NCBI GenBank assembly: GCA_965650625.1 | Contig: CBFGPE010000004.1 | Span: forward strand, 23,115-87,114 | Origin: an uncultured Azospirillum sp. | Lineage (GTDB): Bacteria > Pseudomonadota > Alphaproteobacteria > Azospirillales > Azospirillaceae | DNA length: 64,000 nucleotides | Reading direction: 5' to 3' | The notes under the pieces: model-generated | The model's database searches: none | The model's input: only the letters and a program-made list of their open reading frames with translations | Told to the model about the DNA's origin: nothing | In this document: piece by piece, positions 1 to 64,000 of the stretch | Position numbering within the stretch: position 1 is the stretch's first letter | Layout of the letters: every line of letters begins with the position of its first letter | Program-made: the position numbers and the translations under genes

Positions 1-1590
1 CCGGCGCGCGATCCACAGATCCTGGAAGGCGAACAGCCGGGTGCGCAAGGCCGCGGCGGCGGAGCCGGCGGGAACCGGGTCGGTGCCGCCCCGGCCCTCC
101 TCCTCGCTCGTCGCCATCAGGCGGTATCCCAGCCCGATCAGCATCTCGCGGGCCATGTCGTTCGCCGCCCGGCCCACCGCGGGATCGTCCCAGGCGCCGC
201 ACCGTTCCAGCAGGGCTTCCCACTGCGCGATGTTGGCGGTTTCCAGGGCCTCGACCGCCTCGGTGCGGCCGCCGCCCGGTTGCCAGCCCTTCCAGAAGAT
301 GACGCGCTTCTGGACCCGCTCCTGCAGGCCGATTTTGCTGCTTGGTCGCCGCAGCGGCCGAGGCCGGGCCGCCAGCACCGTGCAGAGCCGCAGATAGTGC
401 GATGCGACGGTATCCGGGGCCAGGGCCTGGCGCAGGCGGGGGGCGGCACGCCAAGCGCGGGCCTCGTGCTCCTCGTACCGGTCGAGCACCCGGCGGATGG
501 TCCGCGCCAGCCCGTCCGCCGTGGCCGGGTAACTGACCAGCCCGTGGTCGCTGCCGGCATAGAGCGGCAGCACGCTGCCTTCCTGCACCAGCGTGACGCA
601 GCCCATGCACGCAGCCTCGATCCCGCGGGTCACCATGCCGCCGGGACGCCGGTAATAGGCGATGGCCAGTCTGCTGCGCGACAGGAGGTCGTAATAGGTC
701 GCGTTGTCCAGGAAGCCGTTGAAGCCGACCAGCCGCAGCCCCTCGACTTCCAGAATCTGGTGGATCAGCGCCGCCTTGTCGGGGTGCCAGGGTGCGAACA
801 GGGTGCCGGACAGGAACAGGTCGACGTCGCGGTCCCGCCGCCGCAGCCGGGGCAGGCCGGCAGGGTGGCCGAAGCTCTTGGGCACGGTGGTGACGGGGGC
901 ATCCACCAGGGGCCGGACCCCGGCATGTTCGGTATGGTCGGTGACCAGGACCTCGTCGAACAGGCGGAGCCAGGGCAGCATCGCCTGGATGTGCATGTCA
1001 TAGTCGGCGGTCTGGCCCAGAAGCGGGCAGGGCAGGCTGTCCAGATCGGGCGGGATCTGGTGCCATTCCACCATTTCGCACAGGACGAAATCCGGAGGCT
1101 CCTCGCCCCGCCACAGCCGGCGCACCGAGGCATAGGGGGAGTTCGGCCGGTCACCCATTGCGTGGCCGATGTTGGTCAGGGCGAATTTAGGGTCCTGCGC
1201 TCCGCCGGCCAGCAGCACATGCGGACCGGAGGAGGGGGACGGCAGCAGCGACAGAACCTCGATCCGCGGCTTGCGCAGCAGGGCCAGCAGAGCGTGCGCA
1301 TGAGCTTGCCAGGGAGACGGTGCGTCCGACGTCGAGGCGGCCAGCCGTGCCAGCAGGGCGATGGCGCCAACTTCGTCGCCGGCGATCCACAGGGCGGCGG
1401 CCTCGTGGAATCGCGGAGCGGTCCCGTCGAACCGGCCAAGCCCGTCGATGGCTTCGTCGGTACGGCCGATCAGGCCGAGGGCGGCATGGTGCTGCCAGAG
1501 GTCGTCGCGTCCGAGCGCGATGAGCCCGGTATAGTTTCCCGTTACGAAGAGGTGTTCGGCGTCGTTTCTCTGCATACCCGCTTCAGCCAT
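1..1590 (-). CDS. Glycosyltransferase (CgeB/Glyco_trans_1_2-like), truncated by the window edge
   Basis: Manual minus-strand translation gives MAEAGMQRNDAEHLFVTGNY...DVDLFLSGTLFAPWHPDKAAL...YYDLLSRSRLAIAYYRRPGGMVTRGIEAACMGC. It is in codon phase with, and antisense to, the 280..1605 + shadow ORF. No stop was found before the left edge. Confidence 0.7.
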   Translation of the reverse strand, partial: MAEAGMQRNDAEHLFVTGNYTGLIALGRDDLWQHHAALGLIGRTDEAIDGLGRFDGTAPRFHEAAALWIAGDEVGAIALLARLAASTSDAPSPWQAHAHALLALLRKPRIEVLSLLPSPSSGPHVLLAGGAQDPKFALTNIGHAMGDRPNSPYASVRRLWRGEEPPDFVLCEMVEWHQIPPDLDSLPCPLLGQTADYDMHIQAMLPWLRLFDEVLVTDHTEHAGVRPLVDAPVTTVPKSFGHPAGLPRLRRRDRDVDLFLSGTLFAPWHPDKAALIHQILEVEGLRLVGFNGFLDNATYYDLLSRSRLAIAYYRRPGGMVTRGIEAACMGCVTLVQEGSVLPLYAGSDHGLVSYPATADGLARTIRRVLDRYEEHEARAWRAAPRLRQALAPDTVASHYLRLCTVLAARPRPLRRPSSKIGLQERVQKRVIFWKGWQPGGGRTEAVEALETANIAQWEALLERCGAWDDPAVGRAANDMAREMLIGLGYRLMATSEEEGRGGTDPVPAGSAAAALRTRLFAFQDLWIARR

Positions 1591-2222
1591 GCCAGGGCGC
1601 GGTAAATCCCGATCAGAGTCGCCGCATCCTCGATCTCGGAGTTGGCAGCCATCCGCTCCACCGTTTCCAGGTCGAACAGAGTGGTGGCGCCGAGACCTAT
1701 TTCAATTTCATCCGCCCCATCCTTGCCGGGAGCAACTCCGGGGATGGTGCCGGCGGCATCCAGCTGGCCGGCCGGCCGGCAGCGGCGGGCCAGGAACAGC
1801 AGTCCTCGTGCCGCCATGGTCGCTCCCTCCGGCGTGAAGGAGCCGAGCGGGACCAGATCCTCCGGTCCGCAAGCCAGCCCGGTCTCCTCGGTCAGTTCGC
1901 GCCGGGCGGCATCGGCCGGATTCTCCCCCTCGTCGATGAAGCCCTTCACCATCTCCCAACTGCGCTGTCCGAGCGGATGGCGGTGGTTGTGCAGCAGGGC
2001 GAAACGGCCGTCCGCTTCACCCAGCACAGCAACGCCTGTGACCATGTCGGGGCCGGCATGCACGGGTTCTACGACCAGATAGCCGTCGACGGTGGTGCCG
2101 TCGCCGCGCAGGTCGTCGGCATAAGCCCGCCATTTGCTGTTCGCGTAGACGAGACGGCGGGAGGTGAGGATGGGCGGCATGGGTGGAAATCCGGAATGGA
2201 GGTCAATCCGCTCCGACCTCAT
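1542..2222 (-). CDS. NUDIX hydrolase (ADP-ribose/NDP-sugar pyrophosphatase-like)
   Basis: Nudix box GFIDEGENPADAARRELTEETGL. Alternative start at 2180. Confidence 0.85.
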   Translation of the reverse strand: MRSERIDLHSGFPPMPPILTSRRLVYANSKWRAYADDLRGDGTTVDGYLVVEPVHAGPDMVTGVAVLGEADGRFALLHNHRHPLGQRSWEMVKGFIDEGENPADAARRELTEETGLACGPEDLVPLGSFTPEGATMAARGLLFLARRCRPAGQLDAAGTIPGVAPGKDGADEIEIGLGATTLFDLETVERMAANSEIEDAATLIGIYRALAWLKRVCRETTPNTSS

Positions 2223-3210
2223 AGCTCGGTTCGTAGACGATGATCTTGCTGCCGCCGTAATCGATGCCGAACTTGACGGTGATCAGGCGGTTGAGCCGCT
2301 CGATCAGGCGGCGGCGCATCTCCGGCTTGACGAAGAACAGCATGAAGCCGCCGCCGCCGGCACCCAGCAGCTTGCCGCCGCTCGCCCCGGCCGCACGCGC
2401 TTCTTCATAGATTTCGTCGACGATGGGGTTGCTGACGGAACTGGCGAGCTGGCGCTTGAGCTGCCACGCCTCGTGCATCAGCTCTCCCAGCCGGTAGGTG
2501 GGTTCGCGTTCGTCGCTGAGCAGGGAGACACCCTCGTCCACCATGGCGCGGATGCCCATCAACTGGCGTTCGCGATGCTCCAGGTTTTCGATCTTCTCCT
2601 TGGCGACTTCCGACGCGATGCGCGACAGGCCGGTGAAGACCAGCAGCATCGAGGACAGGAGTTCGACGCGCCGTTCCGGGCTGATGATCAGGGGCGTGAC
2701 GGCGAAGCCGCCGTCGGTGTGGAAATCGATCCGGTTCAGACCGCCGTAGGCGGCCCAGATCTGGTCCTGGTAGCCGACATTCTCGCCGATCACCTCCTGC
2801 TCGATGCGGATCGCTTCATTCGCCAGATCGCGCTTGCTGGCCATCTCCCCACGCATGGCGTAGAGGGCATTCAGCAGGCCGACGGTGAAGGACGAGCTGG
2901 ACCCCAGGCCCGAGCGCGCCGGCAGGTCCGCGTCGTGATGGACCTCCAGCCCGCGATGGGCCTTCATCTCGGAAAAGACGGCGCGGACCGCCGGATGTTC
3001 GATTTCCTCGATGGTCTTGGCCAGTTCGATGCGCGAATAGGCGAGGCGGTATTTGTGCTCGAAGAAGGGCGGCAGGCTGCGGACGTTGAGATAGCAGTAT
3101 TTGTCGATCGCCAGTCCGAACACGGCTCCACCATGGCGCCGCACCCAGGTCGGGTAGTCGGTGCCGCCGCCGAAAAGCGAAATGCGGAAAGGGGTGCGGC
3201 TGATGATCAC
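2203..3210 (-). CDS. hddA: D-glycero-alpha-D-manno-heptose-7-phosphate kinase (GHMP family)
   Basis: N-terminus MIISRTPFRISLFGGGTDYP, GHMP motif LPARSGLGSSSSF, GYQDQ, and GGKLLGAGGGGF. Confidence 0.85.
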   Translation of the reverse strand: MIISRTPFRISLFGGGTDYPTWVRRHGGAVFGLAIDKYCYLNVRSLPPFFEHKYRLAYSRIELAKTIEEIEHPAVRAVFSEMKAHRGLEVHHDADLPARSGLGSSSSFTVGLLNALYAMRGEMASKRDLANEAIRIEQEVIGENVGYQDQIWAAYGGLNRIDFHTDGGFAVTPLIISPERRVELLSSMLLVFTGLSRIASEVAKEKIENLEHRERQLMGIRAMVDEGVSLLSDEREPTYRLGELMHEAWQLKRQLASSVSNPIVDEIYEEARAAGASGGKLLGAGGGGFMLFFVKPEMRRRLIERLNRLITVKFGIDYGGSKIIVYEPSYEVGAD

Positions 3211-3353
3211 AGGCGGATATCCTTATATTGGTCCGGACTGCCGGCTCCAAGAATGTCCGGCCTGCTCGATGAATATCTGCTCGCCCCTTTTCGGGCGCTT
3301 CAGCGTCCATCGGATGCTTATTGAAGCAACCGGTGGACGCTGGCCTTTTGATT

Positions 3354-3402
3354 TTGAGCGATTCACGCTTCAGACGATTCCGTCTGAAACGATCGCGCTC
3401 TA
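3354..3402. repeat. Imperfect palindromic element supplying the TAG stop of the radical SAM gene
   Basis: ttgagcgattcacgcttcagacg-attc-cgtctgaaacgatcgcgctcta has a perfect 8-bp inner stem (ttcagacg/cgtctgaa) and outer gagcg/cgctc arms. Confidence 0.55.
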
Positions 3403-4920
3403 ATCGGCCAGGACTTCCATGCCGCTCTCCAGCAGAGCACGGGACAGGGAGTGCTTGGTCATCTGTTCGATATGCTCGCGGGTTTCCCAGCCGAAGCGCT
3501 GGGCCACCATGTCGAGATAGCGCTTGTTGGTGAAATATTCGGTAAAGGCCTGATCGCGGAAGCCCAGCACCTCCGCGGCGGAAATCTTTTCCGTCGGCAG
3601 CGGGGTGCAGTCGTAGCTGTGCTGGGAATAACCGCTCCACTGTTCCGGCAGGGCCCATCCCCTTTCCACCGCCATGGCGTAGAGCGGCGATCCCGGATAG
3701 GCCATCGCGGAATAGAAGTTGCCGAACTCGCAGTTCAGCTCCTTGGCCAGTTCCAGCGTCGCCCGCATGCTGTCCAGGTCGTCGTCGGGCAGACCGAAGA
3801 TGTAATTGCCGATGACGTGAATGCCGGCGGTCTGGATCGACTGTACAACGACACGGATGTCGTCCTGGGTGAAGGACTTGGACGCGCCGTCGCGGACATG
3901 CTCGCTGCCGGATTCGATGCCCAGGGCAAGCCAGCGGAATCCCGCCTTGCGCAGCTTTTCCAGCATGTGCGGCTTGACCGTGTCGACCCGGGCGTAGGCC
4001 CAGATGTTCAGGTCATAGCCGCGTTCGATCAGCCGGTCGCAGATCGCCAGGACATGGCGTTCGTTCAGGACGAACATCTCGTCGATGAACTTGTAGGTCT
4101 TGACGCCATAGTCGTTGTACAACCGGTCGATCTCGGCGACGACAGCGTCGGGCGAGCGCATGCGGTACCGGTTCACCCCGAACGGCGCGTTGATGCAGCA
4201 GAAGCTGCATTTGTAGGGGCAGCCGAGCGAGGTGTAGATGGAGGCGTAGGGCTGCCGCGATCCAAGGTTGCCGAAGCACTGCCAGTTGTGCGCCCGGTAC
4301 TTCTCCATCGGCAGCAGATCCCACACGTTGCCGTGCAGGTCGCCGTCGAGATCCTTGATCAGGGCCGGGGCGAGGTTGTTGCGGATCGTGCCGCCATCCG
4401 CATCCCCTCCGGTCCCCGCCACGCGGTAGACCAGCCCCTCCACCGCTTCGAGCGGCGGAGCCGGTTCCTTCAGCGCGTCGAGAAGCTGGGCGACGGTCAC
4501 CGGCCCTTCGCTGTTGCAGGCGAAGTCCACCGCCTCCTCGCGCAGCGTGCGCTCCGGCAGGGCGGCGACATGGCCGCCGACGATGATGATCGGCTGTTCG
4601 GGCAGGCGCGCCTTGATGGCGCGGCAGGTCAGTCCGGCCCCGACCATCTGCTGGGTCGAGGCGGAGGGCTGATGGCCGAACACCACCATTGCCACCAGGC
4701 GTGGCGCCAGTTCGGCGATGCGCTCCGCCACCTGGTCGGCGGTCAGGTGATCGGCCTCGGCGTCGATGATGTGGATGGAGTGGCCGCGGTCGCGGACATA
4801 GCCGCCGATCAGCCGGCACCACAGCGGCGGTTCGATCGCGGTCAGGGTTGACCCGAGGGACTGATAGATCTTGGTCCGCTCACCAGGGTTGACGAGGACG
4901 AGATCGACGTTCGGACTCAT
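3400..4920 (-). CDS. Cobalamin-binding radical SAM protein (class B methyltransferase-like)
   Basis: N-terminal B12-binding-like domain (IIIVGGHVAALPE), CxxxCxxC motif GCPYKCSFC, FIDEMF, WAYARVD, LGIESGS, and YPGSPLY. Confidence 0.9.
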   Translation of the reverse strand: MSPNVDLVLVNPGERTKIYQSLGSTLTAIEPPLWCRLIGGYVRDRGHSIHIIDAEADHLTADQVAERIAELAPRLVAMVVFGHQPSASTQQMVGAGLTCRAIKARLPEQPIIIVGGHVAALPERTLREEAVDFACNSEGPVTVAQLLDALKEPAPPLEAVEGLVYRVAGTGGDADGGTIRNNLAPALIKDLDGDLHGNVWDLLPMEKYRAHNWQCFGNLGSRQPYASIYTSLGCPYKCSFCCINAPFGVNRYRMRSPDAVVAEIDRLYNDYGVKTYKFIDEMFVLNERHVLAICDRLIERGYDLNIWAYARVDTVKPHMLEKLRKAGFRWLALGIESGSEHVRDGASKSFTQDDIRVVVQSIQTAGIHVIGNYIFGLPDDDLDSMRATLELAKELNCEFGNFYSAMAYPGSPLYAMAVERGWALPEQWSGYSQHSYDCTPLPTEKISAAEVLGFRDQAFTEYFTNKRYLDMVAQRFGWETREHIEQMTKHSLSRALLESGMEVLAD

Positions 4921-5293
4921 AGGATTGTTGCCAGACTCGGGTCATGAGGAGTGTGTCGGCCAGCATAGTCCGAAGGTAAAAGGCGGTCTAGGGAAAACAA
5001 GTTGTCTCGTGTAACAATTTAAGGTGGACATCGCCAGCAACCAAGCTGTTAACCATTGAAGAGCGGAGACGACATGTTAAAAACCTGAAATTATTTATTG
5101 TGCATAGAGGAGTATGAAAAACCCGATACCAAGAAACCTCCGGACGCCGCCGCGCGATCTCTTGAGACCTATTCAGGCCCCGGTGGACGAGGGGTGGCTG
5201 CCGTCGTCATGGCGCCTCCGATCCAGGATCACCGCCTTCGGTTCGGGCCGGCACGGCATGCCATGATATGCCATAAATTTCCGGCAAACGCGA

Positions 5294-6273
5294 TCAGGCG
5301 GATTGCCGCGCGTTCCACCAGGCGCATGTCCGCTCCAGGCCGTCGCGCAGCGATGTCCTGGCGCGCCACCCGAGCGCCAGACAGCGCGAGGCGTCCAGGC
5401 CTTTGCGTGGCATGCCGTCGGGCTTCTCCACGGCATAGTGGAAGCCGCCTTCGTAACCGACGACCGCGGCCACCATCTCCGTCAACTCGGCGATGCTGAC
5501 ATCCTCGCCCGAGCCGACATTGACGATCTCCTCGCCGCTGTAACGCTCCATCAGGAACACCAGGGCATCGGCGGCATCGTCGACATAGAGGAACTCGCGC
5601 CGCGGCCGGCCGGTCCCCCAGACCTCCACCGGCCCGATCCCGGCCGCCTTCGCAGCCTGGATCTTGCGGATCAGGGCCGGCACCACATGGCTGGCGGCCA
5701 GATCGAAATTGTCGCCGGGACCGTAGAGGTTGGTCGGGACGACGGCGATGAAATCGCGGCCGTACTGGCGGCGATAGGCCTGGCACAGCTTGATGCCGGC
5801 GACCTTTGCGGTGGCGTACCACTGGTTGGTCGGCTCGAAGGCGCCGGTCAGCAGGGAGTCCTCGACGATCGGCTGGTCGGCGAATTTGGGATAGATGCAG
5901 GACGACCCGAGGAACATCAGCTTCTCCACCCCGGCCAGATGGGCGCCGTGGATGATGTTGGCCTCGATCGCCAGATTGTCATAGATGAATTCGGCCGGCC
6001 GGGTGTCGTTGGCCAGGATGCCGCCGACGGTGGCGGCGGCGACGAACACGGCTTGCGGGCGCTCGCGCAGCATCCAGGCCTCGACGTCCCTTTGGCGGCG
6101 CAGGTCGACCGCGCCGCGGCCGACGGCAAGCGGCTGAGCGGCTGAGCGGCTGCGGCCGTCAGCCGACGGACCAGGGCCGAGCCGACCATGCCCGTATGCC
6201 CCGCCACCCAGACCCGCTTTCCGGCAAGCGGATACACCACCGGAGCCGCCTGCGTTCCAGTCGTGCTGTCCAT
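5294..6273 (-). pseudogene. fcl: GDP-L-fucose synthase/ColC-like epimerase-reductase, frameshifted by one extra 8-bp repeat unit
   Basis: The N-terminus MDSTTG...KRVWVAGHTGMVGSALVRRL starts at ATG 6273 with an AGGAAGGA RBS. It is in a different frame from the rest (VDLRRQ...AAATVGGILAN...FLGSSCIYPK...WYATAKVAG). The span is 980 bp, and removing 8 bp gives 324 codons. Confidence 0.85.
6129..6152. repeat. Perfect tandem repeat (AGCGGCTG)x3
   Basis: Read directly at 6129-6136, 6137-6144 and 6145-6152. It sits exactly at the fcl frameshift. Confidence 0.95.
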
Positions 6274-6707
6274 GGCGCGTCCTTCCTGTCCGTCGGCATG
6301 CCGTTCGGCCGGGGGCGAATGCCGTTGGCCAGTAAAAGGAAAATAACCACCCATTGTGCGCACCGCAATCCAAATGCCGCCATCCTGGCAACCGGGCCAG
6401 GAGTGAATATCCAAGTATGAGGCGGCGTCTTCCGCCGCATCGGCATGCCGCCGATCCAGGAAGACGGAAGGGCCGTTCCCTGTATTCCCTTGGTTTCCAC
6501 CGCCTCGACGGGCATTGGCAGGAAGATTCCACAAGCAAGTTGAGGATAATAAATAAAGAGAGAATCAACGCTCACTTTGCCGATCCGTTATTGATAAAAA
6601 TTGATGTTTCCATTCGGCCTGTGGCGTAATATCAAAAGTGTATATCGGCCGCGCGCCCTTTATAGGAAAATATTCTGCCTTCAACCCTCGCGCATTCCAG
6701 GGCTTCC

Positions 6708-8759
6708 ATGATCAAGACAGAGTTCAAGAGCAATGTTAAGAAGGCTCCAAAGGTCAGCTTTGTTCTTCTTGATTGGAAGTGCAGGGAAAGCTTCCACTCC
6801 CTCGATTACTTGGCGGAGCAGGATGTTCCGCGACATGATTACGAAATCATCTGGATTGAATATTATGCTCACACGTCAAAAGAAATAAGTGAAAAGATAT
6901 CTGACTATAGCGATAATAATCGTCCGGCGCCCATTGACCTTTGGCTTATTATGAATATGCCGGATGACCTATACTATCATAAGCACCTAATGTATAATAT
7001 TGGGATTGCGAAGAGTCGGGGTGATATTGTCATCATCTGCGACTCTGATGCGATGTTCACAAAATCCTTTGTTCGGACGGTGATCGAAACCTTCGAACGC
7101 ACGCCTGAAATTGCCCTGCACTTTGACGAGGTGCGCAATTCCAAACAGGATTTTTATCCCTTCAACTATCCGCCGTTCGAGTTGCTGACCGGGGATGGGG
7201 CGATCAATTGGCGCGACGGCAAGACCACCGGGCTGTGGGACACCGAGGACCCGCTGCATAGCCGCAATTACGGGGCATGCCTGTGTGCCAGGCGTTCCGA
7301 CCTGATCGCCATCGGCGGCGCCGATGAACACATGGATTACCTTGGCCATGTCTGCGGCCCGTACGAGCTGACCTTCCGCCTCGTCAACAAAGGCCTGAAG
7401 GAGGTCTGGCACGAAAGCGAGTTCCTGTACCACACCTGGCATCCGGGATCCGACGGCGACTTCAACTACATCGGCCCCACCGATGGCCGGCACATGTCCT
7501 CCACCGCGCTCGAGGCGCTGGAGAACGGTCGCATCATGCCGCTCACCGAGAACCCGGTCATCCGCCACGAGCGCGAAAACGGGGTGCCGCCGGCGAACGG
7601 CCAGTTCATCAATCCCGCCTGCCTGAAGGCCTGGACGCAGGAAGAGGTGGCGAAGTCGCCCCGCTTCAAGCTCTTCAAGCGCGGCCAGGGCGGCACCAAG
7701 CTGGTGCGGGAACTGGCCACCTACAACATCCTGTCCTACGACGGCAAATTCTACGGCGTCCCGCATTCCCTGGGGCCGGTTGATCTGGCCAGGAAGGAGG
7801 ACCGGGAAAAGCCGCAGATCGTCGAGGGGGCCTCGGCCGACGAGATCGAGGCGCTTCTCGCCGGGGGCCCGCCCCCCGCGCCCGTCGCGGCGCTTCCCGT
7901 GCAGCAGCCCTCCCAGCCCTCCAGACCGCGGGGCGTCCGGGCTCCTCCGGTTCTGGTCGGTATGGCCGGGCCTTTCAACGTGGTCTCCTATGACGACGCC
8001 TATTTCGGCGTTCCGACCTCGCTGGGACCGGTCGACCTGGCGGATCCGGCCCAGCGCGCCTTGCCGGAAATCCTGAAGGCCTCGACATGGAGCGACGTGG
8101 ACTCGATGATCCGGGCGCAACGCCTGATCCGGCTGGAGGTGGAGAGCCGTGCCCGGGAACAGATGCTGGAGCAGTTGCGGGCGGAACTTGCCGCCAAGGA
8201 CGCGATGATCGCGGACTTCCTGGACACGATCACCACCATGCGCGGTGAAAGCCAAAGCTGGGGTGAGGAGCGCGAGCGCCTGCGTCGCGAGCTGTTCAGC
8301 CTGCAGTTCCGCTTGAACGGTGCCGAGCTGCTCGACACGTTCACGCCGACCGACATCGCGGAGCGCCGTGCCGACGGCATCCGCGTCACCGCCGACAAGC
8401 CGGCCGGCTGTTTCCTGCACGGCTCGCGCCTGTCGCTGGGCAAGGGCAAGTACACGCTCGACATCTGGGGCGCAAGGCAGCACGCGTCCGCAGCGGGGCT
8501 GCCGGTTTTGAGCGTGGATCTGATCAGCAACGGCACGACCACCATCGGGACGTTCAACACCGAGCACTTCGCCGAAACGGCCACGCTGGTTTCGCTGGTG
8601 TTCCAGCTGAACGATGCGCCCACCAACGCCGGGCACGAGTTCGAAATCCGCCTCACCCACTATGGCCGCGTGGATCTGGTTGTCTCGAGGGTGCGGCTGC
8701 GCTTGACCTCCGATACGGGCGCAGCTTCCCCGGTGGGTCTTCACAGACAGCATGCATGA
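6708..8759 (+). CDS. GT2-like glycosyltransferase with internal repeats, coiled coil and C-terminal beta-rich domain
   Basis: GT-A-like N-terminus (KVSFVLLDW...SRGDIVIICDSDAMF...IGGADEHMDY...LYHTWHPG) and two copies of [YF]NxxSYDxxxxGVPxSLGPVDLA. Confidence 0.75.
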   Translation: MIKTEFKSNVKKAPKVSFVLLDWKCRESFHSLDYLAEQDVPRHDYEIIWIEYYAHTSKEISEKISDYSDNNRPAPIDLWLIMNMPDDLYYHKHLMYNIGIAKSRGDIVIICDSDAMFTKSFVRTVIETFERTPEIALHFDEVRNSKQDFYPFNYPPFELLTGDGAINWRDGKTTGLWDTEDPLHSRNYGACLCARRSDLIAIGGADEHMDYLGHVCGPYELTFRLVNKGLKEVWHESEFLYHTWHPGSDGDFNYIGPTDGRHMSSTALEALENGRIMPLTENPVIRHERENGVPPANGQFINPACLKAWTQEEVAKSPRFKLFKRGQGGTKLVRELATYNILSYDGKFYGVPHSLGPVDLARKEDREKPQIVEGASADEIEALLAGGPPPAPVAALPVQQPSQPSRPRGVRAPPVLVGMAGPFNVVSYDDAYFGVPTSLGPVDLADPAQRALPEILKASTWSDVDSMIRAQRLIRLEVESRAREQMLEQLRAELAAKDAMIADFLDTITTMRGESQSWGEERERLRRELFSLQFRLNGAELLDTFTPTDIAERRADGIRVTADKPAGCFLHGSRLSLGKGKYTLDIWGARQHASAAGLPVLSVDLISNGTTTIGTFNTEHFAETATLVSLVFQLNDAPTNAGHEFEIRLTHYGRVDLVVSRVRLRLTSDTGAASPVGLHRQHA

Positions 8760-8822
8760 CGGGGCGGCTCTGCCGGAGGCCGGCCAGAAACAGATCATTC
8801 GCTTTCCAGCGGAGGGGACGGA

Positions 8823-9167
8823 GTGTCCAACAGGATGTTTGAGCAGCGTCTTGCCACGGCCGAGAAGCGGATGGCCGAACGAGACCCGCGGAACCAGGAG
8901 CTGTCGGCCTTGGTCGAAGAGGTGGGCGAGCAGAATCGGCTGCTCCGGCACGCCTTGAACGAACAGGACAAGCGCATCCGGTCCCTGGAAGCCGCCTTGG
9001 CCGAACAGGCTCGCGTGCTTCAGGCCATCCGGGGGGAACTCGCGGACTCCGGCAGGCCAGTGGATGGCGGCCCGGCTCTTCTCAGCCTGTCGGCCCGCGT
9101 TCAGCTGATCGACGATGCGCTGACCGACCTTCGCCTTGCTGTTTTGGAAAGGTCCGGCACCCGGTAG
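8823..9167 (+). CDS. Hypothetical coiled-coil protein
   Basis: GTG start after GGAGGGG, heptad-like helical sequence, and it fills the gap between co-oriented genes. Confidence 0.6.
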   Translation: MSNRMFEQRLATAEKRMAERDPRNQELSALVEEVGEQNRLLRHALNEQDKRIRSLEAALAEQARVLQAIRGELADSGRPVDGGPALLSLSARVQLIDDALTDLRLAVLERSGTR

Positions 9168-9202
9168 AGTGCCGCCGCCCGGCCATTCGGGCCGGGGGGC
9201 TG

Positions 9203-11734
9203 ATGAAAGAGAGCAGCATGTTTATCCATTTCGACCTGCCCCGTGCCGCCGGGGATTCGCTGATGGACTGTGTCGAGCGCGTCTATGGTGCGTCGCGGGT
9301 GCTGCATCTTGGACACGGGCTTCGTTTCGATATGTCGTACGAGTCCCTGCTCAGCAAAACACCTGACGAACTTGATCTGATAAAGAACCACTACGGATGT
9401 GCGGTGACGAAGCATGCCTTCTCTCTGCACAAGATACTCGGGGCTCCGTACGTTGGTTTCATTCGAAATCCCTTTGACTGGTATGTTTCTTCATATTATT
9501 GGGCACGAAAGAACAGTCTGGGGAACCCGTCTGAATTTTACGGGTATATGATCGATAAACATGATATGTCATTGGAGTATTTTGTTCATTGGCTTCACGA
9601 CATAGGTCACGACAATAATCAGGCCAAGAATATTTTATACCTTTCAAAAGATCACGACAGCGTCCTGCCTCCGGATCCGGCGGACATCACCCTCGATGAA
9701 GCGAGTTTCGCCCAGACCATCGAACTGACTGAGACCGCGTTCGCGGTTCTTGCGCCGACCGATCTGTTCGGTCCGGCGCTCTATGTCATGGGCATGCTGT
9801 TCGACTGGCCGGACCTGCCGCTGTGGCGGCTGCGCTCTTCGTCCAACTGGCGCGCCTCGGCGTCGATCCCCGACACGCTCGAGGACTTCGTGCGCGAGCG
9901 CAGCCCCCATGACTGGAACCTGTTCGCCGCCGTCCGCAAAGGGTTCGAACAGCGTTATGCCGATGTTCTGACCGCCCGCGCCGCCGAGATCGCGGACTAC
10001 GACGCCTGCTCGCGGAACCCCGCCTGGCAGGACGCGATGCCGTTTCATGTCCGCGACGTTCAGGATCATCTCCAGCAGGGCATCCGCCTTCAGGCACCGC
10101 CGCCCCGCGACCCGGCCGCCGTCCCCGGCGCCCTGCGGGGGAACTGCATGTCGGGGCTCAAGCTGCATCTTCACGGCGTGGTCCATGGGCATTTCCTGCT
10201 GTCGCCCCGCCGGGACAGCCCGCCCTTCCTGGCCGTGCCGATGGTCAGCCTGATCCACCAGACCGCCGATCCGGACCGGCTCTGGCCATTCTACGGCCCG
10301 GGCGTTCTGTTCGACCGGTCGCTGGAAGGGCTCCGGCAACGGATCGAGGCGGGAGAGGTCCCGAGCCTGGTGGAAAGTCAGGGGGATCTCCAGATCTGGT
10401 TCTACCGAGGCGCGTACCGGTTCCTGGAGTGGGCGGCCGGCGCCGACATCGACGCGGTGTATGGCGATCCCGAGCGGACGCTGGGCGGTTCCCTCCAGGC
10501 CACGGACTGGCCGACGGCCCGTCTGTTCTTCACGCTGTTCACCGATCCGTTCCAGCGGCAGCGGATCGACGGGTTCGGCATCGTCGAAGGGGTGGAGGCT
10601 GAGCCCTGGAGGGCCGAACCGACGGCCGGCGGACCGGCGGTCACCGCCCCGTCCCTGCTGCGGTTGCTCGAAGCGCTGCAGGGCAGCGGGCGCCTTTCCC
10701 TGCGGTCGCCACCGCCGTTCCTGATCGACAGCCTGACCGACTACAATCTGGTCAAGTACCAGGGCCGGAATTACGGCGCGCGCCAGGGGGCCGGGGATCT
10801 GGAAGCCCTGCTGGCGGAGCCGGGGGAAAACCTCGTCGAGGCTGCGGCGCTGACGGATGTGCGGCGGGCGATCATCGACCGCTGGCTCTCTCACCGGTCG
10901 CCGGATCCCCACCTGATCGAAACCCTGGGCGTGACCAACATCGTCCTGTTCCGGGACCGTTTCGTCGCGTTGCCGCAAGCCCTCGGGGCCGTCGATTTGT
11001 CCGATCCCGCGACGTTCCACCTGCCCGGCGTGATCGTCAGCCGCAGCCGGACTCGCCTGCGGCATCTGGTCGCAACGGAAGCCGCCGGCCAGGACGTGAA
11101 CACGCAGGCGGGCACCGCACCGACCTCGGACGACCGTCCGGCGCCCCTGCTGCCGGACGCGTCCGGAAAGGGGCGGCTGTTCTGGCTGACCGGTTTGTCC
11201 GGGGCTGGCAAGACCACGGTCGCCCTGCGTGTGTGCGCGCGGCTGCGGGCAGCCGGGCTGCCGGCGGTGCTGCTCGACGGCGACCGCCTGCGGGCCGCCA
11301 TCGCTCCCGATGCCGGTCACGCCCCCGACCAGCGCCGCCAGCTGGCCTTTTCCTACGCCCGTCTGTGCCGGGAACTGGCGGAGCAGGGGCTGGTCGTCGT
11401 CATCGCCACCATTTCGATGTTCCATGCGGTCCGCCACTGGAATCGCGAAAATGTGGACGGCTATCGCGAAATATACTTGCGCGTTCCGCTTGAGCACCGC
11501 GCCGATCGTGACCCGAAGGGCTTGTACCGTAACGCCACTGTGGATATGGTCGGAATGGATACCTCCATTGAGGAGCCGGATCAGCCAGATCTCGTAATTG
11601 ACAATTACGGCACGACGACTCCGGACGGCGCGGCCGACCTGATCTGGAACCGATTGATTGCGTCCGATGCGGCTCTGATCGGCTTATCGGCTGCAGCCCC
11701 CGAAGACGGGGCTTTGAAGAAACCCACACATTAA
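9203..11734 (+). CDS. Fusion: sulfotransferase-like N-terminal domain, repeat region, and C-terminal CysC/Cj1415-like kinase
   Basis: N-terminus FIHFDLPRAAGDS...FIRNPFDWYVSSYY resembles Sulfotransfer_2 motifs. C-terminus has WLTGLSGAGKTT, LLDGD, TISMF, RDPKGLY and EEPDQPDLVIDN. Confidence 0.8.
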   Translation: MKESSMFIHFDLPRAAGDSLMDCVERVYGASRVLHLGHGLRFDMSYESLLSKTPDELDLIKNHYGCAVTKHAFSLHKILGAPYVGFIRNPFDWYVSSYYWARKNSLGNPSEFYGYMIDKHDMSLEYFVHWLHDIGHDNNQAKNILYLSKDHDSVLPPDPADITLDEASFAQTIELTETAFAVLAPTDLFGPALYVMGMLFDWPDLPLWRLRSSSNWRASASIPDTLEDFVRERSPHDWNLFAAVRKGFEQRYADVLTARAAEIADYDACSRNPAWQDAMPFHVRDVQDHLQQGIRLQAPPPRDPAAVPGALRGNCMSGLKLHLHGVVHGHFLLSPRRDSPPFLAVPMVSLIHQTADPDRLWPFYGPGVLFDRSLEGLRQRIEAGEVPSLVESQGDLQIWFYRGAYRFLEWAAGADIDAVYGDPERTLGGSLQATDWPTARLFFTLFTDPFQRQRIDGFGIVEGVEAEPWRAEPTAGGPAVTAPSLLRLLEALQGSGRLSLRSPPPFLIDSLTDYNLVKYQGRNYGARQGAGDLEALLAEPGENLVEAAALTDVRRAIIDRWLSHRSPDPHLIETLGVTNIVLFRDRFVALPQALGAVDLSDPATFHLPGVIVSRSRTRLRHLVATEAAGQDVNTQAGTAPTSDDRPAPLLPDASGKGRLFWLTGLSGAGKTTVALRVCARLRAAGLPAVLLDGDRLRAAIAPDAGHAPDQRRQLAFSYARLCRELAEQGLVVVIATISMFHAVRHWNRENVDGYREIYLRVPLEHRADRDPKGLYRNATVDMVGMDTSIEEPDQPDLVIDNYGTTTPDGAADLIWNRLIASDAALIGLSAAAPEDGALKKPTH

Positions 11735-11749
11735 ACCGAAATAGGGACT

Positions 11750-12526
11750 TTGGATCATATGCGCGGTCATGGCGATTTCACCGGGTTGGCAGAAAAATAT
11801 TCGAAATACCGCCCGACCTATTCGGCGACGGTCCGGGACGCGCTGATCGGCATGCTGCCGAAGCCGGCCGGGGAAGTCGAGGCAGCCGACGTCGGCGCCG
11901 GCACCGGCATCTGGACCCGTCTCGTGGCCGAACGGGTCCGCCATGTCACGGCGGTCGAGCCCAATGACGACATGCGCCGGCTCGGCATCGCCGATTCCGC
12001 CGGTCACCGGATCGAATACCGTGTCGGCTCCGGTGAGCAGACCGGCCTTGCCGACGCCTCGGTGGACATGGTCAGCATGGCGTCGTCCTTCCACTGGGTC
12101 GATTTCGAGCGCGGCCTGGCCGAGTTCCACCGCATCCTGCGTCCGGAAGGCCGCTTCGTCGCGCTGTGGAACCCGCGCCTGATCGATGCCAATCCCCTGC
12201 TGGTGGAGATCGAGGCGGAGATCACCCGGCTGGCCCCGGAAGTCGAGCGGGTGTCGTCCGGCAATTCCGGCATCACCGGGACCCTGACCGAGCGGCTGTG
12301 GGCCAGCCGGCAGTTCGACGACGTGGTCTATCTGGAAGGCCGTCACACCGTCGACCAGACCCCCGAACAGTATCTGGGCGTCTGGAATTCGGTGAACGAC
12401 GTGCGCCACCAGCTCGGCCCCGATCGCTGGGCCGCCTTCATGGCCTTCGTCGAGGCGCGGATCGCCGGCCTCGACGTGATCACCACCACCTATCGCACCC
12501 GTGCCTGGTCTGCACGCCGTCGGTGA
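11750..12526 (+). CDS. Class I SAM methyltransferase (Cj1419-like MeOPN methyltransferase candidate)
   Basis: YSKYRPTY, ADVGAGTG, AVEPNDDMR, ASSFHW, and C-terminal TRAWSARR. Confidence 0.85.
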   Translation: MDHMRGHGDFTGLAEKYSKYRPTYSATVRDALIGMLPKPAGEVEAADVGAGTGIWTRLVAERVRHVTAVEPNDDMRRLGIADSAGHRIEYRVGSGEQTGLADASVDMVSMASSFHWVDFERGLAEFHRILRPEGRFVALWNPRLIDANPLLVEIEAEITRLAPEVERVSSGNSGITGTLTERLWASRQFDDVVYLEGRHTVDQTPEQYLGVWNSVNDVRHQLGPDRWAAFMAFVEARIAGLDVITTTYRTRAWSARRR

Positions 12527-12534
12527 GACTGCCC

Positions 12535-14889
12535 ATGGACACCTCCGCCTTAACGCGCCGGATCGCCTTCGGCAGCAAAGCCGAAACCCTGGAGCGCCTC
12601 GCACCGCATTTGAGGACGGCGCACGTCCTCGATCTGGTTCGCTTCCGGGCCGTCGATTGGAACGCGGGCGGCATGGAGGCGATCCTCGACCGCATCGCCT
12701 CCACACCGTGGGGCAGGCGGGGGCCTCTGATCGTCCGGTCTTCCGCCGCGGCGGAGGACCGGGAAGGGCAGTCCCTGGCCGGGCATTTCGTATCGATCGG
12801 CAACGTCGATCCGGCCGGGCTGCCGGCCGCCATCGCCGAGGTGGCGGCCTCCTTCGGGGATGAGCCGGTAGCGGCGGACCAGATCTTCGTCCAGCCCATG
12901 CTGACGGCCGCCATGAGCGGCGTCGCCTTCACCCGGGATCCCAACACCGGCGCTCCCTACCTGATCATCAATTACGAGGAGGGCGGCGACACCGCGGCGG
13001 TCACCGGCGGCCACGCCGCCGAATTGAAGACCTTCGTCTATTGGAAGGGCGCCACGGTGCCGTGCCCGTCCCCCCTCGACCAGGTCGTGGCGCTCGCCGG
13101 CGAACTGGAAGCGCTGCTCGGGGAGGAAAGCCTCGACATCGAGTTCGCGGTCTCGCCGACCGGCGAGCTGTACCTGTTCCAGGTGCGGCCGCTGTCCGCC
13201 GCCGCCGGAACGGCCGTCGGCGCCGACGAGCACCGGCCGCTGCTGGAAGCCATCGCCCAGAAGATCGCCCAGGCCAATCGGCCGCACCCCTACCTGCGCG
13301 GCCGCCGCACCCTGTACGGCGTCATGCCCGACTGGAACCCGGCCGAAATCATCGGCATCCGGCCACGGCCGCTGGCGCTGTCGCTGTACCGGCAGCTGGT
13401 CACCGACAGCGTCTGGGCCTACCAGCGCCACAATTACGGCTACCGGAACCTGCGCAGCTTTCCGCTGATGCGGTCCTTCCATGGGCTGCCGTACATCGAC
13501 GTCCGCCTCAGCTTCAATTCCTTCATTCCGGGCGACGTGCCGGACACGCTCGCCGACCGTCTGGTGGACTGCTACATCGACCAGCTCGCGGCGGCACCGG
13601 TGCTCCACGACAAGGTCGAGTTCGAGATCGTCTTCTCCTGCTACACCTTCGACCTCGACACCCGCCTGCAACGTCTGCGCGGCTTCGGCTTCTCGGAGCG
13701 CGATCTCGAAGAGCTGACCCAGAGCCTGCGTCGGCTGACCAACCGGATCATCCACCGCGAAACCGGCTTGTGGCGCAACGACAGCAAGAAGATCGGGATC
13801 CTGGAGGAGCGGCAGCGGACCATCCGCAGCACCGACATGGACATCGTCAGCCGCATCTATTGGCTGATGGAGGATTGCAAGCGCTACGGCACCCTGCCTT
13901 TCGCCGGCTTGGCCCGCGCCGGCTTCATCGCCGTCCAGATGCTGAAGTCGCTGGTGGCGGTCGGCGCGATCGAGCCGCAGCAGTACGACGCCTTCATGAC
14001 CAGCCTGGAGACCGTCAGCGGCCGCATGACCCGCGATCTGCGTGCCCTGTCCCGCTCGGAATTCCTGGAGAAATACGGGCACCTGCGTCCCGGGACCTAC
14101 GATATCCTGTCGCCGCGCTACGACGAGGATCCGGAACGCTACCTCGGTTCCGAGCACGGCGCCGGTCCGCACGACGAGGGCGCGGTGCCGACTTTCGCCC
14201 TGTCGCTGCCCCAGATGCGCCGGATCGACGCCCTCCTGAACCAGCACTCCCTGGAAATGGACGTGGTCAGCCTGTTCGACTTCTTCCAGGCCGGCATCCA
14301 GGGCCGCGAGCATTCGAAATTCGTCTTCACCCGGTCGCTGAGCGAGGTGCTGTCGCTGCTGAACCGCCTGGGCGAACGCTATGGATTGTCGCCGGACGAC
14401 ATGTCCTATTTCGATGCCTCTCTCATCGACGATCTCTACGCATCCAGCTGCGACATCGAGGCGACGCTGCGCCACAGCATCAGCCAGGGCCGCGCCCGCT
14501 ATGCGGAAACCCAGCGCATCGTTCTGCCGCCGCTGATCAGCCAGCCCGAGGAGGTCTGGGCGTTCCACATTCCTCCCACCGAACCCAACTTCATCACCCA
14601 GCGGACGGTGGAGGGGCCTGTGCGGTCGCACAAGGCGCCGGCGTCGGAGCTGAAGGGGGCGGTGGTGGTGATCCCCAGCGCCGATCCGGGCTTCGACTGG
14701 ATCTTCTCCCACGGCATCGGCGGCTTCATCACCGCCTATGGCGGGGTCAATTCCCACATGGCCATCCGCGCCGGCGAACTGAACCTTCCCGCCGTGATCG
14801 GGGCCGGGGAGACGCTGTTCAGCCAGTGGAAGGACAGCCGCCGCCTGCGCATCGACTGCGCATCCCGCCGGGTGGATGTCCTGCAATGA
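12535..14889 (+). CDS. PEP-synthase-like L-glutamine kinase (Cj1418-like)
   Basis: FGSKAETL, IVRSSAAAED, VQPML, DIEFA, YGVMPDWNPAEIIG, KRYGTLPFAGLARAGF, YGHLRPGTYDI, DPGFDWIF, and phospho-His motif GGVNSHMAIR. Confidence 0.9.
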   Translation: MDTSALTRRIAFGSKAETLERLAPHLRTAHVLDLVRFRAVDWNAGGMEAILDRIASTPWGRRGPLIVRSSAAAEDREGQSLAGHFVSIGNVDPAGLPAAIAEVAASFGDEPVAADQIFVQPMLTAAMSGVAFTRDPNTGAPYLIINYEEGGDTAAVTGGHAAELKTFVYWKGATVPCPSPLDQVVALAGELEALLGEESLDIEFAVSPTGELYLFQVRPLSAAAGTAVGADEHRPLLEAIAQKIAQANRPHPYLRGRRTLYGVMPDWNPAEIIGIRPRPLALSLYRQLVTDSVWAYQRHNYGYRNLRSFPLMRSFHGLPYIDVRLSFNSFIPGDVPDTLADRLVDCYIDQLAAAPVLHDKVEFEIVFSCYTFDLDTRLQRLRGFGFSERDLEELTQSLRRLTNRIIHRETGLWRNDSKKIGILEERQRTIRSTDMDIVSRIYWLMEDCKRYGTLPFAGLARAGFIAVQMLKSLVAVGAIEPQQYDAFMTSLETVSGRMTRDLRALSRSEFLEKYGHLRPGTYDILSPRYDEDPERYLGSEHGAGPHDEGAVPTFALSLPQMRRIDALLNQHSLEMDVVSLFDFFQAGIQGREHSKFVFTRSLSEVLSLLNRLGERYGLSPDDMSYFDASLIDDLYASSCDIEATLRHSISQGRARYAETQRIVLPPLISQPEEVWAFHIPPTEPNFITQRTVEGPVRSHKAPASELKGAVVVIPSADPGFDWIFSHGIGGFITAYGGVNSHMAIRAGELNLPAVIGAGETLFSQWKDSRRLRIDCASRRVDVLQ

Positions 14890-15524
14890 CGACGGTTCGG
14901 CCCGTGGCCGCGCGCCTGATCGCCGTCAGCCAGCGGGTGGACGTGATCGCCGGCCGCAACGAGCGGCGCGACGCTCTGGATCAGCGGTGGACCGGCTTCC
15001 TGGACGCCTGCGGCCTGCTGCCCGTGGCGATGCCCAACACGGCGTCGCCCGCTCTCGCGGCGGCTTGGCTTGAGGCGGTGGCTCCCGCCGGCATCCTGCT
15101 GACCGGCGGCAACGATCTGACGGCCTATGGCGGCGACGCCCCGGAACGCGACGCCGTGGAAACCCTGCTGATCGAGCATGCGGTCGCCCGGCGCATCCCG
15201 CTGATGGCCGTCTGTCGGGGCCTGCAGATGCTGATGCACCATTTCGGCGCCGGGCTGGAACGGGTGACGGGCCACACCGGCACCGAGCATCCGGTCGTCC
15301 TGGGCGATGGCGGGACGGACACCGTGAATTCCTACCACAATTGGGCCTTCACGAGCGTTCCGCCCGGTTTCACCGCCTGGGCGACCGCGCCCGACGGCGT
15401 GGTCGAGGCGGTTCGCCACGACACGTTGCCGCTGCTCGGCATGCTCTGGCATCCCGAACGCAATGCCCCCTACCGCGCCGCGGAGATCGATCTGGTCCGT
15501 CGTCATTTCGGGGTTGATCGGTAG
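14886..15524 (+). CDS. Class I glutamine amidotransferase-like gamma-glutamyl hydrolase (Cj1417-like)
   Basis: ATGA overlap with the kinase gene; LLTGGNDL, nucleophile elbow VCRGLQ, NSYH, and WHPER. Confidence 0.85.
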   Translation: MTTVRPVAARLIAVSQRVDVIAGRNERRDALDQRWTGFLDACGLLPVAMPNTASPALAAAWLEAVAPAGILLTGGNDLTAYGGDAPERDAVETLLIEHAVARRIPLMAVCRGLQMLMHHFGAGLERVTGHTGTEHPVVLGDGGTDTVNSYHNWAFTSVPPGFTAWATAPDGVVEAVRHDTLPLLGMLWHPERNAPYRAAEIDLVRRHFGVDR

Positions 15525-15574
15525 CGGGGGCTTGCTGCAACGTCCACGGGTCCGCCGCATCCGCGCCTTCCCGC

Positions 15575-15605
15575 TTTCCCTGAATTTGGTTTTCCCTGAA
15601 TTTGG
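15575..15605. repeat. 15-bp direct repeat (tttccctgaatttgg x2) just upstream of the cytidylyltransferase
   Basis: Copies at 15575-15589 and 15591-15605. Confidence 0.7.
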
Positions 15606-15614
15606 AGTGCTTCC

Positions 15615-16361
15615 GTGAAAGCGATCATCCTTGCCGCCGGGCGTGGCAGCCGCATGAAGGCCATGACCGAGGACCGGCCGAAGTGTCTGGTTGAAATCGC
15701 CGGGCGCAGCCTGCTGGACTGTCAGCGCACTGCCCTGACCGGTGCCGGCGCCGGCCCGCTGGCCGTGGTGCGCGGCTATCGCGGCGAGGCGTTCGAAGGA
15801 CGCGGGCTGACCCTGTTCGATAATCCCCGCTGGGCCGAAACCAACATGGTCATGTCGCTGGTCCAGGCAGCCCCGTGGCTGAGCGCCGAACCGTGCCTCG
15901 TCAGCTACGCCGACATCTTCTACCCGGCGGAGACGGTGCGCCGGCTGATGGCGGCCGAAGGCGACATCGTCATCAGCTACGATCCGGACTGGCTGGCCCT
16001 GTGGCAGGCCCGCTTCGCCGATCCGCTGGTCGATGCCGAGAGCTTCCTGCTCGACGCGACCGGCCGGGTCATCGACATCGGCCGCAAGGTCCAGAGCCTC
16101 GACGAGGTCCAGGGGCAGTACATGGGCCTGCTGAAATTCACTCCCGCCGGCTGGGCACAGGTCACCGGCTATCTCGACGGGCTGGAACCGGCGGCGCGCG
16201 ACAAGCTGGACATGACCGGCCTGCTGTCGCGGCTGATCGCCGCCGGCGTGGTCATCCGGGCGGTCCCCAGCGCTCCCGGCTGGGGCGAGGTCGATTCCGA
16301 AAGCGATCTCGACCATTATGCCGCGGAGGTGGCGGCCGGGCGCGTCGCGCTGCCGGTCTGA
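15615..16361 (+). CDS. Phosphocholine/phosphoglutamine cytidylyltransferase family (Cj1416-like)
   Basis: KAIILAAGRGSRM, PKCLV, TNMV, SYADI, W...RFADPLVDAES, QYMGLLKF, and WGEVDSESDL. GTG start. Confidence 0.85.
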   Translation: MKAIILAAGRGSRMKAMTEDRPKCLVEIAGRSLLDCQRTALTGAGAGPLAVVRGYRGEAFEGRGLTLFDNPRWAETNMVMSLVQAAPWLSAEPCLVSYADIFYPAETVRRLMAAEGDIVISYDPDWLALWQARFADPLVDAESFLLDATGRVIDIGRKVQSLDEVQGQYMGLLKFTPAGWAQVTGYLDGLEPAARDKLDMTGLLSRLIAAGVVIRAVPSAPGWGEVDSESDLDHYAAEVAAGRVALPV

Positions 16362-16432
16362 GGCCGCTTGCGCGGGCACGGTTCGCCGCCCCGCCCCAGA
16401 AGACCCTGCCTCGATCAAGGAACAAGACGGTT

Positions 16433-17497
16433 ATGAGTCGGCGTTTCATCGACCATGGAGACGGCACCCTCACCGATGCCGAGACCGGCCTGATGTGGCG
16501 AGCCGATGGCGGCACGCCCGATCTGCCGGGCGTGCCGGGCGGGCCGAAGCCGTGGTCGGGTCCCTTCGGCGCAACCCCCGCCGACCTGCCGACGCTGCGC
16601 ACCGGCTGCTATGGGCCGCTGCCCGACCTTGACCTCTCCGGCCGGCCGGTCGGCTACGCGGTGTTCGACTATATCGACGCGCTGAACGCCGCGGCCTTCG
16701 CCGGTTACACGGACTGGCGCCTGCCCAACGTCAACGAACTGGCCAGCCTGGTGAACGAGGCGGTGCCGCACAGCCATCTGTGGCTGATGGAGAACGGCTT
16801 CCGCAACATCGAAACCCACTGCAACTTCTGGAGCTCGACCACCTGCCACGGCCATCCCGAACAGGCGTGGCACGTCCACTTCACCAACAGCGGCAACGTC
16901 CACACCAGCTGCAAGGCGTGGTGCGCCCATCACGTGCTGCCGGTGCGCGGCCTGAACAGCGGCCCGCGCCGCTTCCTGCAGACCGGGCAGACCCTGTGCT
17001 ACAGCGCCGATCTGGTGCCGCAGCTCCTGCCGGACGGCAGCGGGCGCGGCCAGGATGGCGACCTGCGCCTGGGCACGCCCCGGCCGGCGGACCGCTTCGA
17101 GCTGCGCGACGGCGGGGCGGCCGGCCGGGTGGTGGTCGACCGCTTCCTGGGGCTGGCCTGGGCATCGCCGCTGAACCTGGGCATGCCCTGGGACGCCGCC
17201 ATGGAGATGGTGCCGCGATGCTATGCCGGCTATGGCGGGCTGGACGGCTGGCGCCTGCCGGAGCGGGAGGAACTGCGCTCGCTCACCAACTATGGCTGTT
17301 CCGATCTGCTGGGCCTGATGCATCAGGCCGGTTTCGAGGATGTGCGGAACGTCGATTACTGGACCGGAACGCCCTGTGCCAACGATCCCGACCGCCACGC
17401 ATGGTCATTCGGCCTGGGCTGGGGGCTTTACGGACGCGAGCGGGCCGGGTTCCGGGCGGGGGTATGGCCGGTCTGCCCTTTCCCGCAGCCGGTGTAG
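16433..17497 (+). CDS. Tandem DUF1566 (Lcl C-terminal) domain protein
   Basis: RFIDHGDGTLTDAETGLMW, GYTDWRLPNVNEL, FWSST, QTGQT, GQDGD, GWRLPEREEL, and YWTGT. Confidence 0.8.
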   Translation: MSRRFIDHGDGTLTDAETGLMWRADGGTPDLPGVPGGPKPWSGPFGATPADLPTLRTGCYGPLPDLDLSGRPVGYAVFDYIDALNAAAFAGYTDWRLPNVNELASLVNEAVPHSHLWLMENGFRNIETHCNFWSSTTCHGHPEQAWHVHFTNSGNVHTSCKAWCAHHVLPVRGLNSGPRRFLQTGQTLCYSADLVPQLLPDGSGRGQDGDLRLGTPRPADRFELRDGGAAGRVVVDRFLGLAWASPLNLGMPWDAAMEMVPRCYAGYGGLDGWRLPEREELRSLTNYGCSDLLGLMHQAGFEDVRNVDYWTGTPCANDPDRHAWSFGLGWGLYGRERAGFRAGVWPVCPFPQPV

Positions 17498-18663
17498 GAG
17501 AAGGCGCTGCCTGCACCGGCGCCGCCGCGCCGTCCCTGGCCATCCTGACCTCCCCGCCCTTTGCCTGCGGAGTGGCCTGGCTGGTCAACGTGCTGCTGGA
17601 ACTGGGCATCCGCACCACGCATTGGGGCACGGCCAAGGGCGGGGGCGGCGGCCCCTGGCGGGAGTGCGGCGACGGCTGGACGCTGGATGAACCGGCGCGG
17701 GCCCTGCTCAAATGGCATCTGCCCATCCTGCACCAGGACGAGCCGCTGCGCTTCCGCGACGGCCTGGAGGTGGTGTGGGAGCATCGTCTCGATCTGGCCC
17801 GCGAGCCGGGCGAGGCCGTCATCCTCTACCTGCGCGACCCGCGCGACGCCATCCATTCGCTGTACCGGCGCGACTACGCTCGGACCCTCGGTTATCATGC
17901 CTATCTCGACCGCCCGGACGTCTGGCCCGACCATTTTCCGAACCTGTTCTTTTTGCCGCCGCCCGAGACCTACCTGCTGTTCGTCCTGTTCTGGCTGACC
18001 GTCGGCGAGACGGTGCCGCTGCTGACCGTGACCTTCGAGGGCATGCGTGCCGATCCGGTCGGAACGGTGCGCCGCGTGCTCGCCCACCTGGGGCAGGCGC
18101 GGCCGGATGACGAGATCGTCCGCGCGCTGGAACGCTCCGGCTTCCATGCGGCACGCCAAGCCATGCTGCGCACCAGCGCCGAGCAGGGGACGGAGCGCCT
18201 GACCGCCGCCAAGGGTGAGGTCGGCGAATGGCGGACCACCCATGACGACGCGGCCCTCGCCCGCTTCGCCCGGCCGCTCGCCCGGTTCGAAGCGCTGCTG
18301 GCTGACCTGCCGGCCGCCGAGGCGGCCTGGCAGGCCAAGGCCATTCCACGCGATCCCTTCGGCTGGCTGGAGGCGGGTGCTCCGGCCGATCTGGCCGCGG
18401 TGCTGGCCGCTATGCCGGCGGTGGCAGACAAGCCGGCGGCGCACCTCTCTGCCCAAGCCGCGGTGGCGGCCGGCTGGTTCACCGCCCGGGCAGCCGGAGG
18501 ACCGGACTTCACGCTGTCGCTGCCGCGGCGTCTGTTCCTGCGCTTCTACGCCTTCCTTCTCGAAGGACTGGACTCCGCCCCCATCGACACCCTGCTCCGT
18601 TCCCGCCACATCGACCGCATCCACGAACTTTGCCGGGGGATGGTGGGAGCGATGCCGGAGTGA
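17464..18663 (+). CDS. Sulfotransferase-like protein
   Basis: LYLRDPRDAIHS, VTFEGMRADP, KGEVGEW, and a degenerate 5'-PSB loop (SPPFACGVAWL). Start uncertain. Confidence 0.65.
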   Translation: MAGLPFPAAGVGEGAACTGAAAPSLAILTSPPFACGVAWLVNVLLELGIRTTHWGTAKGGGGGPWRECGDGWTLDEPARALLKWHLPILHQDEPLRFRDGLEVVWEHRLDLAREPGEAVILYLRDPRDAIHSLYRRDYARTLGYHAYLDRPDVWPDHFPNLFFLPPPETYLLFVLFWLTVGETVPLLTVTFEGMRADPVGTVRRVLAHLGQARPDDEIVRALERSGFHAARQAMLRTSAEQGTERLTAAKGEVGEWRTTHDDAALARFARPLARFEALLADLPAAEAAWQAKAIPRDPFGWLEAGAPADLAAVLAAMPAVADKPAAHLSAQAAVAAGWFTARAAGGPDFTLSLPRRLFLRFYAFLLEGLDSAPIDTLLRSRHIDRIHELCRGMVGAMPE

Positions 18664-18738
18664 CCGTTTCCGCCGACAACCGAGCGCGCGGCAAAAAAGG
18701 AATATTTTCATTGAATCCGCGGTTCTGTCTTTGATAAA

Positions 18739-18764
18739 TTTCCTATATTGCGCCATATAGGAAA
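18739..18764. promoter_or_regulatory. Perfect 10-bp inverted repeat (operator-like) abutting the RBS of the tail-fibre cassette
   Basis: tttcctatat-N6-atataggaaa in an AT-rich context, ending 15 bp before ATG 18779. Confidence 0.5.
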
Positions 18765-18778
18765 GGAAGCGGACCACC

Positions 18779-19111
18779 ATGAAGGGATTGCTCCTCGCCA
18801 CCGACGACATGGGGCGGTGTCTGGACGTGATCGGCGTGTCGGACAGCCGCCATACCCTGGTGATGGCCCCCGGCCAGGGCAAGACGCTGCCGGTGCCGGC
18901 CGGCGCCACGATGATGCTGGTCAACGCCACGGCCAACGTCTGGGTTCAGTATGACGGTCCGGCGGCCGTGCCGACGGCGGACGACCTCGGCGGCGGGGCA
19001 CCGGAACTTAATCCGGGTCCGCGCTTCATCAAGGGGATCGCCACCATTGGCATCAGCTCCGCACAGGCATGCGAGGTCGGCGTGACGTTCTATCGGGGGG
19101 GCAGCCTATGA
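18779..19111 (+). CDS. Hypothetical beta-rich protein (phage-like context)
   Basis: AGGAAG RBS, good codon usage, and ATGA overlap with the next gene. Confidence 0.7.
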   Translation: MKGLLLATDDMGRCLDVIGVSDSRHTLVMAPGQGKTLPVPAGATMMLVNATANVWVQYDGPAAVPTADDLGGGAPELNPGPRFIKGIATIGISSAQACEVGVTFYRGGSL

Positions 19112-20025
19112 CCTCCCGTTACAGCTTCGCGCCCGTCGGCGCACCGGCCGAGCGGCCGGTCTTCACCGGTACGGTGACTCTGCCGGCCGGCACCGAGGCG
19201 GCGCCGGGGTTGGTCTTCGCCGGCGACACCGCCACCGGCTTCCACCACCCTGCCCCCGGAATCGTCGGTCTGTCGGGGGCCTTGCAGGTCGACGGCCATC
19301 CTGTCTGGCACGCTGGGAACGACGGCGCCGGATCGGGGTGCGACGCCGACCTGCTCGACGGACAGCACGGCAGCTACTACCAGCCGGCCGCCCCCGCCCT
19401 GGGCGCCCTTGCCGGGCTGGACGCCGCCGTTGGGTTGGTCGAGCAGACCGGTTCCGCCCTGTTCGCCAAGCGCCCGCTCGGCACCGGATCGGCTGGCGCG
19501 GTCCCCACCCTGGGCGATGCCGACGCCCGCTATGCCCGGCTGAGCGGAGCGACCTTCGGCGGCGCCGTACGAAACACCGGACAACCCGCCTTCCTGGCCT
19601 TCCTGTCGTCTCAGCAATTGAACGCAACGGGGGATGGAACGCTCTACACCATCCCGTGCGATGGCGAGATCTTCGACCAGACCGGCGCCCACAACCCGGC
19701 AACCGGGATCTTCACCGCACCGGTGACCGGCTGCTACCGGTTCGACTGCACGGTCTGCCTGATCGTCGGCGCGACGCACACGCGCGCCGAACTGATCCTG
19801 GAGACGAGCAACCGCCTGCATTTCGTTGGTCAGATCAATGCGGCGGCCATGCGGGACGCGACCGGGAACGCGGTGATCATGGCCGGCTCCCGCCTCGTGG
19901 ACATGGATGCCGGGGACACGGCCGTGATGCGGGTCAAGGTTTCGAACGGCAGCAAGACTGTGTCGGTGTTCGGCACGACGGCGAGTGCGATCTACACGTC
20001 CTTCGCGGGGAGGCTGGAATGCTGA
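19108..20025 (+). CDS. Phage tail-fibre-like protein with C-terminal C1q-like domain
   Basis: Tail-fibre motif WHAGNDGAGSGCDADLLDG. C1q-like PAFLA...IFDQTGAHNPATGIFTAPVTGCYRF...LVDMDAGDT...YTSFAGRL. Confidence 0.75.
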   Translation: MTSRYSFAPVGAPAERPVFTGTVTLPAGTEAAPGLVFAGDTATGFHHPAPGIVGLSGALQVDGHPVWHAGNDGAGSGCDADLLDGQHGSYYQPAAPALGALAGLDAAVGLVEQTGSALFAKRPLGTGSAGAVPTLGDADARYARLSGATFGGAVRNTGQPAFLAFLSSQQLNATGDGTLYTIPCDGEIFDQTGAHNPATGIFTAPVTGCYRFDCTVCLIVGATHTRAELILETSNRLHFVGQINAAAMRDATGNAVIMAGSRLVDMDAGDTAVMRVKVSNGSKTVSVFGTTASAIYTSFAGRLEC

Positions 20026-20237
20026 GCGACCATCAGCGCGCCGTGCTGGCCGACATCGTCGTGGATCCGGATGCGTGGGCCGCCCATGTTCTGGATGAAT
20101 TCGGGCCGGAGGCCGGCATGGCCCACCTGGAGGCGAAGATCGCCCGGGCGGCCCCGGTGTACGAGGCCGCCCGCCAAACCCTGGGGTCGGCCTACCGGAC
20201 GCGAGCCGAGCGCACCGCCTTGCCCGGCGGACCCTGA
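20019..20237 (+). CDS. Small hypothetical protein (72 aa), possible tail-fibre partner
   Basis: MLSDHQRAVLADIVVDPDAWAAH...; overlaps the fibre gene stop. Confidence 0.6.
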   Translation: MLSDHQRAVLADIVVDPDAWAAHVLDEFGPEAGMAHLEAKIARAAPVYEAARQTLGSAYRTRAERTALPGGP

Positions 20238-20253
20238 TCGCAGGATGAAACTT

Positions 20254-20300
20254 GGGGTGTGATCGCTTCAAAACGATTCCCGACGAAGTGATCACGCCCC
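20254..20300. terminator. 16-bp stem-loop (two G-U pairs) downstream of the tail-fibre cassette
   Basis: ggggtgtgatcgcttc-N15-gaagtgatcacgcccc. No U-tract, so it may instead be a palindromic repeat element. Confidence 0.45.
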
Positions 20301-20473
20301 ATGCAACGCCGCCAAGGATTTCTATAGAAGGAAGAAATCTTGGAGAACCACAATAAATAGCCTGTTGATAGTTTAGTCAATTCAGGCGGTACTCATGCCG
20401 AAGATTTCAGTGGCGCTTTGCGCCCATCTCAAGTTAATTATCATCGATCTTCGCATTTGAAGGAAATTGACTG

Positions 20474-21061
20474 GTGGCTCGAATATTTATGATTCGCCAT
20501 GGCAAATCCGCAGCGGGCTTTGACGAAGCGCTCGATGCCGATCTGTCGGAGCTTGGGCATCGGCAGGCAGCAATTGCGGCTGCTGCGGTTGCCCGCCGGC
20601 TGCCTCCTATGCCGATCATCGCCTCTCCGTTTCGAAGAGCCAGAAGTACAGCGGAACCTTTGGCCAGGGCATGGTGCCGGCCAATCGCAATTTCCCCTGA
20701 GATTACTGAAATTCCAACGCCGCCTCATTTGGGAGAAGACAATCTTGCGGCACGCCGTCCATGGCTTACCGCCATCATGGCCAGCCGATACGGAAATCTC
20801 GGCGATGAAATTGAGAACTGGCGTCAGAACTTGATTGATTTCGTTGCGAACACGAAACAAAATTCTATTTTATCTACTCATTATCTGACGATCAACGCCA
20901 TCGTCGGGGCTGCGCAGAACGATGATCGGGTGTCTTTGTGCGACCCGGGATATTGTACCGTGACGGTGCTGGAGGTCTGTAGCGGCCGGATTTCCGTTAT
21001 CGGTATCGGCCTTGACTACGATCAACTTCCCGCTGCTTCTCCTGATTTCGAACGGAATTGA
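20474..21061 (+). CDS. Histidine phosphatase (phosphoglycerate mutase-like)
   Basis: MIRHG motif, IASPFRRARST, and LSTHYLTIN. GTG start. Confidence 0.85.
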   Translation: MARIFMIRHGKSAAGFDEALDADLSELGHRQAAIAAAAVARRLPPMPIIASPFRRARSTAEPLARAWCRPIAISPEITEIPTPPHLGEDNLAARRPWLTAIMASRYGNLGDEIENWRQNLIDFVANTKQNSILSTHYLTINAIVGAAQNDDRVSLCDPGYCTVTVLEVCSGRISVIGIGLDYDQLPAASPDFERN

Positions 21062-21144
21062 TGAATACTGCCAAGCTCTCTTGTTTTAAGCTTGGCAGTG
21101 CTCTTATGCAAATCCTGCGCGAAAGGGGAACGTGGACGGAGCGT

Positions 21145-21879
21145 TCAGGCGCCGTCCACAGTGCGAGGCAAGCAGGGCTCGTAACCGAGCAGGGCAATTT
21201 CGGCGCCCAGCTCCTTGTCCCACGACTCCAGGGCTTCAGGCGAGAACAGGCGGCGCCATTCGCCTGAAACCCCTTTGCGGACGATATAACGATTTCTCAC
21301 CATCTCGCCGTCCGAACCGCGCGGGCGGTTGGACATGGCCTCGAAGGAGTATTTCGTGTCGTAAAGAGAGCGGATCCTCTGCTCTAGTTCCGGATTGCGG
21401 GTAAATCCATAGAACTCAAGCACATCAAGCGTTACTCCAACAGTGTCCTGCTTAAGCTCGTCGAACTTTATGACCTTTATCGGCCTTTCCCGGGCCAGGT
21501 CTACCCACTTGCATGCCTCTCGGATCGTGTTGGCGAAATTACCGTAAGCCAATCCGTGTAGTGTCTCCCGCAGCTTTGCTCGATCGACAATCCCGCGGAA
21601 AATGTGATCCTCGAGATACGAAATAGCTACATCACGAGGGTCTCTTTGCAAGAAAACAATTGATACTTCTTCACGCTCAAGAAATGGGATGAAGAAGTCG
21701 GAATTATTGTGTGTCCAATGAAAATAAGGGCTTGGCGGCGGATCGTCGACGAGTCGTCTGGTTGATTCTGGGCCGTAATTCAGAACATTTACTTGTATCG
21801 TTCTGAGGTAATCCTCCAAAATCGGCACTATTGCTGAGGATCCTGAGTAAAACAAATTACAGAAGATCAAATTCTTCAT
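21145..21879 (-). CDS. Sulfotransferase domain protein (AT-richer than flanks)
   Basis: FYSGSS loop, QRDPRDVAIS, KFDELKQD, and VRKGVSGEW. GAGGAAG RBS before ATG 21879. Confidence 0.8.
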   Translation of the reverse strand: MKNLIFCNLFYSGSSAIVPILEDYLRTIQVNVLNYGPESTRRLVDDPPPSPYFHWTHNNSDFFIPFLEREEVSIVFLQRDPRDVAISYLEDHIFRGIVDRAKLRETLHGLAYGNFANTIREACKWVDLARERPIKVIKFDELKQDTVGVTLDVLEFYGFTRNPELEQRIRSLYDTKYSFEAMSNRPRGSDGEMVRNRYIVRKGVSGEWRRLFSPEALESWDKELGAEIALLGYEPCLPRTVDGA

Positions 21880-22062
21880 TTCTTCCTCAGAATCGGAGCA
21901 AATGGCTATGCTGAAAGGTATAGCAATCCCGGTGTCACATACCAATGGGAATTTTCCTGCCTGGAAGACGATGGAGCGGCGGGCCTCAGCGTCACAATGG
22001 CATCCGCTGGACAAGGCAAGGGTAACCGTCCTCCGGCAGAAGGGACACCGGGTTTGCGTGGC

Positions 22063-23160
22063 TCAAGGCCCGGCTTGCTCCGGAAACAGTCCAAGCAGCC
22101 CGTCGCGCGTGGCGGGGCAGACGCCGCGTTCGGTGATCAGGCCGGTCACCAGCCGGGCCGGGGTGACGTCGAAGCCGTAATTGGCGACCGGGCTGCCGTC
22201 GGGGGTGACGCGCACCGTCTCGATCCGGCCGTCGGCGGTGCGGCCGGTCAGCTCGCTCACCTCGCGGCCGTCGCGCTCCTCGATGGGGATCTCGCGCACG
22301 CCGTCGGCGATGGTCCAGTCGATGGTCGGCGACGGCAGTCCGACATAGAAGGGAACGCCGTTGTCGTGCGCGGCCAAGGCCTTCAGATAGGTGCCGATCT
22401 TGTTGCAGACGTCGCCGGTCGCGGTGGTGCGGTCGGTACCGACGATGCACAGATCGACCTTGCCGTGCTGCATCAGATGGCCGCCGACATTGTCGGCGAT
22501 GACGGTGTGGGGGACGCCGTGGTGCTTCAGCTCCCAGGCGGTCAGGCTGGCGCCCTGGTTGCGCGGGCGGGTCTCGTCCACCCAGACATGCAGCGGGATG
22601 CCCTGCTCGAAGGCGGCGTAGACGGGGGCGAGCGCCGTGCCCCAGTCGACGGTGGCGAGCCAGCCGGCGTTGCAGTGGGTCAGCACGTTGACCGGCTCCC
22701 CCGGCGCCTTGCGCGCCGCCGCGGCGCGGATCAGGGCTGCGCCGTGCAGGCCGATGGAACGGTTGATCTCGACATCCTCGTCGGCGATGGCCGCGGCCTC
22801 CGCCTCGGCGGCCGCGAGGCGTTGCGCCTCCGGCAGCGGCGCCAGCAGGCGGCGCATGCGCTCCAGCGCCCAGCGCAGGTTGACCGCGGTCGGGCGGGTG
22901 GCCAGCAGGGTGGCGCAGGCCCGCTCCAGCCCGCGGTCGCCGGCGTCGGCGCGCAGGGCCAGGGCCACGCCATAGGCCGCCGCGGCACCGATCAGCGGGG
23001 CGCCGCGCACCAGCATGGCGTGGATGGCGTGGGCGGCCTCCTCCAGGCTGGTCAGGCGGACGACGGCGAAGTCGTGCGGCAGCCGGGTCTGGTCGATGAT
23101 GGCGACGACGCCGTCGCCCTCCGGCCAGATGGTGCGATAGGCCATCCCGTCGATCCGCAT
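22063..23160 (-). CDS. mtnA: S-methyl-5-thioribose-1-phosphate isomerase
   Basis: [59 protein letters not shown], and NYGFDVTP. Confidence 0.93.
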
Positions 23161-23237
23161 GACATGACACTCCATCCAAAACCGAGCGGCCGAGATTAGG
23201 TGGTGGACGACCCGGCATCAATGCACTTGTGGCGCGA

Positions 23238-23276
23238 GGCCGCAGCCCCGCGGTCGCCGAATGCGGGGCTGCGGCC
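23238..23276. repeat. 14-bp perfect inverted repeat between divergent mtnA and mtnP
   Basis: ggccgcagccccgc-N11-gcggggctgcggcc. Confidence 0.7.
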
Positions 23277-23367
23277 GGCGGTTTTCTGCACTCCGCCCGA
23301 GGTCCGCTGTTGCTTTCTCCCGGTGTGCTCGGAATAGTCCCACCAGCTTCAGCGGAGAGAGCGGGAC

Positions 23368-24279
23368 ATGAGCAACGGTGCAGTTGGCGGTGCAGTTGGC
23401 GAAACGGTTGGCGAGACTGTTCTGGGCGTGATCGGCGGCAGCGGCCTGTACGACATCGACGGGCTGGAGAACACCCGCTGGGTCAAGGTGACCACGCCCT
23501 TCGGCGACCCGTCGGACGAACTGCTGACCGGCGAACTGGCGGGTCAGAAGCTTGTCTTCCTGCCGCGCCATGGCCGCGGCCACCGCATCCCGCCGTCGGA
23601 GCTGAATTTCCGCGCCAACATCCACGCGCTGAAGCAGTTGGGCGTGACCGAGATCCTGTCGGTCTCCGCGGTCGGCTCGCTGAAGGAACATCTGCCGCCG
23701 GGCACCTTCGTGGTGATCGACCAGTTCATCGACCGCACCTTCGCCCGCGACAAGACCTTCTTCGGCAGCGGGCTGGTCGCCCATGTCGGGCTGGGCCATC
23801 CGGTCTGCGGCCGGCTGGGCGACCTGATCGAGCAGGCGCTGGTCGAGCTGGACATCCCGCACCAGCGGCGCGGCACCTACATGGTGATGGAGGGACCGCA
23901 ATTCTCCACCGTCGCCGAATCCAACCTCTACCGCAGCTGGGGCTGCGACGTCATCGGCATGACCAACATGCCGGAGGCCAAGCTCGCCCGCGAGGCGGAG
24001 ATGTGCTACGCGACCGTCGCCATGGTCACCGATTACGACTGCTGGCACGAGGGGCACGACCATGTGTCGGTCGAGGCGGTGATCAAGGTGGTGGTCGCCA
24101 ATGCCGGCAAGGCGCGCGCGCTGGTCTCGGCCCTGGCGCCGAAGGTGGCGGGGCGCGAGGGCACATGCGCCCAGGGCTGCCACACCGCGCTGGACAACGC
24201 CATCATGACCGCCCCCTCCCACCGCGATCCGGCGATGCTGGAAAAGCTGTCGCTGATCGTGAAGCGCACGCTGGGGTGA
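23368..24279 (+). CDS. mtnP: S-methyl-5'-thioadenosine phosphorylase
   Basis: GVIGGSGLY, TPFGDPS, FLPRHGRGH, NFRANI, EGPQFST, IGMTNMPEAKLAREA, and VTDYDCW. Confidence 0.93.
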   Translation: MSNGAVGGAVGETVGETVLGVIGGSGLYDIDGLENTRWVKVTTPFGDPSDELLTGELAGQKLVFLPRHGRGHRIPPSELNFRANIHALKQLGVTEILSVSAVGSLKEHLPPGTFVVIDQFIDRTFARDKTFFGSGLVAHVGLGHPVCGRLGDLIEQALVELDIPHQRRGTYMVMEGPQFSTVAESNLYRSWGCDVIGMTNMPEAKLAREAEMCYATVAMVTDYDCWHEGHDHVSVEAVIKVVVANAGKARALVSALAPKVAGREGTCAQGCHTALDNAIMTAPSHRDPAMLEKLSLIVKRTLG

Positions 24280-24303
24280 CTTGGCGCCCGATCCGCCACG
24301 CGC

Positions 24304-24352
24304 AAACGAGAACGGCGCCCGCTCCCTGGGGAAGCGGGCGCCGTTCTCGTTT
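24304..24352. terminator. Bidirectional intrinsic terminator between convergent mtnP and colD
   Basis: aaacgagaacggcgcccgct...agcgggcgccgttctcgttt, a long GC stem with short A/T tails on both sides. Confidence 0.75.
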
Positions 24353-24365
24353 CAAATCAAGGCTT

Positions 24366-25535
24366 TCAGCGGCAGGCCGCGTCGAGGACCTTGTGCAGGC
24401 GGGTGATCTGCTCGTCGAGCGGGAAGGGGTGGTTGCCGACGAAGAAGCCCTGGTCATGCGCCAGATTGGCGTTCTCGACGCCACCGACCACCTCGTAATC
24501 GTAATGCTTGATCACGTCGTGGCGCAGGAAGCAGCCGCCGGTGATGATGCGGAAGCCGATGTCGGCCTCGGTCAGGGCGGCGAACACCGCCTTGCGGTCC
24601 TGCGGGCGCTTCGGGTTCAGGATGATGGTGAAGCTGAAGCAGGAGCTCTTGCCGTTCTCGCGCTGGATGATGAAGCGCTCATCCCCGGCGAACAGCGACT
24701 GGAACAGGGCCAGATTCTTGCGGCGCGCCTCGGTGAAGGCAGGCAGCTTCTTCAGCTGCTCCAGGCCGACGGCGCCTTCCATCTCGAGAGGACGGACGTT
24801 GTAGCCGGGCAGGATGAAGCGGTAGGCCTCGAAATGGTCGTTGCCGCCGCGCTGGTACAGCGGGGTGTCGTGCGGCAGGTCGCGGGTCCAGCCATGGGCG
24901 CGCATCGCCTTGACCAGATGGTAGAGCTCCAGATCGTCGGTCAGCACCATCCCGCCTTCCATGGTCGAGATGTGGTGCGAGAAGAAGAAGCTGAAGGTGT
25001 TCAGGTCGCCGAAGGTGCCGGTCTTCTTGCCGCCCAGCTCGGCATCCATCGATTCGCAGTTGTCCTCGATGAAATACAGCCCATGCTCGTCGGCGAAGCG
25101 GCGCATGACGTCGAGCGCGGCCGGGTTGCCCAGGATCGACACCGCCATGATCGCGCGGGTGCGCGGCGTCAGCGCCTGCTCCAGCTTGGAAACGTCCATG
25201 TTCAGCGTGTCGAGTTCGACGTCGATGAACTTCAGCTTCAGGCCGTACTGCTGCAGCGGGTGATAGGTGGTGGCCCAGGAGATCGCCGGGACGATCACCT
25301 CGTCGCCGCGCTGGAGCGGACGCTCCTTCTTGTAGAACAGGGCGGCGACCGCGACCAGATTGGCCGAAGAACCCGAATTGACCATCACGGCGTATTTGGC
25401 GCCGAAATAATTGGCGAAGGCCGCTTCGAAGGCGGCGACGTTCTCGCCCATGGTGAAGCGCCCGCTCTTCACCACGCGCTGGATCGCCTCAACCTCTTCC
25501 TCGCCCCAAGTCGGCGCGGCAAGCTCATAGAACAT
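24366..25535 (-). CDS. colD: ColD-like PLP-dependent GDP-4-keto-sugar 3-dehydratase (DegT family)
   Basis: SFFFSHHISTMEGG has His where aminotransferases have Lys. Also NSGSSANL, EDNCES, RAHGWTR, and LPGYNVRPLEM. Confidence 0.8.
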   Translation of the reverse strand: MFYELAAPTWGEEEVEAIQRVVKSGRFTMGENVAAFEAAFANYFGAKYAVMVNSGSSANLVAVAALFYKKERPLQRGDEVIVPAISWATTYHPLQQYGLKLKFIDVELDTLNMDVSKLEQALTPRTRAIMAVSILGNPAALDVMRRFADEHGLYFIEDNCESMDAELGGKKTGTFGDLNTFSFFFSHHISTMEGGMVLTDDLELYHLVKAMRAHGWTRDLPHDTPLYQRGGNDHFEAYRFILPGYNVRPLEMEGAVGLEQLKKLPAFTEARRKNLALFQSLFAGDERFIIQRENGKSSCFSFTIILNPKRPQDRKAVFAALTEADIGFRIITGGCFLRHDVIKHYDYEVVGGVENANLAHDQGFFVGNHPFPLDEQITRLHKVLDAACR

Positions 25536-25676
25536 GGATCATCCCCGGATGGTTCGGACGGCGGGACGGAAACCGTCCCCGCACGCCGCAGACGTGAGTG
25601 ACAAAAGCGGGGGAAGCCGGTCCGCGCAACCACCCGCTCCGGGAGACGCCTGGTGCAGTCCCCCGGAATGGCCCCC

Positions 25677-26747
25677 TTAGAACGGACCCTTGAACTGCGC
25701 CTGATAGGCCAGCCGGGCGTGCTCGGGATCCGGGCGCCAGGGCGAGCCGTTCGGCCGGGCCATGGCATAGGCCGCCTCGGCGATGGTCGACGGGTTGGGG
25801 TAGAAATGCTGCTCCAGCGCCGGCGTGGTCGGGCAGGTGGTGGGAGCGAAGCCCATGCGGCGGATCTGCAGCGGCCCGGAGCCGCCCAGACGCTCCGACA
25901 CCTGGGATGCGATCTCGGCACTGGCGCCGCAGTTGATCCAGCTGTTGTCGACCACCAGCAGCCGGCGGGTGCGGGCCACGGACTCCACGATGGTGTCGAT
26001 GTCCAGCGGAACCAGCGTGATCGGGTCGATCAGGTCGACGCTGACGTCGACCTCGCGCAGCAGCTCGGCGGCGCGCAGGCATTCGATCGCCATGTTCGAC
26101 ACGCCGACGACGGTGATGTCCCCGCCCTCCAGCATGCGGCGGGCCCGGCCGAACTCGACCGTGTAGGGGGCTTCCGGCACCGGCGCCTCGGTCGGATAGA
26201 GCAGGCGGTGCTCCATGAAGATGACCGGGTTGTCGTCGCGGATGGCCGCGATCATGCAGCCCTTGGCGTCATAGGCGTTGGACGGCGCCACCACCTTCAG
26301 CCCCGGCACATGCATGAACATCGAATGCAGGCCCTGCGAATGCTGCGCGCCCTGGCCCCAGGACTTGCCGATCATCGACCGGGCGACCAGCGGCACCTTC
26401 ACGGCGCCGCCATACATGTAATGGGCCTTGGCCGCCATGTTGACGAGCTGGTTCATGCACAGCAGCAGGAAATCCATGCGGATGTGGACATGGATCGGCC
26501 GCATCCCGGCCATGGCGGCGCCGATGGCGACGCCGGTCATCGCATCTTCCGACAGAGGCGTGGTGAAGATGCGCTCCGGCCCGAAGCGCTCCAGCAGGCC
26601 GCGGGTCGATCCCTGGATCGCCTTGTGGTCGTCGACGTCGAGACCGAAGACGAAGACGCTCTCGTCGCGCGCCATTTCCTGGGATACGGCCTCGGCCAGG
26701 GCGTCGACATAGCGGAGCTGGCGCGTCGCGGCGTTAGGCGAAGACAT
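25677..26747 (-). CDS. TPP-dependent dehydrogenase E1 beta-like subunit
   Basis: FTTPLSED, GMRP, GQGAQHSQ, PGLKVVAPS, IRDDNPVIFMEHR, and LVVD. Confidence 0.88.
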   Translation of the reverse strand: MSSPNAATRQLRYVDALAEAVSQEMARDESVFVFGLDVDDHKAIQGSTRGLLERFGPERIFTTPLSEDAMTGVAIGAAMAGMRPIHVHIRMDFLLLCMNQLVNMAAKAHYMYGGAVKVPLVARSMIGKSWGQGAQHSQGLHSMFMHVPGLKVVAPSNAYDAKGCMIAAIRDDNPVIFMEHRLLYPTEAPVPEAPYTVEFGRARRMLEGGDITVVGVSNMAIECLRAAELLREVDVSVDLIDPITLVPLDIDTIVESVARTRRLLVVDNSWINCGASAEIASQVSERLGGSGPLQIRRMGFAPTTCPTTPALEQHFYPNPSTIAEAAYAMARPNGSPWRPDPEHARLAYQAQFKGPF

Positions 26748-27690
26748 GACGGTACAGCTCCTCGGCGGCGGGGAAGGGGCTTTGCTCGGCGAAGGCGACG
26801 GCGGCGTCGACGGCGGCCTGGGCTTCCGCCTCGATGGCGGCGCGCTCCGCCTCCGGCAGCAGGGCGGCGATGCGCGGCACCTCGTCGCGGGCCTCCCACG
26901 GCTCCATTTCCGTCCGCGGACGGTAGCCCTGGTCGTAATCCTCGTTCGGGCCGACATGCTCGCGCCAGCGGTAGGCGTGGCATTCGATCAGCGCCGGCCC
27001 TTCGCCGCGGCGCAGCTTGGCCACCAGTTCGGCCGCGGTGTCGCGGACCTCGAACAGGTCGCCCGACGTGATCTTGCGCGCGTCGATGCCGAAGGTGGCG
27101 ACCCGCTCGCAGAAGCGGTCGGTCGCCCAGCGCTTCGTCTGCGGCTCGTGGATGGCGTAGAAGTTGTTCTCGCAGACGAACAGGATCGGCAGCTTGTGCA
27201 GCGCCGCGAAGTTCAGCGTCTCGTAGAAGCAGCCCTCCTCCGACGCGCCGTCGCCGAAGAAGGCGACGACGACCCGGTCGGTCTTCTGCCGCTTCAGGGC
27301 GAGGGCGTAGCCGGCGGCGATCGGGATCGTCGTGCCGACCACGGCGGAGGCGCCGAGCACATTGGCCTTGGTGTCGATCAGATGCATGGAGCCGCCGCGC
27401 CCGGCGGCGCTGCCGGTCGCCTTGCCGAACATCTCGGCCATCATCGCGGCCGGATCGCCGCCCTTCGCCAGATAGGCGGCATGTCCGCGATAGGTGCCCG
27501 ACACGGCGTCGTCCTGTCGCAGAACGTCGCAGACACCGACCGAGATGAACTCCTGGCCGATGGAGAGGTGCACCGGGCTCTTGATCCTGTCCGAAGGGTA
27601 GATCGCAGCCACCCGCTCTTCGTAATGGCGGATGAAGTAGAGGGAGCGGTACAGCCTAGCGATGGTCTCCGGGGTATACTGGGATGTCAT
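26734..27690 (-). CDS. TPP-dependent dehydrogenase E1 alpha-like subunit
   Basis: HLSIGQE, TYRGH, GRGGSMH, TPP motif FFGDGA...ENN, and YRWREH. Confidence 0.88.
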   Translation of the reverse strand: MTSQYTPETIARLYRSLYFIRHYEERVAAIYPSDRIKSPVHLSIGQEFISVGVCDVLRQDDAVSGTYRGHAAYLAKGGDPAAMMAEMFGKATGSAAGRGGSMHLIDTKANVLGASAVVGTTIPIAAGYALALKRQKTDRVVVAFFGDGASEEGCFYETLNFAALHKLPILFVCENNFYAIHEPQTKRWATDRFCERVATFGIDARKITSGDLFEVRDTAAELVAKLRRGEGPALIECHAYRWREHVGPNEDYDQGYRPRTEMEPWEARDEVPRIAALLPEAERAAIEAEAQAAVDAAVAFAEQSPFPAAEELYRHVFA

Positions 27691-28054
27691 TGATACGGAT
27701 CCCGCGAAGAGGTGAAGAAAGGCCACGATCCAGTCGCGATGATGAGGCTGCGCACAAAGACCTCTTTCCGAAGGTCGAAGGCACACCGCCGGATCCCACG
27801 CCACATCGAATAGCATACGCCAAAGGCCACATGCTTTTACCCCGCCATTCCGTAATGAATCAAGGGTTCCTGCAGGGCCGCAATTTGTCCGGCAAATAAT
27901 CCATTGATATCGTCATTGGACGATATCCCAGGCGGGAAAGGCTTGTTACAGAGTTATAATATGGGAATATGTGAGTATGTGGGGACGGCCGGACCCGCTC
28001 TTCCAGCCCGGCCGCCCCCCCTTTATGCCATCCCGAATGACCGTGCTATGGCGC

Positions 28055-29002
28055 TCAGACGACGTTGCCGTAGACCGCGTTGCGGATCATGCGGTAACCC
28101 TTGATCAACTCCTGGATGCCGTCGTCGAGCGAGAAGGCGGGCTTGTAGCCGGTCGCCTCGATCCGCTCGTTGGAGACGATGTAGTCGCGCTTGTCCGGAT
28201 CCTCGCCGATCGGCGCCTCCAGGAAGACGAACTTCGGCAGGTGCTTGTGGATGCGCTCGCACAGTTCCCACTTCGACAGGTTGGCGTCGGACAGGCCCAC
28301 ATTGTAGGGGCGGCCCTGCATCGTCTCGAAATTGTCCAACCCGTGCAGGAAGGCGCGGGCCACGTCGCGGACATGGATGTAGTTGCGCTTGAAGTGCGGC
28401 TCGAACAGCACCACGGCGCGGTCGTTGACGGCACGGTAGACGAAGTCGTTGACCAGCAGGTCGATGCGCATGCGCGGCGCCATGCCGAACACGGTGGCCA
28501 GACGGAAGCTGATCGAGTTGCCGCGGTCCAGCACCGCCTTCTCGGCCTCGACCTTGGTCCGGCCATAGAGCGAGATCGGATTCAGCGGGCTGTCTTCGGT
28601 GCAGAACTTGCCCTGTTCCCCGACCCCGTAGCCGGAGTTGGTGACCGGCATCACCAGGCGCTGCGACGGCGACAGAATCCTGGTGAGGGTGACCACCGCG
28701 TCGCGGTTGATGGTCTCGGCTCCGATCTTGTCGGCGTCGCACAGCGGGGCGCCCACCAGCGCCGCCAGCGGGATGACGACGTCGGCGGTCTTCGTCAGGC
28801 TGCGCAGGGTGGCTTCGTCACGGGCGTCGCCGCGGACCAGATCGAACTTCGGGTTGACGCAGACATGGCTCAGCGACGCCTGACGGAACATGAAGCTGTC
28901 GAGCACGGTCACCGAATGGCCGGCGTCGAGCAGCGCCGGAACCATGATCGAGCCGAGATAGCCGGCACCGCCGGTGACGAGGATGTTCAGGGACTGGGAC
29001 AT
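28055..29002 (-). CDS. SDR NAD-dependent dehydrogenase, Cj1427-like (GDP-heptose 4-dehydrogenase candidate)
   Basis: TGGAGYLG, IPLAALVGAPLC, TNSGYG, YGRTK, FRLATVFG, RMRIDLLVNDF, and GEDPDKRDY, all as recalled for C. jejuni Cj1427. Confidence 0.8.
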   Translation of the reverse strand: MSQSLNILVTGGAGYLGSIMVPALLDAGHSVTVLDSFMFRQASLSHVCVNPKFDLVRGDARDEATLRSLTKTADVVIPLAALVGAPLCDADKIGAETINRDAVVTLTRILSPSQRLVMPVTNSGYGVGEQGKFCTEDSPLNPISLYGRTKVEAEKAVLDRGNSISFRLATVFGMAPRMRIDLLVNDFVYRAVNDRAVVLFEPHFKRNYIHVRDVARAFLHGLDNFETMQGRPYNVGLSDANLSKWELCERIHKHLPKFVFLEAPIGEDPDKRDYIVSNERIEATGYKPAFSLDDGIQELIKGYRMIRNAVYGNVV

Positions 29003-29102
29003 GATGTGACCTCTACCGACAAGACGGAGCAACCGCCGTCAGCGGCACGGGGCACGCGGCGAGCGGCGGGATAGGCGGACGGCGCTGGGCCGGTCGGAAG
29101 CC

Positions 29103-29133
29103 GGCGAAGCCAACGGGCTGGCGAAGCCAACGG
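29103..29133. repeat. 14-bp direct repeat (ggcgaagccaacgg x2) in a divergent intergenic region
   Basis: Copies at 29103-29116 and 29120-29133. Confidence 0.65.
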
Positions 29134-29253
29134 AACGCGCCGCGGCATTGGTAGTCCGGCAACCCTTGAGGGCGCAAGGACTGTGTGGACGGGCGGAAAG
29201 GCGCCGTGATAGGTGGATCGCTCCCGCTTCCGGCACAGAACGCGTATCGCCCC

Positions 29254-30558
29254 ATGAGCATGCCCATCCACGGCACCATCGGCACGCCGCCCGGCGTCCC
29301 CTCCGATGCGGCGGCTGCCGTTTCCGCTCCGCCGCTTCCCCGCCAATGCGTCATCCTGGTCGGCGGTCTCGGCACCCGGCTTGGGGACCGCACGCGCCTG
29401 ACGCCGAAGCCCCTGCTGGAGGTGGCGGGCAAGCCGTTCCTCGATCACCTGATCGGCAATCTCGCCCGTTTCGGCTTCGAGCGGGTGCTGCTGCTGGGCG
29501 GCTACCGGGGCGAGGTGCTGCGCGACTATTGCGCCGCGGCGGCCACGGAGGACGGCCGGTCGAGCCGCTTCGGCGTCGCGCTCTCCTGCCTGATCGAGGG
29601 GGAGCCGGCCGGCACCGGCGGCGCCCTGGTCCAGGCCGGCGATGCGCTGGACGAGCGCTTCCTGCTGCTGAACGGCGATTCCTTCTTCGACATCAACTAT
29701 CTGGATCTGACGGCGCCGCTCGGCGACGGGATGCTGGCACGGGTGGCACTGCGCCGGGTGGAGGATGCGGCGCGCTACGGCGCCGTCCGCCTGGAGGGCG
29801 AGCGGATCCGCGCCTTCGCCGAACGGCCGGAGCAGGGGGGCGAGGGGCTCATCAACGGCGGCATCTATTGGATGGACCGCCGCATCCTCGACCATATTCC
29901 CGCCGGCTCCTGTTCGCTGGAGCGCGACGTGCTGCCCAGGCTGGCCGAACGGGGCGAACTGGCCGGGCGCTGCTATGACGGCGCCTTCATCGACATCGGC
30001 ATTCCCCAGGATCTGGCGCGGGCCGACGGGCTGGCCGCCGGATGGCACCGCCGGCCCGCCGCCTTCCTCGACCGCGACGGGGTGCTGAACCTCGATCACG
30101 GCTATGTCCACCACCGGGGCCATTTCGAGTGGGTCGACGGGGCGGTGGACGCCGTCAAGCTGCTGAACGACCGCGGCTATTACGTCTTCCTCATCACCAA
30201 CCAGGCGGGCGTCGCCCACGGCCATTACGACGAGGAGGCGATCCACGCCCTCCATGGCTGGATGCGGGAGGAACTGCGCCGCAACGGCGCCCATCTCGAC
30301 GACGTCCGCTATTGCCCCTACCACCCGGAGGGGGCGGTCGAGCGCTACCGCCGCGCATCCGACTGGCGCAAGCCGGAGGCGGGCATGCTGCGCGACCTGA
30401 TGGCCCATTGGCCGGTGGAGACCACCGGCAGCTTCGTCATCGGCGACCACGACACCGACATGGCCGCCGCAAGGGTCGCCGGCGTTGCCGGCCACCTGTT
30501 CACCGGCAGCAACCTGCTGGAGCGGGTGCGCGCCATTCTGGGCGAGAACGGGGGCTGA
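29254..30558 (+). CDS. hddC: Bifunctional HddC-like heptose-1-P nucleotidyltransferase / GmhB heptose-bisphosphate phosphatase
   Basis: LVGGLGTRL...TPKPLL...GTGGAL...NGDS...FIDIGIP followed by HAD domain FLDRDGVLN, TNQAG, CPYHP, RKP, and IGD. Confidence 0.88.
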   Translation: MSMPIHGTIGTPPGVPSDAAAAVSAPPLPRQCVILVGGLGTRLGDRTRLTPKPLLEVAGKPFLDHLIGNLARFGFERVLLLGGYRGEVLRDYCAAAATEDGRSSRFGVALSCLIEGEPAGTGGALVQAGDALDERFLLLNGDSFFDINYLDLTAPLGDGMLARVALRRVEDAARYGAVRLEGERIRAFAERPEQGGEGLINGGIYWMDRRILDHIPAGSCSLERDVLPRLAERGELAGRCYDGAFIDIGIPQDLARADGLAAGWHRRPAAFLDRDGVLNLDHGYVHHRGHFEWVDGAVDAVKLLNDRGYYVFLITNQAGVAHGHYDEEAIHALHGWMREELRRNGAHLDDVRYCPYHPEGAVERYRRASDWRKPEAGMLRDLMAHWPVETTGSFVIGDHDTDMAAARVAGVAGHLFTGSNLLERVRAILGENGG

Positions 30559-30588
30559 GGCACCCTTTTGCCTTCAGCCAGCCTCTCC

Positions 30589-32628
30589 TCAGCCCGCCGG
30601 CAGGATGAAGCCCTGCGGCGGCCGGCTGGCGCTGTGCAGCGACCACATGACCTGATAGGCGCGTTCCAGGTTGCGGGTGAAGCGGCGGCTGTCGAACAGC
30701 GGCACCGTCATCCGCCCGTCCTCCAGCCGCTTGCGCAGGGCAGCACGCCGTCCGGAATCACCGGCGAGCGCCACCGCCATCTCCTCATACTCGGCCAGCG
30801 AGCGGGTGACGGTGTCGGGCAGGCCGGCGGCGTTCAGCAGGCTGGCCGCCACCCGCGAGGCGAAGGTGCCGCCGAGGCACGTCACCACCGGGCAGCCCGC
30901 CCATAGCGCGTCGCTGGTGGTGGTGTGGCCGGTGTAGGGCAGGGTATCGAGCGCCAGATCGGCGACGCGGTAGCGGGCGATGTGGTCCGGCAGCGGGCGG
31001 GGCGGCGCGAAGACCAGCCGGGCCGGATCGATGCCCTGGGCCTTGGCCGACGCCGTCAGGTTGGCGGCCGCCAACGGGTTGGCCTCGAACAGCCACAGCA
31101 CCGATCCGGGCACGCGCTTCAGGATGCGCATCCACAGGCCGAACATCGCCGGGCTGATCTTGTAGGCGGTGTTGAAGGCGGCGAAGACGACGCCGTCCTC
31201 CGGCAGGCCGCAGTCGGCCCGGGACGGCACCGTGTCGGGCAAGGGGCGGTGGCGGTCGTTGATCTGATAGGCGTCGGGCAGGATCGCCAGCCGCTCGGCA
31301 TAGAAGGGCTGGTGGTCCGGCGGGGTGACGAAGCGGTCGCCGATCACATAGTCCATGTGCGGGCAGCCGATGGTGCCGGGATAGCCCAGGTAACTGACCT
31401 CGACCGGCGCCAGCCGGCGCGACAGCAGGTCGAGCCGGGTCTGCTTCGTGTAGCCCTTCAGGTCGACCATGATGTCGACGCCGTCGTCGGCCATGCGACG
31501 GGCGACGGCATCGAGCGGCACGCTGCGGATGTCGCGGAAATGGTCGAAGGCCTGGACCAGCCGTTTGCGCATCGCGCTGCCGTCGTCGGGCCCGTAGGAA
31601 TAGGCCAGCACCTCGAACCGCTCGCGGTCATGCAGTTCGAACAGTTCGGCCGCCAGATAGGCGGTGGCGTGCTCGTGGAAATCGGCCGAGACATAGGCGA
31701 CGCGCAGCCGGCCGTCGCGGCGCGGCTCCGGCCGCGCCGGCATCGGCGGCGACGAGGCGCGCTTGATCAGCCGGTCGAAGAACATCCGGGCGGCGCGGTC
31801 CTGCTGGGCCGGCGTGGTGTCGATCGACAGGGCGGCCAGCGGGATGACCACGCCGGCGTCGCGGTCGATGGTGTCCGTCACCATCCGGCAGAGGCGGTCG
31901 TAATCGCCCCAGGCGCACAGCGTCTGCTTGAGATACAGGTGGTAGCACAGCGCCTCGGTCTTGGCCGGGGTCAGCGTCACCGCCCGGTCGTAGGCCGTGT
32001 GCGCCTCGGCGAAGCGCCCCAGCTCGCGCAGGACATGGGCGTAGCCCAGCATCGCCTCGCCATGGCCGGGATCGGCGACCAGTGCCCGACGCAGCGCGCG
32101 CTTCGCCTCCGCCACGCGATGGCCTTCGCGCAGGGCCACGCCGAGGTTGGCGGCGGCGAGCGCATCGATGGGACGCAGCCGCAGCGCGCGGGCGAAGTCG
32201 ATCGCCGCTCCGTCGCGGTCGCCCAGCGTCAGCCGGGCCGAACCGCGGTTGACATAGCCTTCCGGTGCGGCGGGGCCCAGCAGGACGCAGCGGTCGTGGG
32301 CGGCCAGGGCCTCGCCCATGCGGCCCAGCGACTGCAGCACGGTTCCGAGATTGCCGTGGCTGTCGGCCAGGTCGGGCCGGACGGAGATCGCCTGCCGCAG
32401 GATGGCTTCCGCCTCCTGCGGCCGGCTCTGCATCATCACCGCCACGCCCAGCAGCTGGAGGACCTCGCCCTGGTTGGGAACGGCATCCAGGATCGCCCGG
32501 CACAGCCGTTCGGATTCCGTGGCCCGGCCGGCCCGGAAATGATCGAGCGCCAGTCGCGCCGCATCGGTGATGGTCATGGTCGCCGGGGGAGGCCCGGAAG
32601 GCGGTGCGGAAGGCGTTGCAGCGGTCAT
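30589..32628 (-). CDS. TPR + O-GlcNAc transferase-like (GT41/SPINDLY) protein
   Basis: TPR helices, then RLRVAYVSADFHEHAT, VDLKGYT, SYLGYPGT, FAAFNTAYKI, LDTLPYTGHTTTSDALWAGCPV, and FASRVAASLL. Confidence 0.9.
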   Translation of the reverse strand: MTAATPSAPPSGPPPATMTITDAARLALDHFRAGRATESERLCRAILDAVPNQGEVLQLLGVAVMMQSRPQEAEAILRQAISVRPDLADSHGNLGTVLQSLGRMGEALAAHDRCVLLGPAAPEGYVNRGSARLTLGDRDGAAIDFARALRLRPIDALAAANLGVALREGHRVAEAKRALRRALVADPGHGEAMLGYAHVLRELGRFAEAHTAYDRAVTLTPAKTEALCYHLYLKQTLCAWGDYDRLCRMVTDTIDRDAGVVIPLAALSIDTTPAQQDRAARMFFDRLIKRASSPPMPARPEPRRDGRLRVAYVSADFHEHATAYLAAELFELHDRERFEVLAYSYGPDDGSAMRKRLVQAFDHFRDIRSVPLDAVARRMADDGVDIMVDLKGYTKQTRLDLLSRRLAPVEVSYLGYPGTIGCPHMDYVIGDRFVTPPDHQPFYAERLAILPDAYQINDRHRPLPDTVPSRADCGLPEDGVVFAAFNTAYKISPAMFGLWMRILKRVPGSVLWLFEANPLAAANLTASAKAQGIDPARLVFAPPRPLPDHIARYRVADLALDTLPYTGHTTTSDALWAGCPVVTCLGGTFASRVAASLLNAAGLPDTVTRSLAEYEEMAVALAGDSGRRAALRKRLEDGRMTVPLFDSRRFTRNLERAYQVMWSLHSASRPPQGFILPAG

Positions 32629-34136
32629 CGTCCGCCCTCCGGGGCGGAGAGTGCCGCCACCTCCGCCGTCACTGCCGCCGTCACCCTGGCCATCACCTCG
32701 GCCCAATCGTTGGACGTCGCCTGACGGAACAGGCGCATGGTCGGATACCAGGGGCTGTCGAGCCGGTCACGCATCCAGCGCCAGTCGGCGAACCATTTCA
32801 GCACCACCCAGGTCGGCCGCCCCATGGCGCCGGCGAGATGGCAGACCGAGGTGTCGCAGGTGATGACCAGATCGAGGTTGGCCATCACCGCGGCGGTGTC
32901 GAGGAAGGCGTCCGGGCCGGCATCGAAATCCACCCCCAGCTCCGTCACCGCCACCCGGTCGCGCAGCCGCTGCAGATGGTCGAGGCCCGACACCTTCTGC
33001 AGGCTGTAGAGCCGGACGCCGGGCAGCCGGCCCATCGCCTCGAAACACTCCAGCGGGATCGACTTGCCGGTCTCGTTGCCGTGCCAGTTGATGCCGACGC
33101 GCAAGGCCGGGCGCCTGCCGCCCTCCAGCCGCTCCAGCCGCTCCGCCCAGCGGGCCGCCAGCTCCGGCTCGGCGCGCAGATAGGGCACGCCGCCGGGGAC
33201 GTTGTCCGGCGTGGTGCCCAGCCGGTGCATCAGGCTCATCAGCGAGACGTAATAATCATAGGCCGGCAGCGGCTCGCCGAAGGCGAACAGCCCGTCCAGG
33301 TCGGGGGCGGTCGACAGCACCCGCTTCAGCGCCGGCTGGCATTCGTAGAGCACCCGCGCGCCCATTCGCTTCAGCACGCCGGCATAGCGGATGTACTGGA
33401 AGGAGTCGCCCAGCCCCTGTTCGAAATGCACCAGCAGCGTCTTGCCGGCCAGCGGCTGGCCCTGCCACAGCACGCCCGGCATGTTGCGCTTGCGCCAGAC
33501 CCCCTGCTCCAGCCGGCCTTCGTAGGCGACGGTGCCGTTGGGATAGTCGCCGGCCATCAGCAGGCAGGTGCCGAGATTCTTGCGGTATTCCGGCTTTCCG
33601 ACATCGATGGCGAGCGCACGGCGGTAGTGCCGCGCCGCCTCCGGCGGAAGACCGAGACTGAGGTTGACCGCGCCCAGGTTGTTGCAGTTGACGGCCACGT
33701 CCGGTTCGACGGCAAGCGCCAGCCGGTAGACGGCGCGGGCCTTTTCCCCGTCGCCGGTGAACATGAACAGGTTGCCGAGCGTCAGCAGCGCCCCCGGATG
33801 ATCCGGCTTCAGGCGGGCCAGTTCCCGGAAGGCGATCAGCGCATGGTCGAAGTTGCGCTGGTCCATCAGGATGCCGCCCAGTGCGTTCAGCACGTCCGGA
33901 TAGGCGGGGCGCAGGCGCAGCGCCTGGCGCAGCGGCTCCATCGCCTCGTCCGGGCGGCCGGCGGCACGCAGGCAGAGACCGAGGTTGCCGTGCAGGTTGG
34001 CGACGCCGGGATGCTCTTCGGCCAGCCGGCGGAAGGTATCGGCCGCTTCGACGAAGCGCCCGCTCTGGAACAGGGCGGCGCCGTGGTTGAAGGCCTGAAT
34101 GAAGGCCGGCGAGAACTCGGAAATGGCAACCCCCAA
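32625..34136 (-). CDS. TPR + GT9-like glycosyltransferase
   Basis: TPRs, WQGQPLAGKTLLVHFEQGLGDSFQYIRY, DLVITCDTSVCHLAGAMGRP, and DWRW...SPWYPTMRLFRQ. Start uncertain (TTG 34136). Confidence 0.85.
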   Translation of the reverse strand: MGVAISEFSPAFIQAFNHGAALFQSGRFVEAADTFRRLAEEHPGVANLHGNLGLCLRAAGRPDEAMEPLRQALRLRPAYPDVLNALGGILMDQRNFDHALIAFRELARLKPDHPGALLTLGNLFMFTGDGEKARAVYRLALAVEPDVAVNCNNLGAVNLSLGLPPEAARHYRRALAIDVGKPEYRKNLGTCLLMAGDYPNGTVAYEGRLEQGVWRKRNMPGVLWQGQPLAGKTLLVHFEQGLGDSFQYIRYAGVLKRMGARVLYECQPALKRVLSTAPDLDGLFAFGEPLPAYDYYVSLMSLMHRLGTTPDNVPGGVPYLRAEPELAARWAERLERLEGGRRPALRVGINWHGNETGKSIPLECFEAMGRLPGVRLYSLQKVSGLDHLQRLRDRVAVTELGVDFDAGPDAFLDTAAVMANLDLVITCDTSVCHLAGAMGRPTWVVLKWFADWRWMRDRLDSPWYPTMRLFRQATSNDWAEVMARVTAAVTAEVAALSAPEGGR

Positions 34137-34268
34137 CGCTTCGGCCCCAACAAAGCCCCGCCCGCGCGGATGGACCTGCCGCACGGAACCGCGGCTTCTT
34201 ACCCCAAGAGCCCGGTCGGCGGCAATAAAGGGCTGCCCTTTCCGGTTCCGGGGCCTTACCGCCCAGCC

Positions 34269-35093
34269 CTACCGCTCAGGCTTCCGTCCGATGGCCGCCC
34301 AGGAGATCTCGTTGACCCAGGCGAGCTGTACGCCCTCCAGCCCGGCGCCCGTCATCAGCGCCTCCACCTCGTCGCGGCGCCAGTAATTGGCGATCTTCGG
34401 CAGCATCTGGTCGAAGACGATGGAGCGCAGATGCGCGAAGTCGAAGCGGCGGATCAGGCGGAAATATTCCAGCCGGTCCAGCCCCAGCCGCAGGGCCAGC
34501 CACAGAAGCGCGGTCGGCGGCAGGGACAGCGCATGCACCAGTCCGATCGGCAGGCGGCTGAACAGCGCCTTGCGCAGCGGGTCGGCGAAGCGGACGATCC
34601 AGCCGTTGTTCTCGCGGCCATAGACCCAGATCATCACCCGCCCGCCCGGCTTCACCGCGCGCACCATGTTGGCGAGCGCCGTTTCCGGATGGGCCAGATG
34701 GTGGATGACGCCGATGGAGAAGGCGAGATCGAAACGCTCCACCTCGTTCAGCTCGTAGGCGCTCTGGCGGCGCACCTCCATGGCCGGGTGCGGCGCCAGC
34801 GTGGCGCGGGCCGAGGTCAGGCTGCGCTCGTCGATGTCGATGGCCAGCCCGCCGGCCGCGCCGTAGCTCATCGGCCAATGGCTGTTGCGCCCCATGCCGC
34901 AGCCGACATCGACGAAGCTCAGGCCGCGCCAGTCCTCCGGCGCCATGAAGGGCGTCCAGCGGCGGAATTGCTCCTCATAGATGTCCTTCAGCTCGGCATA
35001 ACGGCCCCACTCATAGCCGAAGCGGTCGGCCGACCCGCTGTGCACCGCGGAGGCGGTGTCGGGAGCGGCGGAAGGGGGCGGCGCTTCGCTCAT
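34269..35093 (-). CDS. Class I SAM methyltransferase
   Basis: RFGYEW, VDVGCGMGR, SIGVIHH, and KPGG. Confidence 0.85.
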   Translation of the reverse strand: MSEAPPPSAAPDTASAVHSGSADRFGYEWGRYAELKDIYEEQFRRWTPFMAPEDWRGLSFVDVGCGMGRNSHWPMSYGAAGGLAIDIDERSLTSARATLAPHPAMEVRRQSAYELNEVERFDLAFSIGVIHHLAHPETALANMVRAVKPGGRVMIWVYGRENNGWIVRFADPLRKALFSRLPIGLVHALSLPPTALLWLALRLGLDRLEYFRLIRRFDFAHLRSIVFDQMLPKIANYWRRDEVEALMTGAGLEGVQLAWVNEISWAAIGRKPER

Positions 35094-35326
35094 CGCGGCG
35101 GTCCGGTGTTGTGGGTGGGGCAGGGTGGTGGGCGGTATGGCGGCTATCGGTAGAAGCCGGGGGGCGGGCTTGTCAAGCCGGGCGCCCGTTTCGCTTGTCC
35201 TGTGCGGGCGCGCGATGCTGTCCGCCAGTCGCCGAACGGCGACGCTGTCCGCTTGTCGCCGTCCGCCGGTTTATGCCAAACATGGGCGCCGTCGATGCGG
35301 ACGGCAGATTGGCGACCTCGGAAGAC

Positions 35327-35983
35327 ATGATCGCGATACTGGCGCACCGCGGGTTCTGGACGGAACCGGCCGAAAAGAACAGCCGGGAGGCGCTCGAGCG
35401 GGCGTTCCGCGAGGGCTTCGGCATTGAGACCGACATCCGCGACCGGAACGGCGCGCTGGTCGTCAGCCATGATCCTCCAGTCGGCGACGGCCTGATGTCC
35501 TTCGACGAACTGCTGGAGCTGTACGGGCGCCATGCCCCCCAGGCAGGTGGTCGGGCCGGAACGCTGGCGCTCAACATCAAGGCCGACGGCCTGCAGGGGC
35601 CGCTGCTCGACGCCCTGGCGCGCCATGGTGTGGACGACTGGTTCGTGTTCGACATGGCGGTGCCCGACGGCATCCTCTATCTGCGCCGCGGCGCCGTCGC
35701 CTACACCCGGCAGAGCGAGTATGAGCGGGAGCCGTCCTTCTACGAGCAGGCGGCCGGCGTCTGGCTCGACGCCTTCGAGAGCGACTGGATCGACGCCGCC
35801 GTGATCGAGCGGCATTTGGCCGCGGGCAAGCGCGTCGCCCTCGTCTCGCCCGAACTGCACGGACGCCCCCATGCCGCCACGTGGGAAAGCTGGAAGGCCG
35901 TCGCCTCCCGGGCCGAACCCGGCATGCTTGCCCTTTGCACCGATTTCCCCGACAAGGCGCGCGAGTTCTTCAATGCCTGCTGA
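35327..35983 (+). CDS. Glycerophosphodiester phosphodiesterase-like protein
   Basis: LAHRG, EKNS, GIETDIRD, SHD, LNIKADG, VSPELH, and CTDFP. Confidence 0.8.
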   Translation: MIAILAHRGFWTEPAEKNSREALERAFREGFGIETDIRDRNGALVVSHDPPVGDGLMSFDELLELYGRHAPQAGGRAGTLALNIKADGLQGPLLDALARHGVDDWFVFDMAVPDGILYLRRGAVAYTRQSEYEREPSFYEQAAGVWLDAFESDWIDAAVIERHLAAGKRVALVSPELHGRPHAATWESWKAVASRAEPGMLALCTDFPDKAREFFNAC

Positions 35984-36635
35984 AACGCCTGCCGGAACGC
36001 CGGCCCGGATCAAGGCCGTCCTCTACGACATGGACGGCGTACTGATCGATGCCAAGGACTGGCATTACGAAGCGCTGAACGAGGCGCTCGCCCTGTTCGG
36101 CATGGAGATCAAGCGCGACGAGCATCTGGCGCTCTATGACGGCCTGCCGACCCGCCGCAAGCTGGAGATGCTGAGCGCCAGCCGGCAGCTGCCGGTCCGG
36201 CTGCACGGCTTCATCAACGAGATGAAGCAGCGCCGCACCATCGAGCTGGCCTATTCGCGCTGCCGCCCCTTCTTTCCCCACCAGTACGCGCTGTCGCGCC
36301 TCCAGGCGGAAGGCTACCGGCAGGCGGCCTGCTCCAACTCCATCCGCAACACGGTGGCGGTGATGCTCGGACAGGCGGCCCTGCTGCCCTATTTCGAGTT
36401 CTACCTGTCCAACGAGGATGTGGCCCAGGCCAAGCCGCACCCGGAGATTTACCTGACGGCGATGCAGCGGATGGGCCTGGCGCCGCAGGAATGCCTGATC
36501 GTCGAGGACAACGAGCATGGCATCCGCGCCGCCAGGGCCAGCGGCGCCCATGTGATGGAGGTCGGGGACGTCTACGACGTCACCTATGACCGCATCCGCC
36601 GGCACATCGCCCGCGCCCAGGGAGAGACGCCGTGA
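35973..36635 (+). CDS. HAD-superfamily phosphatase
   Basis: YDMDGVLID, CSNS, KPHPEIY, and VEDNEHG. Confidence 0.88.
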   Translation: MPAETPAGTPARIKAVLYDMDGVLIDAKDWHYEALNEALALFGMEIKRDEHLALYDGLPTRRKLEMLSASRQLPVRLHGFINEMKQRRTIELAYSRCRPFFPHQYALSRLQAEGYRQAACSNSIRNTVAVMLGQAALLPYFEFYLSNEDVAQAKPHPEIYLTAMQRMGLAPQECLIVEDNEHGIRAARASGAHVMEVGDVYDVTYDRIRRHIARAQGETP

Positions 36636-38155
36636 ACATCCTGATCCCGCTGGCGGCCGCCGACCGCTATTTCTCCGCCGACGAGTTCCACTTCCCCAAG
36701 CCGCTGGTCGAGATCGACGGCCGGCCGATGATCGAACAGGTGGTGGAGCCGCTGCGCGGCTGCTTCCCGGACGCCCGCTTCATCTTCATCGTCAAGGAAG
36801 AGGACTGCCGCCGCTTCAACCTGAACGACGTCCTGCGCCAGATCGCCGGTCCCGAGGCGGTGGTCATTCCGCTCCGCGCCCTGACCAGGGGGGCGGTCTG
36901 CTCCTGCCTGATGGCGATCGAGCATATCGAGAGCGACGAGGAACTGATCGTCACCAACGGCGATCAGGTGATCGAGGCCGACATTGCCGCGGTGGTCCAG
37001 CGTTTCCGGCGGCAGCGGCTGGACGCGGCGGTGATCACCTTCGATTCCGTCCATCCCCGCTATTCCTACATCCGCACCGGCGATGACGGGCTGGTGGTGG
37101 AGGCGGCGGAAAAGCGCGTCATCAGCCGCCATGCCATCGCCGGTTTCTACTACTTCGCCGCCGGCCGGCTGTTCGTCGAGGCGGCGATGGAGTCGATCCG
37201 GCACGACGTGCAGATCGACGGCGCCTTCTACATCGCCCCCACCCTGAACGAGCTGGTGCTGACCGGCCGCCGGGTCGGCCATTGCCCGGTCTCCGCCGAC
37301 CGCTACCACAGCTTCTATGCGCCGACGCTGATCCCGCAGTACGAGCGCCTGCTGCAGGGCCGCCGCCTCGCCGGCAACGCCGGGACCGGCACCGGGCCGA
37401 AGCGGCTCAACGTGCTGATCCCGATGGCCGGGCGCGGCAGCCGCTTCGCCCGCGTCGGCTACGCCAAGCCCAAGCCCTTCATCGATGTCGCCGGCCGCAC
37501 GATGATCGAGCGGGTGCTCGACAATCTGGCGATCCCCGGCGCCCGCTACATCCTGATGGGCCGGCGCGAGCATTTCGAGGCGGAACCGGAGCTGGCCGCC
37601 CAACTGGAGGCGCGGCCGGACGTGGTGCTGTGCCCGGTCGACCTGGAGACGGAGGGCACCGCCTGCACCGTCCTGCTCGCCCGCGGGCTGATCGACGGCG
37701 ACGAGCCGCTGCTGATCGCCAATTGCGACCAGATCGTCGATTTCGACTGCCGTTCCTACATCGACGACGCCGTGCGCCGCGGGCTGGACGGCTCCATCCT
37801 GGTGTTCCGCGACAGGGACCGCGACCCGAAATGGTCGTTCGCCCGGCCGGGCGAGGACGGGCTGGTCCGCGAGGTGCGGGAGAAGGTGGCGATCTCCGAT
37901 CTGGCGACGGTGGGCATCTATCATTTCCGCACCGGCCGGATCTTCATCGACGCCGCCGTCGACATGATCGCCCGCAACGACCGGACCAACGGTGAGTTCT
38001 ACACCTGCCCGGTCTACAACTACGCCATCGCCGCCGGGGCGCGGATCGGCGTCTTCGAGATCCCCGCCGGTGCGATGCATGGCCTCGGCACGCCGGAGGA
38101 TCTGGAGCGCTATCTGGCCCGGGACACCTCGGCTGATGGGGTTGGCACCCCGTGA
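36632..38155 (+). CDS. Tandem (two-domain) sugar-phosphate nucleotidyltransferase-like protein
   Basis: Two NTase-like halves: NILIPLAA...PKPLVEIDG...NGDQ, and NVLIPMAGRGSRF...PKPFIDV...NCDQ...LGTPEDL. GTGA overlap. Confidence 0.8.
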   Translation: MNILIPLAAADRYFSADEFHFPKPLVEIDGRPMIEQVVEPLRGCFPDARFIFIVKEEDCRRFNLNDVLRQIAGPEAVVIPLRALTRGAVCSCLMAIEHIESDEELIVTNGDQVIEADIAAVVQRFRRQRLDAAVITFDSVHPRYSYIRTGDDGLVVEAAEKRVISRHAIAGFYYFAAGRLFVEAAMESIRHDVQIDGAFYIAPTLNELVLTGRRVGHCPVSADRYHSFYAPTLIPQYERLLQGRRLAGNAGTGTGPKRLNVLIPMAGRGSRFARVGYAKPKPFIDVAGRTMIERVLDNLAIPGARYILMGRREHFEAEPELAAQLEARPDVVLCPVDLETEGTACTVLLARGLIDGDEPLLIANCDQIVDFDCRSYIDDAVRRGLDGSILVFRDRDRDPKWSFARPGEDGLVREVREKVAISDLATVGIYHFRTGRIFIDAAVDMIARNDRTNGEFYTCPVYNYAIAAGARIGVFEIPAGAMHGLGTPEDLERYLARDTSADGVGTP

Positions 38156-38874
38156 ACGCCATCATCCCGCTGGCCGGACCGGACTTCATCCATCCCCGCT
38201 TCGGCATCCGCCCACTGGTCGAAGTGGAGGGCGAGCCGCTGGTCCGCCGGGCGATCACCGGCCGCCCCTGGTGGCGCGACGGAACGCTCGGCCCCGCCGA
38301 TCTGGTGTTCGTCCTGCGCGATGTGCCGGAGGCGCAGACCGTCCAGGGCTTCCTGACCGACTGGTTTCCCGGCTCGCGCAACGTGCGCCTGTCCGACCTG
38401 ACCGGCGGCGCCCTGCTGTCCGCCCTGGCCGGAACGGCCCTGCTGGCCCGCCCGGCGGCACCGGTCTGCGTCGATCTGGTCGACATCCTCTATGATGGCC
38501 CGGCAATGGCCGGCCTGTTCGCCGATCCGGCGGTGGGCGGCGTCCTGCCCTGCTTCCAGTCGGACGAGCCCTGCTACAGCTATGCCGAGATCGCTGCCGA
38601 CGGCTCGGTGGTTCGCACGGTGGAGAAGCGGGTGATCTCCTCCCACGCTTCGGCCGGCACCTATCTGTTCCGCGACGCTGCCCTGTTCCTGCGCGCCGCC
38701 GCCTATTCGCTGGAGCATGCCGACGCCCTCGCCCACAAGGGGGCGCTGTTCCTCTGCCCAGCGATGAACGGCGTGATCGCCGAGGGGCTGCGGGTGCTGC
38801 CGGTTCCGGTCGACAACGTCCGCCCGGTCAGCAAGAGCTTCGCCGAGCCGGCCGGGAAGGACACCGACGCATGA
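38152..38874 (+). CDS. Nucleotidyltransferase-like protein
   Basis: NAIIPLAG, VEKRVISSHASAGTYLF. GTGA overlap. Confidence 0.7.
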   Translation: MNAIIPLAGPDFIHPRFGIRPLVEVEGEPLVRRAITGRPWWRDGTLGPADLVFVLRDVPEAQTVQGFLTDWFPGSRNVRLSDLTGGALLSALAGTALLARPAAPVCVDLVDILYDGPAMAGLFADPAVGGVLPCFQSDEPCYSYAEIAADGSVVRTVEKRVISSHASAGTYLFRDAALFLRAAAYSLEHADALAHKGALFLCPAMNGVIAEGLRVLPVPVDNVRPVSKSFAEPAGKDTDA

Positions 38875-39992
38875 TCGCTCCCCGCGACGTCTCGGTGGTG
38901 GTCCAGGGGCCCTGGAGCCCGGACCAGACACCGCAGGCCCTGGCCAGCGTGCGCGCACATCTGCCGGGCGCGCAGATCGTCCTGTCGGTGTGGAAGCAGG
39001 GCCCGGAGTTTCCGGCCCATGCCGTGGACGCCGACACCGTTCTGCTGAACGCCGATCCGGGGGCGGTCGACCTGCGCGGCCTCCTGCATCCGGACATCGA
39101 GCATCGGACGGCGACCGCCTCCTCCAACTTCAACAGGCAGGCGAACTCCACGCTGGCCGGCCTGCGGCTGGCCGACCGCCCCTATGCGCTGAAGCTGCGC
39201 ACCGACATGGTGCTGGAGCATGCGGGCTTCCTGGCCTATCCGGCGCTGTTCCGGGGGATCCCGGCGCCGATGCGGGTGTTCGACGAGCGCATCGTCACCA
39301 CCAACGCCCGTTGTCCGCAGCGCTCCTTCGCCATGTTCGTGCAGGATTTCTGCTCCTTCGGCCGGACGGAGGACATGCGGCTGCTGTGGGAGGCCGAGCG
39401 CCATCCATCGCGCGAGGCGCTGCTCGCCATGCCGCGGGAGGAGCGGGAGGAACGGGTGCTGGTGCCGGAACAGCAGCTGGTGGTCTCCGCCCTGCGCCGC
39501 CGGCACGAGGTGCCGATGCCGAACGCGCTCGCCGGCGGCCCGGCCCTGGCGGAGCTGACCGAACGGGCGGTGGCGGGGAACTTCGTCTGCCTGGATGTCC
39601 GGCGCTTCGGCGTGCGCACGCTGAAGCCGTCGCTGGACTGGGTCAACAGCGCGGATGCGATGCGGCTGTCCTGGCTGTGGATCCTGCGGGCGGGCTACGA
39701 GGAATATCTGTCCTGGTGCCGGCGCCATTGCGGGGAGGCCGTGGATGCCCTGATCGCGGCGTGCGGCGACGGCTACGCCTCCGCGATGGAGGATGTCGCC
39801 CTCAAGCGGCGGCTGGTGACCGGCCCCAATGCCCTGGCGCCACAGCCGCTGTTCGACGAAGCCCTGCTCTGCTGCCTTGCCGGGCGGGGCGACGATGCCA
39901 TGAACGGGGCGATCACCCTGCATCGCGCCGGCCTGCGCGATCCGGCGCTCCACCGGCTTTTCGAACGGCTGGGGCACCGGCTGCCGGGATAG
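38871..39992 (+). CDS. wavE: WavE lipopolysaccharide synthesis family protein
   Basis: DVSVVVQGP, NFNRQ..STLAGL, YALKLRTD, DFCSFG..EDM, and PEQ. Confidence 0.7.
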   Translation: MIAPRDVSVVVQGPWSPDQTPQALASVRAHLPGAQIVLSVWKQGPEFPAHAVDADTVLLNADPGAVDLRGLLHPDIEHRTATASSNFNRQANSTLAGLRLADRPYALKLRTDMVLEHAGFLAYPALFRGIPAPMRVFDERIVTTNARCPQRSFAMFVQDFCSFGRTEDMRLLWEAERHPSREALLAMPREEREERVLVPEQQLVVSALRRRHEVPMPNALAGGPALAELTERAVAGNFVCLDVRRFGVRTLKPSLDWVNSADAMRLSWLWILRAGYEEYLSWCRRHCGEAVDALIAACGDGYASAMEDVALKRRLVTGPNALAPQPLFDEALLCCLAGRGDDAMNGAITLHRAGLRDPALHRLFERLGHRLPG

Positions 39993-39999
39993 TGCCGAT

Positions 40000-41736
40000 T
40001 CAGGCGGCGGGCCCGCCGCATTGCTCCTCGCACCAGCGGCGCCACATCAGCCGGTAGGCGCTCTCCAGATTGCGCATGAAGCGCGCCTCGTCGCACAGCG
40101 CCGAGGTCCGGACCCGCTCGCGCATGCCCATCCGCAGCCGCATCAGCCGGCCGAGGTCGCCGGCCAGTTCGGCGGCGATGGCGGCATAGCGGTCGGGGGT
40201 GGCGGCGACCAGCTCCGGCAGGCCGATGGAGGCCATCAGGCTGGAGCCGACGCGGGCGGCATGCCGTCCCCCCGCCAGCGTGACCAGCGGCGCCCCCATC
40301 CACAGCGTGTCGCAGGTGGTGATGGTGCCGTTGTAGGGGTGCGGATCCAGCGCGATGTCGATCCGGTTGTAGGCGGCGAGATGGCCCGCCGCGTCCTTGA
40401 TGAAGCCGACGAGGTCGAGCCGGTCCGGGTCGATGCCGGCGGCGGCGAAACGCCCCCGCAGCCCGGCGGCGGTGCCGGGATCGGACAGCGGCCGGTCCTT
40501 CAGCAGCAGGCGGGATTTCGGCACCCGCCGCAGCACCTCCGCCCACAGCTGGACCGTCTGGTCGGTGATCTTGGACAGCTTGTTGAAGGAGCCGAAGGTG
40601 ACGTGTCCGGTCGCTCCGGCCGGCAGCGGCACCACCGCCGGCGCATCGGACGGCGGACGGAAGCACAGGAAGGGCGGCGGCAGCCGCACCAGCGTCTCCA
40701 CCGCATGGCCGTCGGTGGAGCCGACCGGATCGCTGACCGGATCGACGATGCGGTAGCCGACCGTCTCCATGCCGGTGCCGTTGGGATAGCCCAGCCACGT
40801 CACCTGCACCGGCGCCGGCCGGTGGGCCAGCATCGGCAGCCGGTTCAGCCCGGAATGGCCGGCGAGGTCGACCAGGATGTCGATGCCGTCGGCCCGGATC
40901 AGCCCGGCGAGGGCGGCATCGTCCAGATGGCCCACCGTGCGCCAGCCGTCGGCCTGCGCCTTGAAGCGGGCGGTGTAGGCGTCGGCATGGGTGTCCGGCA
41001 GGATCGAATAGCAGACGATCTCGAAGCGGCTGCGGTCGGCGGCCTCGAACAGCGGCGTGAGGAAATAGGCGCCCAGATGCTCGCGGAACTCGACCGACAG
41101 GTAGCCGATGCGCAGCCGCCTCTCCGGGTCGGGTCGGTTGACGTGGGCCGCCGGTGCCGCGGCCGGCCGGCCGAAGCGCTCATCGAAGCGGCGGTGCTCG
41201 GCCAGCAGCCGGTCGCCGGGAAGCTCGAGGTAGTTCAGGCAGAGCAGCCGCTGGCTGGCGATGCGCGGATCGCCGGGAGCCAGCCTTTCGGCCCGGCCGA
41301 AACACAGGGCCGCCGCCGCCGCCTCGCCGCGCATCTGCCGGACCACGCCCAGGTTGAACCACAGGTTGGCTTCCTGGTTCGGGTCGGCCTGGATCGCCCG
41401 GCTCCACAGCCGCACCGTCTCGTCCAGCCGGTCGTTGCCGTAGGCGTCGCCGCCCAGCCCGACCCAGGGCCTGGCGTAATCCGGCCTGAGAGCCAGGGCG
41501 CGGCGCAGCGCCGCCACCCCCTCGGCAGGCCGGCCGAGTTCGCCCAGGACGAAGCCCAGGTTGTTCCACAGGTCGGCCGCCATGCCGTCCCCGGCCAGCA
41601 GCTCGCGGTAGAGCGACGCGGCCTCCTCCAGCCGTCCGCCGACGAAGGCGTCGAGCGCCCGGCGCTTCAGGGCTTCTCTTGAGGATGGAGGAGCGGAAGA
41701 CGGCTGGGCGGCGGAGGGAACGGTGGGCAGGGACAT
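40000..41736 (-). CDS. Second TPR + O-GlcNAc transferase-like (GT41) protein
   Basis: RLRIGYLS, VDLAGHS, QVTWLGYPNGTG, FGSFNKLSKI, and LDPHPYNGTITTCDTLWMGAP. TGATG overlap with gmhA. Confidence 0.9.
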   Translation of the reverse strand: MSLPTVPSAAQPSSAPPSSREALKRRALDAFVGGRLEEAASLYRELLAGDGMAADLWNNLGFVLGELGRPAEGVAALRRALALRPDYARPWVGLGGDAYGNDRLDETVRLWSRAIQADPNQEANLWFNLGVVRQMRGEAAAAALCFGRAERLAPGDPRIASQRLLCLNYLELPGDRLLAEHRRFDERFGRPAAAPAAHVNRPDPERRLRIGYLSVEFREHLGAYFLTPLFEAADRSRFEIVCYSILPDTHADAYTARFKAQADGWRTVGHLDDAALAGLIRADGIDILVDLAGHSGLNRLPMLAHRPAPVQVTWLGYPNGTGMETVGYRIVDPVSDPVGSTDGHAVETLVRLPPPFLCFRPPSDAPAVVPLPAGATGHVTFGSFNKLSKITDQTVQLWAEVLRRVPKSRLLLKDRPLSDPGTAAGLRGRFAAAGIDPDRLDLVGFIKDAAGHLAAYNRIDIALDPHPYNGTITTCDTLWMGAPLVTLAGGRHAARVGSSLMASIGLPELVAATPDRYAAIAAELAGDLGRLMRLRMGMRERVRTSALCDEARFMRNLESAYRLMWRRWCEEQCGGPAA

Positions 41737-42320
41737 CAGACCAGTCGGGCTTCGACCTGTTCGCACAGATAATGGTACAGGCAGATATGGACCTGCTGGA
41801 TCAGCGGGGTGGAGCGCGACGGCACGTCGAGCAGGATGTCGCTCAGGGCCGCCATCTTGCCGCCGCCCTCGCCGGTCAGCGCGATGGTGGTCATGCCCAG
41901 GCTCTTGGCCACCTCGAAGGCGGCGATGACGTTGCGCGAATTGCCGCTGGTCGAGATGCCCAGGATGACGCCGCCCTGCTCGCCATAGGCCTCGGTCTGG
42001 CGGGAGAAGACGGTGTCGTAGGAATAGTCGTTGCTCCAGGCGGTCAGCACCGCCGGGTTGGAGCTGAGGCAGATCGCCTTCAGGCCGCGGCGCTCCTTCA
42101 GGAAGCGGCCGACCAGCTCGCCGGTGATGTGCATGGCGTCCGACGCCGAGCCGCCGTTGCCGCAAACCAGCAGCGCCTTGTTGGCGCCGAGCGCCGCGGT
42201 GACGGCGGCGATCGCCGCCTCGACCCGGGCGGGATCCAGGCTGTCCATGGTGCGCTGCAGGACATCGATGGCGGCGGTGAAGCAGCCGTGCAGGGCGGCG
42301 GCGGAGTCCTGAGAGGCCAT
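41736..42320 (-). CDS. gmhA: Sedoheptulose-7-phosphate isomerase (SIS domain)
   Basis: CGNGGSASDAMH, TAWSNDY, GISTSGNSRNV, LTGEGGG, and IQQVH. Confidence 0.9.
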   Translation of the reverse strand: MASQDSAAALHGCFTAAIDVLQRTMDSLDPARVEAAIAAVTAALGANKALLVCGNGGSASDAMHITGELVGRFLKERRGLKAICLSSNPAVLTAWSNDYSYDTVFSRQTEAYGEQGGVILGISTSGNSRNVIAAFEVAKSLGMTTIALTGEGGGKMAALSDILLDVPSRSTPLIQQVHICLYHYLCEQVEARLV

Positions 42321-42544
42321 GGGCGGAACACCTTTGTGCTGAGGCGGACGATATGGGGCGGGCATGAGGGGGGCTCGAGCCGGAGGCGGCCTGGACGGTC
42401 TCCCTTCCGGTGCGCAGTGCATCCTACGGATCACCGTTGCCTGTCAACCGGGCGCCACGCAATGACCGCTTTGCCGCACCGGGCGGAAAGCCTATTTTCC
42501 ACCGATGCTCCCGAAAGCGGGAGAGTGGATGGCGGAACTGGCCC

Positions 42545-43099
42545 ATGACAACGCGAACGGTCCGACTGGGCCCCCTCAGCGTGAAGATGTATTGCGCGAT
42601 CGGCATGATCGCCGTGTCCTGGGCCCAACTCGAGGACATGGTCTCGCTGTGCATCTCGCGCCTTCTCGGCACCGACCATACCGATTTCCTTCCCATCGCC
42701 TCCAACATGCAGGTCAAGGCCCGCTTCGACGCGCTGAAGACCATCGCCACCCTGCGCCTGCCTGCCGACGAGGCCAAGGCGCTGATCGCCCGCTGCGACG
42801 AGGCGCTGGAACTGGGGCGGGAGCGCAACAAGATTCTGCACGGCTCCTGGATCCAGGGGGAGACCGACGACGTCGCCATCCGCCTGAACTACCGCGCCCA
42901 TGGCCGCGTCTCCGCCAACGCCCCGGTCATCTCCGCCCGCGAGATCGCGGAGATCAGCGACCGCATCACCATGCTGACCGAAGGCTTCGCCCAGATCCTG
43001 CAGCGGCTTGGCCTGCTCGATCCGAAGAATCCGATGCGAAGCCCGGCGCGCGCCGCCGGGGGCGATGGCGGCAAGCCGCGGGAGGCGGTCGAGGACTGA
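42545..43099 (+). CDS. Hypothetical alpha-helical protein with HEPN-like RxxxxH motif
   Basis: AIGMIAVSWAQLE...ERNKILHGSW; helical profile. Confidence 0.6.
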   Translation: MTTRTVRLGPLSVKMYCAIGMIAVSWAQLEDMVSLCISRLLGTDHTDFLPIASNMQVKARFDALKTIATLRLPADEAKALIARCDEALELGRERNKILHGSWIQGETDDVAIRLNYRAHGRVSANAPVISAREIAEISDRITMLTEGFAQILQRLGLLDPKNPMRSPARAAGGDGGKPREAVED

Positions 43100-43150
43100 G
43101 GCGCTCCCGATCGCCGTTTCCCCTGCCGCCGCCCCCTTACCGCCGCCCCC

Positions 43151-44464
43151 TTACCGCCAGGGATCGAACGTTTCCAGGGCGGCGTTGCCGGGGGCGGGCC
43201 GCAGCAGCATGCGCGGGGACGGGTTCAGCGCCGCGGCGGTGGCGGCGAAAGACCCGGTGCTGATCGCCAGGATGTCGGAGCGGGTCAGGACGTGGAAGTC
43301 CTGCAGATAGTCCAGCCCCTCCCACTGGATCGGGAAGTCGTCCTTCGTCACCGGGGAGAAGCGGGCGAATTCCGGCACCACCTTCGGCTCGTCGGTGGCG
43401 ACGAACAGGACCGGGTCCTCCAGCGTCGGCCACAGCCCGTCCAGCCAGTCGAGATAGAGCGACAGCGGCGTGTAGTCCTGGTTCCACCAATCGGTCTGGC
43501 GGATATGCACGGCGACCAGGGTACGGCCACGGCGGCGCAGCATCTCCACCGGCGGTTCCAGAAAGCGGTCCCAGCAGGGGCGCGGGGTCAGCCAGGACAG
43601 GATGTCAGCCCGCCGCTCCTTCACCATCGCGTCGACGGGCGAGCCGCCCAGGAACAGGTCGCGGTCGCGGAGCGGATTGGCCACCCGTTGCGCGAAGCCG
43701 TCGGCGAACTCCCTGCGGCTGCGCAGCCAGCCCTGGAATTCCGGCAGGACCGCCGGATCGAGCCGCGGGTCGTCGAGGTCGAAGAAGGCGTGGCCGACCC
43801 AGTCGGGGGTCAGGAACTCCATGCCGTAGGTGTCGGCATAGAGGCGGACGGCGACATACTCGTTCACGGTCTGGGCGAAGCGGCCGTAATTGCCGAGCGA
43901 GGCCATGCTGAGCCAGGGGCGGTCGCGCCTTGGCTCCCGCCGCCGGTTCCATCGGGCGTCCGGCGCCAGCGAGCGGTCGAAGCGCATCAGCGAATAGGCG
44001 ATGTAGGCCGGCGAATAGTTGTTCTTCAGCTCCACGGCCCGTTCCAGCAGCGCATAGGCGCCGTCCGCGTCCCCCTTGGCCCTGAGCACCTCGGCAAGCC
44101 CGGTCATCGCCTCGGCATAGTCGGACCGCGCGCCCATGGCGCTGCGGAAGGCCAGTTCCGCCCGGTCCAGCTCCCCGGACAGCAGCAGGGCGATGCCCAG
44201 GTGATGGATGGTGTCGGGGGAGGCCGGGTTCCGGCGCAGCGCGAGGCTCAGGATCGGCACTGCGGCCGCCGGGTTCCGGGCCTTGTAGGCGGCTATGCCC
44301 TTGACCAGCAGCGCACCGGCGTCCTCCGGGGCAGCCTCCAGGATGCGGTCGCAGATGGCGCTGCTGATGTCGAGCCATCCGGAATTGCAGTAGTCGAGCG
44401 CCTGCCGCACGGCATCGGGCAGGGACAGCCGCTGCCCGGCGATGGTTTCGATCCGGATGGACAT
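43151..44464 (-). CDS. TPR + GT11-like (alpha-1,2-fucosyltransferase-like) protein
   Basis: TPRs, LGNYGRFAQTVNEY, VAVHIRQTD, FVATDE, and DFHVLTRSD..IS.GSF. Confidence 0.7.
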   Translation of the reverse strand: MSIRIETIAGQRLSLPDAVRQALDYCNSGWLDISSAICDRILEAAPEDAGALLVKGIAAYKARNPAAAVPILSLALRRNPASPDTIHHLGIALLLSGELDRAELAFRSAMGARSDYAEAMTGLAEVLRAKGDADGAYALLERAVELKNNYSPAYIAYSLMRFDRSLAPDARWNRRREPRRDRPWLSMASLGNYGRFAQTVNEYVAVRLYADTYGMEFLTPDWVGHAFFDLDDPRLDPAVLPEFQGWLRSRREFADGFAQRVANPLRDRDLFLGGSPVDAMVKERRADILSWLTPRPCWDRFLEPPVEMLRRRGRTLVAVHIRQTDWWNQDYTPLSLYLDWLDGLWPTLEDPVLFVATDEPKVVPEFARFSPVTKDDFPIQWEGLDYLQDFHVLTRSDILAISTGSFAATAAALNPSPRMLLRPAPGNAALETFDPWR

Positions 44465-44629
44465 GACGGTTCCGAAGGCTCTTGCTAAAGGGCTACCCCG
44501 CATGGGTCGGCCTGACTTGCACCCTTGTCCGCGAGGGGTCAAGTTGCCTCGTTGCAAAGCCTCAAGATTTCACCGATCTTCCCGGCCGTTTCGCCAGCAC
44601 CCGTCCCGCTCCAGGATGCCAGTTCCGAC

Positions 44630-46234
44630 ATGACCTCGATCCAAGACATCCTGAAGAAGGCCGTCGGCCTGCATCATGGCGCGGAAGCCGGCCGCGCGGC
44701 GGCGCTCTACCGTTCCGTCCTGGCGCTGGAACCCGCCCAGCCGGATGCCCTGCATCTGCTCGGCCTGCTGGTCCGCCGCGACGGCAGGACGGCCGACGGA
44801 GCGCTGTTGATGGCGCGCGCGCTGCTGCTGGAGCCGATGCATTCGGGGGCGCTCCTCAACCGCGCCCTTACCCTGCAGCAGCTCGGGAAACTCGACGAGG
44901 CCGCGGCGCATCTCCGGCGCAATCTGGAGCTGGATCCGACATCCGACATCTCCCTGCCGCGTCTGGCCTATGAGGCGCTCGCCTGCGGGCGGCTGGCCGA
45001 GGCGGGCCGGCTCCTCCGCCGTTCCGCCGTCCTGCTCGGCGGCGGCGGGACCGCAGCCGACCGGCCGCGCCGTGCGCTGCAGCGTCATGCCATCGCCCGC
45101 GCCCTGCGCGAGGATGCGGAGGACCCGACCCTGCCGCCGGGGCTGGTGGTGCGCGGGGTGTTCCGCGACAGCAGCGGCTATGCCTTCGCCGTCCGCCGTT
45201 TCGTCAGGGGGCTGGTGGAGGCGGGAATCCGGGTCCGGCTGGTCGACCTCAACTATGCCGACACCGACAATCTTCCTGACGACCAGATCGATCCGCTGCT
45301 GTTCACGCTCGACCGGCCGGTGCGGGCGAAGGCGGTGCTGACCGTCACCACCCCGCCGGCGGTGGAAGCCGTTCCGGGGCTGAAGACCATCAATTACACC
45401 ATGTTCGAGGCCCTCGACATTCCGCCCCTGTGGGCGGCGCAGAACCGGCGCCATGACCATGTCGTCGTCGCCACCGGGTCCTCGCGCGAGGCGTGGCTGC
45501 GCGCCGGCCACCCGCCGGACCGCGTCCATGTCAGCCCCGCCGGCGTCGACGCGGTGGAGGCCGGCAGCATTCCCCCCTCGGCCATCGTCGACAGCGCGGG
45601 CCGCCGGCTGTCCGATTACCGGGTGCGCGTCCTCAACGTCTCCGACTTCAACGACCGCAAGAACCTGGACGGGCTGCTGCGGGTCTGGCTGGGCACGACG
45701 CGGGCGGAGGATTCGGCGGCCCTGCTGCTGAAGGTCGGCAAGGGCGGCGGGGTTTCCGGCGGCATGCGCGATCTGCTGGCGCGGGTGTCGGCGCAGACCG
45801 GCCGGACGCTCGCCCAGGCGGCCCCGGTCTTCCTGGTGGAGGGCAAGCTGTCCGACGCGGACATGATGGGGCTGCATGCCGCCTCCACCCATTACTGGAG
45901 TATGTCGCACGGCGAGGGCTGGGACCTGCCGATGGCGCAGGCCGGCGCCATGGGGCTGACCCTGCTGGCGCCCGACCACAGCGCCTACCACGCCTATCTC
46001 GACGGCCGGGTGGCGCACATGATCCCCAGCCCCGTCACGCCCGGCATCACCGCCTATGCCGGCCAGGACTGGTGGAGCCCCGACGAGGGCGAGGCGGCCC
46101 GGCTGCTGCGCGCGGTCATCGACGACCCCGACGGCACCCGCCGCTCGGCGCAGGCCCATCTGCTGGAGCATTTCAGCTGGCAGGCCGCCACCCGCCGCCT
46201 GATCGACCTTCTGCGGGAGCTGGACGCGCTGTGA
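44630..46234 (+). CDS. TPR + GT4-like glycosyltransferase
   Basis: TPR N-terminus, SGYAFAVR, YTMFE, RKNLDGLL, and SHGEGWDLP. Confidence 0.85.
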   Translation: MTSIQDILKKAVGLHHGAEAGRAAALYRSVLALEPAQPDALHLLGLLVRRDGRTADGALLMARALLLEPMHSGALLNRALTLQQLGKLDEAAAHLRRNLELDPTSDISLPRLAYEALACGRLAEAGRLLRRSAVLLGGGGTAADRPRRALQRHAIARALREDAEDPTLPPGLVVRGVFRDSSGYAFAVRRFVRGLVEAGIRVRLVDLNYADTDNLPDDQIDPLLFTLDRPVRAKAVLTVTTPPAVEAVPGLKTINYTMFEALDIPPLWAAQNRRHDHVVVATGSSREAWLRAGHPPDRVHVSPAGVDAVEAGSIPPSAIVDSAGRRLSDYRVRVLNVSDFNDRKNLDGLLRVWLGTTRAEDSAALLLKVGKGGGVSGGMRDLLARVSAQTGRTLAQAAPVFLVEGKLSDADMMGLHAASTHYWSMSHGEGWDLPMAQAGAMGLTLLAPDHSAYHAYLDGRVAHMIPSPVTPGITAYAGQDWWSPDEGEAARLLRAVIDDPDGTRRSAQAHLLEHFSWQAATRRLIDLLRELDAL

Positions 46235-49200
46235 CCGATCCCATCATGCCGGCTGCGGGCCTGCCCGATCCCGTCACCCTCTTCTGCTGCCTGGCCCCGC
46301 CCGACTATTACCGCCGGCCGCTGTTCTCCGACCGGGAGGTGTTCTGCGGTCCCGACTGCCCGACGGTGGAGACGGGCGACGGCTTCTCCTCGCTGAACAC
46401 GCCGCACGGCGAGTACGACTTGGCGGCGGTCGTCGCCCGGCTGCCGGCGCACCAGCGGCCGGAGCTGATCGTGGTGAAGGCCGACGCCACCCGGCGCAAC
46501 CTTCCGCGCGGGCTGGACCGGCTGCCCGGAACCAAGGTTCTGCTGGTCGGCGACAGCCATCATCTCGCCGGTCCGCTGCGCACGCTGCTGGCCTATGGCG
46601 CGATGGAGAGCTTCGACGCGGTGATGCTCGACCACACCCGCCAGCATGCCCACGTCTTCCTGGAGGCGGGGTTCGAGCGGGTCTATTGGATCCCGGCGGT
46701 CGATTATGCGCTGCGCCGGCGCGACATCCTGGCGGAGCCTCCGGCTGAGTTCAGGTTCGACCTCACCTTCGTCGGGCAGATCGGCGCCTTCCACCCCTGG
46801 CGGCGCCATGTGCTGGACCGGCTGAGCGCGGCGGGGCTGCCGCTGGTGGGCATGCGGGCCGAGCCGGAGAGGGCGGCCGACGTCTATGCCGCCTCGCGCG
46901 TCACGCTGAACTGCTCGCTGAACGGCGACCTCAACCTGCGCGTCTTCGAGGCGCTGGGGGCCGGCGGCTTCCTGCTGACCGATGCGCTGTCGCCGGACGC
47001 CGGGCTGGAGCGCTGCTTCACCCCCGGCCGCCATCTCGTGACATACCGCTCGCCGGACGAGCTGGTGGAGCTGGCGCGCCATTATCTCGACCACCCGGAC
47101 GAGGCGATGGCGATCCGTCGGGCCGGACAGGCGCATCTGCTGGAGTTCCACAGTCCGCAGGTCAAGCGCGCCCAGTTCTTCGCAGCCGTGTTCGACGACC
47201 GCGTCGACCCGGCGCTGGAGCTGCGCTCCGAACGGCGTGGCCTGAGGGCGCTGCCGGCGCGGGGCATAGGGTTCCAGCGTCGCCTCGCCGCCTACGAGGC
47301 GCTGCAGCTGCTGCAGCTGACGGCGTCGCGGCTGACCGTGCATACCGGCGCGGGGCAGGGCACCGGTGGGGGCACGGATGAAGACGGCTTCGCCGCCGAC
47401 CTGCGCGCCATGGTCCGCGACCTGCCCCGCGTGACCTTCGCGGCTGCGGACGGGATGCCAGAACCGGTGGCCCTGCCGCTGCAGCCGTCCGCCGACCGGG
47501 TGCGGAATGAGGCGGTGATGCTGCTGCCCTGGCCCGACCGGGCGGAGACCGACCGGCGGATGGTCCGGCTGCCCGGCGCCTCCGTCCTCTGTCCAACCCT
47601 GTCGTCGCGCGACCATGCCGCGGCGGCCGCCCATCTGGCCGACTGGGGCTTCGTGCCGACCGAGCCCGGCGGCATCCTGTTCCAGTGCGCCGACGCCCTG
47701 CGCTATGCCGCCCGCTCGCTGTCCGATCCGGTCCTTGCGGCGGGGCTGACGCCCGACCTCAAGCGCGCGCGCCTCGCGGCGCTGGAGCCGCTGCTGTGGA
47801 CCGCCGACCAGATGATGGGGGTGGCCCAGCTCGCCAACCGCCTGGGCAACGGCGCCCTGACGGAGCGCTTCCTGCTGCGCTGCGCCGCGCTGGACCGCCA
47901 GCAGCCGGACGCGCTCGTCGGGCTGGCCCGCCTGTGCGCGGCGGGCGGGCGGCGGGCGGAGGCCGCCGTCTATCTTGCCGAGGCCCGGCGGGCCGCCCGG
48001 CTTGCCGATCTGCCGGATCCGGCTCCCGACCTGGGCGCCGATGCGCTTTCCGACGCGGCCGACCATCCGGCTCTGGAGCGCTACCGCGTGCTGTTCCGGC
48101 AGGCGACGGTTCCCTCGACCGGGCGGCCCCGCCGCATCCTGGTGGTCACCAACCTGTTCCCGCCGCAGGAGTTCGGCGGCTATGGCCGCAAGCTGTGGGA
48201 GTTCTCGGCCGAGCTGATCCGCCGCGGCCATACGGTGAAGGTGCTGACCGCCGACGTGCCCGAACTCGCCCGGCCGGGCATGGCCGGGACCGAGGACATC
48301 GAGGCGCATGTCGAGCGTTCGCTGACCCTCTACGGCTATTGGAAGGACGGGCGCGCCTTCACCCACGACGACCGGACCCATTGCGCCACCCTGATCCGCG
48401 CCAACATCCGCCGGGTGCTGGAGGCCGCCCGCGACTTCGGTGCCGACGCCTGTCTGGTCGGCAACCTCGACATGCTGGCGACCGAGTTCCTCGACCCGCT
48501 GACCCGGCAGATGGGCGTGCCGGTGCTGCATTGCCTGGGCAACCAGCATCCCGGCTACGCGCCGGAGGCGGCACCCCGCTCCCCGCTCTACCGCGCCGGG
48601 CCGGCCAGCGGCTGGGTGGCGGAGCGGCTGGCGGCCGGCGGCTATGGCCTGTCCGCCACGGTGATCCATCCCGGCGCCCGCGTCGATTATTTCCACCGCG
48701 CGGTGATGCCGGCGACCGACCGGCTGCGCATCGCCTTCGCCAGCCTGTTCGTCAACTACAAGGGGCCGCAGACGCTGGTCAACGCGCTGGGGATCCTGCA
48801 CCGCGAGGGCATCGACTTCGACTGCACCTTCGCCGGGGAGGCGCCGGACACCGACCTCGCGGCCCGCTGCCGCGACTTCGTGGAGCGCAACGGCATGGCC
48901 GGCAAGGTGCGCTTCACCGGCTTCCTCGACCGCCGCGGCCTGTCCGACCTGTTCGCCCGCTGCAATGTCCTGGTCTTCCCCAGCGTTTTCCAGGAGCCCT
49001 TCGGCATCTCGCAGGTGGAGGCGATGGCCGCCGGCCTGACCGTGATCGGCAGCGGCACCGGTGGCAGCGGCGAGGTGCTGCGCGACGGCGTCGACGGCCT
49101 GTTGTTCAAGGCGGAAGACCACGAGGCGCTCGCCGACCGCCTGCGCCGTCTGGTCAAAGACCGCGCCGCCTGGCAGCGCATGGCCCTGTCTGGCCGCGAC

Positions 49201-49281
49201 CGCGCCCGCGACTTCACCGTCGCCCGCTCCGTCGACCGGATCGAGACGGTGTTCGAGGAACTGATCGCGCAGAAGGAATGA
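46231..49281 (+). CDS. Two-domain glycosyltransferase (CgeB/Glyco_trans_1_2 + GT4)
   Basis: YAASRVTLN...LNLRVFEA..AGGFLLTD, then ILVVTNLFPP...GG, YKG, and FPSVFQEPFGISQVEAMAAG. GTGA overlap. Confidence 0.85.
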   Translation: MTDPIMPAAGLPDPVTLFCCLAPPDYYRRPLFSDREVFCGPDCPTVETGDGFSSLNTPHGEYDLAAVVARLPAHQRPELIVVKADATRRNLPRGLDRLPGTKVLLVGDSHHLAGPLRTLLAYGAMESFDAVMLDHTRQHAHVFLEAGFERVYWIPAVDYALRRRDILAEPPAEFRFDLTFVGQIGAFHPWRRHVLDRLSAAGLPLVGMRAEPERAADVYAASRVTLNCSLNGDLNLRVFEALGAGGFLLTDALSPDAGLERCFTPGRHLVTYRSPDELVELARHYLDHPDEAMAIRRAGQAHLLEFHSPQVKRAQFFAAVFDDRVDPALELRSERRGLRALPARGIGFQRRLAAYEALQLLQLTASRLTVHTGAGQGTGGGTDEDGFAADLRAMVRDLPRVTFAAADGMPEPVALPLQPSADRVRNEAVMLLPWPDRAETDRRMVRLPGASVLCPTLSSRDHAAAAAHLADWGFVPTEPGGILFQCADALRYAARSLSDPVLAAGLTPDLKRARLAALEPLLWTADQMMGVAQLANRLGNGALTERFLLRCAALDRQQPDALVGLARLCAAGGRRAEAAVYLAEARRAARLADLPDPAPDLGADALSDAADHPALERYRVLFRQATVPSTGRPRRILVVTNLFPPQEFGGYGRKLWEFSAELIRRGHTVKVLTADVPELARPGMAGTEDIEAHVERSLTLYGYWKDGRAFTHDDRTHCATLIRANIRRVLEAARDFGADACLVGNLDMLATEFLDPLTRQMGVPVLHCLGNQHPGYAPEAAPRSPLYRAGPASGWVAERLAAGGYGLSATVIHPGARVDYFHRAVMPATDRLRIAFASLFVNYKGPQTLVNALGILHREGIDFDCTFAGEAPDTDLAARCRDFVERNGMAGKVRFTGFLDRRGLSDLFARCNVLVFPSVFQEPFGISQVEAMAAGLTVIGSGTGGSGEVLRDGVDGLLFKAEDHEALADRLRRLVKDRAAWQRMALSGRDRARDFTVARSVDRIETVFEELIAQKE

Positions 49282-49423
49282 GCGGAAGGAACCGCAGTCC
49301 GTCGCCCGCGGTCCATTGGCCGGTGAGAAAAAAGGTCCGAGTTCCCCTCCCCTTTCGATTGGGGGATGAAAGGTTGTAGAGTGGCGGAGCCGCAGCCCGC
49401 GGCGCGGATTCCTCCTTGCGGCC

Positions 49424-52400
49424 ATGACCACCATTCTCCCAGACCTGTCAGACGCTCCGGCCGGTGCCGTGCCCGCCTGTTCTTGCCTGCTGTGCAGTGC
49501 CGCCTGGAGTGCCGCCCCCATCGCCGCAAGTCCGGACCCGCAAGGCGCGCTGCCGCAGGGCGCCGCCTCGTCCACCGTCCAGGCCTTGCTGGCGATGGGG
49601 ACGCCGCGCTGGGGCAGCGGCGCGGTCGGCAGCGGGGCGACGGTCACCTACAGCTTCATGGAGCAGGCGCCGTCCTATGCCACCACCGCGGACGGGAGCG
49701 GCTTCGCGACGCTGTCCAGCGCCCAGCGCGACGCGGTGCGGCAGGCCTTCGCCGCCTGGAGTTCGGTCGCCAACATCTTCTTCGTCGAGACCTCCGACAG
49801 CGCCAACAGCGGGCAGGGCGGGTCGATCCGCATCGGCACCAACCGGCAAAGCTCCAGCGCCGCCTACGCCTATTATCCGACAGGCTCGCTCTATGACGGC
49901 GGCGGCGACATCTATCTCGCCAACAACGCCTCGACCAACACCAGCCCGACGCCGGGAAGCTACGGCTATCTGACCATCCTGCACGAGATCGGGCACGCCA
50001 TCGGGCTGAAGCATCCCGGCAACTACAACGCCACCGGCGGCGGGGGCGAGCCGCCCTACCTGTCCTCGACCGAGGACAATTACCGCTACACGCTCATGTC
50101 CTACAACCGGCACCCCAGCCTGGGCCTGAACGGGCTGGCGACGGGGCCGGCGCTGTACGACATCGCGGCGGCCCAGTACCTGTACGGCGCCAACACCGAC
50201 ACCCGCATCGGCGACGACCGCTATGCCTTCGCCAGCAACACCGTGGCTGTCAGCCAAGCCATCTGGGATGCCGGCGGCACCGATAGCATCGACGCCAGCG
50301 GGCAGGCGTCCGCCGTCACCATCGACCTGACGCCCGGTGCCTTCAGCTCCATCGGTCCCAACGGATCGGGCGGGCTGGCGGTGGGCAATGTGGCGATCGC
50401 CGCCGGCGTCACCATCGAGAACGCCATTGGCGGTGCCGGCAACGACATCCTGATCGGCAATTCCGCCAACAACCTGCTGATCGGCGGCGCCGGTGACGAC
50501 ACGCTGACCGGCGACGCGGGCGACGACACGCTGCAGGGCAACGGCGGCATCGACACCGCGGTCTACAACGGCAGCCGCTCCTCCTACACCGTTACCGTCA
50601 CGTCCGACGGCGCCACCATCTCCGGCGGCGGCGAGGGCACCGACACGCTGACCGACGTCGAATTCGCCCTGTTCGCCGACACCCGGATCAGCCTGACGCC
50701 CCCGGCGGTCACCGCCAAGGCCGGCCGGGTTTCCATCGGCTCCTCGATCACCATCGCCAGTCTGGTGACGGCGACCGATCCGGCCGGCGGCCTCGTCACC
50801 CAATATGAGCTGGTCGACAACACCAGCGGCGCCGGCTCCATCATGGTCGGCGGGGTGGCCCAGGCCACCGGCGCCGTGGTCTCGCTGAGTGCCGCCGCCT
50901 TCGCCGGCGTCACCTTCGCCGCCTCATCCCTGACCAGCCTCGACGAACTGTCGGTGCGCGCCTACAACGGCGTGGCCTGGAGCCGCTGGGTCGGCTTTAT
51001 CGTCTCCTCCCGCCCGGCCAACCGGCCGCCGTCCGTCCAGGGCGACAAGACCCTGACCGCCCTGGAAGCCGGGCCGGCCATCGCTCTCGGCATCGACCGG
51101 CCGAGCGACCCGGACGAAGGCGACAGCATGGCGGTGACGCTGACCCGGCTGCCGACCGCCGGCACGCTGCGGCTGGCCAACGGCACCGCCGTCACCGCCG
51201 GGATGACGCTCGGCACCGCCGATCTGGGCGGCCTCACCTATCAGGCCCCATCCGGGACCCCGTCGTCGCCGGGCTCCTTCGCCTACACCGTCACCGACAG
51301 TCAGGGCGCGGTCAGCGGCCAGACCGTGACCTTGCGGGTGACCCCGCTGGCCGAGACGATGGCCGGCTTCGACCCGCTGGCCTATCTCGCCTCCAATCCC
51401 GATCTCGCCGCCGCCTTCGGCAGCGACACCACGGCGGCCCGCGAGCATTACCTGCGCTTCGGCCGGGCGGAGGGCAGGGCGGTCGCAGCCTTCGATCCGC
51501 TCTCCTATCTGGCGGCCAATCCGGATCTGGTGGCCGCCTTCGGCTACGATCCTGCGGCGGCGAGCCGGCATTATCTGACCTTCGGCCGGCGGGAGGGGCG
51601 CTCGACCGGCAGCTTCGATCCGCTGGCCTATCTGGCGGCCAATCCCGACCTGTCCGCCGCCTTCGGCACCGACACCGTCGCCGCCACCCGCCATTACCTG
51701 ACCCTCGGGCAGCGGGAGGGGCGCAGCATCCGCTTCGACGCCTTCGGCTATCTGGTGTCGAACCAGGATCTGTCCGCCGCCTTTGGTCTGGATCCGACAG
51801 CGGCGACCCGCCACTACCTGACCATGGGCCGGCAGGAAGGGCGCAGCATCACCTTCGACAGCCTGGGCTATCTCGCCGCAAACCCCGATCTGGCCGCAAA
51901 CTTCGGCATCGACACCGCCAAGGCGGCCCGGCACTACCTATCCTACGGCCGGTCCGAAGGGCGCAGCAGCAGCTTCGACGCTCTCTCCTACCTAGCGGCG
52001 AACCGCGATCTGGCGGCCGCCTTCGGCAACGATTCCACACGGGCGGAGGAGCATTACATCCGCTTCGGCCGTCTGGAGAACCGCAGCACCAGCTTCAGCA
52101 CCCACGACTATCTGCTGGCCAACCCGGACCTGCTCAGCGTCTTCTCGGGCAACGAGCAGCAGGTGAAGCTCTATGTCGTGCTCTACGGCAACACACCGCG
52201 GCGCGACGATGCCGGTTTCGATGCCCTGAGCTATCTGGCTGCCAATCCGGATCTGGCAGCGCGCTTCGGCACCGACACCGCGGCGGCCACCACCTATTAC
52301 CAGTCCACCGGCCAGACGGAGGGGCGGCCGACCCGGTTCAACGCGCTCGCCTACCTGATGGCCAACCCCGACCTCAGTGCCGCCTTCGGCAGCGACCAGC

Positions 52401-52531
52401 AGAAGGCGCTGATCCACTTCATCCAGTATGGCCGCAACGAATCCCGCCCCAACCCGATCGGCTATGTCCGCCCGTCCGCGGCCGGGCTCGCCATGGCGAA
52501 TGATGGGATGCTGGCGGCCGGTGTGGGGTGA
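49424..52531 (+). CDS. Serralysin-like M10 zinc metalloprotease with RTX repeats, Ig/cadherin-like domain and nine C-terminal ~40-aa repeats
   Basis: HEIGHAIGLKHP zinc motif, Met-turn TLMSY, IWDAGGTDSID, GGAGND/GGAGDD/GDAGDD nonamers, and DPDEGD. No signal peptide seen. Confidence 0.9.
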   Translation: MTTILPDLSDAPAGAVPACSCLLCSAAWSAAPIAASPDPQGALPQGAASSTVQALLAMGTPRWGSGAVGSGATVTYSFMEQAPSYATTADGSGFATLSSAQRDAVRQAFAAWSSVANIFFVETSDSANSGQGGSIRIGTNRQSSSAAYAYYPTGSLYDGGGDIYLANNASTNTSPTPGSYGYLTILHEIGHAIGLKHPGNYNATGGGGEPPYLSSTEDNYRYTLMSYNRHPSLGLNGLATGPALYDIAAAQYLYGANTDTRIGDDRYAFASNTVAVSQAIWDAGGTDSIDASGQASAVTIDLTPGAFSSIGPNGSGGLAVGNVAIAAGVTIENAIGGAGNDILIGNSANNLLIGGAGDDTLTGDAGDDTLQGNGGIDTAVYNGSRSSYTVTVTSDGATISGGGEGTDTLTDVEFALFADTRISLTPPAVTAKAGRVSIGSSITIASLVTATDPAGGLVTQYELVDNTSGAGSIMVGGVAQATGAVVSLSAAAFAGVTFAASSLTSLDELSVRAYNGVAWSRWVGFIVSSRPANRPPSVQGDKTLTALEAGPAIALGIDRPSDPDEGDSMAVTLTRLPTAGTLRLANGTAVTAGMTLGTADLGGLTYQAPSGTPSSPGSFAYTVTDSQGAVSGQTVTLRVTPLAETMAGFDPLAYLASNPDLAAAFGSDTTAAREHYLRFGRAEGRAVAAFDPLSYLAANPDLVAAFGYDPAAASRHYLTFGRREGRSTGSFDPLAYLAANPDLSAAFGTDTVAATRHYLTLGQREGRSIRFDAFGYLVSNQDLSAAFGLDPTAATRHYLTMGRQEGRSITFDSLGYLAANPDLAANFGIDTAKAARHYLSYGRSEGRSSSFDALSYLAANRDLAAAFGNDSTRAEEHYIRFGRLENRSTSFSTHDYLLANPDLLSVFSGNEQQVKLYVVLYGNTPRRDDAGFDALSYLAANPDLAARFGTDTAAATTYYQSTGQTEGRPTRFNALAYLMANPDLSAAFGSDQQKALIHFIQYGRNESRPNPIGYVRPSAAGLAMANDGMLAAGVG
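51364..52450 (+). repeat. Nine tandem 40-41-aa coding repeats, consensus FDxLxYLAANPDLxAAFGxDxxxAxxHYxxxGxxEGR
   Basis: Counted in the translation; about 120-123-bp periodicity. Confidence 0.9.
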
Positions 52532-52717
52532 TCCCGAAGTCTCACGCCTCCCGGCCGATCAGCCCCACGCCTGCGCGATCCGATGCATCGCATCAATCGC
52601 GCAACCACCGGGCGGACGGCCGGTGTCACGGGCGCGGTCTTATCGAGACCCGTCAAGGAAGGAACCGATTGTGAATTGTCCGCATCGGCCTGCGGATCGC
52701 CTGTGAAGGAAGCGCGA

Positions 52718-53449
52718 ATGTGGAGCAAGGGGGCATGGAAGCGGGCGGTGCGTGCGATGCCGGGAGCCGCCCATCTGATCCCCCTTTACCGCTTCGCCAA
52801 GGGGACGGACGCGCGCTACGCCAACCTGTGGCGGCGAGCGGTGCCCGGCCTGTTCCAGCCGTTCGCGACGACGCAGATGGACCGCTATCCCACCCTGTTC
52901 CGGTTCGCCCTGGCCACTCTGGGGGATGATCCTTCCACACGCCTGCTTTCCTTCGGCTGCTCGACAGGGGAGGAGGTGTTCAGCCTCCGCCGCTATTTCT
53001 CCCAAGCCGTCATCCGGGGAATCGACATCAACCCCCGCAACATCGCGCGCTGTCGGGCCAGTCTGTCGCGTCTGGCAGACGACCGGTTGTCCTTTACCGT
53101 CGCCGCCTCTGCCGCCGGGGAAGAGGCGGGCAGCTATGATGCGGTTTTCGCGATGGCTGTTTTCCGGCATGGGGAGTTGGGCGACTTTCCCCCGCTATGC
53201 AGCCATCTGCTCCGTTTCGACGCCTTCGAACAGGCGCTGACAGAGTTGGCGATCTGCCTGAAGCCCGGTGGCCTGCTGTTCTTGCGCCATGCCAACCACC
53301 GCTTCACGGATACAAGGCTGGCCGACAGTTTCGACCTGCTGCTGGAGGCGCCAAAAAATTCCACGACCCCGATCTATGGCAGGGATGAAAGGCTGCTGGC
53401 GCCACAACCCGTTCTCGAAGGCGTGGCATTCCGCAAGCGGGTGTCCTGA
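52718..53449 (+). CDS. SAM methyltransferase with CheR-like GCSTGEE motif
   Basis: RLLSFGCSTGEE, GIDIN, and LKPGG. Confidence 0.8.
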   Translation: MWSKGAWKRAVRAMPGAAHLIPLYRFAKGTDARYANLWRRAVPGLFQPFATTQMDRYPTLFRFALATLGDDPSTRLLSFGCSTGEEVFSLRRYFSQAVIRGIDINPRNIARCRASLSRLADDRLSFTVAASAAGEEAGSYDAVFAMAVFRHGELGDFPPLCSHLLRFDAFEQALTELAICLKPGGLLFLRHANHRFTDTRLADSFDLLLEAPKNSTTPIYGRDERLLAPQPVLEGVAFRKRVS

Positions 53450-53458
53450 AGCGACGGG

Positions 53459-54103
53459 TCAGTCGCGTGCCCGGTAATGGGCGAGCAGGCGGGGGCACAG
53501 CTTTTCCAGCCGGGCCTCCACCTCCGCGTCGCGGGGCTTGTCGCGAAAGCGTTCGGACACCTCGGTGCCCCGGACATTGCCGAACACGAACTCGAAATGC
53601 TCCATCAGGCCGGGGGTCAGCCGCCACAGCGCCTCCAGCATCTCGTTGTGGCGGCGGCGGTAGTTGTAGAAGTCCTCCTCCACCGGCCAGCCCAGCCCCC
53701 GCATTGTCTCCAGCACCGCCGGATCGCGCACGACGAAATCCTCGTACCGGATCACGGCGTCGAAGCGCTCCCGCTCGGCGAAGATCTGGTCGAGGATGAG
53801 GAACTTCTCGTCGATCAGCCCCGAATAGTTCCGGTAGTTCTTGGTCCGCAGGCTGATGTAGTTGTCGCGGGGGTCGCGCAGCAGCAGGACGATCCGGTGG
53901 GGCCGGAACCGTTCCATATGGACGGGCAGCGGGTAGGCGGTGGTCACCACCACCTTGGCCACCGTGTCCACCGAGGTGTCTAGGCGCGGGGCAGCGAAAT
54001 TATTGGGAATATCGACCAGCGCCAGGCAGTCGGGGCGCTGCGCCAGGAACAACGTGAAGGCGGTCGCCCCGCTGGACTGCATGCCGTAGACAAGAATCCT
54101 CAT
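53459..54103 (-). CDS. Sulfotransferase-like protein
   Basis: YGMQSSGAT loop, LRDPRD..IS, and IRYEDF. Confidence 0.7.
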   Translation of the reverse strand: MRILVYGMQSSGATAFTLFLAQRPDCLALVDIPNNFAAPRLDTSVDTVAKVVVTTAYPLPVHMERFRPHRIVLLLRDPRDNYISLRTKNYRNYSGLIDEKFLILDQIFAERERFDAVIRYEDFVVRDPAVLETMRGLGWPVEEDFYNYRRRHNEMLEALWRLTPGLMEHFEFVFGNVRGTEVSERFRDKPRDAEVEARLEKLCPRLLAHYRARD

Positions 54104-54119
54104 GTCGTTCGCTCCCGGT

Positions 54120-54911
54120 TCAGGCCGCGGCCACGGTCTTCGCCGCGGGTGGCACCAGCCATTCCCGCTCGATCTCGGCGCTGACGAAGACGTAGCGGCG
54201 GGTGTGCGGGGTGGGGTGGCGGATACCGACCCCGTGGATCGCGTCGATCCCCTGCGGGAAGATCACCATCTGGTTGGCGCGGTAGGGGACGACGGCGGCC
54301 ACCTCCACCGACTCGGCGGGCAGGGCATAGTTCGCGATGTCGGCGACCGGGCCGTTCTTCCAGCGGAACAGCTCCAGATCACCGCCCACCGCGTCGTCGT
54401 CGGGGTGGCGCAGGTAGTACAGGCAGGTGAACAGCCGGTTCGGCATGTCGAGGTGCGGTCCCCGCGAGGTGGAGGGGCCGGCGGTGACTGGCGTGTTGAT
54501 CTCCATCCTGGCCTCCTGAAGGATGCGCGCGCGGTCGAAGCCATCGCGCATCAGCAGCCCCATCGGATGGCCCAGCAGGTCGCCGTCCAGCGCCTCCTTC
54601 ATCGCTGCCGGCCAATGGTCGCGGAACAGCGCCACCACCTCGGCGAAGAAGGCGGGCGAGGTGTGGTAGGCGACGAAATCCTTCCACACCGGCGGCAGCT
54701 CGGTGTGGTTCATGATCTGCCAAGCCGAGAGCTGGTAGCGCCGGTTGCTGCCCGGCGGCTTCGAGCCGGCCCAGCCGATGACCGGGAAGGGCGGATAGCC
54801 CTCGTTCAAGGCGCGGTAGGTATCCCCGTCCAGCACGTCCGGCACGACCAGATGAGGAAAGGGATCGAGGCGGATGTCGAACGGGGTCAGGCCGGAAAGC
54901 AGGGACCGCAT
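54120..54911 (-). CDS. 2OG-Fe(II) oxygenase-like protein
   Basis: PFPHLVVPD, HxD (PHLD), LYY, GGDLEL, NQMVIF, HGV, and RRYV. Confidence 0.8.
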   Translation of the reverse strand: MRSLLSGLTPFDIRLDPFPHLVVPDVLDGDTYRALNEGYPPFPVIGWAGSKPPGSNRRYQLSAWQIMNHTELPPVWKDFVAYHTSPAFFAEVVALFRDHWPAAMKEALDGDLLGHPMGLLMRDGFDRARILQEARMEINTPVTAGPSTSRGPHLDMPNRLFTCLYYLRHPDDDAVGGDLELFRWKNGPVADIANYALPAESVEVAAVVPYRANQMVIFPQGIDAIHGVGIRHPTPHTRRYVFVSAEIEREWLVPPAAKTVAAA

Positions 54912-55192
54912 GCTTGATGTCCTGGTCGGTGGGCGGTTCGGTGGGGGCGATTCGGTAGAGGCGGCCCGGTGGGCGCCACGCTACCATCCAGCGGAAGGCC
55001 GGGGAATACAAGTCACATTGATAGAGATTGTCCCCGCTCCGTCAACCTGCGGAACGTGCAAGGGTACATTGCCGGCGATTGAAGAAATCGGCTAAGATTT
55101 CCCGGATGAGGATCTCCGGTTCCGGCTGCCGCGGCGCGTTTCGACCGGGATCGGCCGATGGATACCAACGCACCGATGAGCGCACCGCACCG

Positions 55193-55810
55193 ATGAACGC
55201 CTTCCAAGCGCCGGCACCCTACCGCATCGTCCGCAACTTCCTGGGCGACGAGCTGATCGAGCGGCTGCTGGCCCATGCCCTGGCCAGCCGGGAGGACTTC
55301 GCTCCGACGCGGGTTGGCGGCAAAACGGGGCGCGAGGATCGGGAAATCCGCATCTCCCTGGTGCTGCGCAAGCTCGGACCGCTGAAAGACGAGCTCAAGG
55401 CCCGGTTTCGGGCAATGGCCGACTGGTCGGTCGGGGAATTCCGCCTGTCGCCCTTCGATCTCGACTCGATGGAGATCGAGCTGGTCGCCCACGGCGACGG
55501 CGCCTTCTACGCGCGGCACATCGACACCGCGACGGGGGATCCCGAGCTCGCCAGCGACCGCGTCCTCACCGGCGTTCTCTACTTCCACGCGCTGCCCAGG
55601 CGTTTCAGCGGCGGCGAACTGCGCATGCATTCGATCCTGCCACCGGAGCACGGCGGCCGGCATGAGGACATCGAGATGGAGCGGGACATGCTGCTGCTAT
55701 TCCCGTCCTGGGCGCCGCACGAGGTCCGGCCGGTCTCCTGCCCCTCCGGCGACTTCGCCGACCACCGCTTCGCCATCAATTGCTGGTACCGGAAGCGGCG
55801 CGCCGCATGA
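55193..55810 (+). CDS. 2OG-Fe(II) oxygenase (prolyl-hydroxylase-like)
   Basis: YARHID, VLYF, GGELR, FPSWAPHEV, and RFAINCW. Confidence 0.85.
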   Translation: MNAFQAPAPYRIVRNFLGDELIERLLAHALASREDFAPTRVGGKTGREDREIRISLVLRKLGPLKDELKARFRAMADWSVGEFRLSPFDLDSMEIELVAHGDGAFYARHIDTATGDPELASDRVLTGVLYFHALPRRFSGGELRMHSILPPEHGGRHEDIEMERDMLLLFPSWAPHEVRPVSCPSGDFADHRFAINCWYRKRRAA

Positions 55811-55944
55811 TCCCCAACCCCCTTGCCGACGCCCTGTTCCGCGGCTGCGAGCTGGTGCACGGGCGCCCCCTTCTGCCATCCGGCCAGGACAGCTGGGTGC
55901 TGCTGCACTATTTCGACGCCGACTTCGCGGGGCCGCTCGATTGA
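55807..55944 (+). pseudogene. 45-aa ORF, possibly a C-terminal fragment of a 2OG-Fe(II) oxygenase
   Basis: MIPNPLADALFRGCELVHGR...WVLLHYFDAD, with ATGA overlap. Resemblance to the oxygenase C-terminal GCE-x-x-H-x-R...LHY segment is from recall. Confidence 0.35.
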
Positions 55945-55990
55945 CGGAAGACTTGGTGTCGGCTTTCAACCACAGGGGAGACCGCGCCTC

Positions 55991-57928
55991 ATGCGGCTGA
56001 TCTGCGGCTTCCTGCGTCTCGACGGGTGTCCGGCCGAGGGCGAACGGCTCGACGCCATGGCGGCCGCCATGGTGGGGCCAGGCCTGTCACCGTCCGTCGC
56101 CCGCCGTATCGACGGCCCGGTGGCCCTGGCGATGCTCGACTTCGCCAGTCCCCGTTCCTGGCCGGCGGCCGGGGGGATGCCGGCTGGAGAGAGCGGCCTG
56201 CTGCTGGCGGCCGATATCCGCCTCGATGAACCGGACCGGCTGGCCGGGGCGTTGGGCGGAGCGCTGGGCAACGCAGACGGCTCCGCCGGCACGGGACGGG
56301 ACGACGGACTGCTGCTATCCGCGCTGGAGCGCTGGGGACAGGGGGGCGTGGGCCGCGTGCTCGGCGACTTCGCCTTTGCGGCGTGGGATCCGCGCTCGCG
56401 CAGCCTGCTGTGCGCCCGCGACGCCATGGGGGTGCGCCCCTTCTTCTTCCTGCACCGTCCGGGTGAGGCCTTCGCCTTCGCCTCGCTGCCGCGCGGGCTG
56501 CATGCCGGCGGCTTCGCTGCGCGGGAACTCGACGAGGAGTACCTGCTCGGCACGCTGTTGCTTACGCCCCTCGGGCCGGAGCGCTCGTTCTTCCGTGGGA
56601 TGGAGCGTCTGGCGCCGGGCGGCCTGCTGCGGGTTTCGGCCGGAGGGCTCGAACGGAGTCTCCACTGGCAACCCGACGAGGCCACGGCGGGGCGCCGAGC
56701 CTGCCGGCCGGAAGAGGCGGCCGAAGAGATGGCGGCGCTGCTGGCGGAAGCGGTGCGCTGCCGCCTGCCCGCGGCGGGGCCGGTGGCGACGCATCTCAGC
56801 GGCGGCCTCGACTCCTCGACCGTTACCGTCCTGGCGGCGCGGATGCTGCGCGGCCAGGGGCGTCCGCTGTGCGCCTATTCGTTCCTGCCGCGACGAGGCG
56901 ACGGCTATTCGGACAACGACGAGCGGCCGTATATCGATGCCGTCCTCCGCCAGGAGCCGGACATCGACTGGACTCCCGTCCACATCACCGACCCGGCGGC
57001 CTTCGTCCTGCCGCGCCTGGATCCGGATCAGCCCTACTCCTGCGACCCCGCCACGCCCGAGGTACAGGTCTGTGCCGACGCCGCGGCGCGCGGCGCCGGC
57101 ACCTTGCTAACAGGCTGGGGCGGCGACGAGGGGGCGACCTTCCATGGCGGCGGAGCCTTGGCCGAAGCGTTCCTGGCCGGACGCTGGCGGACCCTGGCCC
57201 GGGAGGTTCGGGCTCTGGAGAAACTGGGGCGGTCGCCGATGTCGGTGGTGCGCGGCGACATCCTGCCCTACCTGATTCCCGATCGGGCGCAACGGCTGAT
57301 CAGGCGCCTGCTGGGCCGACCGCCGCAACGGACCGGCTACGAGAGGGTCGCCGCGCTGCTCCGCCCCGGCGCGGTTGCCGGGGTTTCATCGTCGAGCTTC
57401 GTCTTCAGGCCCGACGCCGTGGCGAACCGCTTGGCGGGGCTGACGGAGCCGGGCGTCGCGGCCAACGTCGAGAAGCTGGCGACGATGGGGGCCCGGTATG
57501 GTCTCGCCGTCGCCTTCCCGATGCTGGACCGGCGGCTGGTCGCGTTCGTGCTGTCGTTGCCCAGCGCCCTGTTCCTGCGCGACGGGTGGAGGAGGCGCCT
57601 CTTCCGCGACGCCATGGCCGGCGTGCTGCCGTCCGAAATCCGCTGGCGCCCGGACAAGCTCGCCGCGATTCCGGAACAGCCGGACCTCGTGCTCGGGCAG
57701 CGCGACGCCCTGTTGGCGCAGTTGCCCCCGTTGCGCCGGCATCCGCGCATTGCCGCCCTCTTCGACCTCGACGTCATCGAGGAGCGGCTGCGTGCCCTGC
57801 CGTCCGCCGACGAGACGCCGAAGACCTTGTCACTCCGGGAGGCGCAAGAGGTCAGGCGGAGCATCTCGGTACTTTGGCGGGTTCTCTGCTTCGCCATCTA
57901 CGTGCAGCATCATCACGGTATGGACTGA
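55991..57928 (+). CDS. Asparagine-synthase-like lasso peptide cyclase (C protein)
   Basis: GDFAFAAWD, ARDAMGVRP, HLSGGLDS, TGWGGDE, and PMLDRRLV..RR.FRDAM. Lacks the Cys at residue 2 needed for glutaminase activity. Adjacent to B1/B2. Confidence 0.8.
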   Translation: MRLICGFLRLDGCPAEGERLDAMAAAMVGPGLSPSVARRIDGPVALAMLDFASPRSWPAAGGMPAGESGLLLAADIRLDEPDRLAGALGGALGNADGSAGTGRDDGLLLSALERWGQGGVGRVLGDFAFAAWDPRSRSLLCARDAMGVRPFFFLHRPGEAFAFASLPRGLHAGGFAARELDEEYLLGTLLLTPLGPERSFFRGMERLAPGGLLRVSAGGLERSLHWQPDEATAGRRACRPEEAAEEMAALLAEAVRCRLPAAGPVATHLSGGLDSSTVTVLAARMLRGQGRPLCAYSFLPRRGDGYSDNDERPYIDAVLRQEPDIDWTPVHITDPAAFVLPRLDPDQPYSCDPATPEVQVCADAAARGAGTLLTGWGGDEGATFHGGGALAEAFLAGRWRTLAREVRALEKLGRSPMSVVRGDILPYLIPDRAQRLIRRLLGRPPQRTGYERVAALLRPGAVAGVSSSSFVFRPDAVANRLAGLTEPGVAANVEKLATMGARYGLAVAFPMLDRRLVAFVLSLPSALFLRDGWRRRLFRDAMAGVLPSEIRWRPDKLAAIPEQPDLVLGQRDALLAQLPPLRRHPRIAALFDLDVIEERLRALPSADETPKTLSLREAQEVRRSISVLWRVLCFAIYVQHHHGMD

Positions 57929-58462
57929 CTGACCGGCCGCCGCTGTATTGGCTGCTGTACTGGGTGCCGTCTCGTGGGTGAAGCGGGCGATTTCGGTGAA
58001 GCCGCGGCTGACCGGGACGCCGACCACGCCCATGTCGCCGACGGTCAGCCACGCGTGCGCTTCCATCCTCTGGCCGGCCCTCTGGCCGTCCCGGTGGCCG
58101 GTGCCATCCGTGGCCAGGCGCATGCCGAAATGGAGCGTCGAGGCGATGCAGCGCCGATGGAGCATCAGCTTGGCAACGATTGCCTGTGGCAGACAGTGCG
58201 CCTGGCACGGCAGATGGCGGGCGGCACGACCGACCGCCATTCCGACCCTGCGGATGGCGGTCTGCCGTCGTTCGTCAAGGGGAAAGGCGGCGTCGATGCC
58301 GCTGGATGGAGGGCCGCCGGACAGGACGCCGAACCGGGCGGCGATCCATCGGAACGGCAGCAGGCCCAGCACCGCGAGTGCCAGCACCAGCCACGCCGCC
58401 GCCTCCAGCGTCAGCCACCGGTCCCCTGCGGGAAGGTTCAGGAATTTACGCAGCCGTTCCAT
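57830..58462 (-). CDS. Lasso peptide B2 leader peptidase (transglutaminase-like)
   Basis: CLPQA (Cys), LHFG, AHAW (His), and VVG. Confidence 0.88.
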   Translation of the reverse strand: MERLRKFLNLPAGDRWLTLEAAAWLVLALAVLGLLPFRWIAARFGVLSGGPPSSGIDAAFPLDERRQTAIRRVGMAVGRAARHLPCQAHCLPQAIVAKLMLHRRCIASTLHFGMRLATDGTGHRDGQRAGQRMEAHAWLTVGDMGVVGVPVSRGFTEIARFTHETAPSTAANTAAAGQSVHTVMMLHVDGEAENPPKYRDAPPDLLRLPE

Positions 58463-58754
58463 CGCCCGGCTTCAGCAGCCCGCGCTCATGCAAGGTCCCC
58501 AGGAAGCGCTCAGCCTCGTCCCGTGCCGTGGCGGGGGCGACCTCGTACTCGGCGACCAGTTGCGCGACCAGCCGCTCCAGCGTCGTGGGGGTTTCGAGCA
58601 ATTCCCAGATCCGGGTGCCGACGGGGTTCAGGTTGAAGTAGGTGCCGCTCTCGACGCTCATCATCAACAGCTCGTCGTTGACGGCGGCGGTCAGCAGACC
58701 GTCGGCACGCTGGAAGGCTTCATTCCGGGACGGTGCCGCGTCATTCATGGACAT
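58446..58754 (-). CDS. PqqD-family RiPP recognition element (lasso B1)
   Basis: ELLMMS..SGTYFNLNPVGTRIWELL...EYEV....ARDE...FL..L...GLL. Confidence 0.9.
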   Translation of the reverse strand: MSMNDAAPSRNEAFQRADGLLTAAVNDELLMMSVESGTYFNLNPVGTRIWELLETPTTLERLVAQLVAEYEVAPATARDEAERFLGTLHERGLLKPGDGTAA

Positions 58755-58833
58755 TCCCTTTCCAAGCAATTCCCTGCTGTCTCGGGCAACTATTCAGATG
58801 ACAATGTGCGCCCACCTGTCAAACGATAGCGGA

Positions 58834-59685
58834 TCACAAATAGCCGTATCGCTTCATCATCGGGCGATGAGCGGCTGCGATGGCTTCCTGTTGGACCGGC
58901 GTGAGCGTCTCGGCCCACGCCCCCGCGCGGCCGGAGCGGAAGAACGGCGCGATCGATTTCAGTGACCGCTCGGAAAACCCTTTCTGCTGCTCCTGCCGCT
59001 GCAGCGTGGTGAAGTCCGCAAAGCGAGCGGCGCGTTCCACCTGTGCCCGTGACGCTGCCAGCCCCAAAAAAGCGATGGCCGCGCCGAAGCTGCCGACAGG
59101 ATCTGCCCGCAGATCCTCGTACCGTAGTACGTGTACCGGCACATCGTACTGCTCGGTCCAACTGGCCACATGACCACTCCAGTCCAGCGTCACCTGGGGA
59201 AGCTGGCTTTCCAGATGGTTGAGGTTCGCGGCCAAAGTGTGGTGGTTGGAGTTCAGCCATCCGATGGCGTGGTCGATGCCGACATGCGCGTGGAAGGAAA
59301 AAGACACGGCTACATCGCGCGGGTCACGTACTATGTATAGCGCCGCGCGCGCCACGCCACGGCCCAAAACCGGCTCACCGTCGGGGTTTACCCGGTACGC
59401 ATCGTGTACCTTGAGGTACACCGGCTCCGTTGTCTCCGCCACGATGCCCTCGATGATCCGAGGGCGCAGCCGGTCCGCCTCGTCCTTCGTCAGCAGATCC
59501 GTGTCGATCAAAGTGATGTCGTCGGCGTCGGCCCGATTGACCGGATAACGGTTGCAGAGGTTGATCCGGTTGATATCGACCGGCTCCTCCCCCATGGATA
59601 GCAGGTTGGCGAAAAGCAAACGCAGCCACGTGTTGCCCGATTTCGGATAGGACGCCAGCCAAACGATCCTGCCCTCCGGCGCCAT
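58834..59685 (-). CDS. Sulfotransferase (Sulfotransfer_1)
   Basis: WLASYPKSGNTWLR, KVHD, YIVRDPRDVAVS, RYEDL, and FFRSGRAG.W. Confidence 0.92.
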   Translation of the reverse strand: MAPEGRIVWLASYPKSGNTWLRLLFANLLSMGEEPVDINRINLCNRYPVNRADADDITLIDTDLLTKDEADRLRPRIIEGIVAETTEPVYLKVHDAYRVNPDGEPVLGRGVARAALYIVRDPRDVAVSFSFHAHVGIDHAIGWLNSNHHTLAANLNHLESQLPQVTLDWSGHVASWTEQYDVPVHVLRYEDLRADPVGSFGAAIAFLGLAASRAQVERAARFADFTTLQRQEQQKGFSERSLKSIAPFFRSGRAGAWAETLTPVQQEAIAAAHRPMMKRYGYL

Positions 59686-60596
59686 CAGGCACTCTCCCGG
59701 AGGTGCGCAAGAACCATTTGGACGGTTTCATCGAGACGGCCGAAATCAATGGCCTGGGAAAGTCGGAAGACACGGACATGGCCGAGCAGGGCGGCGATCT
59801 GGCCGAAAAGCTGGGTGTCACGTCCCATATGGGACGCCAAGGACGAGCGATACACCTCCCGGCGCAGCAGGGGTGCTGCCTCCACCAGCTTGAGGGGCAG
59901 GAAGGCCGGGACCTGCGGTGGCCGCACTTGCCGGAGCAGAATGACGGTCTTCAGCGGAAAGCTGGGCTGCGCACCCGCGCCACAGGGATCGACATGGTAT
60001 TTCCGGATGCCTTTCCTGACCGCCTCTCCCTGACGGTCGGCAAGCGACAGTCGTTCCACGGCTTCGGCCCACAATCGGTGCCAACGCCCGTCGGACAGCA
60101 CGGAGGGGCGGCCGTCCGGACCGAACCGGATGGCCGAGACGTCATCGCTGATGAACCCGCCTCCCGCCCGGCACAACGCTGCGGCAAAGGTTGATTTCCC
60201 CGCTCCGGTCGGGCCGCACAGCGCCACGCCGCAACCATCGAGGGAGACGGCCGCCGCATGCAGTACCAGGCTCCCGCGCTGATGCAGCGCGGCGCCGAGC
60301 CCAGTACCCAGAAGGAAAGGTGCGGCATCCGCCTCACGCCCCGGCGCTTCCAGAGCCGCAATGATCTCGCGCCCGGCGATGACCAGGCAACGGACCACGC
60401 CGGGTACATGAAAGAGAAACGAGGAACCAGCAACCTGCCAGTTCGGTCCGACGTAGCTTGCACCTTCCATCGTCGTCGGTACGGCACCGCGCCGGATCAC
60501 CACATCCGGTTCAGACCGGGACCGTTCGATCTCCTGATACCCTGCTAAAGCGAACTCCGAAGCGACCGACTGCCCACAGATCAGGTATTGGAACAA
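59685..60596 (-). CDS. HPr-kinase-like lasso peptide kinase (PadeK-type candidate)
   Basis: LVLHAAAV, GPTGAGKST, and ISDD. TTG start; TGATG overlap with the sulfotransferase. Confidence 0.82.
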   Translation of the reverse strand: MFQYLICGQSVASEFALAGYQEIERSRSEPDVVIRRGAVPTTMEGASYVGPNWQVAGSSFLFHVPGVVRCLVIAGREIIAALEAPGREADAAPFLLGTGLGAALHQRGSLVLHAAAVSLDGCGVALCGPTGAGKSTFAAALCRAGGGFISDDVSAIRFGPDGRPSVLSDGRWHRLWAEAVERLSLADRQGEAVRKGIRKYHVDPCGAGAQPSFPLKTVILLRQVRPPQVPAFLPLKLVEAAPLLRREVYRSSLASHMGRDTQLFGQIAALLGHVRVFRLSQAIDFGRLDETVQMVLAHLRESA

Positions 60597-60705
60597 TCAC
60601 CACTCCCAACGCCAGAACGGCATCCTGCCATAGTGTACATCCATCCTTCGCTTCTGGAGGGAGGAAGCTCCGATCACCGATCTGGGAGAGCTGATAAACC
60701 CTAGT

Positions 60706-60873
60706 TCATGACGCCGTAGTATAGGCGGTGGGATTGCTCCCTTCCGGAGTGCCGGCACCTTTCTGCAAGGTCAAGGTCTGAATGCTCTGGCTCTGGATTT
60801 CCGGCGTGACCCACACTTTCTTGGGCTGAGCGGGTTCAGCGTTCGCCGGATGGGGGAGGTCATGCGCAGGCAT
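60706..60873 (-). CDS. Candidate lasso peptide precursor (55 aa), not in the ORF track
   Basis: Manual translation: MPAHDLPHPANAEPAQPKKVWVTPEIQSQSIQTLTL-QKGAGTPEGSNPTAYTTAS*. It has a WxxPxI leader motif, Thr at -2, Glu at core position 8 and a C-terminal Ser, and lies directly upstream of the kinase. Confidence 0.75.
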   Translation of the reverse strand: MPAHDLPHPANAEPAQPKKVWVTPEIQSQSIQTLTLQKGAGTPEGSNPTAYTTAS

Positions 60874-60985
60874 GATGAAGCTTTCGGTCTGGTCGGCAGA
60901 GAGCGGGCCGCAGGTAGTCTGCGACCCCTATGAAACCTAGCAGGATACCGTCAGAGTGACAAGCATCGGTGGCAGCAGCCACGAC

Positions 60986-61537
60986 TCATGCGGGATATTG
61001 TGGTCCCGCCGTCAATTTGGCCTGCTTGGGATCCGGGTGCCACACCATGCTCCAGGCTGGTCCCTGCATTCCAACTTCGACGAAGCCCAGACGGCGGTAG
61101 AGGATCTGCGCCGGGTTCGTCATATCCACGGCGAGGCTGACCGTCTTGCCCTCGTTGGCGGCTTCGGCCTGCACCGCCCGGATCAGCGCCGTTCCCAGGC
61201 CGCGGCCCCGCCATTCCGGAACCAGCGACACGTCGACGACGCGCACGTCGCCGGCAGTACGGAGCAGGTAGAGCCGCCCGATGGGGACGTCGCCCTGCAC
61301 CAGGATGCCGAAATCGGCATCGGCGTAGGCGGCGGCGTAGTGGTGCGCCTGGAAGGCGAACTGCTGGGCCAGGAACGCCCGCTTGGCTTCCTCCGGCCAT
61401 CCGGTCGGATCGAGTTCGCCGATGCGGATCGAGACGAACAGCCGCTCCAGGAACGGCCGGTCGTCCGCGGTCTCGCCACGCAGGGCGAAGCCCTGCCCTG
61501 CGCCATGCAGGGCAAGGCTTCGGTATGCGGTCTGCAT
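60986..61537 (-). CDS. GNAT N-acetyltransferase
   Basis: QFAFQAHHY...PIGRLY...VVDVSLVPEWRGRGLGT...NPAQILYRRLGF. Confidence 0.88.
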   Translation of the reverse strand: MQTAYRSLALHGAGQGFALRGETADDRPFLERLFVSIRIGELDPTGWPEEAKRAFLAQQFAFQAHHYAAAYADADFGILVQGDVPIGRLYLLRTAGDVRVVDVSLVPEWRGRGLGTALIRAVQAEAANEGKTVSLAVDMTNPAQILYRRLGFVEVGMQGPAWSMVWHPDPKQAKLTAGPQYPA

Positions 61538-61550
61538 CGCCGGCACGCGA

Positions 61551-62147
61551 TCAATTCCGCACCGGGAAGACCCCGTCATTGTTGATGCAGAACAGCATCG
61601 TCAGATACGGCTGCCGGTTCTCATGCGCATCGACGCCGCCCGCGGTGTTGCCGCCGCCGACGGTGATGGAAGCCCCATGCATCATCGTGTCGGGCGACTG
61701 TCCGGTGTTCGCGATGTACGCCGCCACGTTGTTGTAGGTGGTGGCGGAAGTCGGCTGGACGACACGCGCCAGCCAGGACTGGTTGGCCACGGGCGTGGTC
61801 TGCGTGTTGGTCTGAATGCCGGTCGCTACCGGATTCTCCACCGTCATCGTGTGGTTGTGCGGCGGTAGCTGCTGGCCGCTGAGAACCACCGTCTTGCTGC
61901 CGACCGTCGTGGCCCCCCAGTGCCGCGGCGACAGGCCCGGCCCCTGGCCCTGGCACATGACGGTGAAGCCCTGCAGGTTGGGCAGCTTGAAGGTCTGGTT
62001 GGGGGTGCCGCCCCAGGTGTTGCCGATGATGGCGTAGAGCGCCGCATTCAGGGGCGCGGAGATTTCCTGCCCGTTGCAGATGTACCAGCCCTGCGGAACG
62101 TACCCGAAGGCGAATGCGCGAATTTCGCCGATGTAAGCGTCAGCCAT
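61551..62147 (-). CDS. Phage tail collar domain protein 3 (MdpB-like)
   Basis: YIGEIRAFAF...PQGWYICNGQ...LYAIIGNTWGG...FKLPNLQG...HENRQPYL..FCI...GVFP.RN. Confidence 0.88.
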   Translation of the reverse strand: MADAYIGEIRAFAFGYVPQGWYICNGQEISAPLNAALYAIIGNTWGGTPNQTFKLPNLQGFTVMCQGQGPGLSPRHWGATTVGSKTVVLSGQQLPPHNHTMTVENPVATGIQTNTQTTPVANQSWLARVVQPTSATTYNNVAAYIANTGQSPDTMMHGASITVGGGNTAGGVDAHENRQPYLTMLFCINNDGVFPVRN

Positions 62148-62162
62148 GGTTTTGCCTCCCTC

Positions 62163-62705
62163 TTACGCCCGGGTGGGGAAAGTGCCGTTCAGGGCGATGA
62201 TATAGGTCAGGACCGCGGTGGGCATGACGTTGGCATGCCCGACGCCCGCCCCCTCGGTCGAGATGGTGGAGGCCACCGGGTTGACCGCCGATCCGCCGGC
62301 GCTGCCCAGGCCGCTCTTCAGGTACATGGCCGTGGGGCTGGTGGTGTTGGCGAACATCACCGTGCTGCCGGGGTTCGGCGTGGTGGCCGGGAGGCCGGCG
62401 GTCCGCAGGAGGTGGTTGTGCGCCCCGGTGTGCGCGGCCTGCAGCGACACGGTCTCGCTGCCGCCGGACTGCCCCATGACGCGGTTGGTTAGGCCGGTTC
62501 CTTGGCCCTGCCCGATCGGGATGCGGCCGCGCAGGTCGGGGATGCCGAAGGTCTGGACGCCGTCGCCGCCGTAGGTGGTGCCGATCAGCGCGTACAGCGC
62601 CTGATAGGTGTTGATGGCAAGCAGCGAGCCGTCGCAGATGTGCCAGTCGGCTGGTGGGTAGCTGCCCGCGAACAGCCGGATCTCGCCAACGAAATAATCG
62701 GTCAT
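62163..62705 (-). CDS. Phage tail collar domain protein 2 (MdpB-like)
   Basis: FVGEIRLFAG...WHICDG.LL....ALYALIGTTYGGDG..TF.IPDLRGR...H.NVMP...YIIAL.G.FP. Confidence 0.9.
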   Translation of the reverse strand: MTDYFVGEIRLFAGSYPPADWHICDGSLLAINTYQALYALIGTTYGGDGVQTFGIPDLRGRIPIGQGQGTGLTNRVMGQSGGSETVSLQAAHTGAHNHLLRTAGLPATTPNPGSTVMFANTTSPTAMYLKSGLGSAGGSAVNPVASTISTEGAGVGHANVMPTAVLTYIIALNGTFPTRA

Positions 62706-62738
62706 GGATGCTCCCTTCTCCGAATCAATGGGCCGTCG

Positions 62739-63281
62739 TCAGTTCCGCGCCGGATAAAGGCCGACGATCGCGATGCAGAAATTCAGCACTAGGAAGGGTT
62801 GCATGTTGTTGTGCCCCGCGGCGGCAGGCGTGGTGGAGATCGTCGCCGGGTTGAGCGTGATGGGGGCCGTTCCGGGCGCGCCGTAGATGCTCGGCGCCGT
62901 CGTCACCTTCGCATTGGTGCCTGTCGAGGCGAAGAAGTTGCCGGACGGATTCGGTGCGACACCGGCGGCGGCGAGCCCGTTGACCGTGTGCTGGTGCGGC
63001 GGGATCTGGGTGCCGGTCAGCGCCACCGTCTCCACCCCCAGCGCCTTGCCGCGCATGTAGTCGCCCGAGGGATCGTTCAGGTTCAGGTGAGCCATCGCGC
63101 GCCCGCGCAGGTCGGGCAGATTGAACGTCGTCGTCCCGTTGCCGCCGTACGTCGTGCCGAGCAGGGAGAACAGCGCCTGGTTCCCCTGGATTTGCATGGT
63201 GGTGCCGTCGCACAGATGCCATCCGTCCGGCGCCCAATTCATCGGGAACACCCGGATTTCGCCCAAGAACCAATCACTCAT
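62739..63281 (-). CDS. Phage tail collar domain protein 1 (MdpB-like)
   Basis: FLGEIRVF...WHLCDG...NQALFSLLGTTYGGNGTTTFNLPDLRGR...HNNMQPFLVLNFCIAIVGLYP.RN. Confidence 0.9.
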   Translation of the reverse strand: MSDWFLGEIRVFPMNWAPDGWHLCDGTTMQIQGNQALFSLLGTTYGGNGTTTFNLPDLRGRAMAHLNLNDPSGDYMRGKALGVETVALTGTQIPPHQHTVNGLAAAGVAPNPSGNFFASTGTNAKVTTAPSIYGAPGTAPITLNPATISTTPAAAGHNNMQPFLVLNFCIAIVGLYPARN

Positions 63282-63669
63282 AGCGTTCCTCCTCGCAGCC
63301 TTGGAGCGTACCAGAAGCATGCAAATCAATGGCGACCGGCAACTTCGGATACATACTCCTGCCTATATCACGGGTTGATTTGGCCTTATCGCATCAAATT
63401 GTGACAAAGGCGCCCTCCACATGCAACGGGATGTCTGTTTGATTTCAATGCAGTAGCAATACGCGATATGGCATACGTAAGCGTGTTGCGGACCTTGAGA
63501 TAATCTACTGGAAGTACGTTCGCGGTCCCGACCTTGGTTCTGGTTCCATGCGACTCGGATGTATCACCGGAATGTTTTTCGCCTTTGCCGGTCTTCGTTT
63601 CCAAGCCCGTGACGGTTCGGGTATGGTCGCGCCCGCGAACCAGCCTGCCATCCCATGACGGGAACCGCC

Positions 63670-64000
63670 ATGCGAGCGATCCTTTTCGGCCTGCTCCGGC
63701 ACCTTCGCCCGTCCGGGGATGCGGTATCCCCGGCGGGGGAATTCGCCGCCTTCCTGCGCGACGTCGCCGCCTTCGCCGGCTGGCGGCTGGCCGGGATGGC
63801 GGTGCTGGCGGTGCTGGCCGCCGCGGCGGAGGGTATCGGCCTGCTGCTGCTGGTGCCGCTGCTCTCGATGGTCGGTGTCGGGGTCGGCGGCGTGGGAGGT
63901 AACCGGCCGGGGGAGAGCGGCCGGTCCTGGCTGGCCTTCCTTGGACTGGGGACCGGACTGGAAGGCGCGCTGGTCCTCTATGTGGTCCTGGTGGCGGCGG
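63670..64000 (+). CDS. ABC transporter permease/ATP-binding protein, N-terminal part (lasso D-type candidate), truncated by the window edge
   Basis: Manual translation MRAILFGLLRH...LAVLAAAAEGIGLLLLVPLLSMVG... is hydrophobic and open to the window end. Confidence 0.65.
   Translation, partial: MRAILFGLLRHLRPSGDAVSPAGEFAAFLRDVAAFAGWRLAGMAVLAVLAAAAEGIGLLLLVPLLSMVGVGVGGVGGNRPGESGRSWLAFLGLGTGLEGALVLYVVLVAA

Follow-up and report, generated by a model that had tools for sequence, protein, structure and literature searches.

The closest described relatives of the locus studied here are the paeninodin-type lasso clusters of Paenibacillus dendritiformis (kinase PadeK) and Thermobacillus composti (kinase ThcoK). 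These combine split B1 and B2 genes, an asparagine-synthetase-like cyclase and an ABC exporter with an HPr-kinase homologue carrying a His-Lys-Asp-Asp motif, which is essential in PadeK (PMC9266682), and with a precursor ending in serine. Phosphorylation of this Ser on the linear peptide has been demonstrated for PadeK, ThcoK and SyanK (PMC8498205; PMC9266682); homologous kinases modify linear precursors at their C-terminal Ser, in some cases more than once, and B1 speeds up the reaction (PMC8498205; PMC9266682; PMC10368454). SyanK, from Sphingobium yanoikuyae ATCC 51230, is a polyphosphorylating kinase, and its cluster is proteobacterial, of the kinase type, with a precursor that has a C-terminal Ser (Zhu et al., 2016, FEBS Lett., as relayed in PMC8498205 and PMC9266682).

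Sulfotransferases have also been noted in such clusters. Letzel et al. (2014) reported the co-occurrence of HPr kinase and sulfotransferase genes in lasso clusters and left the function open (PMC4289311), and some Firmicute kinase lasso clusters carry a putative sulfotransferase (Zhu et al., 2016, as relayed in PMC8498205 and PMC9266682). The combination, on which the first-pass annotation of our locus centred, had therefore been reported in 2014 (PMC4289311) and, according to PMC8498205, by Zhu et al. in 2016. The clusters of Letzel et al. are found in anaerobes and were described without precursor rules, coupling statistics or a product, whereas the family considered here comes from aerobic Proteobacteria, with a conserved set of precursors of its own. 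The same annotation knew of no characterised sulfated lasso peptide, and we likewise found none in the literature searched, which included reviews of 2021, 2022 and 2026. Clusters with this enzyme pair have thus been noticed before, and none of their products is characterised.

The window, a stretch of 64,000 nucleotides from an uncultured Azospirillum sp., shares all the paeninodin-type features listed above and, like the SyanK cluster, is proteobacterial. A minus-strand run of precursor, kinase, sulfotransferase (ST), B1 and B2 genes converges on a plus-strand cyclase gene (Table 1). All genes named in the first-pass annotation were recovered at or near their original positions from open reading frames and Pfam/NCBIfam matches, and the assignment to a lasso cluster is borne out by matches to NF033535, NF033536 and NF033537 and by the recurrent gene order. 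We interpret the locus, with a probability of about 0.6, as an intact class II lasso cluster with tailoring enzymes, of the kinase (paeninodin/SyanK) type, belonging to a conserved and largely proteobacterial sub-family that couples a PAPS-dependent sulfotransferase translationally to the kinase.

Table 1. Features of the lasso cluster and its flanks, in window coordinates.
Feature	Position	Strand	Basis and remarks
unk214, compact protein with predicted sulfotransferase fold	54103-53459	-	No Pfam match; follows Oxy263
Oxy263, 2OG oxygenase	54911-54120	-	PF13640
Oxy205, 2OG-Fe(II) oxygenase, 205 aa	55193..55810	+	PF13640, E 4e-16; immediately upstream of cyclase
Lasso cyclase C, 645 aa, Asn-synthetase homologue	55991..57928	+	NF033535
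B2, 210 aa, transglutaminase-like leader peptidase	57830..58462	-	NF033537, PF13471
B1, ~100 aa, PqqD-like RiPP recognition element	58446..58769	-	PF05402, E 1.7e-21; NF033536, E 4e-20
Sulfotransferase ST, 283 aa	58834..59685	-	PF00685, E 1.4e-22; canonical PAPS-dependent Sulfotransfer_1
Kinase K, 303 aa	59685..60596	-	HPr-kinase-like / ScmC-family P-loop kinase
Precursor A, 55 aa	60706..60873	-	ORF; homologous small ORFs in other loci
GNAT acetyltransferase	60986..61579	-	PF13508, PF00583; directly upstream of precursor
Three tandem phage-tail-collar-domain genes	61551..63329	-	PF07484, E 1e-20 to 6e-28; between GNAT and exporter
Tail-collar genes individually, 198, 180 and ~180-196 aa	62147-61551, 62705-62163, 63329-62739	-	
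ABC exporter D, 5' end	63655..64000	+	ABC_membrane, ABC_tran

Compared with the paeninodin type, the window has ST placed between the kinase and B1 and coupled to the former, a convergent cyclase and, in addition, a prolyl-hydroxylase-like oxygenase, a GNAT and a tail-collar triad. The Firmicute clusters, as far as the sources cited above describe them, have the sulfotransferase at the cluster start and commonly a nucleotidyltransferase, a gene absent from the cluster studied here. Three Sphingomonadaceae loci that are candidates for the SyanK type (L037, L038 and L041) differ further: their kinases are of 31-34% identity, they lack a sulfotransferase, and D-B2-C is divergent from K-B1.

The 28 loci with both kinase and ST genes span Alpha-, Beta- and Gammaproteobacteria as well as Acidobacteriota and Bacteroidota, and K-ST pairs are also found in Bryobacteraceae and Bacteroidales. 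About 27 independent loci in three proteobacterial classes have A-K-ST-B1-(B2) in this order, converging on C-(X)-oxygenase, and 24 of these retain the small precursor ORF; the arrangement is therefore far beyond chance. The conserved unit extends to the left of position 55991, at least as far as Oxy205. Its genes are all full length compared with their homologues, no frameshifts or internal stops were seen, and the GC content is close to that of the surroundings. A search for promoter and terminator signals at the cluster detected none.

The lasso maturation proteins are readily recognized. B1, which probably starts at ATG 58754 or 58748, overlaps B2 by 17 nt. B2 scores 72 bits against NF033537 (lasso_biosyn_B2; cut-off 33), and in an alignment with nine homologues the Cys of CLPQA and the His of AHAW are conserved. 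The conserved domain stops near ARFTHE, and only through the non-conserved extension of the last ~35 residues does B2 run antisense into the cyclase gene, over 99 nt. The cyclase has an SGGLDS PP-loop and no Cys at position 2. We considered whether it might be a housekeeping asparagine synthetase and rejected this: its best NCBIfam match is the lasso isopeptide cyclase family NF033535 (E 1.4e-81, against 1.3e-41 for asn_synth_AEB), and three Asn_synthase genes with far stronger matches lie elsewhere in the genome.

The precursor consists of the leader MPAHDLPHPANAEPAQPKKVWVTPEIQSQSIQTLTL, with a W-x-x-P-E-I motif and Thr(-2), and the putative core QKGAGTPEGSNPTAYTTAS. The leader motif conforms to [Y/W]xxPx[L/V/I], the known RRE recognition motif (PMC13381572; PMC10368454). 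In other loci 23 homologous small ORFs, each directly upstream of a kinase gene, show the same features. The leader motif, the Thr and a Glu at ring position 8-9 are common to all 24 precursors. In each of them core position 2 or 3 is Lys and the C-terminal residue is Ser, the sole hydroxyl residue strictly conserved across the cores; Tyr occurs in only two. On the basis of these conserved features the core of the window is predicted to comprise 19 residues with a Gln1-Glu8 ring, Lys2 and C-terminal Ser19. With cleavage placed by Thr(-2), the ring has 8 or 9 residues in 23 of the 24 precursors; if Lys is instead taken as residue 1, with a ring of 7-8, all 24 fit. Gln at position 1 is unusual, with one other example in the family (L016); Lys, Phe and Leu are also seen there.

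Kinase K gives weak profile matches to Hpr_kinase_C, HprK_rel_A/B and ScmC, and its homologues carry a precomputed PF27840 (ScmC) annotation. None of 44 homologues departs from G128-x2-G-x-G-K134-S, D151 or D152, and H113 is almost as constant, a pattern that matches the His-Lys-Asp-Asp motif of PadeK. By homology to the characterised kinases, the expected phosphorylation site is the C-terminal Ser of the precursor while it is still linear.

The kinase stop and the ST start share one base (TGATG within gcCTGATGgcg). The two genes are adjacent in all 28 loci that have both, and a stop/start overlap is retained in 27, in keeping with the translational coupling originally noted; both genes are integral to the lasso operon. 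In 30 ST homologues the 5'-phosphosulfate loop (K15-S-G-N-T-W), K92/H94 with the catalytic His, the 3'-phosphate site (R120-D-P-R-D-V-x-x-S128) and R250-x-G252 are invariant; judged by these residues the enzyme looks active, and PAPS supply is plausible given three APS-kinase domains in the genome. A sequence comparison with solved structures (best E 1.6e-14) places ST closest to two sulfotransferases of glycopeptide antibiotics, Teg12 and Teg14, and StaL ranks lower. These PAPS-dependent enzymes act on peptide natural products and share with ST the PKxGxTW motif, the catalytic His and the RxPRDxxxS motif. Their targets are phenolic hydroxyls on aglycones of non-ribosomal glycopeptides and not ribosomal peptides, whereas in our precursor family Tyr is not conserved. 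RaxX/RaxST of Xanthomonas, the implicit model for a signalling role, offers PAPS-dependent sulfation of a ribosomal peptide in a plant-associated proteobacterium. RaxST, however, resembles tyrosylprotein sulfotransferases and modifies Tyr in a linear peptide, while ST is of the Sulfotransfer_1/StaL type and its presumed substrate is a lasso peptide. For the peptide of the window Tyr would be the obvious guess as sulfation site, but with Tyr so rare in the cores, tyrosine sulfation is not the conserved chemistry of the family.

Oxy205 has as its closest solved relatives human PHD2 and 4iw3, which is listed as an uncharacterised protein and which we take to be a Pseudomonas prolyl hydroxylase. 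Of 27 kinase-sulfotransferase loci, about 20 have a gene of this type beside the cyclase, and the protein is probably a peptide hydroxylase. About 11 loci have a GNAT gene beside the lasso genes, and roughly half have none; the enzyme may acetylate the invariant core Lys, as GNATs of actinomycete lasso clusters do with conserved core Lys residues (bioRxiv 10.1101/2024.12.31.630886). The tail-collar triad adjoins kinase-type lasso genes in 11 loci, from Azospirillum, Pseudomonas, Burkholderiales, Methylobacter, Sphingomonas and two metagenome contigs; L043 and L044 have it in the same setting. The exporter gene is on the plus strand as annotated, but it starts at ATG 63655, since 63670 is the second Met, and it is not directly divergent from the precursor because the GNAT and tail-collar genes intervene. 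It continues ~1.6 kb beyond the window end and encodes a 645-aa TMD-NBD half-transporter (L008, 770-2707). Exporter homologues (35-73% identity) stand beside the lasso genes of L011, L015, L031 and L044, as they do in L037, L038 and L041, the Sphingomonas-type clusters without a sulfotransferase. To the left, Oxy263 and unk214 may form a hydroxylase/sulfotransferase pair belonging to the cluster. The unk214 AlphaFold model (pLDDT 91.5) has sulfotransferase-family proteins as its top 31 Foldseek PDB matches, StaL, Teg14, Teg12, SULTs and TPST among them; the pair adjoins divergent kinase-type lasso clusters in L043 and L044 and is also found without any lasso genes in L045-L048.

A pathway can be proposed from these assignments. 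B1 would bind the precursor through the W-x-x-P-E-I motif, as known RRE biology suggests, and the kinase would phosphorylate the Ser19 hydroxyl of the linear peptide, possibly more than once. ST would transfer sulfate from PAPS to the peptide, the candidate acceptors being a tail Ser, Thr or Tyr hydroxyl, the phospho-Ser terminus or the invariant Lys; because only the C-terminal Ser is strictly conserved among the hydroxyl residues, the cores do not pinpoint a separate sulfation site. Oxy205 probably hydroxylates a core residue and the GNAT may acetylate Lys2. B2 would cleave after Thr(-2)-Leu(-1), the cyclase would close the ring between the amine of Gln1 and the side chain of Glu8, with the tail trapped in it, and the half-transporter would export the product.

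The conserved C-terminal Ser and the gene overlap, which suggests stoichiometric co-production, would also fit a coupled chemistry in which kinase and ST act in turn on this one residue. Sulfate might be added to the phospho-Ser, yielding a phosphosulfate-type mixed anhydride, or a sulfate cap might limit polyphosphorylation. Pseudomycoidin provides a precedent for building on the phosphate, its nucleotidyltransferase adding a hexose onto that of phospho-Ser (PMC8498205; PMC9266682). Against this, phosphate monoesters are not known as acceptors of any sulfotransferase, the nearest relatives of solved structure (Teg12, Teg14, StaL and SULT1) sulfate phenolic or alcoholic hydroxyls, and simple operon economy accounts equally for the overlap; we regard such chemistry as unlikely. 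N-sulfation of the invariant Lys to a sulfamate strikes us as very unlikely. An amine sulfotransferase (7v1o) is among the weaker PDB sequence matches of ST, and acetylation cannot explain Lys conservation everywhere since the residue is invariant even in loci without a GNAT, but no precedent for it is known in peptides, the Lys may serve cyclase/B2 recognition or target binding, and where a GNAT is present precedent favours acetylation.

It is improbable that the substrate of ST is not the peptide but, for instance, a small molecule or a glycan of the neighbouring glycosylation island, or that ST partners the kinase without being a catalyst. A GT41 gene follows the exporter, and the wider ST family is far larger than that of the kinase (>5,800 against 172 matches in a word-indexed search). 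Glycan genes, however, are not common to kinase-ST loci, the position of ST between kinase and B1 and its overlap with the kinase hold across phyla, its PAPS-binding and catalytic residues are all invariant, and the three closest ST homologues whose context was examined all sit inside lasso clusters. It is also hard to see the cluster as a silent or decaying, horizontally acquired island with no mature product in this strain. Of 69 genomes in the genus, only 2 have an orthologous kinase (>50% identity) and likewise the orthologous cluster; both the core with Gln1 and the antisense overlap are oddities; and related kinase-type clusters have proved silent or hard to express, one having resisted expression in five hosts (PMC10368454). 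Yet the genes and catalytic motifs are intact and the GC content is close to that of the surroundings.

Our preferred reading therefore remains an intact kinase-sulfotransferase lasso cluster. The intact kinase and ST motifs agree with the doubly modified peptide originally envisaged, but two modifications are probably an undercount, the family having a prolyl-hydroxylase-like oxygenase and often a GNAT. A role as a plant signal is speculative, its one pointer being that the genus is Azospirillum. The cluster is one member of a large and widespread family and not a one-off, and its product should bear phosphate and probably also sulfate.

The locus is a proteobacterial lasso cluster of the kinase type; its sulfotransferase is tightly coupled to the kinase, and it holds additional candidate tailoring genes. 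The lasso genes named in the first-pass annotation were all recovered by ORF listing and family scans, as was the arrangement it described, in which a minus-strand run of precursor, kinase, sulfotransferase, B1 (PqqD/RRE) and B2 (leader peptidase) converges on a plus-strand cyclase. The ABC exporter is also present and complete, its ORF having been finished from contig sequence beyond the window end, but it does not adjoin the precursor as that layout suggested: four genes, a GNAT and three phage-tail-collar-domain genes, lie between the two. The conserved unit moreover reaches to the left of position 55991, where the annotation had placed its boundary.

Genes of the lasso locus and its surroundings
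Feature	Coordinates	Strand	Evidence or remark
Precursor ORF, 55 aa	60873-60706	-	ORF listing
HPr-kinase-like P-loop protein	60596-59685	-	Weak Hpr_kinase_C, HprK_rel_A/B and ScmC matches
Sulfotransfer_1 protein (PF00685)	59685-58834	-	E 1.4e-22
PqqD-family B1	58769-58446	-	PF05402; lasso PqqD chaperone model NF033536, E 4e-20
Transglutaminase-like B2	58462-57830	-	Lasso B2 model NF033537, score above cut-off
Asn-synthetase homologue, cyclase C	55991-57928	+	Best NCBIfam match NF033535, E 1.4e-81
Oxy205, 205-aa 2OG oxygenase	55193-55810	+	Just upstream of cyclase
GNAT	60986-61579		Adjoins precursor
Three phage-tail-collar-domain genes	61551-63329	-	Tandem, between GNAT and exporter
ABC exporter, 645 aa (complete)	Start 63655, leaves window		ABC_membrane + ABC_tran half-transporter
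Oxy263, second 2OG oxygenase	54911-54120	-	Left of Oxy205
unk214, 214 aa	54103-53459	-	After Oxy263; no Pfam match

Packing of the genes is tight. The kinase stop and the sulfotransferase start share one base (CTGATGG), and the B1 and B2 genes overlap by 17 nt. A 99-nt antisense overlap of B2 with the cyclase (57830-57928) arises because the last 35 or so residues of this B2 form a non-conserved C-terminal extension, which is missing from nine homologues. Between 55700 and 64000 a promoter scan gave no promoter-like sites; five terminator-like sites were found there, against about 4.3 expected from shuffles, and the 110-nt spacer between precursor and kinase holds no attenuator-like structure (RNA fold, z = 0.76). 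On the contig continuation past the window end (L008, 2568-6457), two genes come after the exporter, one of TPR-GT41 type (O-GlcNAc-transferase-like) and one for a methyltransferase of 520 aa that contains a MethyTransf_Reg domain. Both are syntenic in Azospirillum cavernae at 72-74% identity.

The precursor motif, B1, B2 and the cyclase together identify a lasso cluster, for which a threaded topology is predicted. In the precursor the RRE-recognition motif (WVTPEI), Thr at position -2 and an acidic residue within core positions 7-9 (Glu8) are all found. We aligned it with its homologues as 24 small ORFs from 24 loci, each directly upstream of a kinase gene. The leaders have in common K-K-x-W-x-x-P-E-I-R-D-Q-S-I-x-S-L-T, followed by one variable residue and the core; their W-x-x-P-x-I element fits [Y/W]xxPx[L/V/I/F/A], the motif to which lasso RREs bind (PMC13381572; PMC10368454). 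Every core has Lys at position 2 or 3, with a Glu six or seven residues beyond it, and a short tail rich in Ser, Thr, Pro and Gly, which ends in Ser in all 24.

The register of the core is ambiguous. With the invariant Thr set as -2, rings of eight or nine residues result in 23 of the 24 precursors and position 1 is mostly small (Ala, Gly or Ser in 19). The spacing from Trp to Thr is one residue short of the canonical Tyr(-17)/Thr(-2). Placing Trp at -17 makes Lys residue 1 and gives rings of seven or eight in all 24 precursors, at the cost of leaving position -2 without a conserved residue. We favour the Thr(-2) register, by which the window core is predicted to be QKGAGTPEGSNPTAYTTAS, closed between Gln1 and Glu8. 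A Gln at position 1 is unusual but recurs in Niveispirillum (locus L016).

In nine of the 24 leaders (loci L020, L022, L024, L026-L028, L030, L034 and L036, in ORFs just upstream of position 10001) the K-x-W-x-x-P-x-[ILM] motif is doubled in tandem, e.g. KKTWNRPEMKAWNKPEIRDQSI; the window precursor carries it once. With the repeat, RRE-dependent enzymes may have two sites at which to dock. One Pseudomonadota MAG (L013, around 9500-9980) has two tandem precursor genes whose cores differ.

The remaining core enzymes appear competent. The kinase scores 24.8 bits with the Pfam Hpr_kinase_C model, under the 33.3 cut-off. Among 44 kinase homologues its P-loop Lys134, Asp151 and Asp152 never vary and His113 hardly does; the four match the His-Lys-Asp-Asp residues that are essential in PadeK (PMC9266682). 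With these residues and its Ser-ended core, the locus has both sequence features of a kinase-tailored lasso system. A natural kinase-PqqD/RRE fusion of 406 aa (kinase homologue P0390) is consistent with leader-guided phosphorylation; in the six long kinase homologues checked, no kinase-sulfotransferase fusion was seen. B2 keeps the conserved Cys of CLPQA and His of AHAW.

The possibility that the cyclase is a functional asparagine synthetase was considered. It retains an SGGLDS PP-loop, and the asparagine synthase equivalog matches at E 1.3e-41, compared with 1.4e-81 for the lasso isopeptide cyclase, a model (NF033535) on which it scores 275 bits, short of the strict 525-bit cut-off. Its N-terminus reads MRLICGF, without Cys2, and the AsnB models score far below their cut-offs (TIGR01536, 143 bits against 267; NF006949, 59 against 499). 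Three Asn_synthase genes elsewhere in the genome are far stronger matches, and the cyclase is therefore not the housekeeping enzyme.

How widely is this arrangement distributed? A scan with a kinase profile built from 22 closer kinase sequences, against one genome per prokaryotic species, returned 30 loci, which were compared with the window proteins by tblastn. They derive from A. cavernae, Niveispirillum, Ferrovibrio, Sphingomonas, three Pseudomonas species, Methylomonas, Methylobacter, Burkholderiales MAGs, one Bryobacteraceae MAG and one Bacteroidales MAG. Wherever the kinase is at least 42% identical to that of the window, a sulfotransferase lies immediately downstream, with two exceptions: one locus is truncated at a contig end, and the other is a second, duplicated kinase in Pseudomonas asturiensis. 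Most of these loci have a convergent cyclase. The translational coupling of kinase and sulfotransferase claimed from the window sequence holds for the family, the kinase stop overlapping the sulfotransferase start (TGATG, ATGA or GTGA) in 27 of 28 loci that have the pair. Of the sulfotransferase homologues examined for genomic context, the three closest all lie in the same order: exporter, three collar genes, GNAT, small ORF, kinase, sulfotransferase, PqqD and B2, then a convergent cyclase and a 2OG oxygenase. Sphingomonadaceae loci with kinases 31-34% identical have no sulfotransferase, are laid out differently and may represent the published SyanK type.

For the kinase, an exhaustive search gave 189 representative clusters of related sequences (50% identity) with E values no higher than 1e-30, and 5,279 at 1e-10. 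Within the genus Azospirillum a kinase of more than 50% identity occurs in only two of 69 genomes, which marks the cluster as an accessory, patchily distributed island. In P. asturiensis (L029) the two kinase genes belong to a precursor-kinase-sulfotransferase run convergent on the cyclase and to a separate kinase-B1-B2 run. Pseudomonas silvicola (L019) carries two collar triads.

Among solved structures, the sulfotransferase is closest in sequence to Teg12 and Teg14, and StaL ranks lower; all three are PAPS-dependent enzymes that sulfate glycopeptide antibiotics. The motifs that define PAPS sulfotransferases align to Teg12 and are invariant in 30 homologues: the 5'-phosphosulfate loop YPKSGNTW, catalytic His94 (KVH94) and the 3'-phosphate site R120DPRDVAVS128 (RDPRDVxxS). 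A C-terminal RxG is invariant in these homologues as well. The genome encodes three APS-kinase domains, so PAPS can plausibly be made.

Kinases of homologous clusters act on the linear precursor, in which they phosphorylate the C-terminal Ser and no other residue; SyanK and ThcoK can stack further phosphates on the first, and phosphorylation can be sped up by B1 (PMC8498205; PMC9266682; PMC10368454). By analogy with these homologues, B1 would bind the leader and the kinase would phosphorylate the C-terminal Ser of the linear precursor, after which B2 would cut off the leader and the cyclase would close the ring. To this scheme we add that the sulfotransferase probably modifies the same peptide. 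A non-peptide substrate is a further candidate for this enzyme; the operon position, the coupling to the kinase conserved across phyla and the intact active site lead us to infer that it acts on the cluster's own peptide.

Which group would then be sulfated? The comparative data argue against the default guess of Tyr. Although the window tail contains Tyr15, a Tyr occurs in only two of the 24 family cores (the window and L021), so that the conserved Tyr of RaxX/RaxST-like peptides is missing and Tyr15 was rejected as a conserved family site. Ser or Thr occurs several times in every tail, and a tail hydroxyl is, on present sequence comparisons, the most likely site of O-sulfation. [quoted passage not shown] These point to two less likely and more novel alternatives, coupled chemistry on the phospho-Ser and N-sulfation of the Lys. 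For the GNAT beside the precursor there is a precedent, since GNATs of actinomycete lasso clusters acetylate a conserved core Lys (bioRxiv 10.1101/2024.12.31.630886); here, however, the Lys is invariant also in loci without a GNAT. That the coupled kinase and sulfotransferase give the peptide a modification so far unknown in peptides, either a phosphosulfate-type mixed anhydride on the C-terminal phospho-Ser or an N-sulfated invariant core Lys, seems to us improbable; were either true, the family would represent new ribosomal-peptide chemistry, beyond a combination of phosphate and O-sulfate.

The unit includes further candidate tailoring genes. About 20 of 27 loci have Oxy205 beside the cyclase. 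Among solved structures it is closest to human PHD2 and to 4iw3, a database entry listed only as an uncharacterised protein, which we take to be a Pseudomonas prolyl hydroxylase. Two clear oxygenase-less loci, L017 and L025, have cores with one Pro or none, a weak hint that Oxy205 might hydroxylate Pro. Both keep the sulfotransferase, which is therefore not dependent on the oxygenase; hydroxyproline made by the oxygenase was rejected as its obligatory target. In many family members (e.g. L009, L011 and L012) an extra gene of 273-281 aa with no Pfam match separates the cyclase from the 205-aa oxygenase; it is missing from the window, A. cavernae and one Niveispirillum copy. The three collar genes and the GNAT adjoin kinase-type lasso genes in 11 loci from alpha-, beta- and gammaproteobacteria, and two further Azospirillum genomes have them beside divergent lasso clusters. 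L045-L047 have a reduced form, one collar gene with a GNAT-like gene, and no lasso genes.

To the left of Oxy205, unk214 has no sequence match in Pfam or the PDB. An AlphaFold model from a 32-sequence alignment (pLDDT 91.5, compared with only 35 from the single sequence) is compact with a clear sulfotransferase fold, and the top 31 matches from a Foldseek search of the PDB all belong to the sulfotransferase family, led by StaL and Teg14. Resemblance to the cluster sulfotransferase is weak by sequence (BLASTP E 0.17; hhalign probability 13%), with colinear RDPRD and RYED motifs; a P-loop-like QSSGAT and RDPRDNYxS can be recognized. The model suggests that unk214 is a second, hidden sulfotransferase-fold protein and a candidate tailoring enzyme. 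It is always paired with Oxy263, and 15 of the 69 genomes of the genus carry it. The pair adjoins much more divergent kinase-type lasso clusters in L043 and L044, which come from two other Azospirillum genomes; in one of them it lies between B2 and the exporter. Since the pair also occurs alone, or with just a GNAT-like and one collar gene, in genomes free of kinase homologues (L045-L048), we count it as no more than a possible member of the lasso cluster.

Characterised kinase-type lasso clusters include those of paeninodin, ThcoA/ThcoK, SyanA/SyanK, pseudomycoidin and BsfK. In lasso clusters of anaerobes, a sulfotransferase gene next to an HPr kinase was described in 2014 (PMC4289311), and the same was reported again for Firmicute paeninodin-like clusters, as summarised in PMC8498205. 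A putative sulfotransferase gene for lasso peptides is mentioned in a 2021 review and not in reviews of 2022 or 2026. In agreement with the first-pass annotation, full-text literature searches on lasso peptides with sulfotransferase or sulfation yielded no characterised sulfated lasso peptide. Overall, what that annotation observed stands, while its interpretation, a doubly modified (phospho and sulfo) lasso peptide, is supported in part only, and the plant-signal role it suggested is a speculative one; for the window locus the product is a prediction from genes.

As one of many equivalent members, the window cluster is of moderate individual importance. The role of sulfotransferases in kinase-type lasso clusters has been a standing question in the literature since 2014-2016. 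Defining the family by its fixed gene order, the overlap in 27 of 28 loci and an alignment of 24 precursors with invariant Ser, Lys and Glu makes the question of sulfation directly testable, and adds a prolyl-hydroxylase-like oxygenase, a GNAT and a sulfotransferase-fold protein as candidate tailoring enzymes. A sulfated product would be new chemistry for the lasso class.

Follow-up and report, generated by a model that had tools for sequence, protein, structure and literature searches.

The three tail-collar genes and the adjoining GNAT acetyltransferase gene in this Azospirillum DNA (the window, a stretch of 64,000 nucleotides) are best explained as an integral and recurrent accessory module of a kinase/sulfotransferase-type lasso peptide cluster, and as neither a phage remnant nor a chance neighbour. 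Combined with the mechanism proposed below, we hold this explanation to be right by a modest margin. Genuine functional coupling of the cassette and the lasso cluster is likely, in the absence of any interaction or co-transcription data. The specific proposal that a collar knob binds the peptide is more tentative and we would place it clearly on the doubtful side; the mechanism is inferred only. The recurrence of the pairing suggests that a modified peptide and a binding knob of phage origin act as partners in a way not described before, and no publication on such a collar/GNAT-lasso pairing was found in the literature searched.

A collar cassette nested in a lasso cluster

The features of the region are given in Table 1. 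On the minus strand, the three collar genes, the GNAT gene, and the genes for the precursor, HprK-like kinase, sulfotransferase, B1 and B2 follow one another head-to-tail. A first-pass annotation, made from the sequence alone, had described this layout, and it held exactly to the base with all genes in place. The cyclase gene is convergent to the minus-strand lasso genes and overlaps B2 by 99 bp, while the exporter gene is divergent from collar 1 and lies beyond the collars. The collar/GNAT cassette is therefore nested in the cluster. Intergenic gaps from collar 1 down to the kinase are 33, 15, 13, 112 and 109 bp, a GGAGG-type ribosome-binding site precedes every collar gene, and no terminator-like site was found between GNAT and precursor in the window.

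Table 1. Features of the lasso cluster, collar cassette and flanking genes, in window coordinates.
Feature	Position	Strand	Basis
Serralysin/RTX protein, 1035 aa	49424-52531		
SAM methyltransferase at cluster edge, start codon uncertain	52583..53449	+	Methyltransf_11, Methyltransf_12, Methyltransf_25
214-aa protein, travels with the cluster	53459..54103	-	homologues in relatives
Second 2OG-Fe(II) oxygenase-like protein	54120..54911	-	PF13640, E 4e-6
2OG-Fe(II) oxygenase, probable tailoring enzyme	55028..55810	+	PF13640, E 8e-16
C, Asn-synthetase-like lasso cyclase	55991..57928	+	PF00733 (Asn_synthase), E 3e-32
B2 leader peptidase	57830..58462	-	NF033537, 72 bits (cut-off 33), E 5e-20; PF13471
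B1, PqqD-type leader-recognition protein	58446..58769	-	PF05402, E 2e-21
Sulfotransferase, 283 aa	58834..59685	-	PF00685 (Sulfotransfer_1), E 1e-22
HprK-related lasso kinase, 303 aa	59685..60596	-	Hpr_kinase_C, 1.8e-5; TIGR04352, 4e-9
Lasso precursor A, 55 aa	60706..60873	-	read from sequence; alignment with related precursors
Cassette GNAT acetyltransferase, 183 aa	60986..61537	-	PF13508 + PF00583
Collar protein 3, 198 aa	61551..62147	-	PF07484, E 1e-20
Collar protein 2, 180 aa	62163..62705	-	PF07484, E 2e-27
Collar protein 1, 180 aa, phage tail-fibre-tip-like subunit	62739..63281	-	PF07484, E 6e-28
ABC exporter D, 5' part (645 aa complete, extends past window)	63655..64000	+	ABC_membrane + ABC_tran

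Assignments within the lasso pathway rest on homology. The precursor consists of a KKVWVTPEI...TL leader and the predicted core QKGAGTPEGSNPTAYTTAS, and aligns with precursors from at least 12 related clusters that have in common a [KR]xWxxPx[LIV] leader, Thr at -2 and a C-terminal Ser. Both kinase matches in Table 1 are under their cut-offs; kinase orthologues in relatives are annotated as PF27840 ScmC, and the window kinase is placed within the kinase tree of lasso clusters. The sulfotransferase comes after the kinase in lasso clusters with and without the collar cassette. B1 scores 72 bits against NF033536 (cut-off 80 bits) and C scores 274 bits against NF033535, also under the cut-off. The exporter scores 270-333 bits against those of L068, L080, L082 and L016, which belong to kinase-type lasso clusters with one collar gene or none, compared with 105 bits at most against other ABC proteins. 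The window collars thus stand between the precursor side and an exporter orthologous to lasso D proteins.

Several flanking genes recur in related loci. The oxygenase next to the cyclase occupies the same position in L005, L007, L025 and L088, and the second oxygenase-like gene is found together with the 214-aa gene in L005, L007, L016 and L094. The 214-aa protein has no Pfam match and has homologues in L007, L008 and L016 (E 1e-89 to 1e-131); homologues of the methyltransferase occur in L009, L016, L088 and L094. The RTX gene is real, but in neither of the two closest relatives does it adjoin the cluster, and no role for it is supported.

The closest described systems are the kinase lasso clusters of paeninodin (PadeK) in Firmicutes and of the polyphosphorylated lasso peptides of Sphingobium yanoikuyae (Zhu et al. 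2016, reviewed in PMC8498205), where a sulfotransferase and further tailoring genes have been noted as well (PMC8498205). Like them, the window encodes split B1/B2 proteins, an HprK-like kinase, an ABC exporter and a cyclase resembling Asn synthetase, and its precursor has a C-terminal Ser. It differs in the four-gene cassette between precursor and exporter and in a predicted core that begins with Gln. Neither PMC8498205 nor the full-text literature searched mentions collar or tail-fibre genes in such clusters.

Association of cassette and lasso genes across genomes

We assessed the adjacency of collar genes and kinase-type lasso clusters (10 kb or less apart) in an even selection of 401 Alphaproteobacteria. 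Collar genes lie this close to 10 of the 21 kinase-type lasso clusters, against 0.125 expected (Poisson p 2e-16), and the kinase is present in 11/15 cassette genomes versus 9/386 others (Fisher p 2e-13). Among 37 Azospirillum genomes, cassette and kinase homologue occur together in 11 and are both missing from 25 (11/0/1/25; p 1e-8), and the cassette adjoins lasso genes in every one of the 11 cassette genomes. The pairing recurs across many bacterial families. A lack of enrichment across genomes had been named beforehand as a result that would refute a single system; the adjacency is strongly enriched, so this refutation did not materialise. Related genomes are not independent samples, however, and whole islands can move together.

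A rival explanation is that cassette and cluster are independent modules sharing mobile 'surface and secretome' islands, the cassette having a different job, such as one involving surface proteins, and no functional tie to the lasso peptide. In its favour, the G+C content of the region is island-like (0.62-0.67, below the 0.69-0.73 of upstream DNA), some examples are carried on plasmids and megaplasmids, and each module occurs alone. The last point also weighs against coupling in general, as each works without the other: 11 of the 21 kinase-type clusters are collar-free and 29 of 56 cassettes are lasso-free. We nevertheless consider this rival unlikely, given the excess of adjacencies over chance, the consistent placement of Azospirillum cassettes in lasso clusters, and the patterns of nesting and turnover that follow.

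Gene order varies between lineages, with at least six orders of cassette and lasso genes in Azospirillum alone, and in L016, L026, L094, L095 and L096 the cassette has essential lasso genes to either side. L019 has DUF6916, three collars, GNAT, A and C on the same strand with no gap above 44 bp. In one genus (L010-L012) the enzymes sit elsewhere, with kinase, sulfotransferase, B1 and C at a second locus and B2 at a third, but the cassette retains a PqqD and a precursor of its own. Precursor-like open reading frames lie no more than 1.5 kb from the cassette in 11/16 lasso-context loci, compared with 0/29 loci where it adjoins a giant surface protein. Mapping the presence of the cassette onto the kinase tree takes nine changes, at least six of them forced by well-supported branches (SH-aLRT at least 95), and the association has thus been gained or lost repeatedly. 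Resolution of the GNAT tree is too low for origins to be counted on the cassette side. Genome comparison, on which the case for coupling rests, therefore shows a cassette kept with such clusters through many rearrangements. The first-pass proposal that collars and lasso genes form one system is supported genetically because adjacency is enriched, orders are rearranged and the precursor tracks the cassette; how such a system would work is inferred only.

The collar triad and its acetyltransferase

The three collars group by gene position across loci (17 changes versus 54 in shuffles), which supports the earlier idea of a heterotrimeric collar. Collar 1 carries HQH and H-x-N-x-x-P motifs, clusters with the position-1 collars of other loci, and matches tail-protein PHROG 9116 over nearly its full length. 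Collars 2 and 3 each carry HNH and belong to the position-2 and position-3 orthogroups, the latter being the best resolved (6 changes versus 32 in shuffles). H96-x-H98 and H157-x-N-x-x-P are invariant among collars. The collar profile matches the tips of long tail fibre 8KEC and T4 short tail fibre gp12, and collar 2 itself matches the gp12 receptor-binding domain 1OCY (E 5e-7). As in gp12 (1OCY, 5IV5) and 8KEC, an HxH metal-site segment and then a conserved C-terminal strand come after the collar domain, and the collar proteins are each close in size to the gp12 tip fragment. Unlike those fibres, which are formed by one homotrimerizing chain, the window collars are three separate genes with no fibre shaft or phage context, linked instead to a GNAT and a RiPP pathway. 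An AlphaFold monomer of a collar is poor outside the collar domain (pLDDT 61). The virophage DSLV2 has tripartite tail proteins, relatives of T4 fibre tips, that work jointly; the study describing them contains the PF07484 term and reports lipopolysaccharide binding (PMC12724248). These are components of a viral particle, whereas the window genes are chromosomal, bacterial and associated with a GNAT and a lasso cluster.

That the collars are left over from a decayed prophage or tailocin is all but excluded. Such genes are labelled 'tail fiber protein' by PGAP and match phage tail PHROGs, but the genome has no collar match beyond these three and, as the first-pass annotation had stated, no phage genes lie within about 10 kb, where the neighbours are transferases, oxygenases and an ABC exporter. 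The three genes are also intact, ordered and position-orthologous across many families, and the cassette with its GNAT is conserved in 47 of 401 sampled Pseudomonadota.

The cassette GNAT (acetyl-CoA motif RGRGLG) is a member of a distinct family with 474 homologues and adjoins collar genes in 56/63 sampled loci. In L039 it shares a single 617-aa open frame with two collars. Recurrence of the triad and GNAT beside large secreted proteins had been noted earlier, and we confirmed a giant-protein context in 29 Pseudomonadota loci without lasso genes (29/56 cassettes) and on plasmids of Ruegeria sp. TM1040 and Aminobacter aminovorans. The ordered triad and GNAT family there are the same as in the window, but the window has lasso precursor and enzymes in place of DUF6916 and the giant protein; DUF6916 was not found anywhere in its genome. 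No published description of this giant-protein cassette was found in the literature searched.

The GNAT might alternatively be an ordinary lasso tailoring enzyme with the collars as passengers, after albusnodin AlbT, a GNAT needed for the acetylated lasso peptide (PMC8498205). Like AlbT, it is encoded in a lasso cluster adjoining the precursor, directly upstream in the window and in L007, L008, L019, L026 and L095, and the window core has Lys at position 2. Against this stand its different family, the occurrence of its orthologues (E 1e-40 to 1e-60) at 29 loci without lasso genes, in every case next to collars, the fused frame of L039, two lasso clusters in which a single collar gene adjoins the precursor without a GNAT, and the many cores that lack Lys. 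We regard this alternative as very improbable.

Proposed mechanism and alternatives

By homology, B1 would bind the precursor leader, B2 would cleave after Thr(-2)-Leu(-1), C would form a Gln1-Glu8 ring, and the divergent ABC protein would export the product. The kinase, like its relatives, should phosphorylate the linear precursor on its C-terminal Ser, and the sulfotransferase and 2OG oxygenases would attach further groups. We infer that the three ordered paralogues may assemble a gp12-type, metal-centred (HxH) heterotrimeric knob, although its trimer and pocket are unmodelled, and that the GNAT may acetylate it, with the conserved Ser/Thr/Ala N-termini as the likeliest sites. The knob would have as its binding partner the mature lasso peptide, which is strongly anionic, and would serve to carry, target or dock; in place of the peptide, a giant surface protein may be what the same knob pairs with in other lineages. 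Against this model, the collars have no signal peptide, so the meeting of a cytoplasmic knob and an exported peptide is unexplained.

The cassette could instead serve self-protection, with the knob sequestering the peptide in the producer, or the GNAT inactivating it, until export. The collars and GNAT have no export signal, and acetylation has been proposed as resistance for albusnodin (PMC8498205). Sequestering and acetylating immunity proteins are common beside antimicrobial peptide genes. This rival is very unlikely, however: the orthologous cassette adjoins giant proteins without a peptide gene, half of the kinase-type clusters have no cassette, and no Lys is conserved among core peptides.

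The other option of the first-pass annotation, that RiPP enzymes also modify the collars, is treated here as a rival to peptide binding by the knob. The collars, and DUF6916 where present, would be substrates, with kinase, sulfotransferase, oxygenases or GT41 decorating both knob and peptide. This too appears unlikely. The kinase and PF00685 sulfotransferase are present in 11 collar-free clusters, and the peptide therefore suffices as their substrate; kinase relatives act on a C-terminal Ser (PMC8498205), in which none of the three collars ends, and no modification site is known on collars. In favour of this rival, a TPR-GT41 gene lies behind the exporter in the window genome and in A. cavernae, and a PF05118 hydroxylase and Sulfotransfer_3 pair, never seen in collar-free lasso clusters, is found with the cassette in lasso contexts (L015, L028), giant-protein contexts (L006, L040-L042) and L046, which has neither. 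Some tailoring enzymes therefore have a cassette-linked substrate.

The lasso pathway and its extent

The lasso pathway is established by homology, and the features of the cluster and its surroundings are collected in the table. The precursor (A) meets the criteria for a lasso precursor, with the leader motif KKVWVTPEI, Thr-Leu ahead of the core, and Glu8 in QKGAGTPE. Its core is QKGAGTPEGSNPTAYTTAS, in a register set by alignment to three related precursors from the leader Trp onward, which leaves Thr at position -2. From this precursor alignment, a ring between Gln1 and Glu8 is predicted. The window core (60706-60762) begins with Gln; the three aligned relatives begin with Ala or Gly. The precursor terminates in ...YTTAS, and a C-terminal Ser is present in nearly all of approximately 30 related precursors, one of which has Thr.

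Features of the lasso cluster, the collar cassette and their surroundings
Feature	Position	Strand	Basis or remark
Serralysin/RTX protein, 1035 aa	49424-52531		M10 protease, RTX repeats, Big_9 domain
214-aa protein	53459-54103		No Pfam match; P-loop-like N-terminus
Cyclase (C), convergent with B2	55991-57928	+	Asn-synthetase-like
B2, leader peptidase	58462-57830	-	Lasso B2 model, above cut-off
B1	58769-58446	-	PqqD-type
Sulfotransferase	59685-58834	-	Sulfotransfer_1
Kinase, HprK-related	60596-59685	-	Curated cut-offs not reached
Precursor (A), 55-aa ORF	60873-60706	-	ORF list and minus-strand sequence
GNAT acetyltransferase	61537-60986	-	Pfam/NCBIfam family confirmed
collar3	62147-61551	-	PF07484, E = 1e-20
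collar2	62705-62163	-	PF07484, E = 2e-27
collar1	63281-62739	-	PF07484, E = 6e-28
ABC transporter, divergent from collar1	Start 63655, runs past window end

B1 matches PF05402 (E = 2e-21), B2 matches NF033537 with 72 bits against a cut-off of 33, and the cyclase matches both PF00733 (E = 3e-32) and NF033535 (274 bits, under the cut-off of 525). The kinase scores 24.8 bits with Hpr_kinase_C (cut-off 33.3) and 35.9 bits with TIGR04352 (cut-off 200). Its homologues are annotated as PF27840 ScmC. In clusters with such a kinase, the enzyme targets the C-terminal Ser while the precursor is still linear, phosphorylating it several times in Proteobacteria (PMC8498205). By homology, and without a characterised kinase for comparison, the lasso genes appear to constitute a cluster of the ordinary kinase type, that is, one with an HprK-like kinase; a phosphorylated product is inferred.

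Compared with exporters located in other kinase-type lasso clusters, the divergent ABC protein reaches 270-333 bits; with other ABC proteins of the sampled loci it reaches no more than 105 bits. It is the lasso exporter (D) by homology, with export itself inferred. Because of this assignment, the cluster extends from approximately 52.6 kb to past the window end, with the cassette inside it, between precursor and exporter. Another 5.4 kb of contig follows the window; on it lie the rest of the ABC transporter gene and genes for a TPR-GT41 glycosyltransferase and for a methyltransferase. In L004, the locus fetched from the window's own contig, the OGT-like TPR-GT41 protein and the methyltransferase, which has a regulatory domain, lie at 4568-8457 on the same strand after the exporter, as they do in A. 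cavernae. It is possible that both belong to the cluster.

To the left of the cyclase are two 2OG-Fe(II) oxygenases, the family-less 214-aa protein, and a methyltransferase. At least four lasso clusters (L007, L008, L016 and L094) carry the 214-aa protein together with the second oxygenase. The 3' ends of the cyclase and B2 overlap by 99 bp (57830-57928). The A. cavernae counterparts are 33 bp apart, so the window's cyclase or B2 ORF may be extended at its C-terminus. The first-pass annotation had pointed to a large RTX protein nearby. Its presence held; a role for it in the system is not supported, as neither A. cavernae nor the metagenome relative L007 has it beside the cluster.

The collar cassette is genetically coupled to the lasso pathway

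Three collar paralogues stand in order in the window, with the cassette GNAT next, as expected of the cassette. Gaps of 33, 15, 13 and 112 bp, read from collar1 to the precursor in the first-pass annotation, held exactly against the ORF list and the sequence. A GGAGG-type ribosome-binding site precedes every collar gene. A promoter and terminator scan was uninformative: it returned no promoter-like sites, and terminator-like sites were present only at background level, with none between GNAT and precursor. A prophage or tailocin remnant was rejected as an explanation: the neighbours are ABC, GT41, methyltransferase, oxygenase and RTX protease genes, and there are only three collar matches in the genome.

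The same annotation had proposed that collars and RiPP genes form one system, with genome-wide co-occurrence as a check. An even sample of 401 Alphaproteobacteria was searched with the GNAT profile, the kinase and PF07484; 20 kb was fetched around each relevant match, and the loci were annotated with our own HMMs built from the window proteins. The cassette is present in 15 genomes and the kinase homologue in 20, with both in 11 (odds ratio 115, Fisher p = 2e-13, n = 401). A triad with GNAT lies within 10 kb of 8 of the 21 kinase-type lasso clusters in this sample, and a single collar gene adjoins the precursor in 2 more. These collar-adjacent clusters (10/21) compare with 0.125 expected by random placement (Poisson p = 2e-16) and are spread over eight families. 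A 271-genome subset contains six lasso clusters without a kinase, and collar genes are absent from the genomes of all six, against 10/21 for the kinase type (p = 0.04); this control is small.

Among 37 Azospirillum genomes, 11 carry the cassette, all 11 have the kinase homologue, and 25 have neither (p = 1e-8); the remaining genome, a fragmentary assembly, contains no more than part of a kinase. The cassette adjoins lasso genes in every one of the 11, and plasmid NZ_CP054615.1 of A. oryzae KACC 14407 is a named example of the pairing. The same pairing occurs in two families outside Alphaproteobacteria (L030 and L037). Adjacency is enriched far above chance, contrary to the outcome that would have refuted the proposal, with the reservation that relatedness among the genomes makes them non-independent. 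The cassette is genetically coupled to the lasso pathway, as shown by genome comparison and without expression data. An alternative is that cassette and lasso genes are two unrelated neighbours on an island; with these counts against it, we consider this unlikely.

Full-text searches for a link between tail-collar or tail-fibre proteins and lasso peptides found none. Collar or tail-fibre proteins go unmentioned in a review of lasso tailoring (PMC8498205), and a literature search for 'MdpB' returned dental-resin papers only. A comparative-genomics table on Pontixanthobacter lists 'tail fiber protein' with lasso genes, without comment, among clusters co-occurring with halotolerance (PMC10040529). 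RiPP-mining tools should keep such collar genes within the clusters they delimit instead of dropping them as phage debris.

Gene order, precursor linkage and giant-protein partners

The order and orientation of the cassette and lasso genes vary widely between loci, and the cassette often has essential lasso genes on both flanks. In L016 the order is B1 and B2, then GNAT and collars, then cyclase, sulfotransferase and kinase, with similar arrangements in L094, L095, L096 and L026. In L019, DUF6916, three collars, GNAT, precursor and cyclase lie on one strand with gaps of no more than 44 bp. On a tree of 40 kinases, the label 'cassette' requires 9 changes, at least 6 of which are forced by branches with SH-aLRT of at least 95. 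The varied orders and the changes on the kinase tree imply that the partnership between cassette and lasso genes was made or lost repeatedly.

The 56 sampled cassette loci were sorted by a simple size-and-match classifier. A protein of at least 1500 aa adjoins 29 of them, including loci on plasmids of Ruegeria sp. TM1040 and Aminobacter aminovorans; a kinase-type lasso cluster adjoins 16, and 11 have neither. One 'giant' locus, L049, also has a very divergent kinase-like ORF. It is with these contexts that a reading of the cassette as self-protection has to be compared, and we regard that reading as very unlikely. No giant surface protein (at least 1500 aa) was found beside the window cassette, where the biggest neighbour is the RTX protease, 5 kb beyond the cluster.

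Precursors were sought as ORFs with the leader pattern and a C-terminal Ser within 1.5 kb of the cassette. Such an ORF is present at 11/16 lasso-context loci, at 2 of the 11 loci with neither partner, and at 0/29 giant-protein loci, a result that also checks the pattern for false positives. Both 'neither' loci come from one genus (L010-L012), whose cassette has its own PqqD and a precursor between DUF6916 and collar1. This genus has its kinase, sulfotransferase, B1 and cyclase, along with a second precursor, at a separate locus, and B2 stands alone at a third (related entries L071, L072, G058:C21 and G230:C31). This split genus is the strongest hint for what remains only a possibility, that the collars need the peptide rather than the enzymes.

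The C-termini of the giant partners, examined for a common motif like the peptide tail, share none; their ends are T1SS-like, beta-barrel-like or other. A gene pair encoding PF05118 (Asp/Arg hydroxylase-like) and Sulfotransfer_3 lies beside the cassette in both lasso and giant-protein contexts (L006, L015, L028, L040-L042, L046 and L054, with or without lasso genes) and never in collar-free lasso clusters. Since the pair follows the cassette and is missing from collar-free clusters, the cassette appears to have tailoring enzymes of its own. These enzymes bear on a further alternative, that the collars are substrates of the cluster's tailoring enzymes, which we hold to be improbable. PF21880 (DUF6916) is common in other cassette loci, whereas no match was found in the window's genome; control genomes gave none either, and it is also missing from L007 and L008.

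Collar proteins, the cassette GNAT and a proposed knob-peptide model

The collar domains score 97, 96 and 74 bits against a Pfam cut-off of 24, and each collar protein aligns almost end to end with phage tail and tail-fibre PHROGs. A profile made from 24 collars matches two fibre tips, one from T4 gp12 and one from the long tail fibre 8KEC. The 8KEC alignment takes in the HxH segment (HQH in 8KEC), with the C-terminal 'H-x-N-x-x-P...F' strand as a weak second stretch. Residues H96, H98, H157, N159 and P162 are invariant in the 24 sequences. An AlphaFold monomer of collar2 from the 24-sequence alignment has a pLDDT of 61 and is confident for the collar domain only, and poor past residue 65. When 114 collars (38 triads) are placed on a tree, sequences group by gene position, with 17 label changes against 54 when shuffled and none of 200 shuffles as low. 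Each collar is a complete fibre-tip module, and the three represent distinct conserved types. A heterotrimer is inferred because the collars are position-specific orthologues; were it obligate, an ordered triplication of ancient date would be expected. PADLOC models gave no match for the collars, GNAT, sulfotransferase or DUF6916, and only P-loop noise for the kinase.

The cassette GNAT belongs to a separate family of 474 homologues and has a normal acetyl-CoA motif. In L039, two collar domains and the GNAT share a single 617-aa frame (9992-11842) with no stop codon, in which the second collar lacks its usual start Met. Judged from sequence alone, this frame is likely a natural fusion; the shared frame ties the GNAT to the collars and not to the peptide. 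An AlbT-type lasso GNAT was considered and rejected, as the same GNAT family is present in 29 lasso-free loci and many cores have no Lys. The GNAT tree (8/60 branches well supported) is too unresolved for counting independent origins. At three loci in giant-protein contexts, a Pfam-less protein of 210-494 aa lies between collar3 and GNAT (L089 10721-11938, L090 10439-11923 and L027 9344-9976).

We propose that the three collars would form a gp12-like, metal-centred heterotrimer, or knob. The GNAT would acetylate this trimer, most plausibly at the conserved Met-Ser/Thr/Ala-Asp N-termini, and the knob would act with the mature anionic lasso peptide as its binding partner. Each of these steps is inferred. 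Two points stand against the knob-peptide model: the peptide has an exporter and the collars have no export signal, and each module is able to work alone. A bolder reading, which we consider unlikely, joins the phage-derived knob and a phosphorylated, sulfated lasso peptide, as dedicated ligand or arm, in one holo-complex for adhesion, targeting or antagonism. If it were true, one ancient bacterial recognition module would take either the peptide or the giant surface protein as its partner.

The natural role of kinase-type lasso peptides is unknown, and the cassette offers a candidate protein partner. Collar triads with GNAT are in turn widespread and without known function. The lasso context is their most tractable handle: the partner is small and chemically defined, the gene set is compact, and Azospirillum strains can be cultured. 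A conserved fibre-tip module sits in approximately half of alphaproteobacterial kinase-type lasso clusters. One alphaproteobacterial genome, G009, has at least five such clusters (L014, L069, L074, L077 and L079), one with a full cassette and one with a single collar.

Follow-up and report, generated by a model that had tools for sequence, protein, structure and literature searches.

A predicted lasso peptide precursor with a putative Gln1 core in a kinase- and sulfotransferase-carrying cluster of an uncultured Azospirillum

In a 64,000-nucleotide stretch of DNA from an uncultured Azospirillum sp. (henceforth referred to as the window), a very short open reading frame (ORF) had been proposed to encode a lasso peptide precursor whose core would start with Gln, which raises the questions of whether this frame is a gene at all and of where its product would be cut. 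Re-translation of the minus strand recovered the ORF exactly as described (positions 60706–60873, ATG start, 55 amino acids plus stop, translation MPAHDLPHPANAEPAQPKKVWVTPEIQSQSIQTLTLQKGAGTPEGSNPTAYTTAS). The precursor identity originally claimed fits its W-x-x-P-x-I leader motif, a Thr that would stand at −2 and a Glu that would fall at core position 8, and we hold it very likely that the 55 codons are a genuine lasso peptide precursor gene of the kinase-associated type.

Gene neighbourhood of the precursor

The precursor gene (A) lies 109 nt upstream of a run of genes for a kinase (K), a sulfotransferase, B1 and B2, with the cyclase gene (C) convergent with this run and the exporter gene (D) diverging. 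The full lasso gene set (A, K, sulfotransferase, B1, B2, C and D) is present, and the small ORF stands, as expected of a lasso precursor, beside B1, B2 and C genes. K (59685–60596, minus strand, 303 aa) resembles HPr-kinase-like lasso precursor kinases (partial matches to PF07475, TIGR04352 and TIGR04355), and its stop codon overlaps the start codon of a 283-aa PAPS-type sulfotransferase gene (58834–59685, minus strand; PF00685, E=1.4e-22). On the same strand follow B1, a PqqD-like RiPP recognition element of about 100–102 aa (58446–58754; PF05402, E=1.7e-21; NF033536 lasso_PqqD, E=4e-20), whose start was inferred from GGAAAGGG followed by ATG, and the leader peptidase B2, a transglutaminase-like Cys protease (57830–58462; PF13471, E=1.7e-17; NF033537 lasso_biosyn_B2, E=5e-20). 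The Asn-synthetase-like lasso cyclase C (55991–57928, plus strand; NF033535, E=2e-81; PF00733) was given the start of the 645-aa gene calls in relatives, and its 3' end shares 99 nt (57830–57928) with that of the convergent B2 gene. B2 has 210 aa in the window against 182–187 aa in 97%-identical relatives, so that the extra residues at its C-terminus may stem from read-through. The ABC exporter D (ABC_membrane plus ABC_tran, 645 aa) begins at 63655 on the plus strand and continues past the window end at 64000; the full gene was read in the genome contig, and an exporter occupies the same position in the related locus L050.

Directly upstream of the precursor lies a GNAT acetyltransferase gene (60986–61579, minus strand; PF13508, PF00583), followed towards the exporter by three genes with tail-collar domains (61551–63329, minus strand; PF07484, E=1e-20 to 6e-28). 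The three tail-collar genes are kept in L041–L044, L047 and L050, and the GNAT gene recurs beside the related clusters L047, L050, L053, L054, L056, L060 and L073. As a block between exporter and precursor, the four genes recur in L041–L044, L047 and L050, and part of the block is present in L053, L054, L056, L060 and L073. They appear to travel with this lasso sub-family and not to be chance neighbours. Upstream of the cyclase is a 2OG-Fe(II) oxygenase gene (55028–55810, plus strand; PF13640, E=7.6e-16), and such a gene adjoins the cyclase also in L048, L049, L050, L057 and L102. Further out, a 2OG oxygenase (54120–54911) and a 214-aa sulfotransferase-like protein (53459–54103) are 83–90% identical to their counterparts in L047 and L050, whereas the lasso genes proper are only 55–70% identical to theirs, which suggests either a mosaic history or that the lasso core genes have evolved much faster. 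Between cyclase and 2OG oxygenase, L041, one of the assemblies nearly identical to the window, carries an extra gene of 277 aa without a Pfam match (9401–10234); L048 and L049 have similar genes of 279–284 aa at this site, and L042, L043 and the window show only a gap of about 190 nt or a 66-aa call.

A family of small ORFs upstream of the kinase

No Pfam or NCBIfam model matches the precursor peptide, and a search of 60 related genomes gave only weak, chance-level matches and no homologue; the lasso cluster is rare in the genus, where homologues of the kinase reach only 30–36% identity and have a different arrangement. A single homologue, P0002, 91% identical and also 55 aa long, was recovered from a collection of 5.8 billion proteins; six independent assemblies encode it, in the gene order of the window. 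As regards the original description of the ORF as unannotated, gene callers found the homologous ORF in these six assemblies and missed it in the NCBI Niveispirillum assembly, so that "often unannotated" is a fair statement.

We built the family outward from the kinase homologues, inspecting clusters with kinases 45–63% identical for small ORFs. When we looked for homologous small ORFs next to similar kinases, a check that had been suggested, each of the related clusters examined proved to have one immediately 5' of the kinase, and all share the leader motif KKxWxxPE(I/V)xxQxI. At 45–63% kinase identity the leader reads KK(P/V/T)Wx(T/A)PE(I/V)x(D/S)Qx(I/V) and the peptide ends in Ser. Among about 1.4 million six-frame residues from related loci, a strict form of the motif, [KR]x0-2[WYF]xxPE[IVLM]xx[QE], was matched 24 times, and all 24 matches lie in a small ORF directly 5' of the kinase and on the same strand. 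In the window the leader, Met1–Leu36 under the register favoured below (60766–60873, minus strand), contains K18-K19, W21-V-T-P24-E-I26, Q29-S-I31 and Thr35 at −2; the (Y/W)xxPxL-type motif claimed for it is thus present as W21-V-T-P24-E-I26, is of the type bound by RiPP recognition elements and is kept in all family members, among them 18 unique close ones. A C-terminal Ser ends 43 of 43 unique family peptides, chosen regardless of their C-terminus, compared with a background of 9% in random small frames. Confinement of the strict motif to ORFs 5' of the kinase and the universal C-terminal Ser argue, at the level of sequence, that the 55-codon ORF is not a product of chance.

The core, Gln37–Ser55 (QKGAGTPEGSNPTAYTTAS; 60709–60765, minus strand), would carry a Gln1–Glu8 macrolactam, Lys2, Tyr15 and, as predicted kinase target, Ser19. 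Its Glu, at position 8 (or 7 if the leader is cut one residue later), is its sole acidic residue; there is no Cys, and Tyr15 is the only bulky residue of the tail. Bulky residues beyond position 10 are absent from 12 of 43 family cores.

Several relatives depart from the simple arrangement. In L058, L063, L064 and L080 the leader motif of the precursor, 5' of the kinase at about 3600–3970 of each locus, is tandemly duplicated (KKAWTTPEIRKAWTTPEIRDQSI and KKAWSKPALKTWTKPAIRDQSI are examples), which gives two candidate B1-binding sites per leader. Niveispirillum sp. SYP-B3756 has two paralogous clusters, one with Ala1 (L049/L093, AKSNSPNE...) and one with Gln1 (L053, QKTNQTNE...). A relative of the same class, G045, carries ten separate homologues of the HPr-kinase-like gene in one genome, an unusual expansion.

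The clusters of the six assemblies that encode P0002 are 96.9% identical in nucleotide sequence to that of the window. Given that intergenic DNA is equally conserved, this overall figure is uninformative, and the signal lies in where the differences fall. The 108 nt of the leader differ from the near relatives by one substitution, compared with about 14–17% of positions in the core plus stop codon. The near relatives have an additional in-frame GTG (Val) codon between Leu36 and Gln37 and a tail one codon shorter, and both total length and C-terminal Ser are kept despite the indel. The same pattern of conserved leader and variable core was seen in an independent pair, L053 and L073.

That the ORF is spurious or untranslated, with the true precursor elsewhere or the cluster without one, is in our judgement very improbable. 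It could draw on the null searches of Pfam, NCBIfam and the 60 related genomes and on the ribosome-binding site, described originally as weak: the GAAAG found 9–13 nt 5' of the ATG is indeed modest, but each of the 14 family members checked has a purine-rich Shine-Dalgarno-like element 8–13 nt 5' of its ATG, so that the placement is consistent. Also speaking against a spurious ORF are a peptide conserved in the same place throughout the family, the universal C-terminal Ser, and an in-frame indel and substitutions concentrated in the core, and no second ORF with the leader motif was found in positions 50001–64000 of the window. A promoter and terminator scan and a fold of the 109-nt spacer between A and K gave nothing above shuffled controls (z=+1.2).

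Leader cleavage and the first residue of the core

To place the end of the leader, every fixed offset from the motif Pro was scored over 76 unique family peptides. With the core starting at Pro+13 (Thr at Pro+11), Thr stands at −2 in 63% of the peptides, Gly, Ala or Ser at position 1 in 50% and Asp or Glu at positions 7–9 in 80%; starting at Pro+14 the figures are 13%, 36% and 76%, and at no offset other than 13 does Thr at −2 exceed 17%. When the register is set peptide by peptide from Thr at −2, rings of 7–9 residues result in 60 of 66. Thr35 of the window stands at this family-wide fixed offset from the motif, and the best register is the one with Thr at −2, which is also the general rule for lasso peptide leaders. 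As an example, the Novosphingobium members (...ISALTA/GGGTSGIEG..., cut at the slash) would have a canonical Gly1–Glu8 ring in this register. The register statistics thus favour the main original proposal, and we consider it probable, though far from certain, that cleavage would occur after Leu36 and give the 19-aa core with its Gln1–Glu8 ring.

The original prediction had overlooked another register, in which B2 cuts one residue later, after Gln37, leaving the core KGAGTPEGSNPTAYTTAS with a Lys1–Glu7 ring, Thr35 at −3 and Leu36 at −2; we regard this as unlikely, albeit deserving of serious attention. It had overlooked too the junction codon indel of the near relatives and a Lys that precedes the acceptor Glu by exactly six residues; 35 of the 51 cores with a Lys show this spacing, irrespective of how far the Lys lies from Thr. 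With the later cut W21, P24 and I26 fall at −17, −14 and −12, where YxxPxL is reported to lie in other phosphorylated lasso precursors, as in those of the BsfA type, and a hydrophobic Ile, Val or Ala at −2 is documented for kinase-type clusters (PMC10368454). The conserved Lys, which according to lineage is the first, second or third core residue, would become position 1 in 13 of 23 close relatives; its fixed spacing from Glu hints that the ring may be anchored on it. Applied to P0002, the later cut yields Gln1–Glu8. In the sub-lineage of the window both registers lead to acceptable rings, of 8, 9 or 10 residues with Thr at −2 and of 7, 8 or 9 with Thr at −3, and L047, the closest non-trivial relative, has a 10-residue ring under Thr at −2 and is a better fit to Thr at −3. 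The same is suggested for the lineage of L122 and L124 (Pseudohongiella and related MAGs), which have four to five precursor genes per locus, several with 10-residue rings under Thr at −2; a shift by one residue gives all of them Gly1 and rings of 8–9 residues. Weighing against the later cut is that Thr is conserved whereas the residue after it varies (E, Q, A, L, N, T, R and others), that Thr at −2 and a small residue 1 become rarer across the family, as the scores at Pro+14 demonstrate, and that about a dozen members with Lys directly after Thr-x would be left with impossible 6-residue rings. Nor can a −17/−14/−12 spacing of the motif be universal, as the experimentally defined paeninodin precursor reportedly has it at −15/−12/−10.

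The Gln/Ala swap between L053 and L073 was tried as a further test of the register and did not discriminate, the site being simply the variable −1 residue if the cut is later. The masses of the Gln1–Glu8 and Lys1–Glu7 products differ by 128.06 Da and would be easily separable by mass spectrometry.

The other cut that had been entertained originally, after Thr33-Leu34 with Thr1 and a 10-residue ring, looks like a Thr(−2)-x junction when this single sequence is viewed by itself. At the equivalent family site, however, T, S, A, D, E and others are found, and it is the Thr two residues on, Thr35, that is conserved; moreover, 10-residue lasso rings are not known, ring closure being at positions 7–9 (PMC10368454, PMC12480086). 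We give this cut practically no credence.

With Gln (or Lys, if the cut is later) at position 1, the core of the window lacks the small first residue that is typical, although not defining, of lasso peptides. Under Thr at −2 the family has G (17), K (15), S (8), A (6), V (4), Q, L, H and N (3 each) and F, R, D and T (once each) at this position, and Gln1 occurs also in L053, the second Niveispirillum cluster, and in L125, from a Sphingomonas MAG. L053 and the locus L073 of Azospirillum cavernae have kinase genes 97% identical and identical leader peptides, and differ at the codon for position 1, which is CAA (Gln) in L053 and GCA (Ala) in L073. In lasso peptides generally, Gly and Ala are the prevailing first residues, and a large-scale survey of precursors found every residue there except Pro (PMC13632552). 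The same study, from 2026, describes natural Phe1 and Glu1 lasso peptides, the palassoptides among them, with an 8-residue ring closed on Glu8, and a cyclase that tolerates nearly any residue at position 1, accepting 19, with Gln among the substitutions tested. The palassoptides come from Actinomyces, are made without kinase or sulfotransferase and have an unrelated precursor (PMC13632552). The original description of Gln1 as atypical is right in that the residue is uncommon, but it is less exceptional than implied and not unprecedented. A literature search for "Gln1" with "lasso peptide" returned no relevant paper, and a Gln1 lasso natural product has probably not yet been characterised. The competing formation of pyroglutamate, also raised originally, is a reasonable chemical aside; the lasso and pyroglutamate outcomes would differ by 0.984 Da.

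Tailoring enzymes, known systems and proposed biosynthesis

The kinase motif H...GxxGxGKS...DD is intact in the window with the spacing of the BsfK catalytic motif (PMC10368454), and H113, G128, G131, G133, K134, S135, D151 and D152 are invariant in 18 homologues. This catalytic motif has been defined for lasso kinases (PMC10368454, PMC9266682), and kinases of the family, the proteobacterial SyanK among them, act on the linear precursor, whose C-terminal Ser they phosphorylate and even polyphosphorylate (PMC8498205, PMC9266682). The Ser that ends all 43 peptides matches this target, so that the proposed phosphorylation of Ser19 (Ser55 of the precursor) is well founded by analogy.

The sulfotransferase shows the PAPS-binding motifs PKSGNTW and RDPRD in its translation, and its gene adjoins the kinase gene in most related loci. 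Sulfation of Tyr15, as proposed originally, did not hold up as conserved chemistry of the family, since a tail Tyr was present in just 11 of the 43 family cores; a use of Tyr15 confined to particular lineages is conceivable. Candidate sites for the sulfate are a Ser or Thr hydroxyl of the tail and the phospho-Ser end. A literature search for a sulfated lasso peptide found no publication. Overall, the original prediction is largely supported: the lasso precursor and the C-terminal Ser as kinase target fit, the Gln1–Glu8 core is favoured, and sulfo-Tyr15 and the Thr33-Leu34 cut find no support.

The GNAT acetyltransferase and the 2OG oxygenase are possible tailoring enzymes, the latter as a hydroxylase of the core. 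A GNAT gene beside a precursor with a conserved ring Lys suggests, by analogy, an acetylation of Lys2 like that of albusnodin, an acetyl-Lys lasso peptide of Streptomyces albus from a cluster with an acetyltransferase. The likeness lies in the acetyltransferase and a Lys that could be its target; the cyclase belongs to an unrelated subfamily, the albusnodin model NF033561 reaching only 78 bits on that of the window.

Modifications have been proposed to help hold the thread in pseudomycoidin (PMC6993621), and C-terminal ones may, by analogy, help to retain it in those relatives that lack bulky tail residues. The same observations could be turned towards a peptide that is phosphorylated or sulfated but unthreaded, either branched-cyclic or linear, or closed by a non-canonical ring through the conserved Lys: the tail of the window has a single bulky residue, 12 of 43 relatives have none beyond position 10, modifications are proposed to help hold the thread in pseudomycoidin (PMC6993621), and the Lys-x5-Glu spacing is kept independently of the N-terminus. 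Such a product seems to us distinctly improbable, given that the cluster keeps intact B1 and B2 proteins and a lasso cyclase of full length, all of them conserved, and that the window holds no enzyme for Lys-Glu ligation such as an ATP-grasp protein. An ATP-grasp gene (PF14397) does adjoin the cyclase in L048 (5864–7159), where the precursor also has the Lys-x5-Glu unit; a Lys-Glu cross-link made by such an enzyme was considered on this account and rejected for the window, which has none.

Among known systems, the cluster belongs to the class II, kinase-associated family (paeninodin, ThcoA, SyanA, BsfA) and represents a proteobacterial sub-lineage that carries a sulfotransferase. The proteobacterial kinase-type clusters, with SyanA/SyanK of Sphingobium yanoikuyae ATCC 51230 as their example (Zhu et al. 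2016, FEBS Lett; reviewed in PMC8498205 and PMC9266682), share with it split B1 and B2, an HPr-kinase homologue with the His-Lys-Asp-Asp motif, a W/YxxPx(L/I/V) leader and a terminal Ser. Sphingomonad and Novosphingobium relatives appeared in the same family search with kinases only about 36–40% identical to that of the window. Unlike the SyanA type, the window has a Lys-containing core with Gln1 and not a Gly-rich one (GGGTSGIE...), adds the GNAT, three tail-collar and 2OG oxygenase genes, and has its cyclase on the opposite strand. Reviews describe no isolated mature product for proteobacterial kinase-type lasso clusters (PMC8498205, PMC9266682).

Paeninodin of Paenibacillus dendritiformis C454 (padeA-C-K-B1-B2-D) is likewise class II, with an HPr-kinase homologue and, as in the register favoured here, Thr at −2. 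It differs in its Firmicute host, gene order, Ala1–Asp9 ring and the motif spacing mentioned above, and there is no detectable similarity between the precursor sequences. The C-terminal Ser of paeninodin is phosphorylated on the linear precursor by the HPr-kinase homologue, and putative sulfotransferases lie beside some clusters (PMC8498205). The Bsf cluster of Bradymonas sediminis is of the kinase type too, with the same catalytic motif and spacing; there B1 assists both kinase and B2, and the −2 residue can be other than Thr (PMC10368454). In contrast to what is predicted here, BsfK phosphorylates Ser3 and not the C-terminal Ser, BsfA has Ile at −2 and a Gly1–Asp8 ring, and the cluster carries a nucleotidyltransferase and no sulfotransferase (PMC10368454).

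Taking the Gln1–Glu8 core as our working model, a biosynthetic route can be drawn by analogy with characterised relatives. B1 would bind the leader through W21-x-x-P24-x-I26, and the HPr-kinase-like enzyme would phosphorylate the C-terminal Ser55 on the still-linear peptide. B2 would then cleave after Leu36, with Thr35 as the −2 determinant, and the cyclase would link the alpha-amine of Gln37 to the side chain of Glu44, giving an 8-residue ring and an 11-residue tail. The tail would be threaded and probably held by Tyr15, by the charged C-terminal modification or by both, further decorations would probably be added by the sulfotransferase, GNAT and 2OG oxygenase, and the ABC transporter would export the product.

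Whatever fixed register is taken, the junction codon indel changes the predicted ring size or the first residue. With Thr at −2, the extra Val of the relatives would enlarge the 8-residue ring to one of 9 although their cyclase is 96% identical; this calls for a tolerant enzyme and counts against the working model. As a more speculative idea, which we think rather doubtful, the cyclase may by nature tolerate differences in first residue and ring size (Gln1 with an 8-residue ring in the window, Val1 with a 9-residue ring in the relatives, 96%-identical cyclases and a one-codon indel), or else Lys-x5-Glu, and not Thr at −2, may set the start of the ring; in either case a phosphorylated and sulfated C-terminus would help to hold the thread. 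We know of no lasso peptide for which such a phospho- and sulfo-modified, thread-holding C-terminus has been shown.

This locus adds a well-supported precursor to the proteobacterial kinase/sulfotransferase lasso family, together with a curated set of about 70 precursors, all ending in Ser, in which the leader motif is defined and a Lys is conserved six residues ahead of the Glu that closes the ring. Tyr being unlikely as a general sulfation site redirects the search for the role of the sulfotransferase. The main points of interest are the one-codon indel at the junction in near-identical strains, the Lys-x5-Glu spacing and the uncharacterised sulfation, and the natural pairs in nearly identical clusters (Gln1 against Val-Gln, Gln1 against Ala1) could serve to probe how far a lasso cyclase tolerates changes of residue 1 and of ring size.
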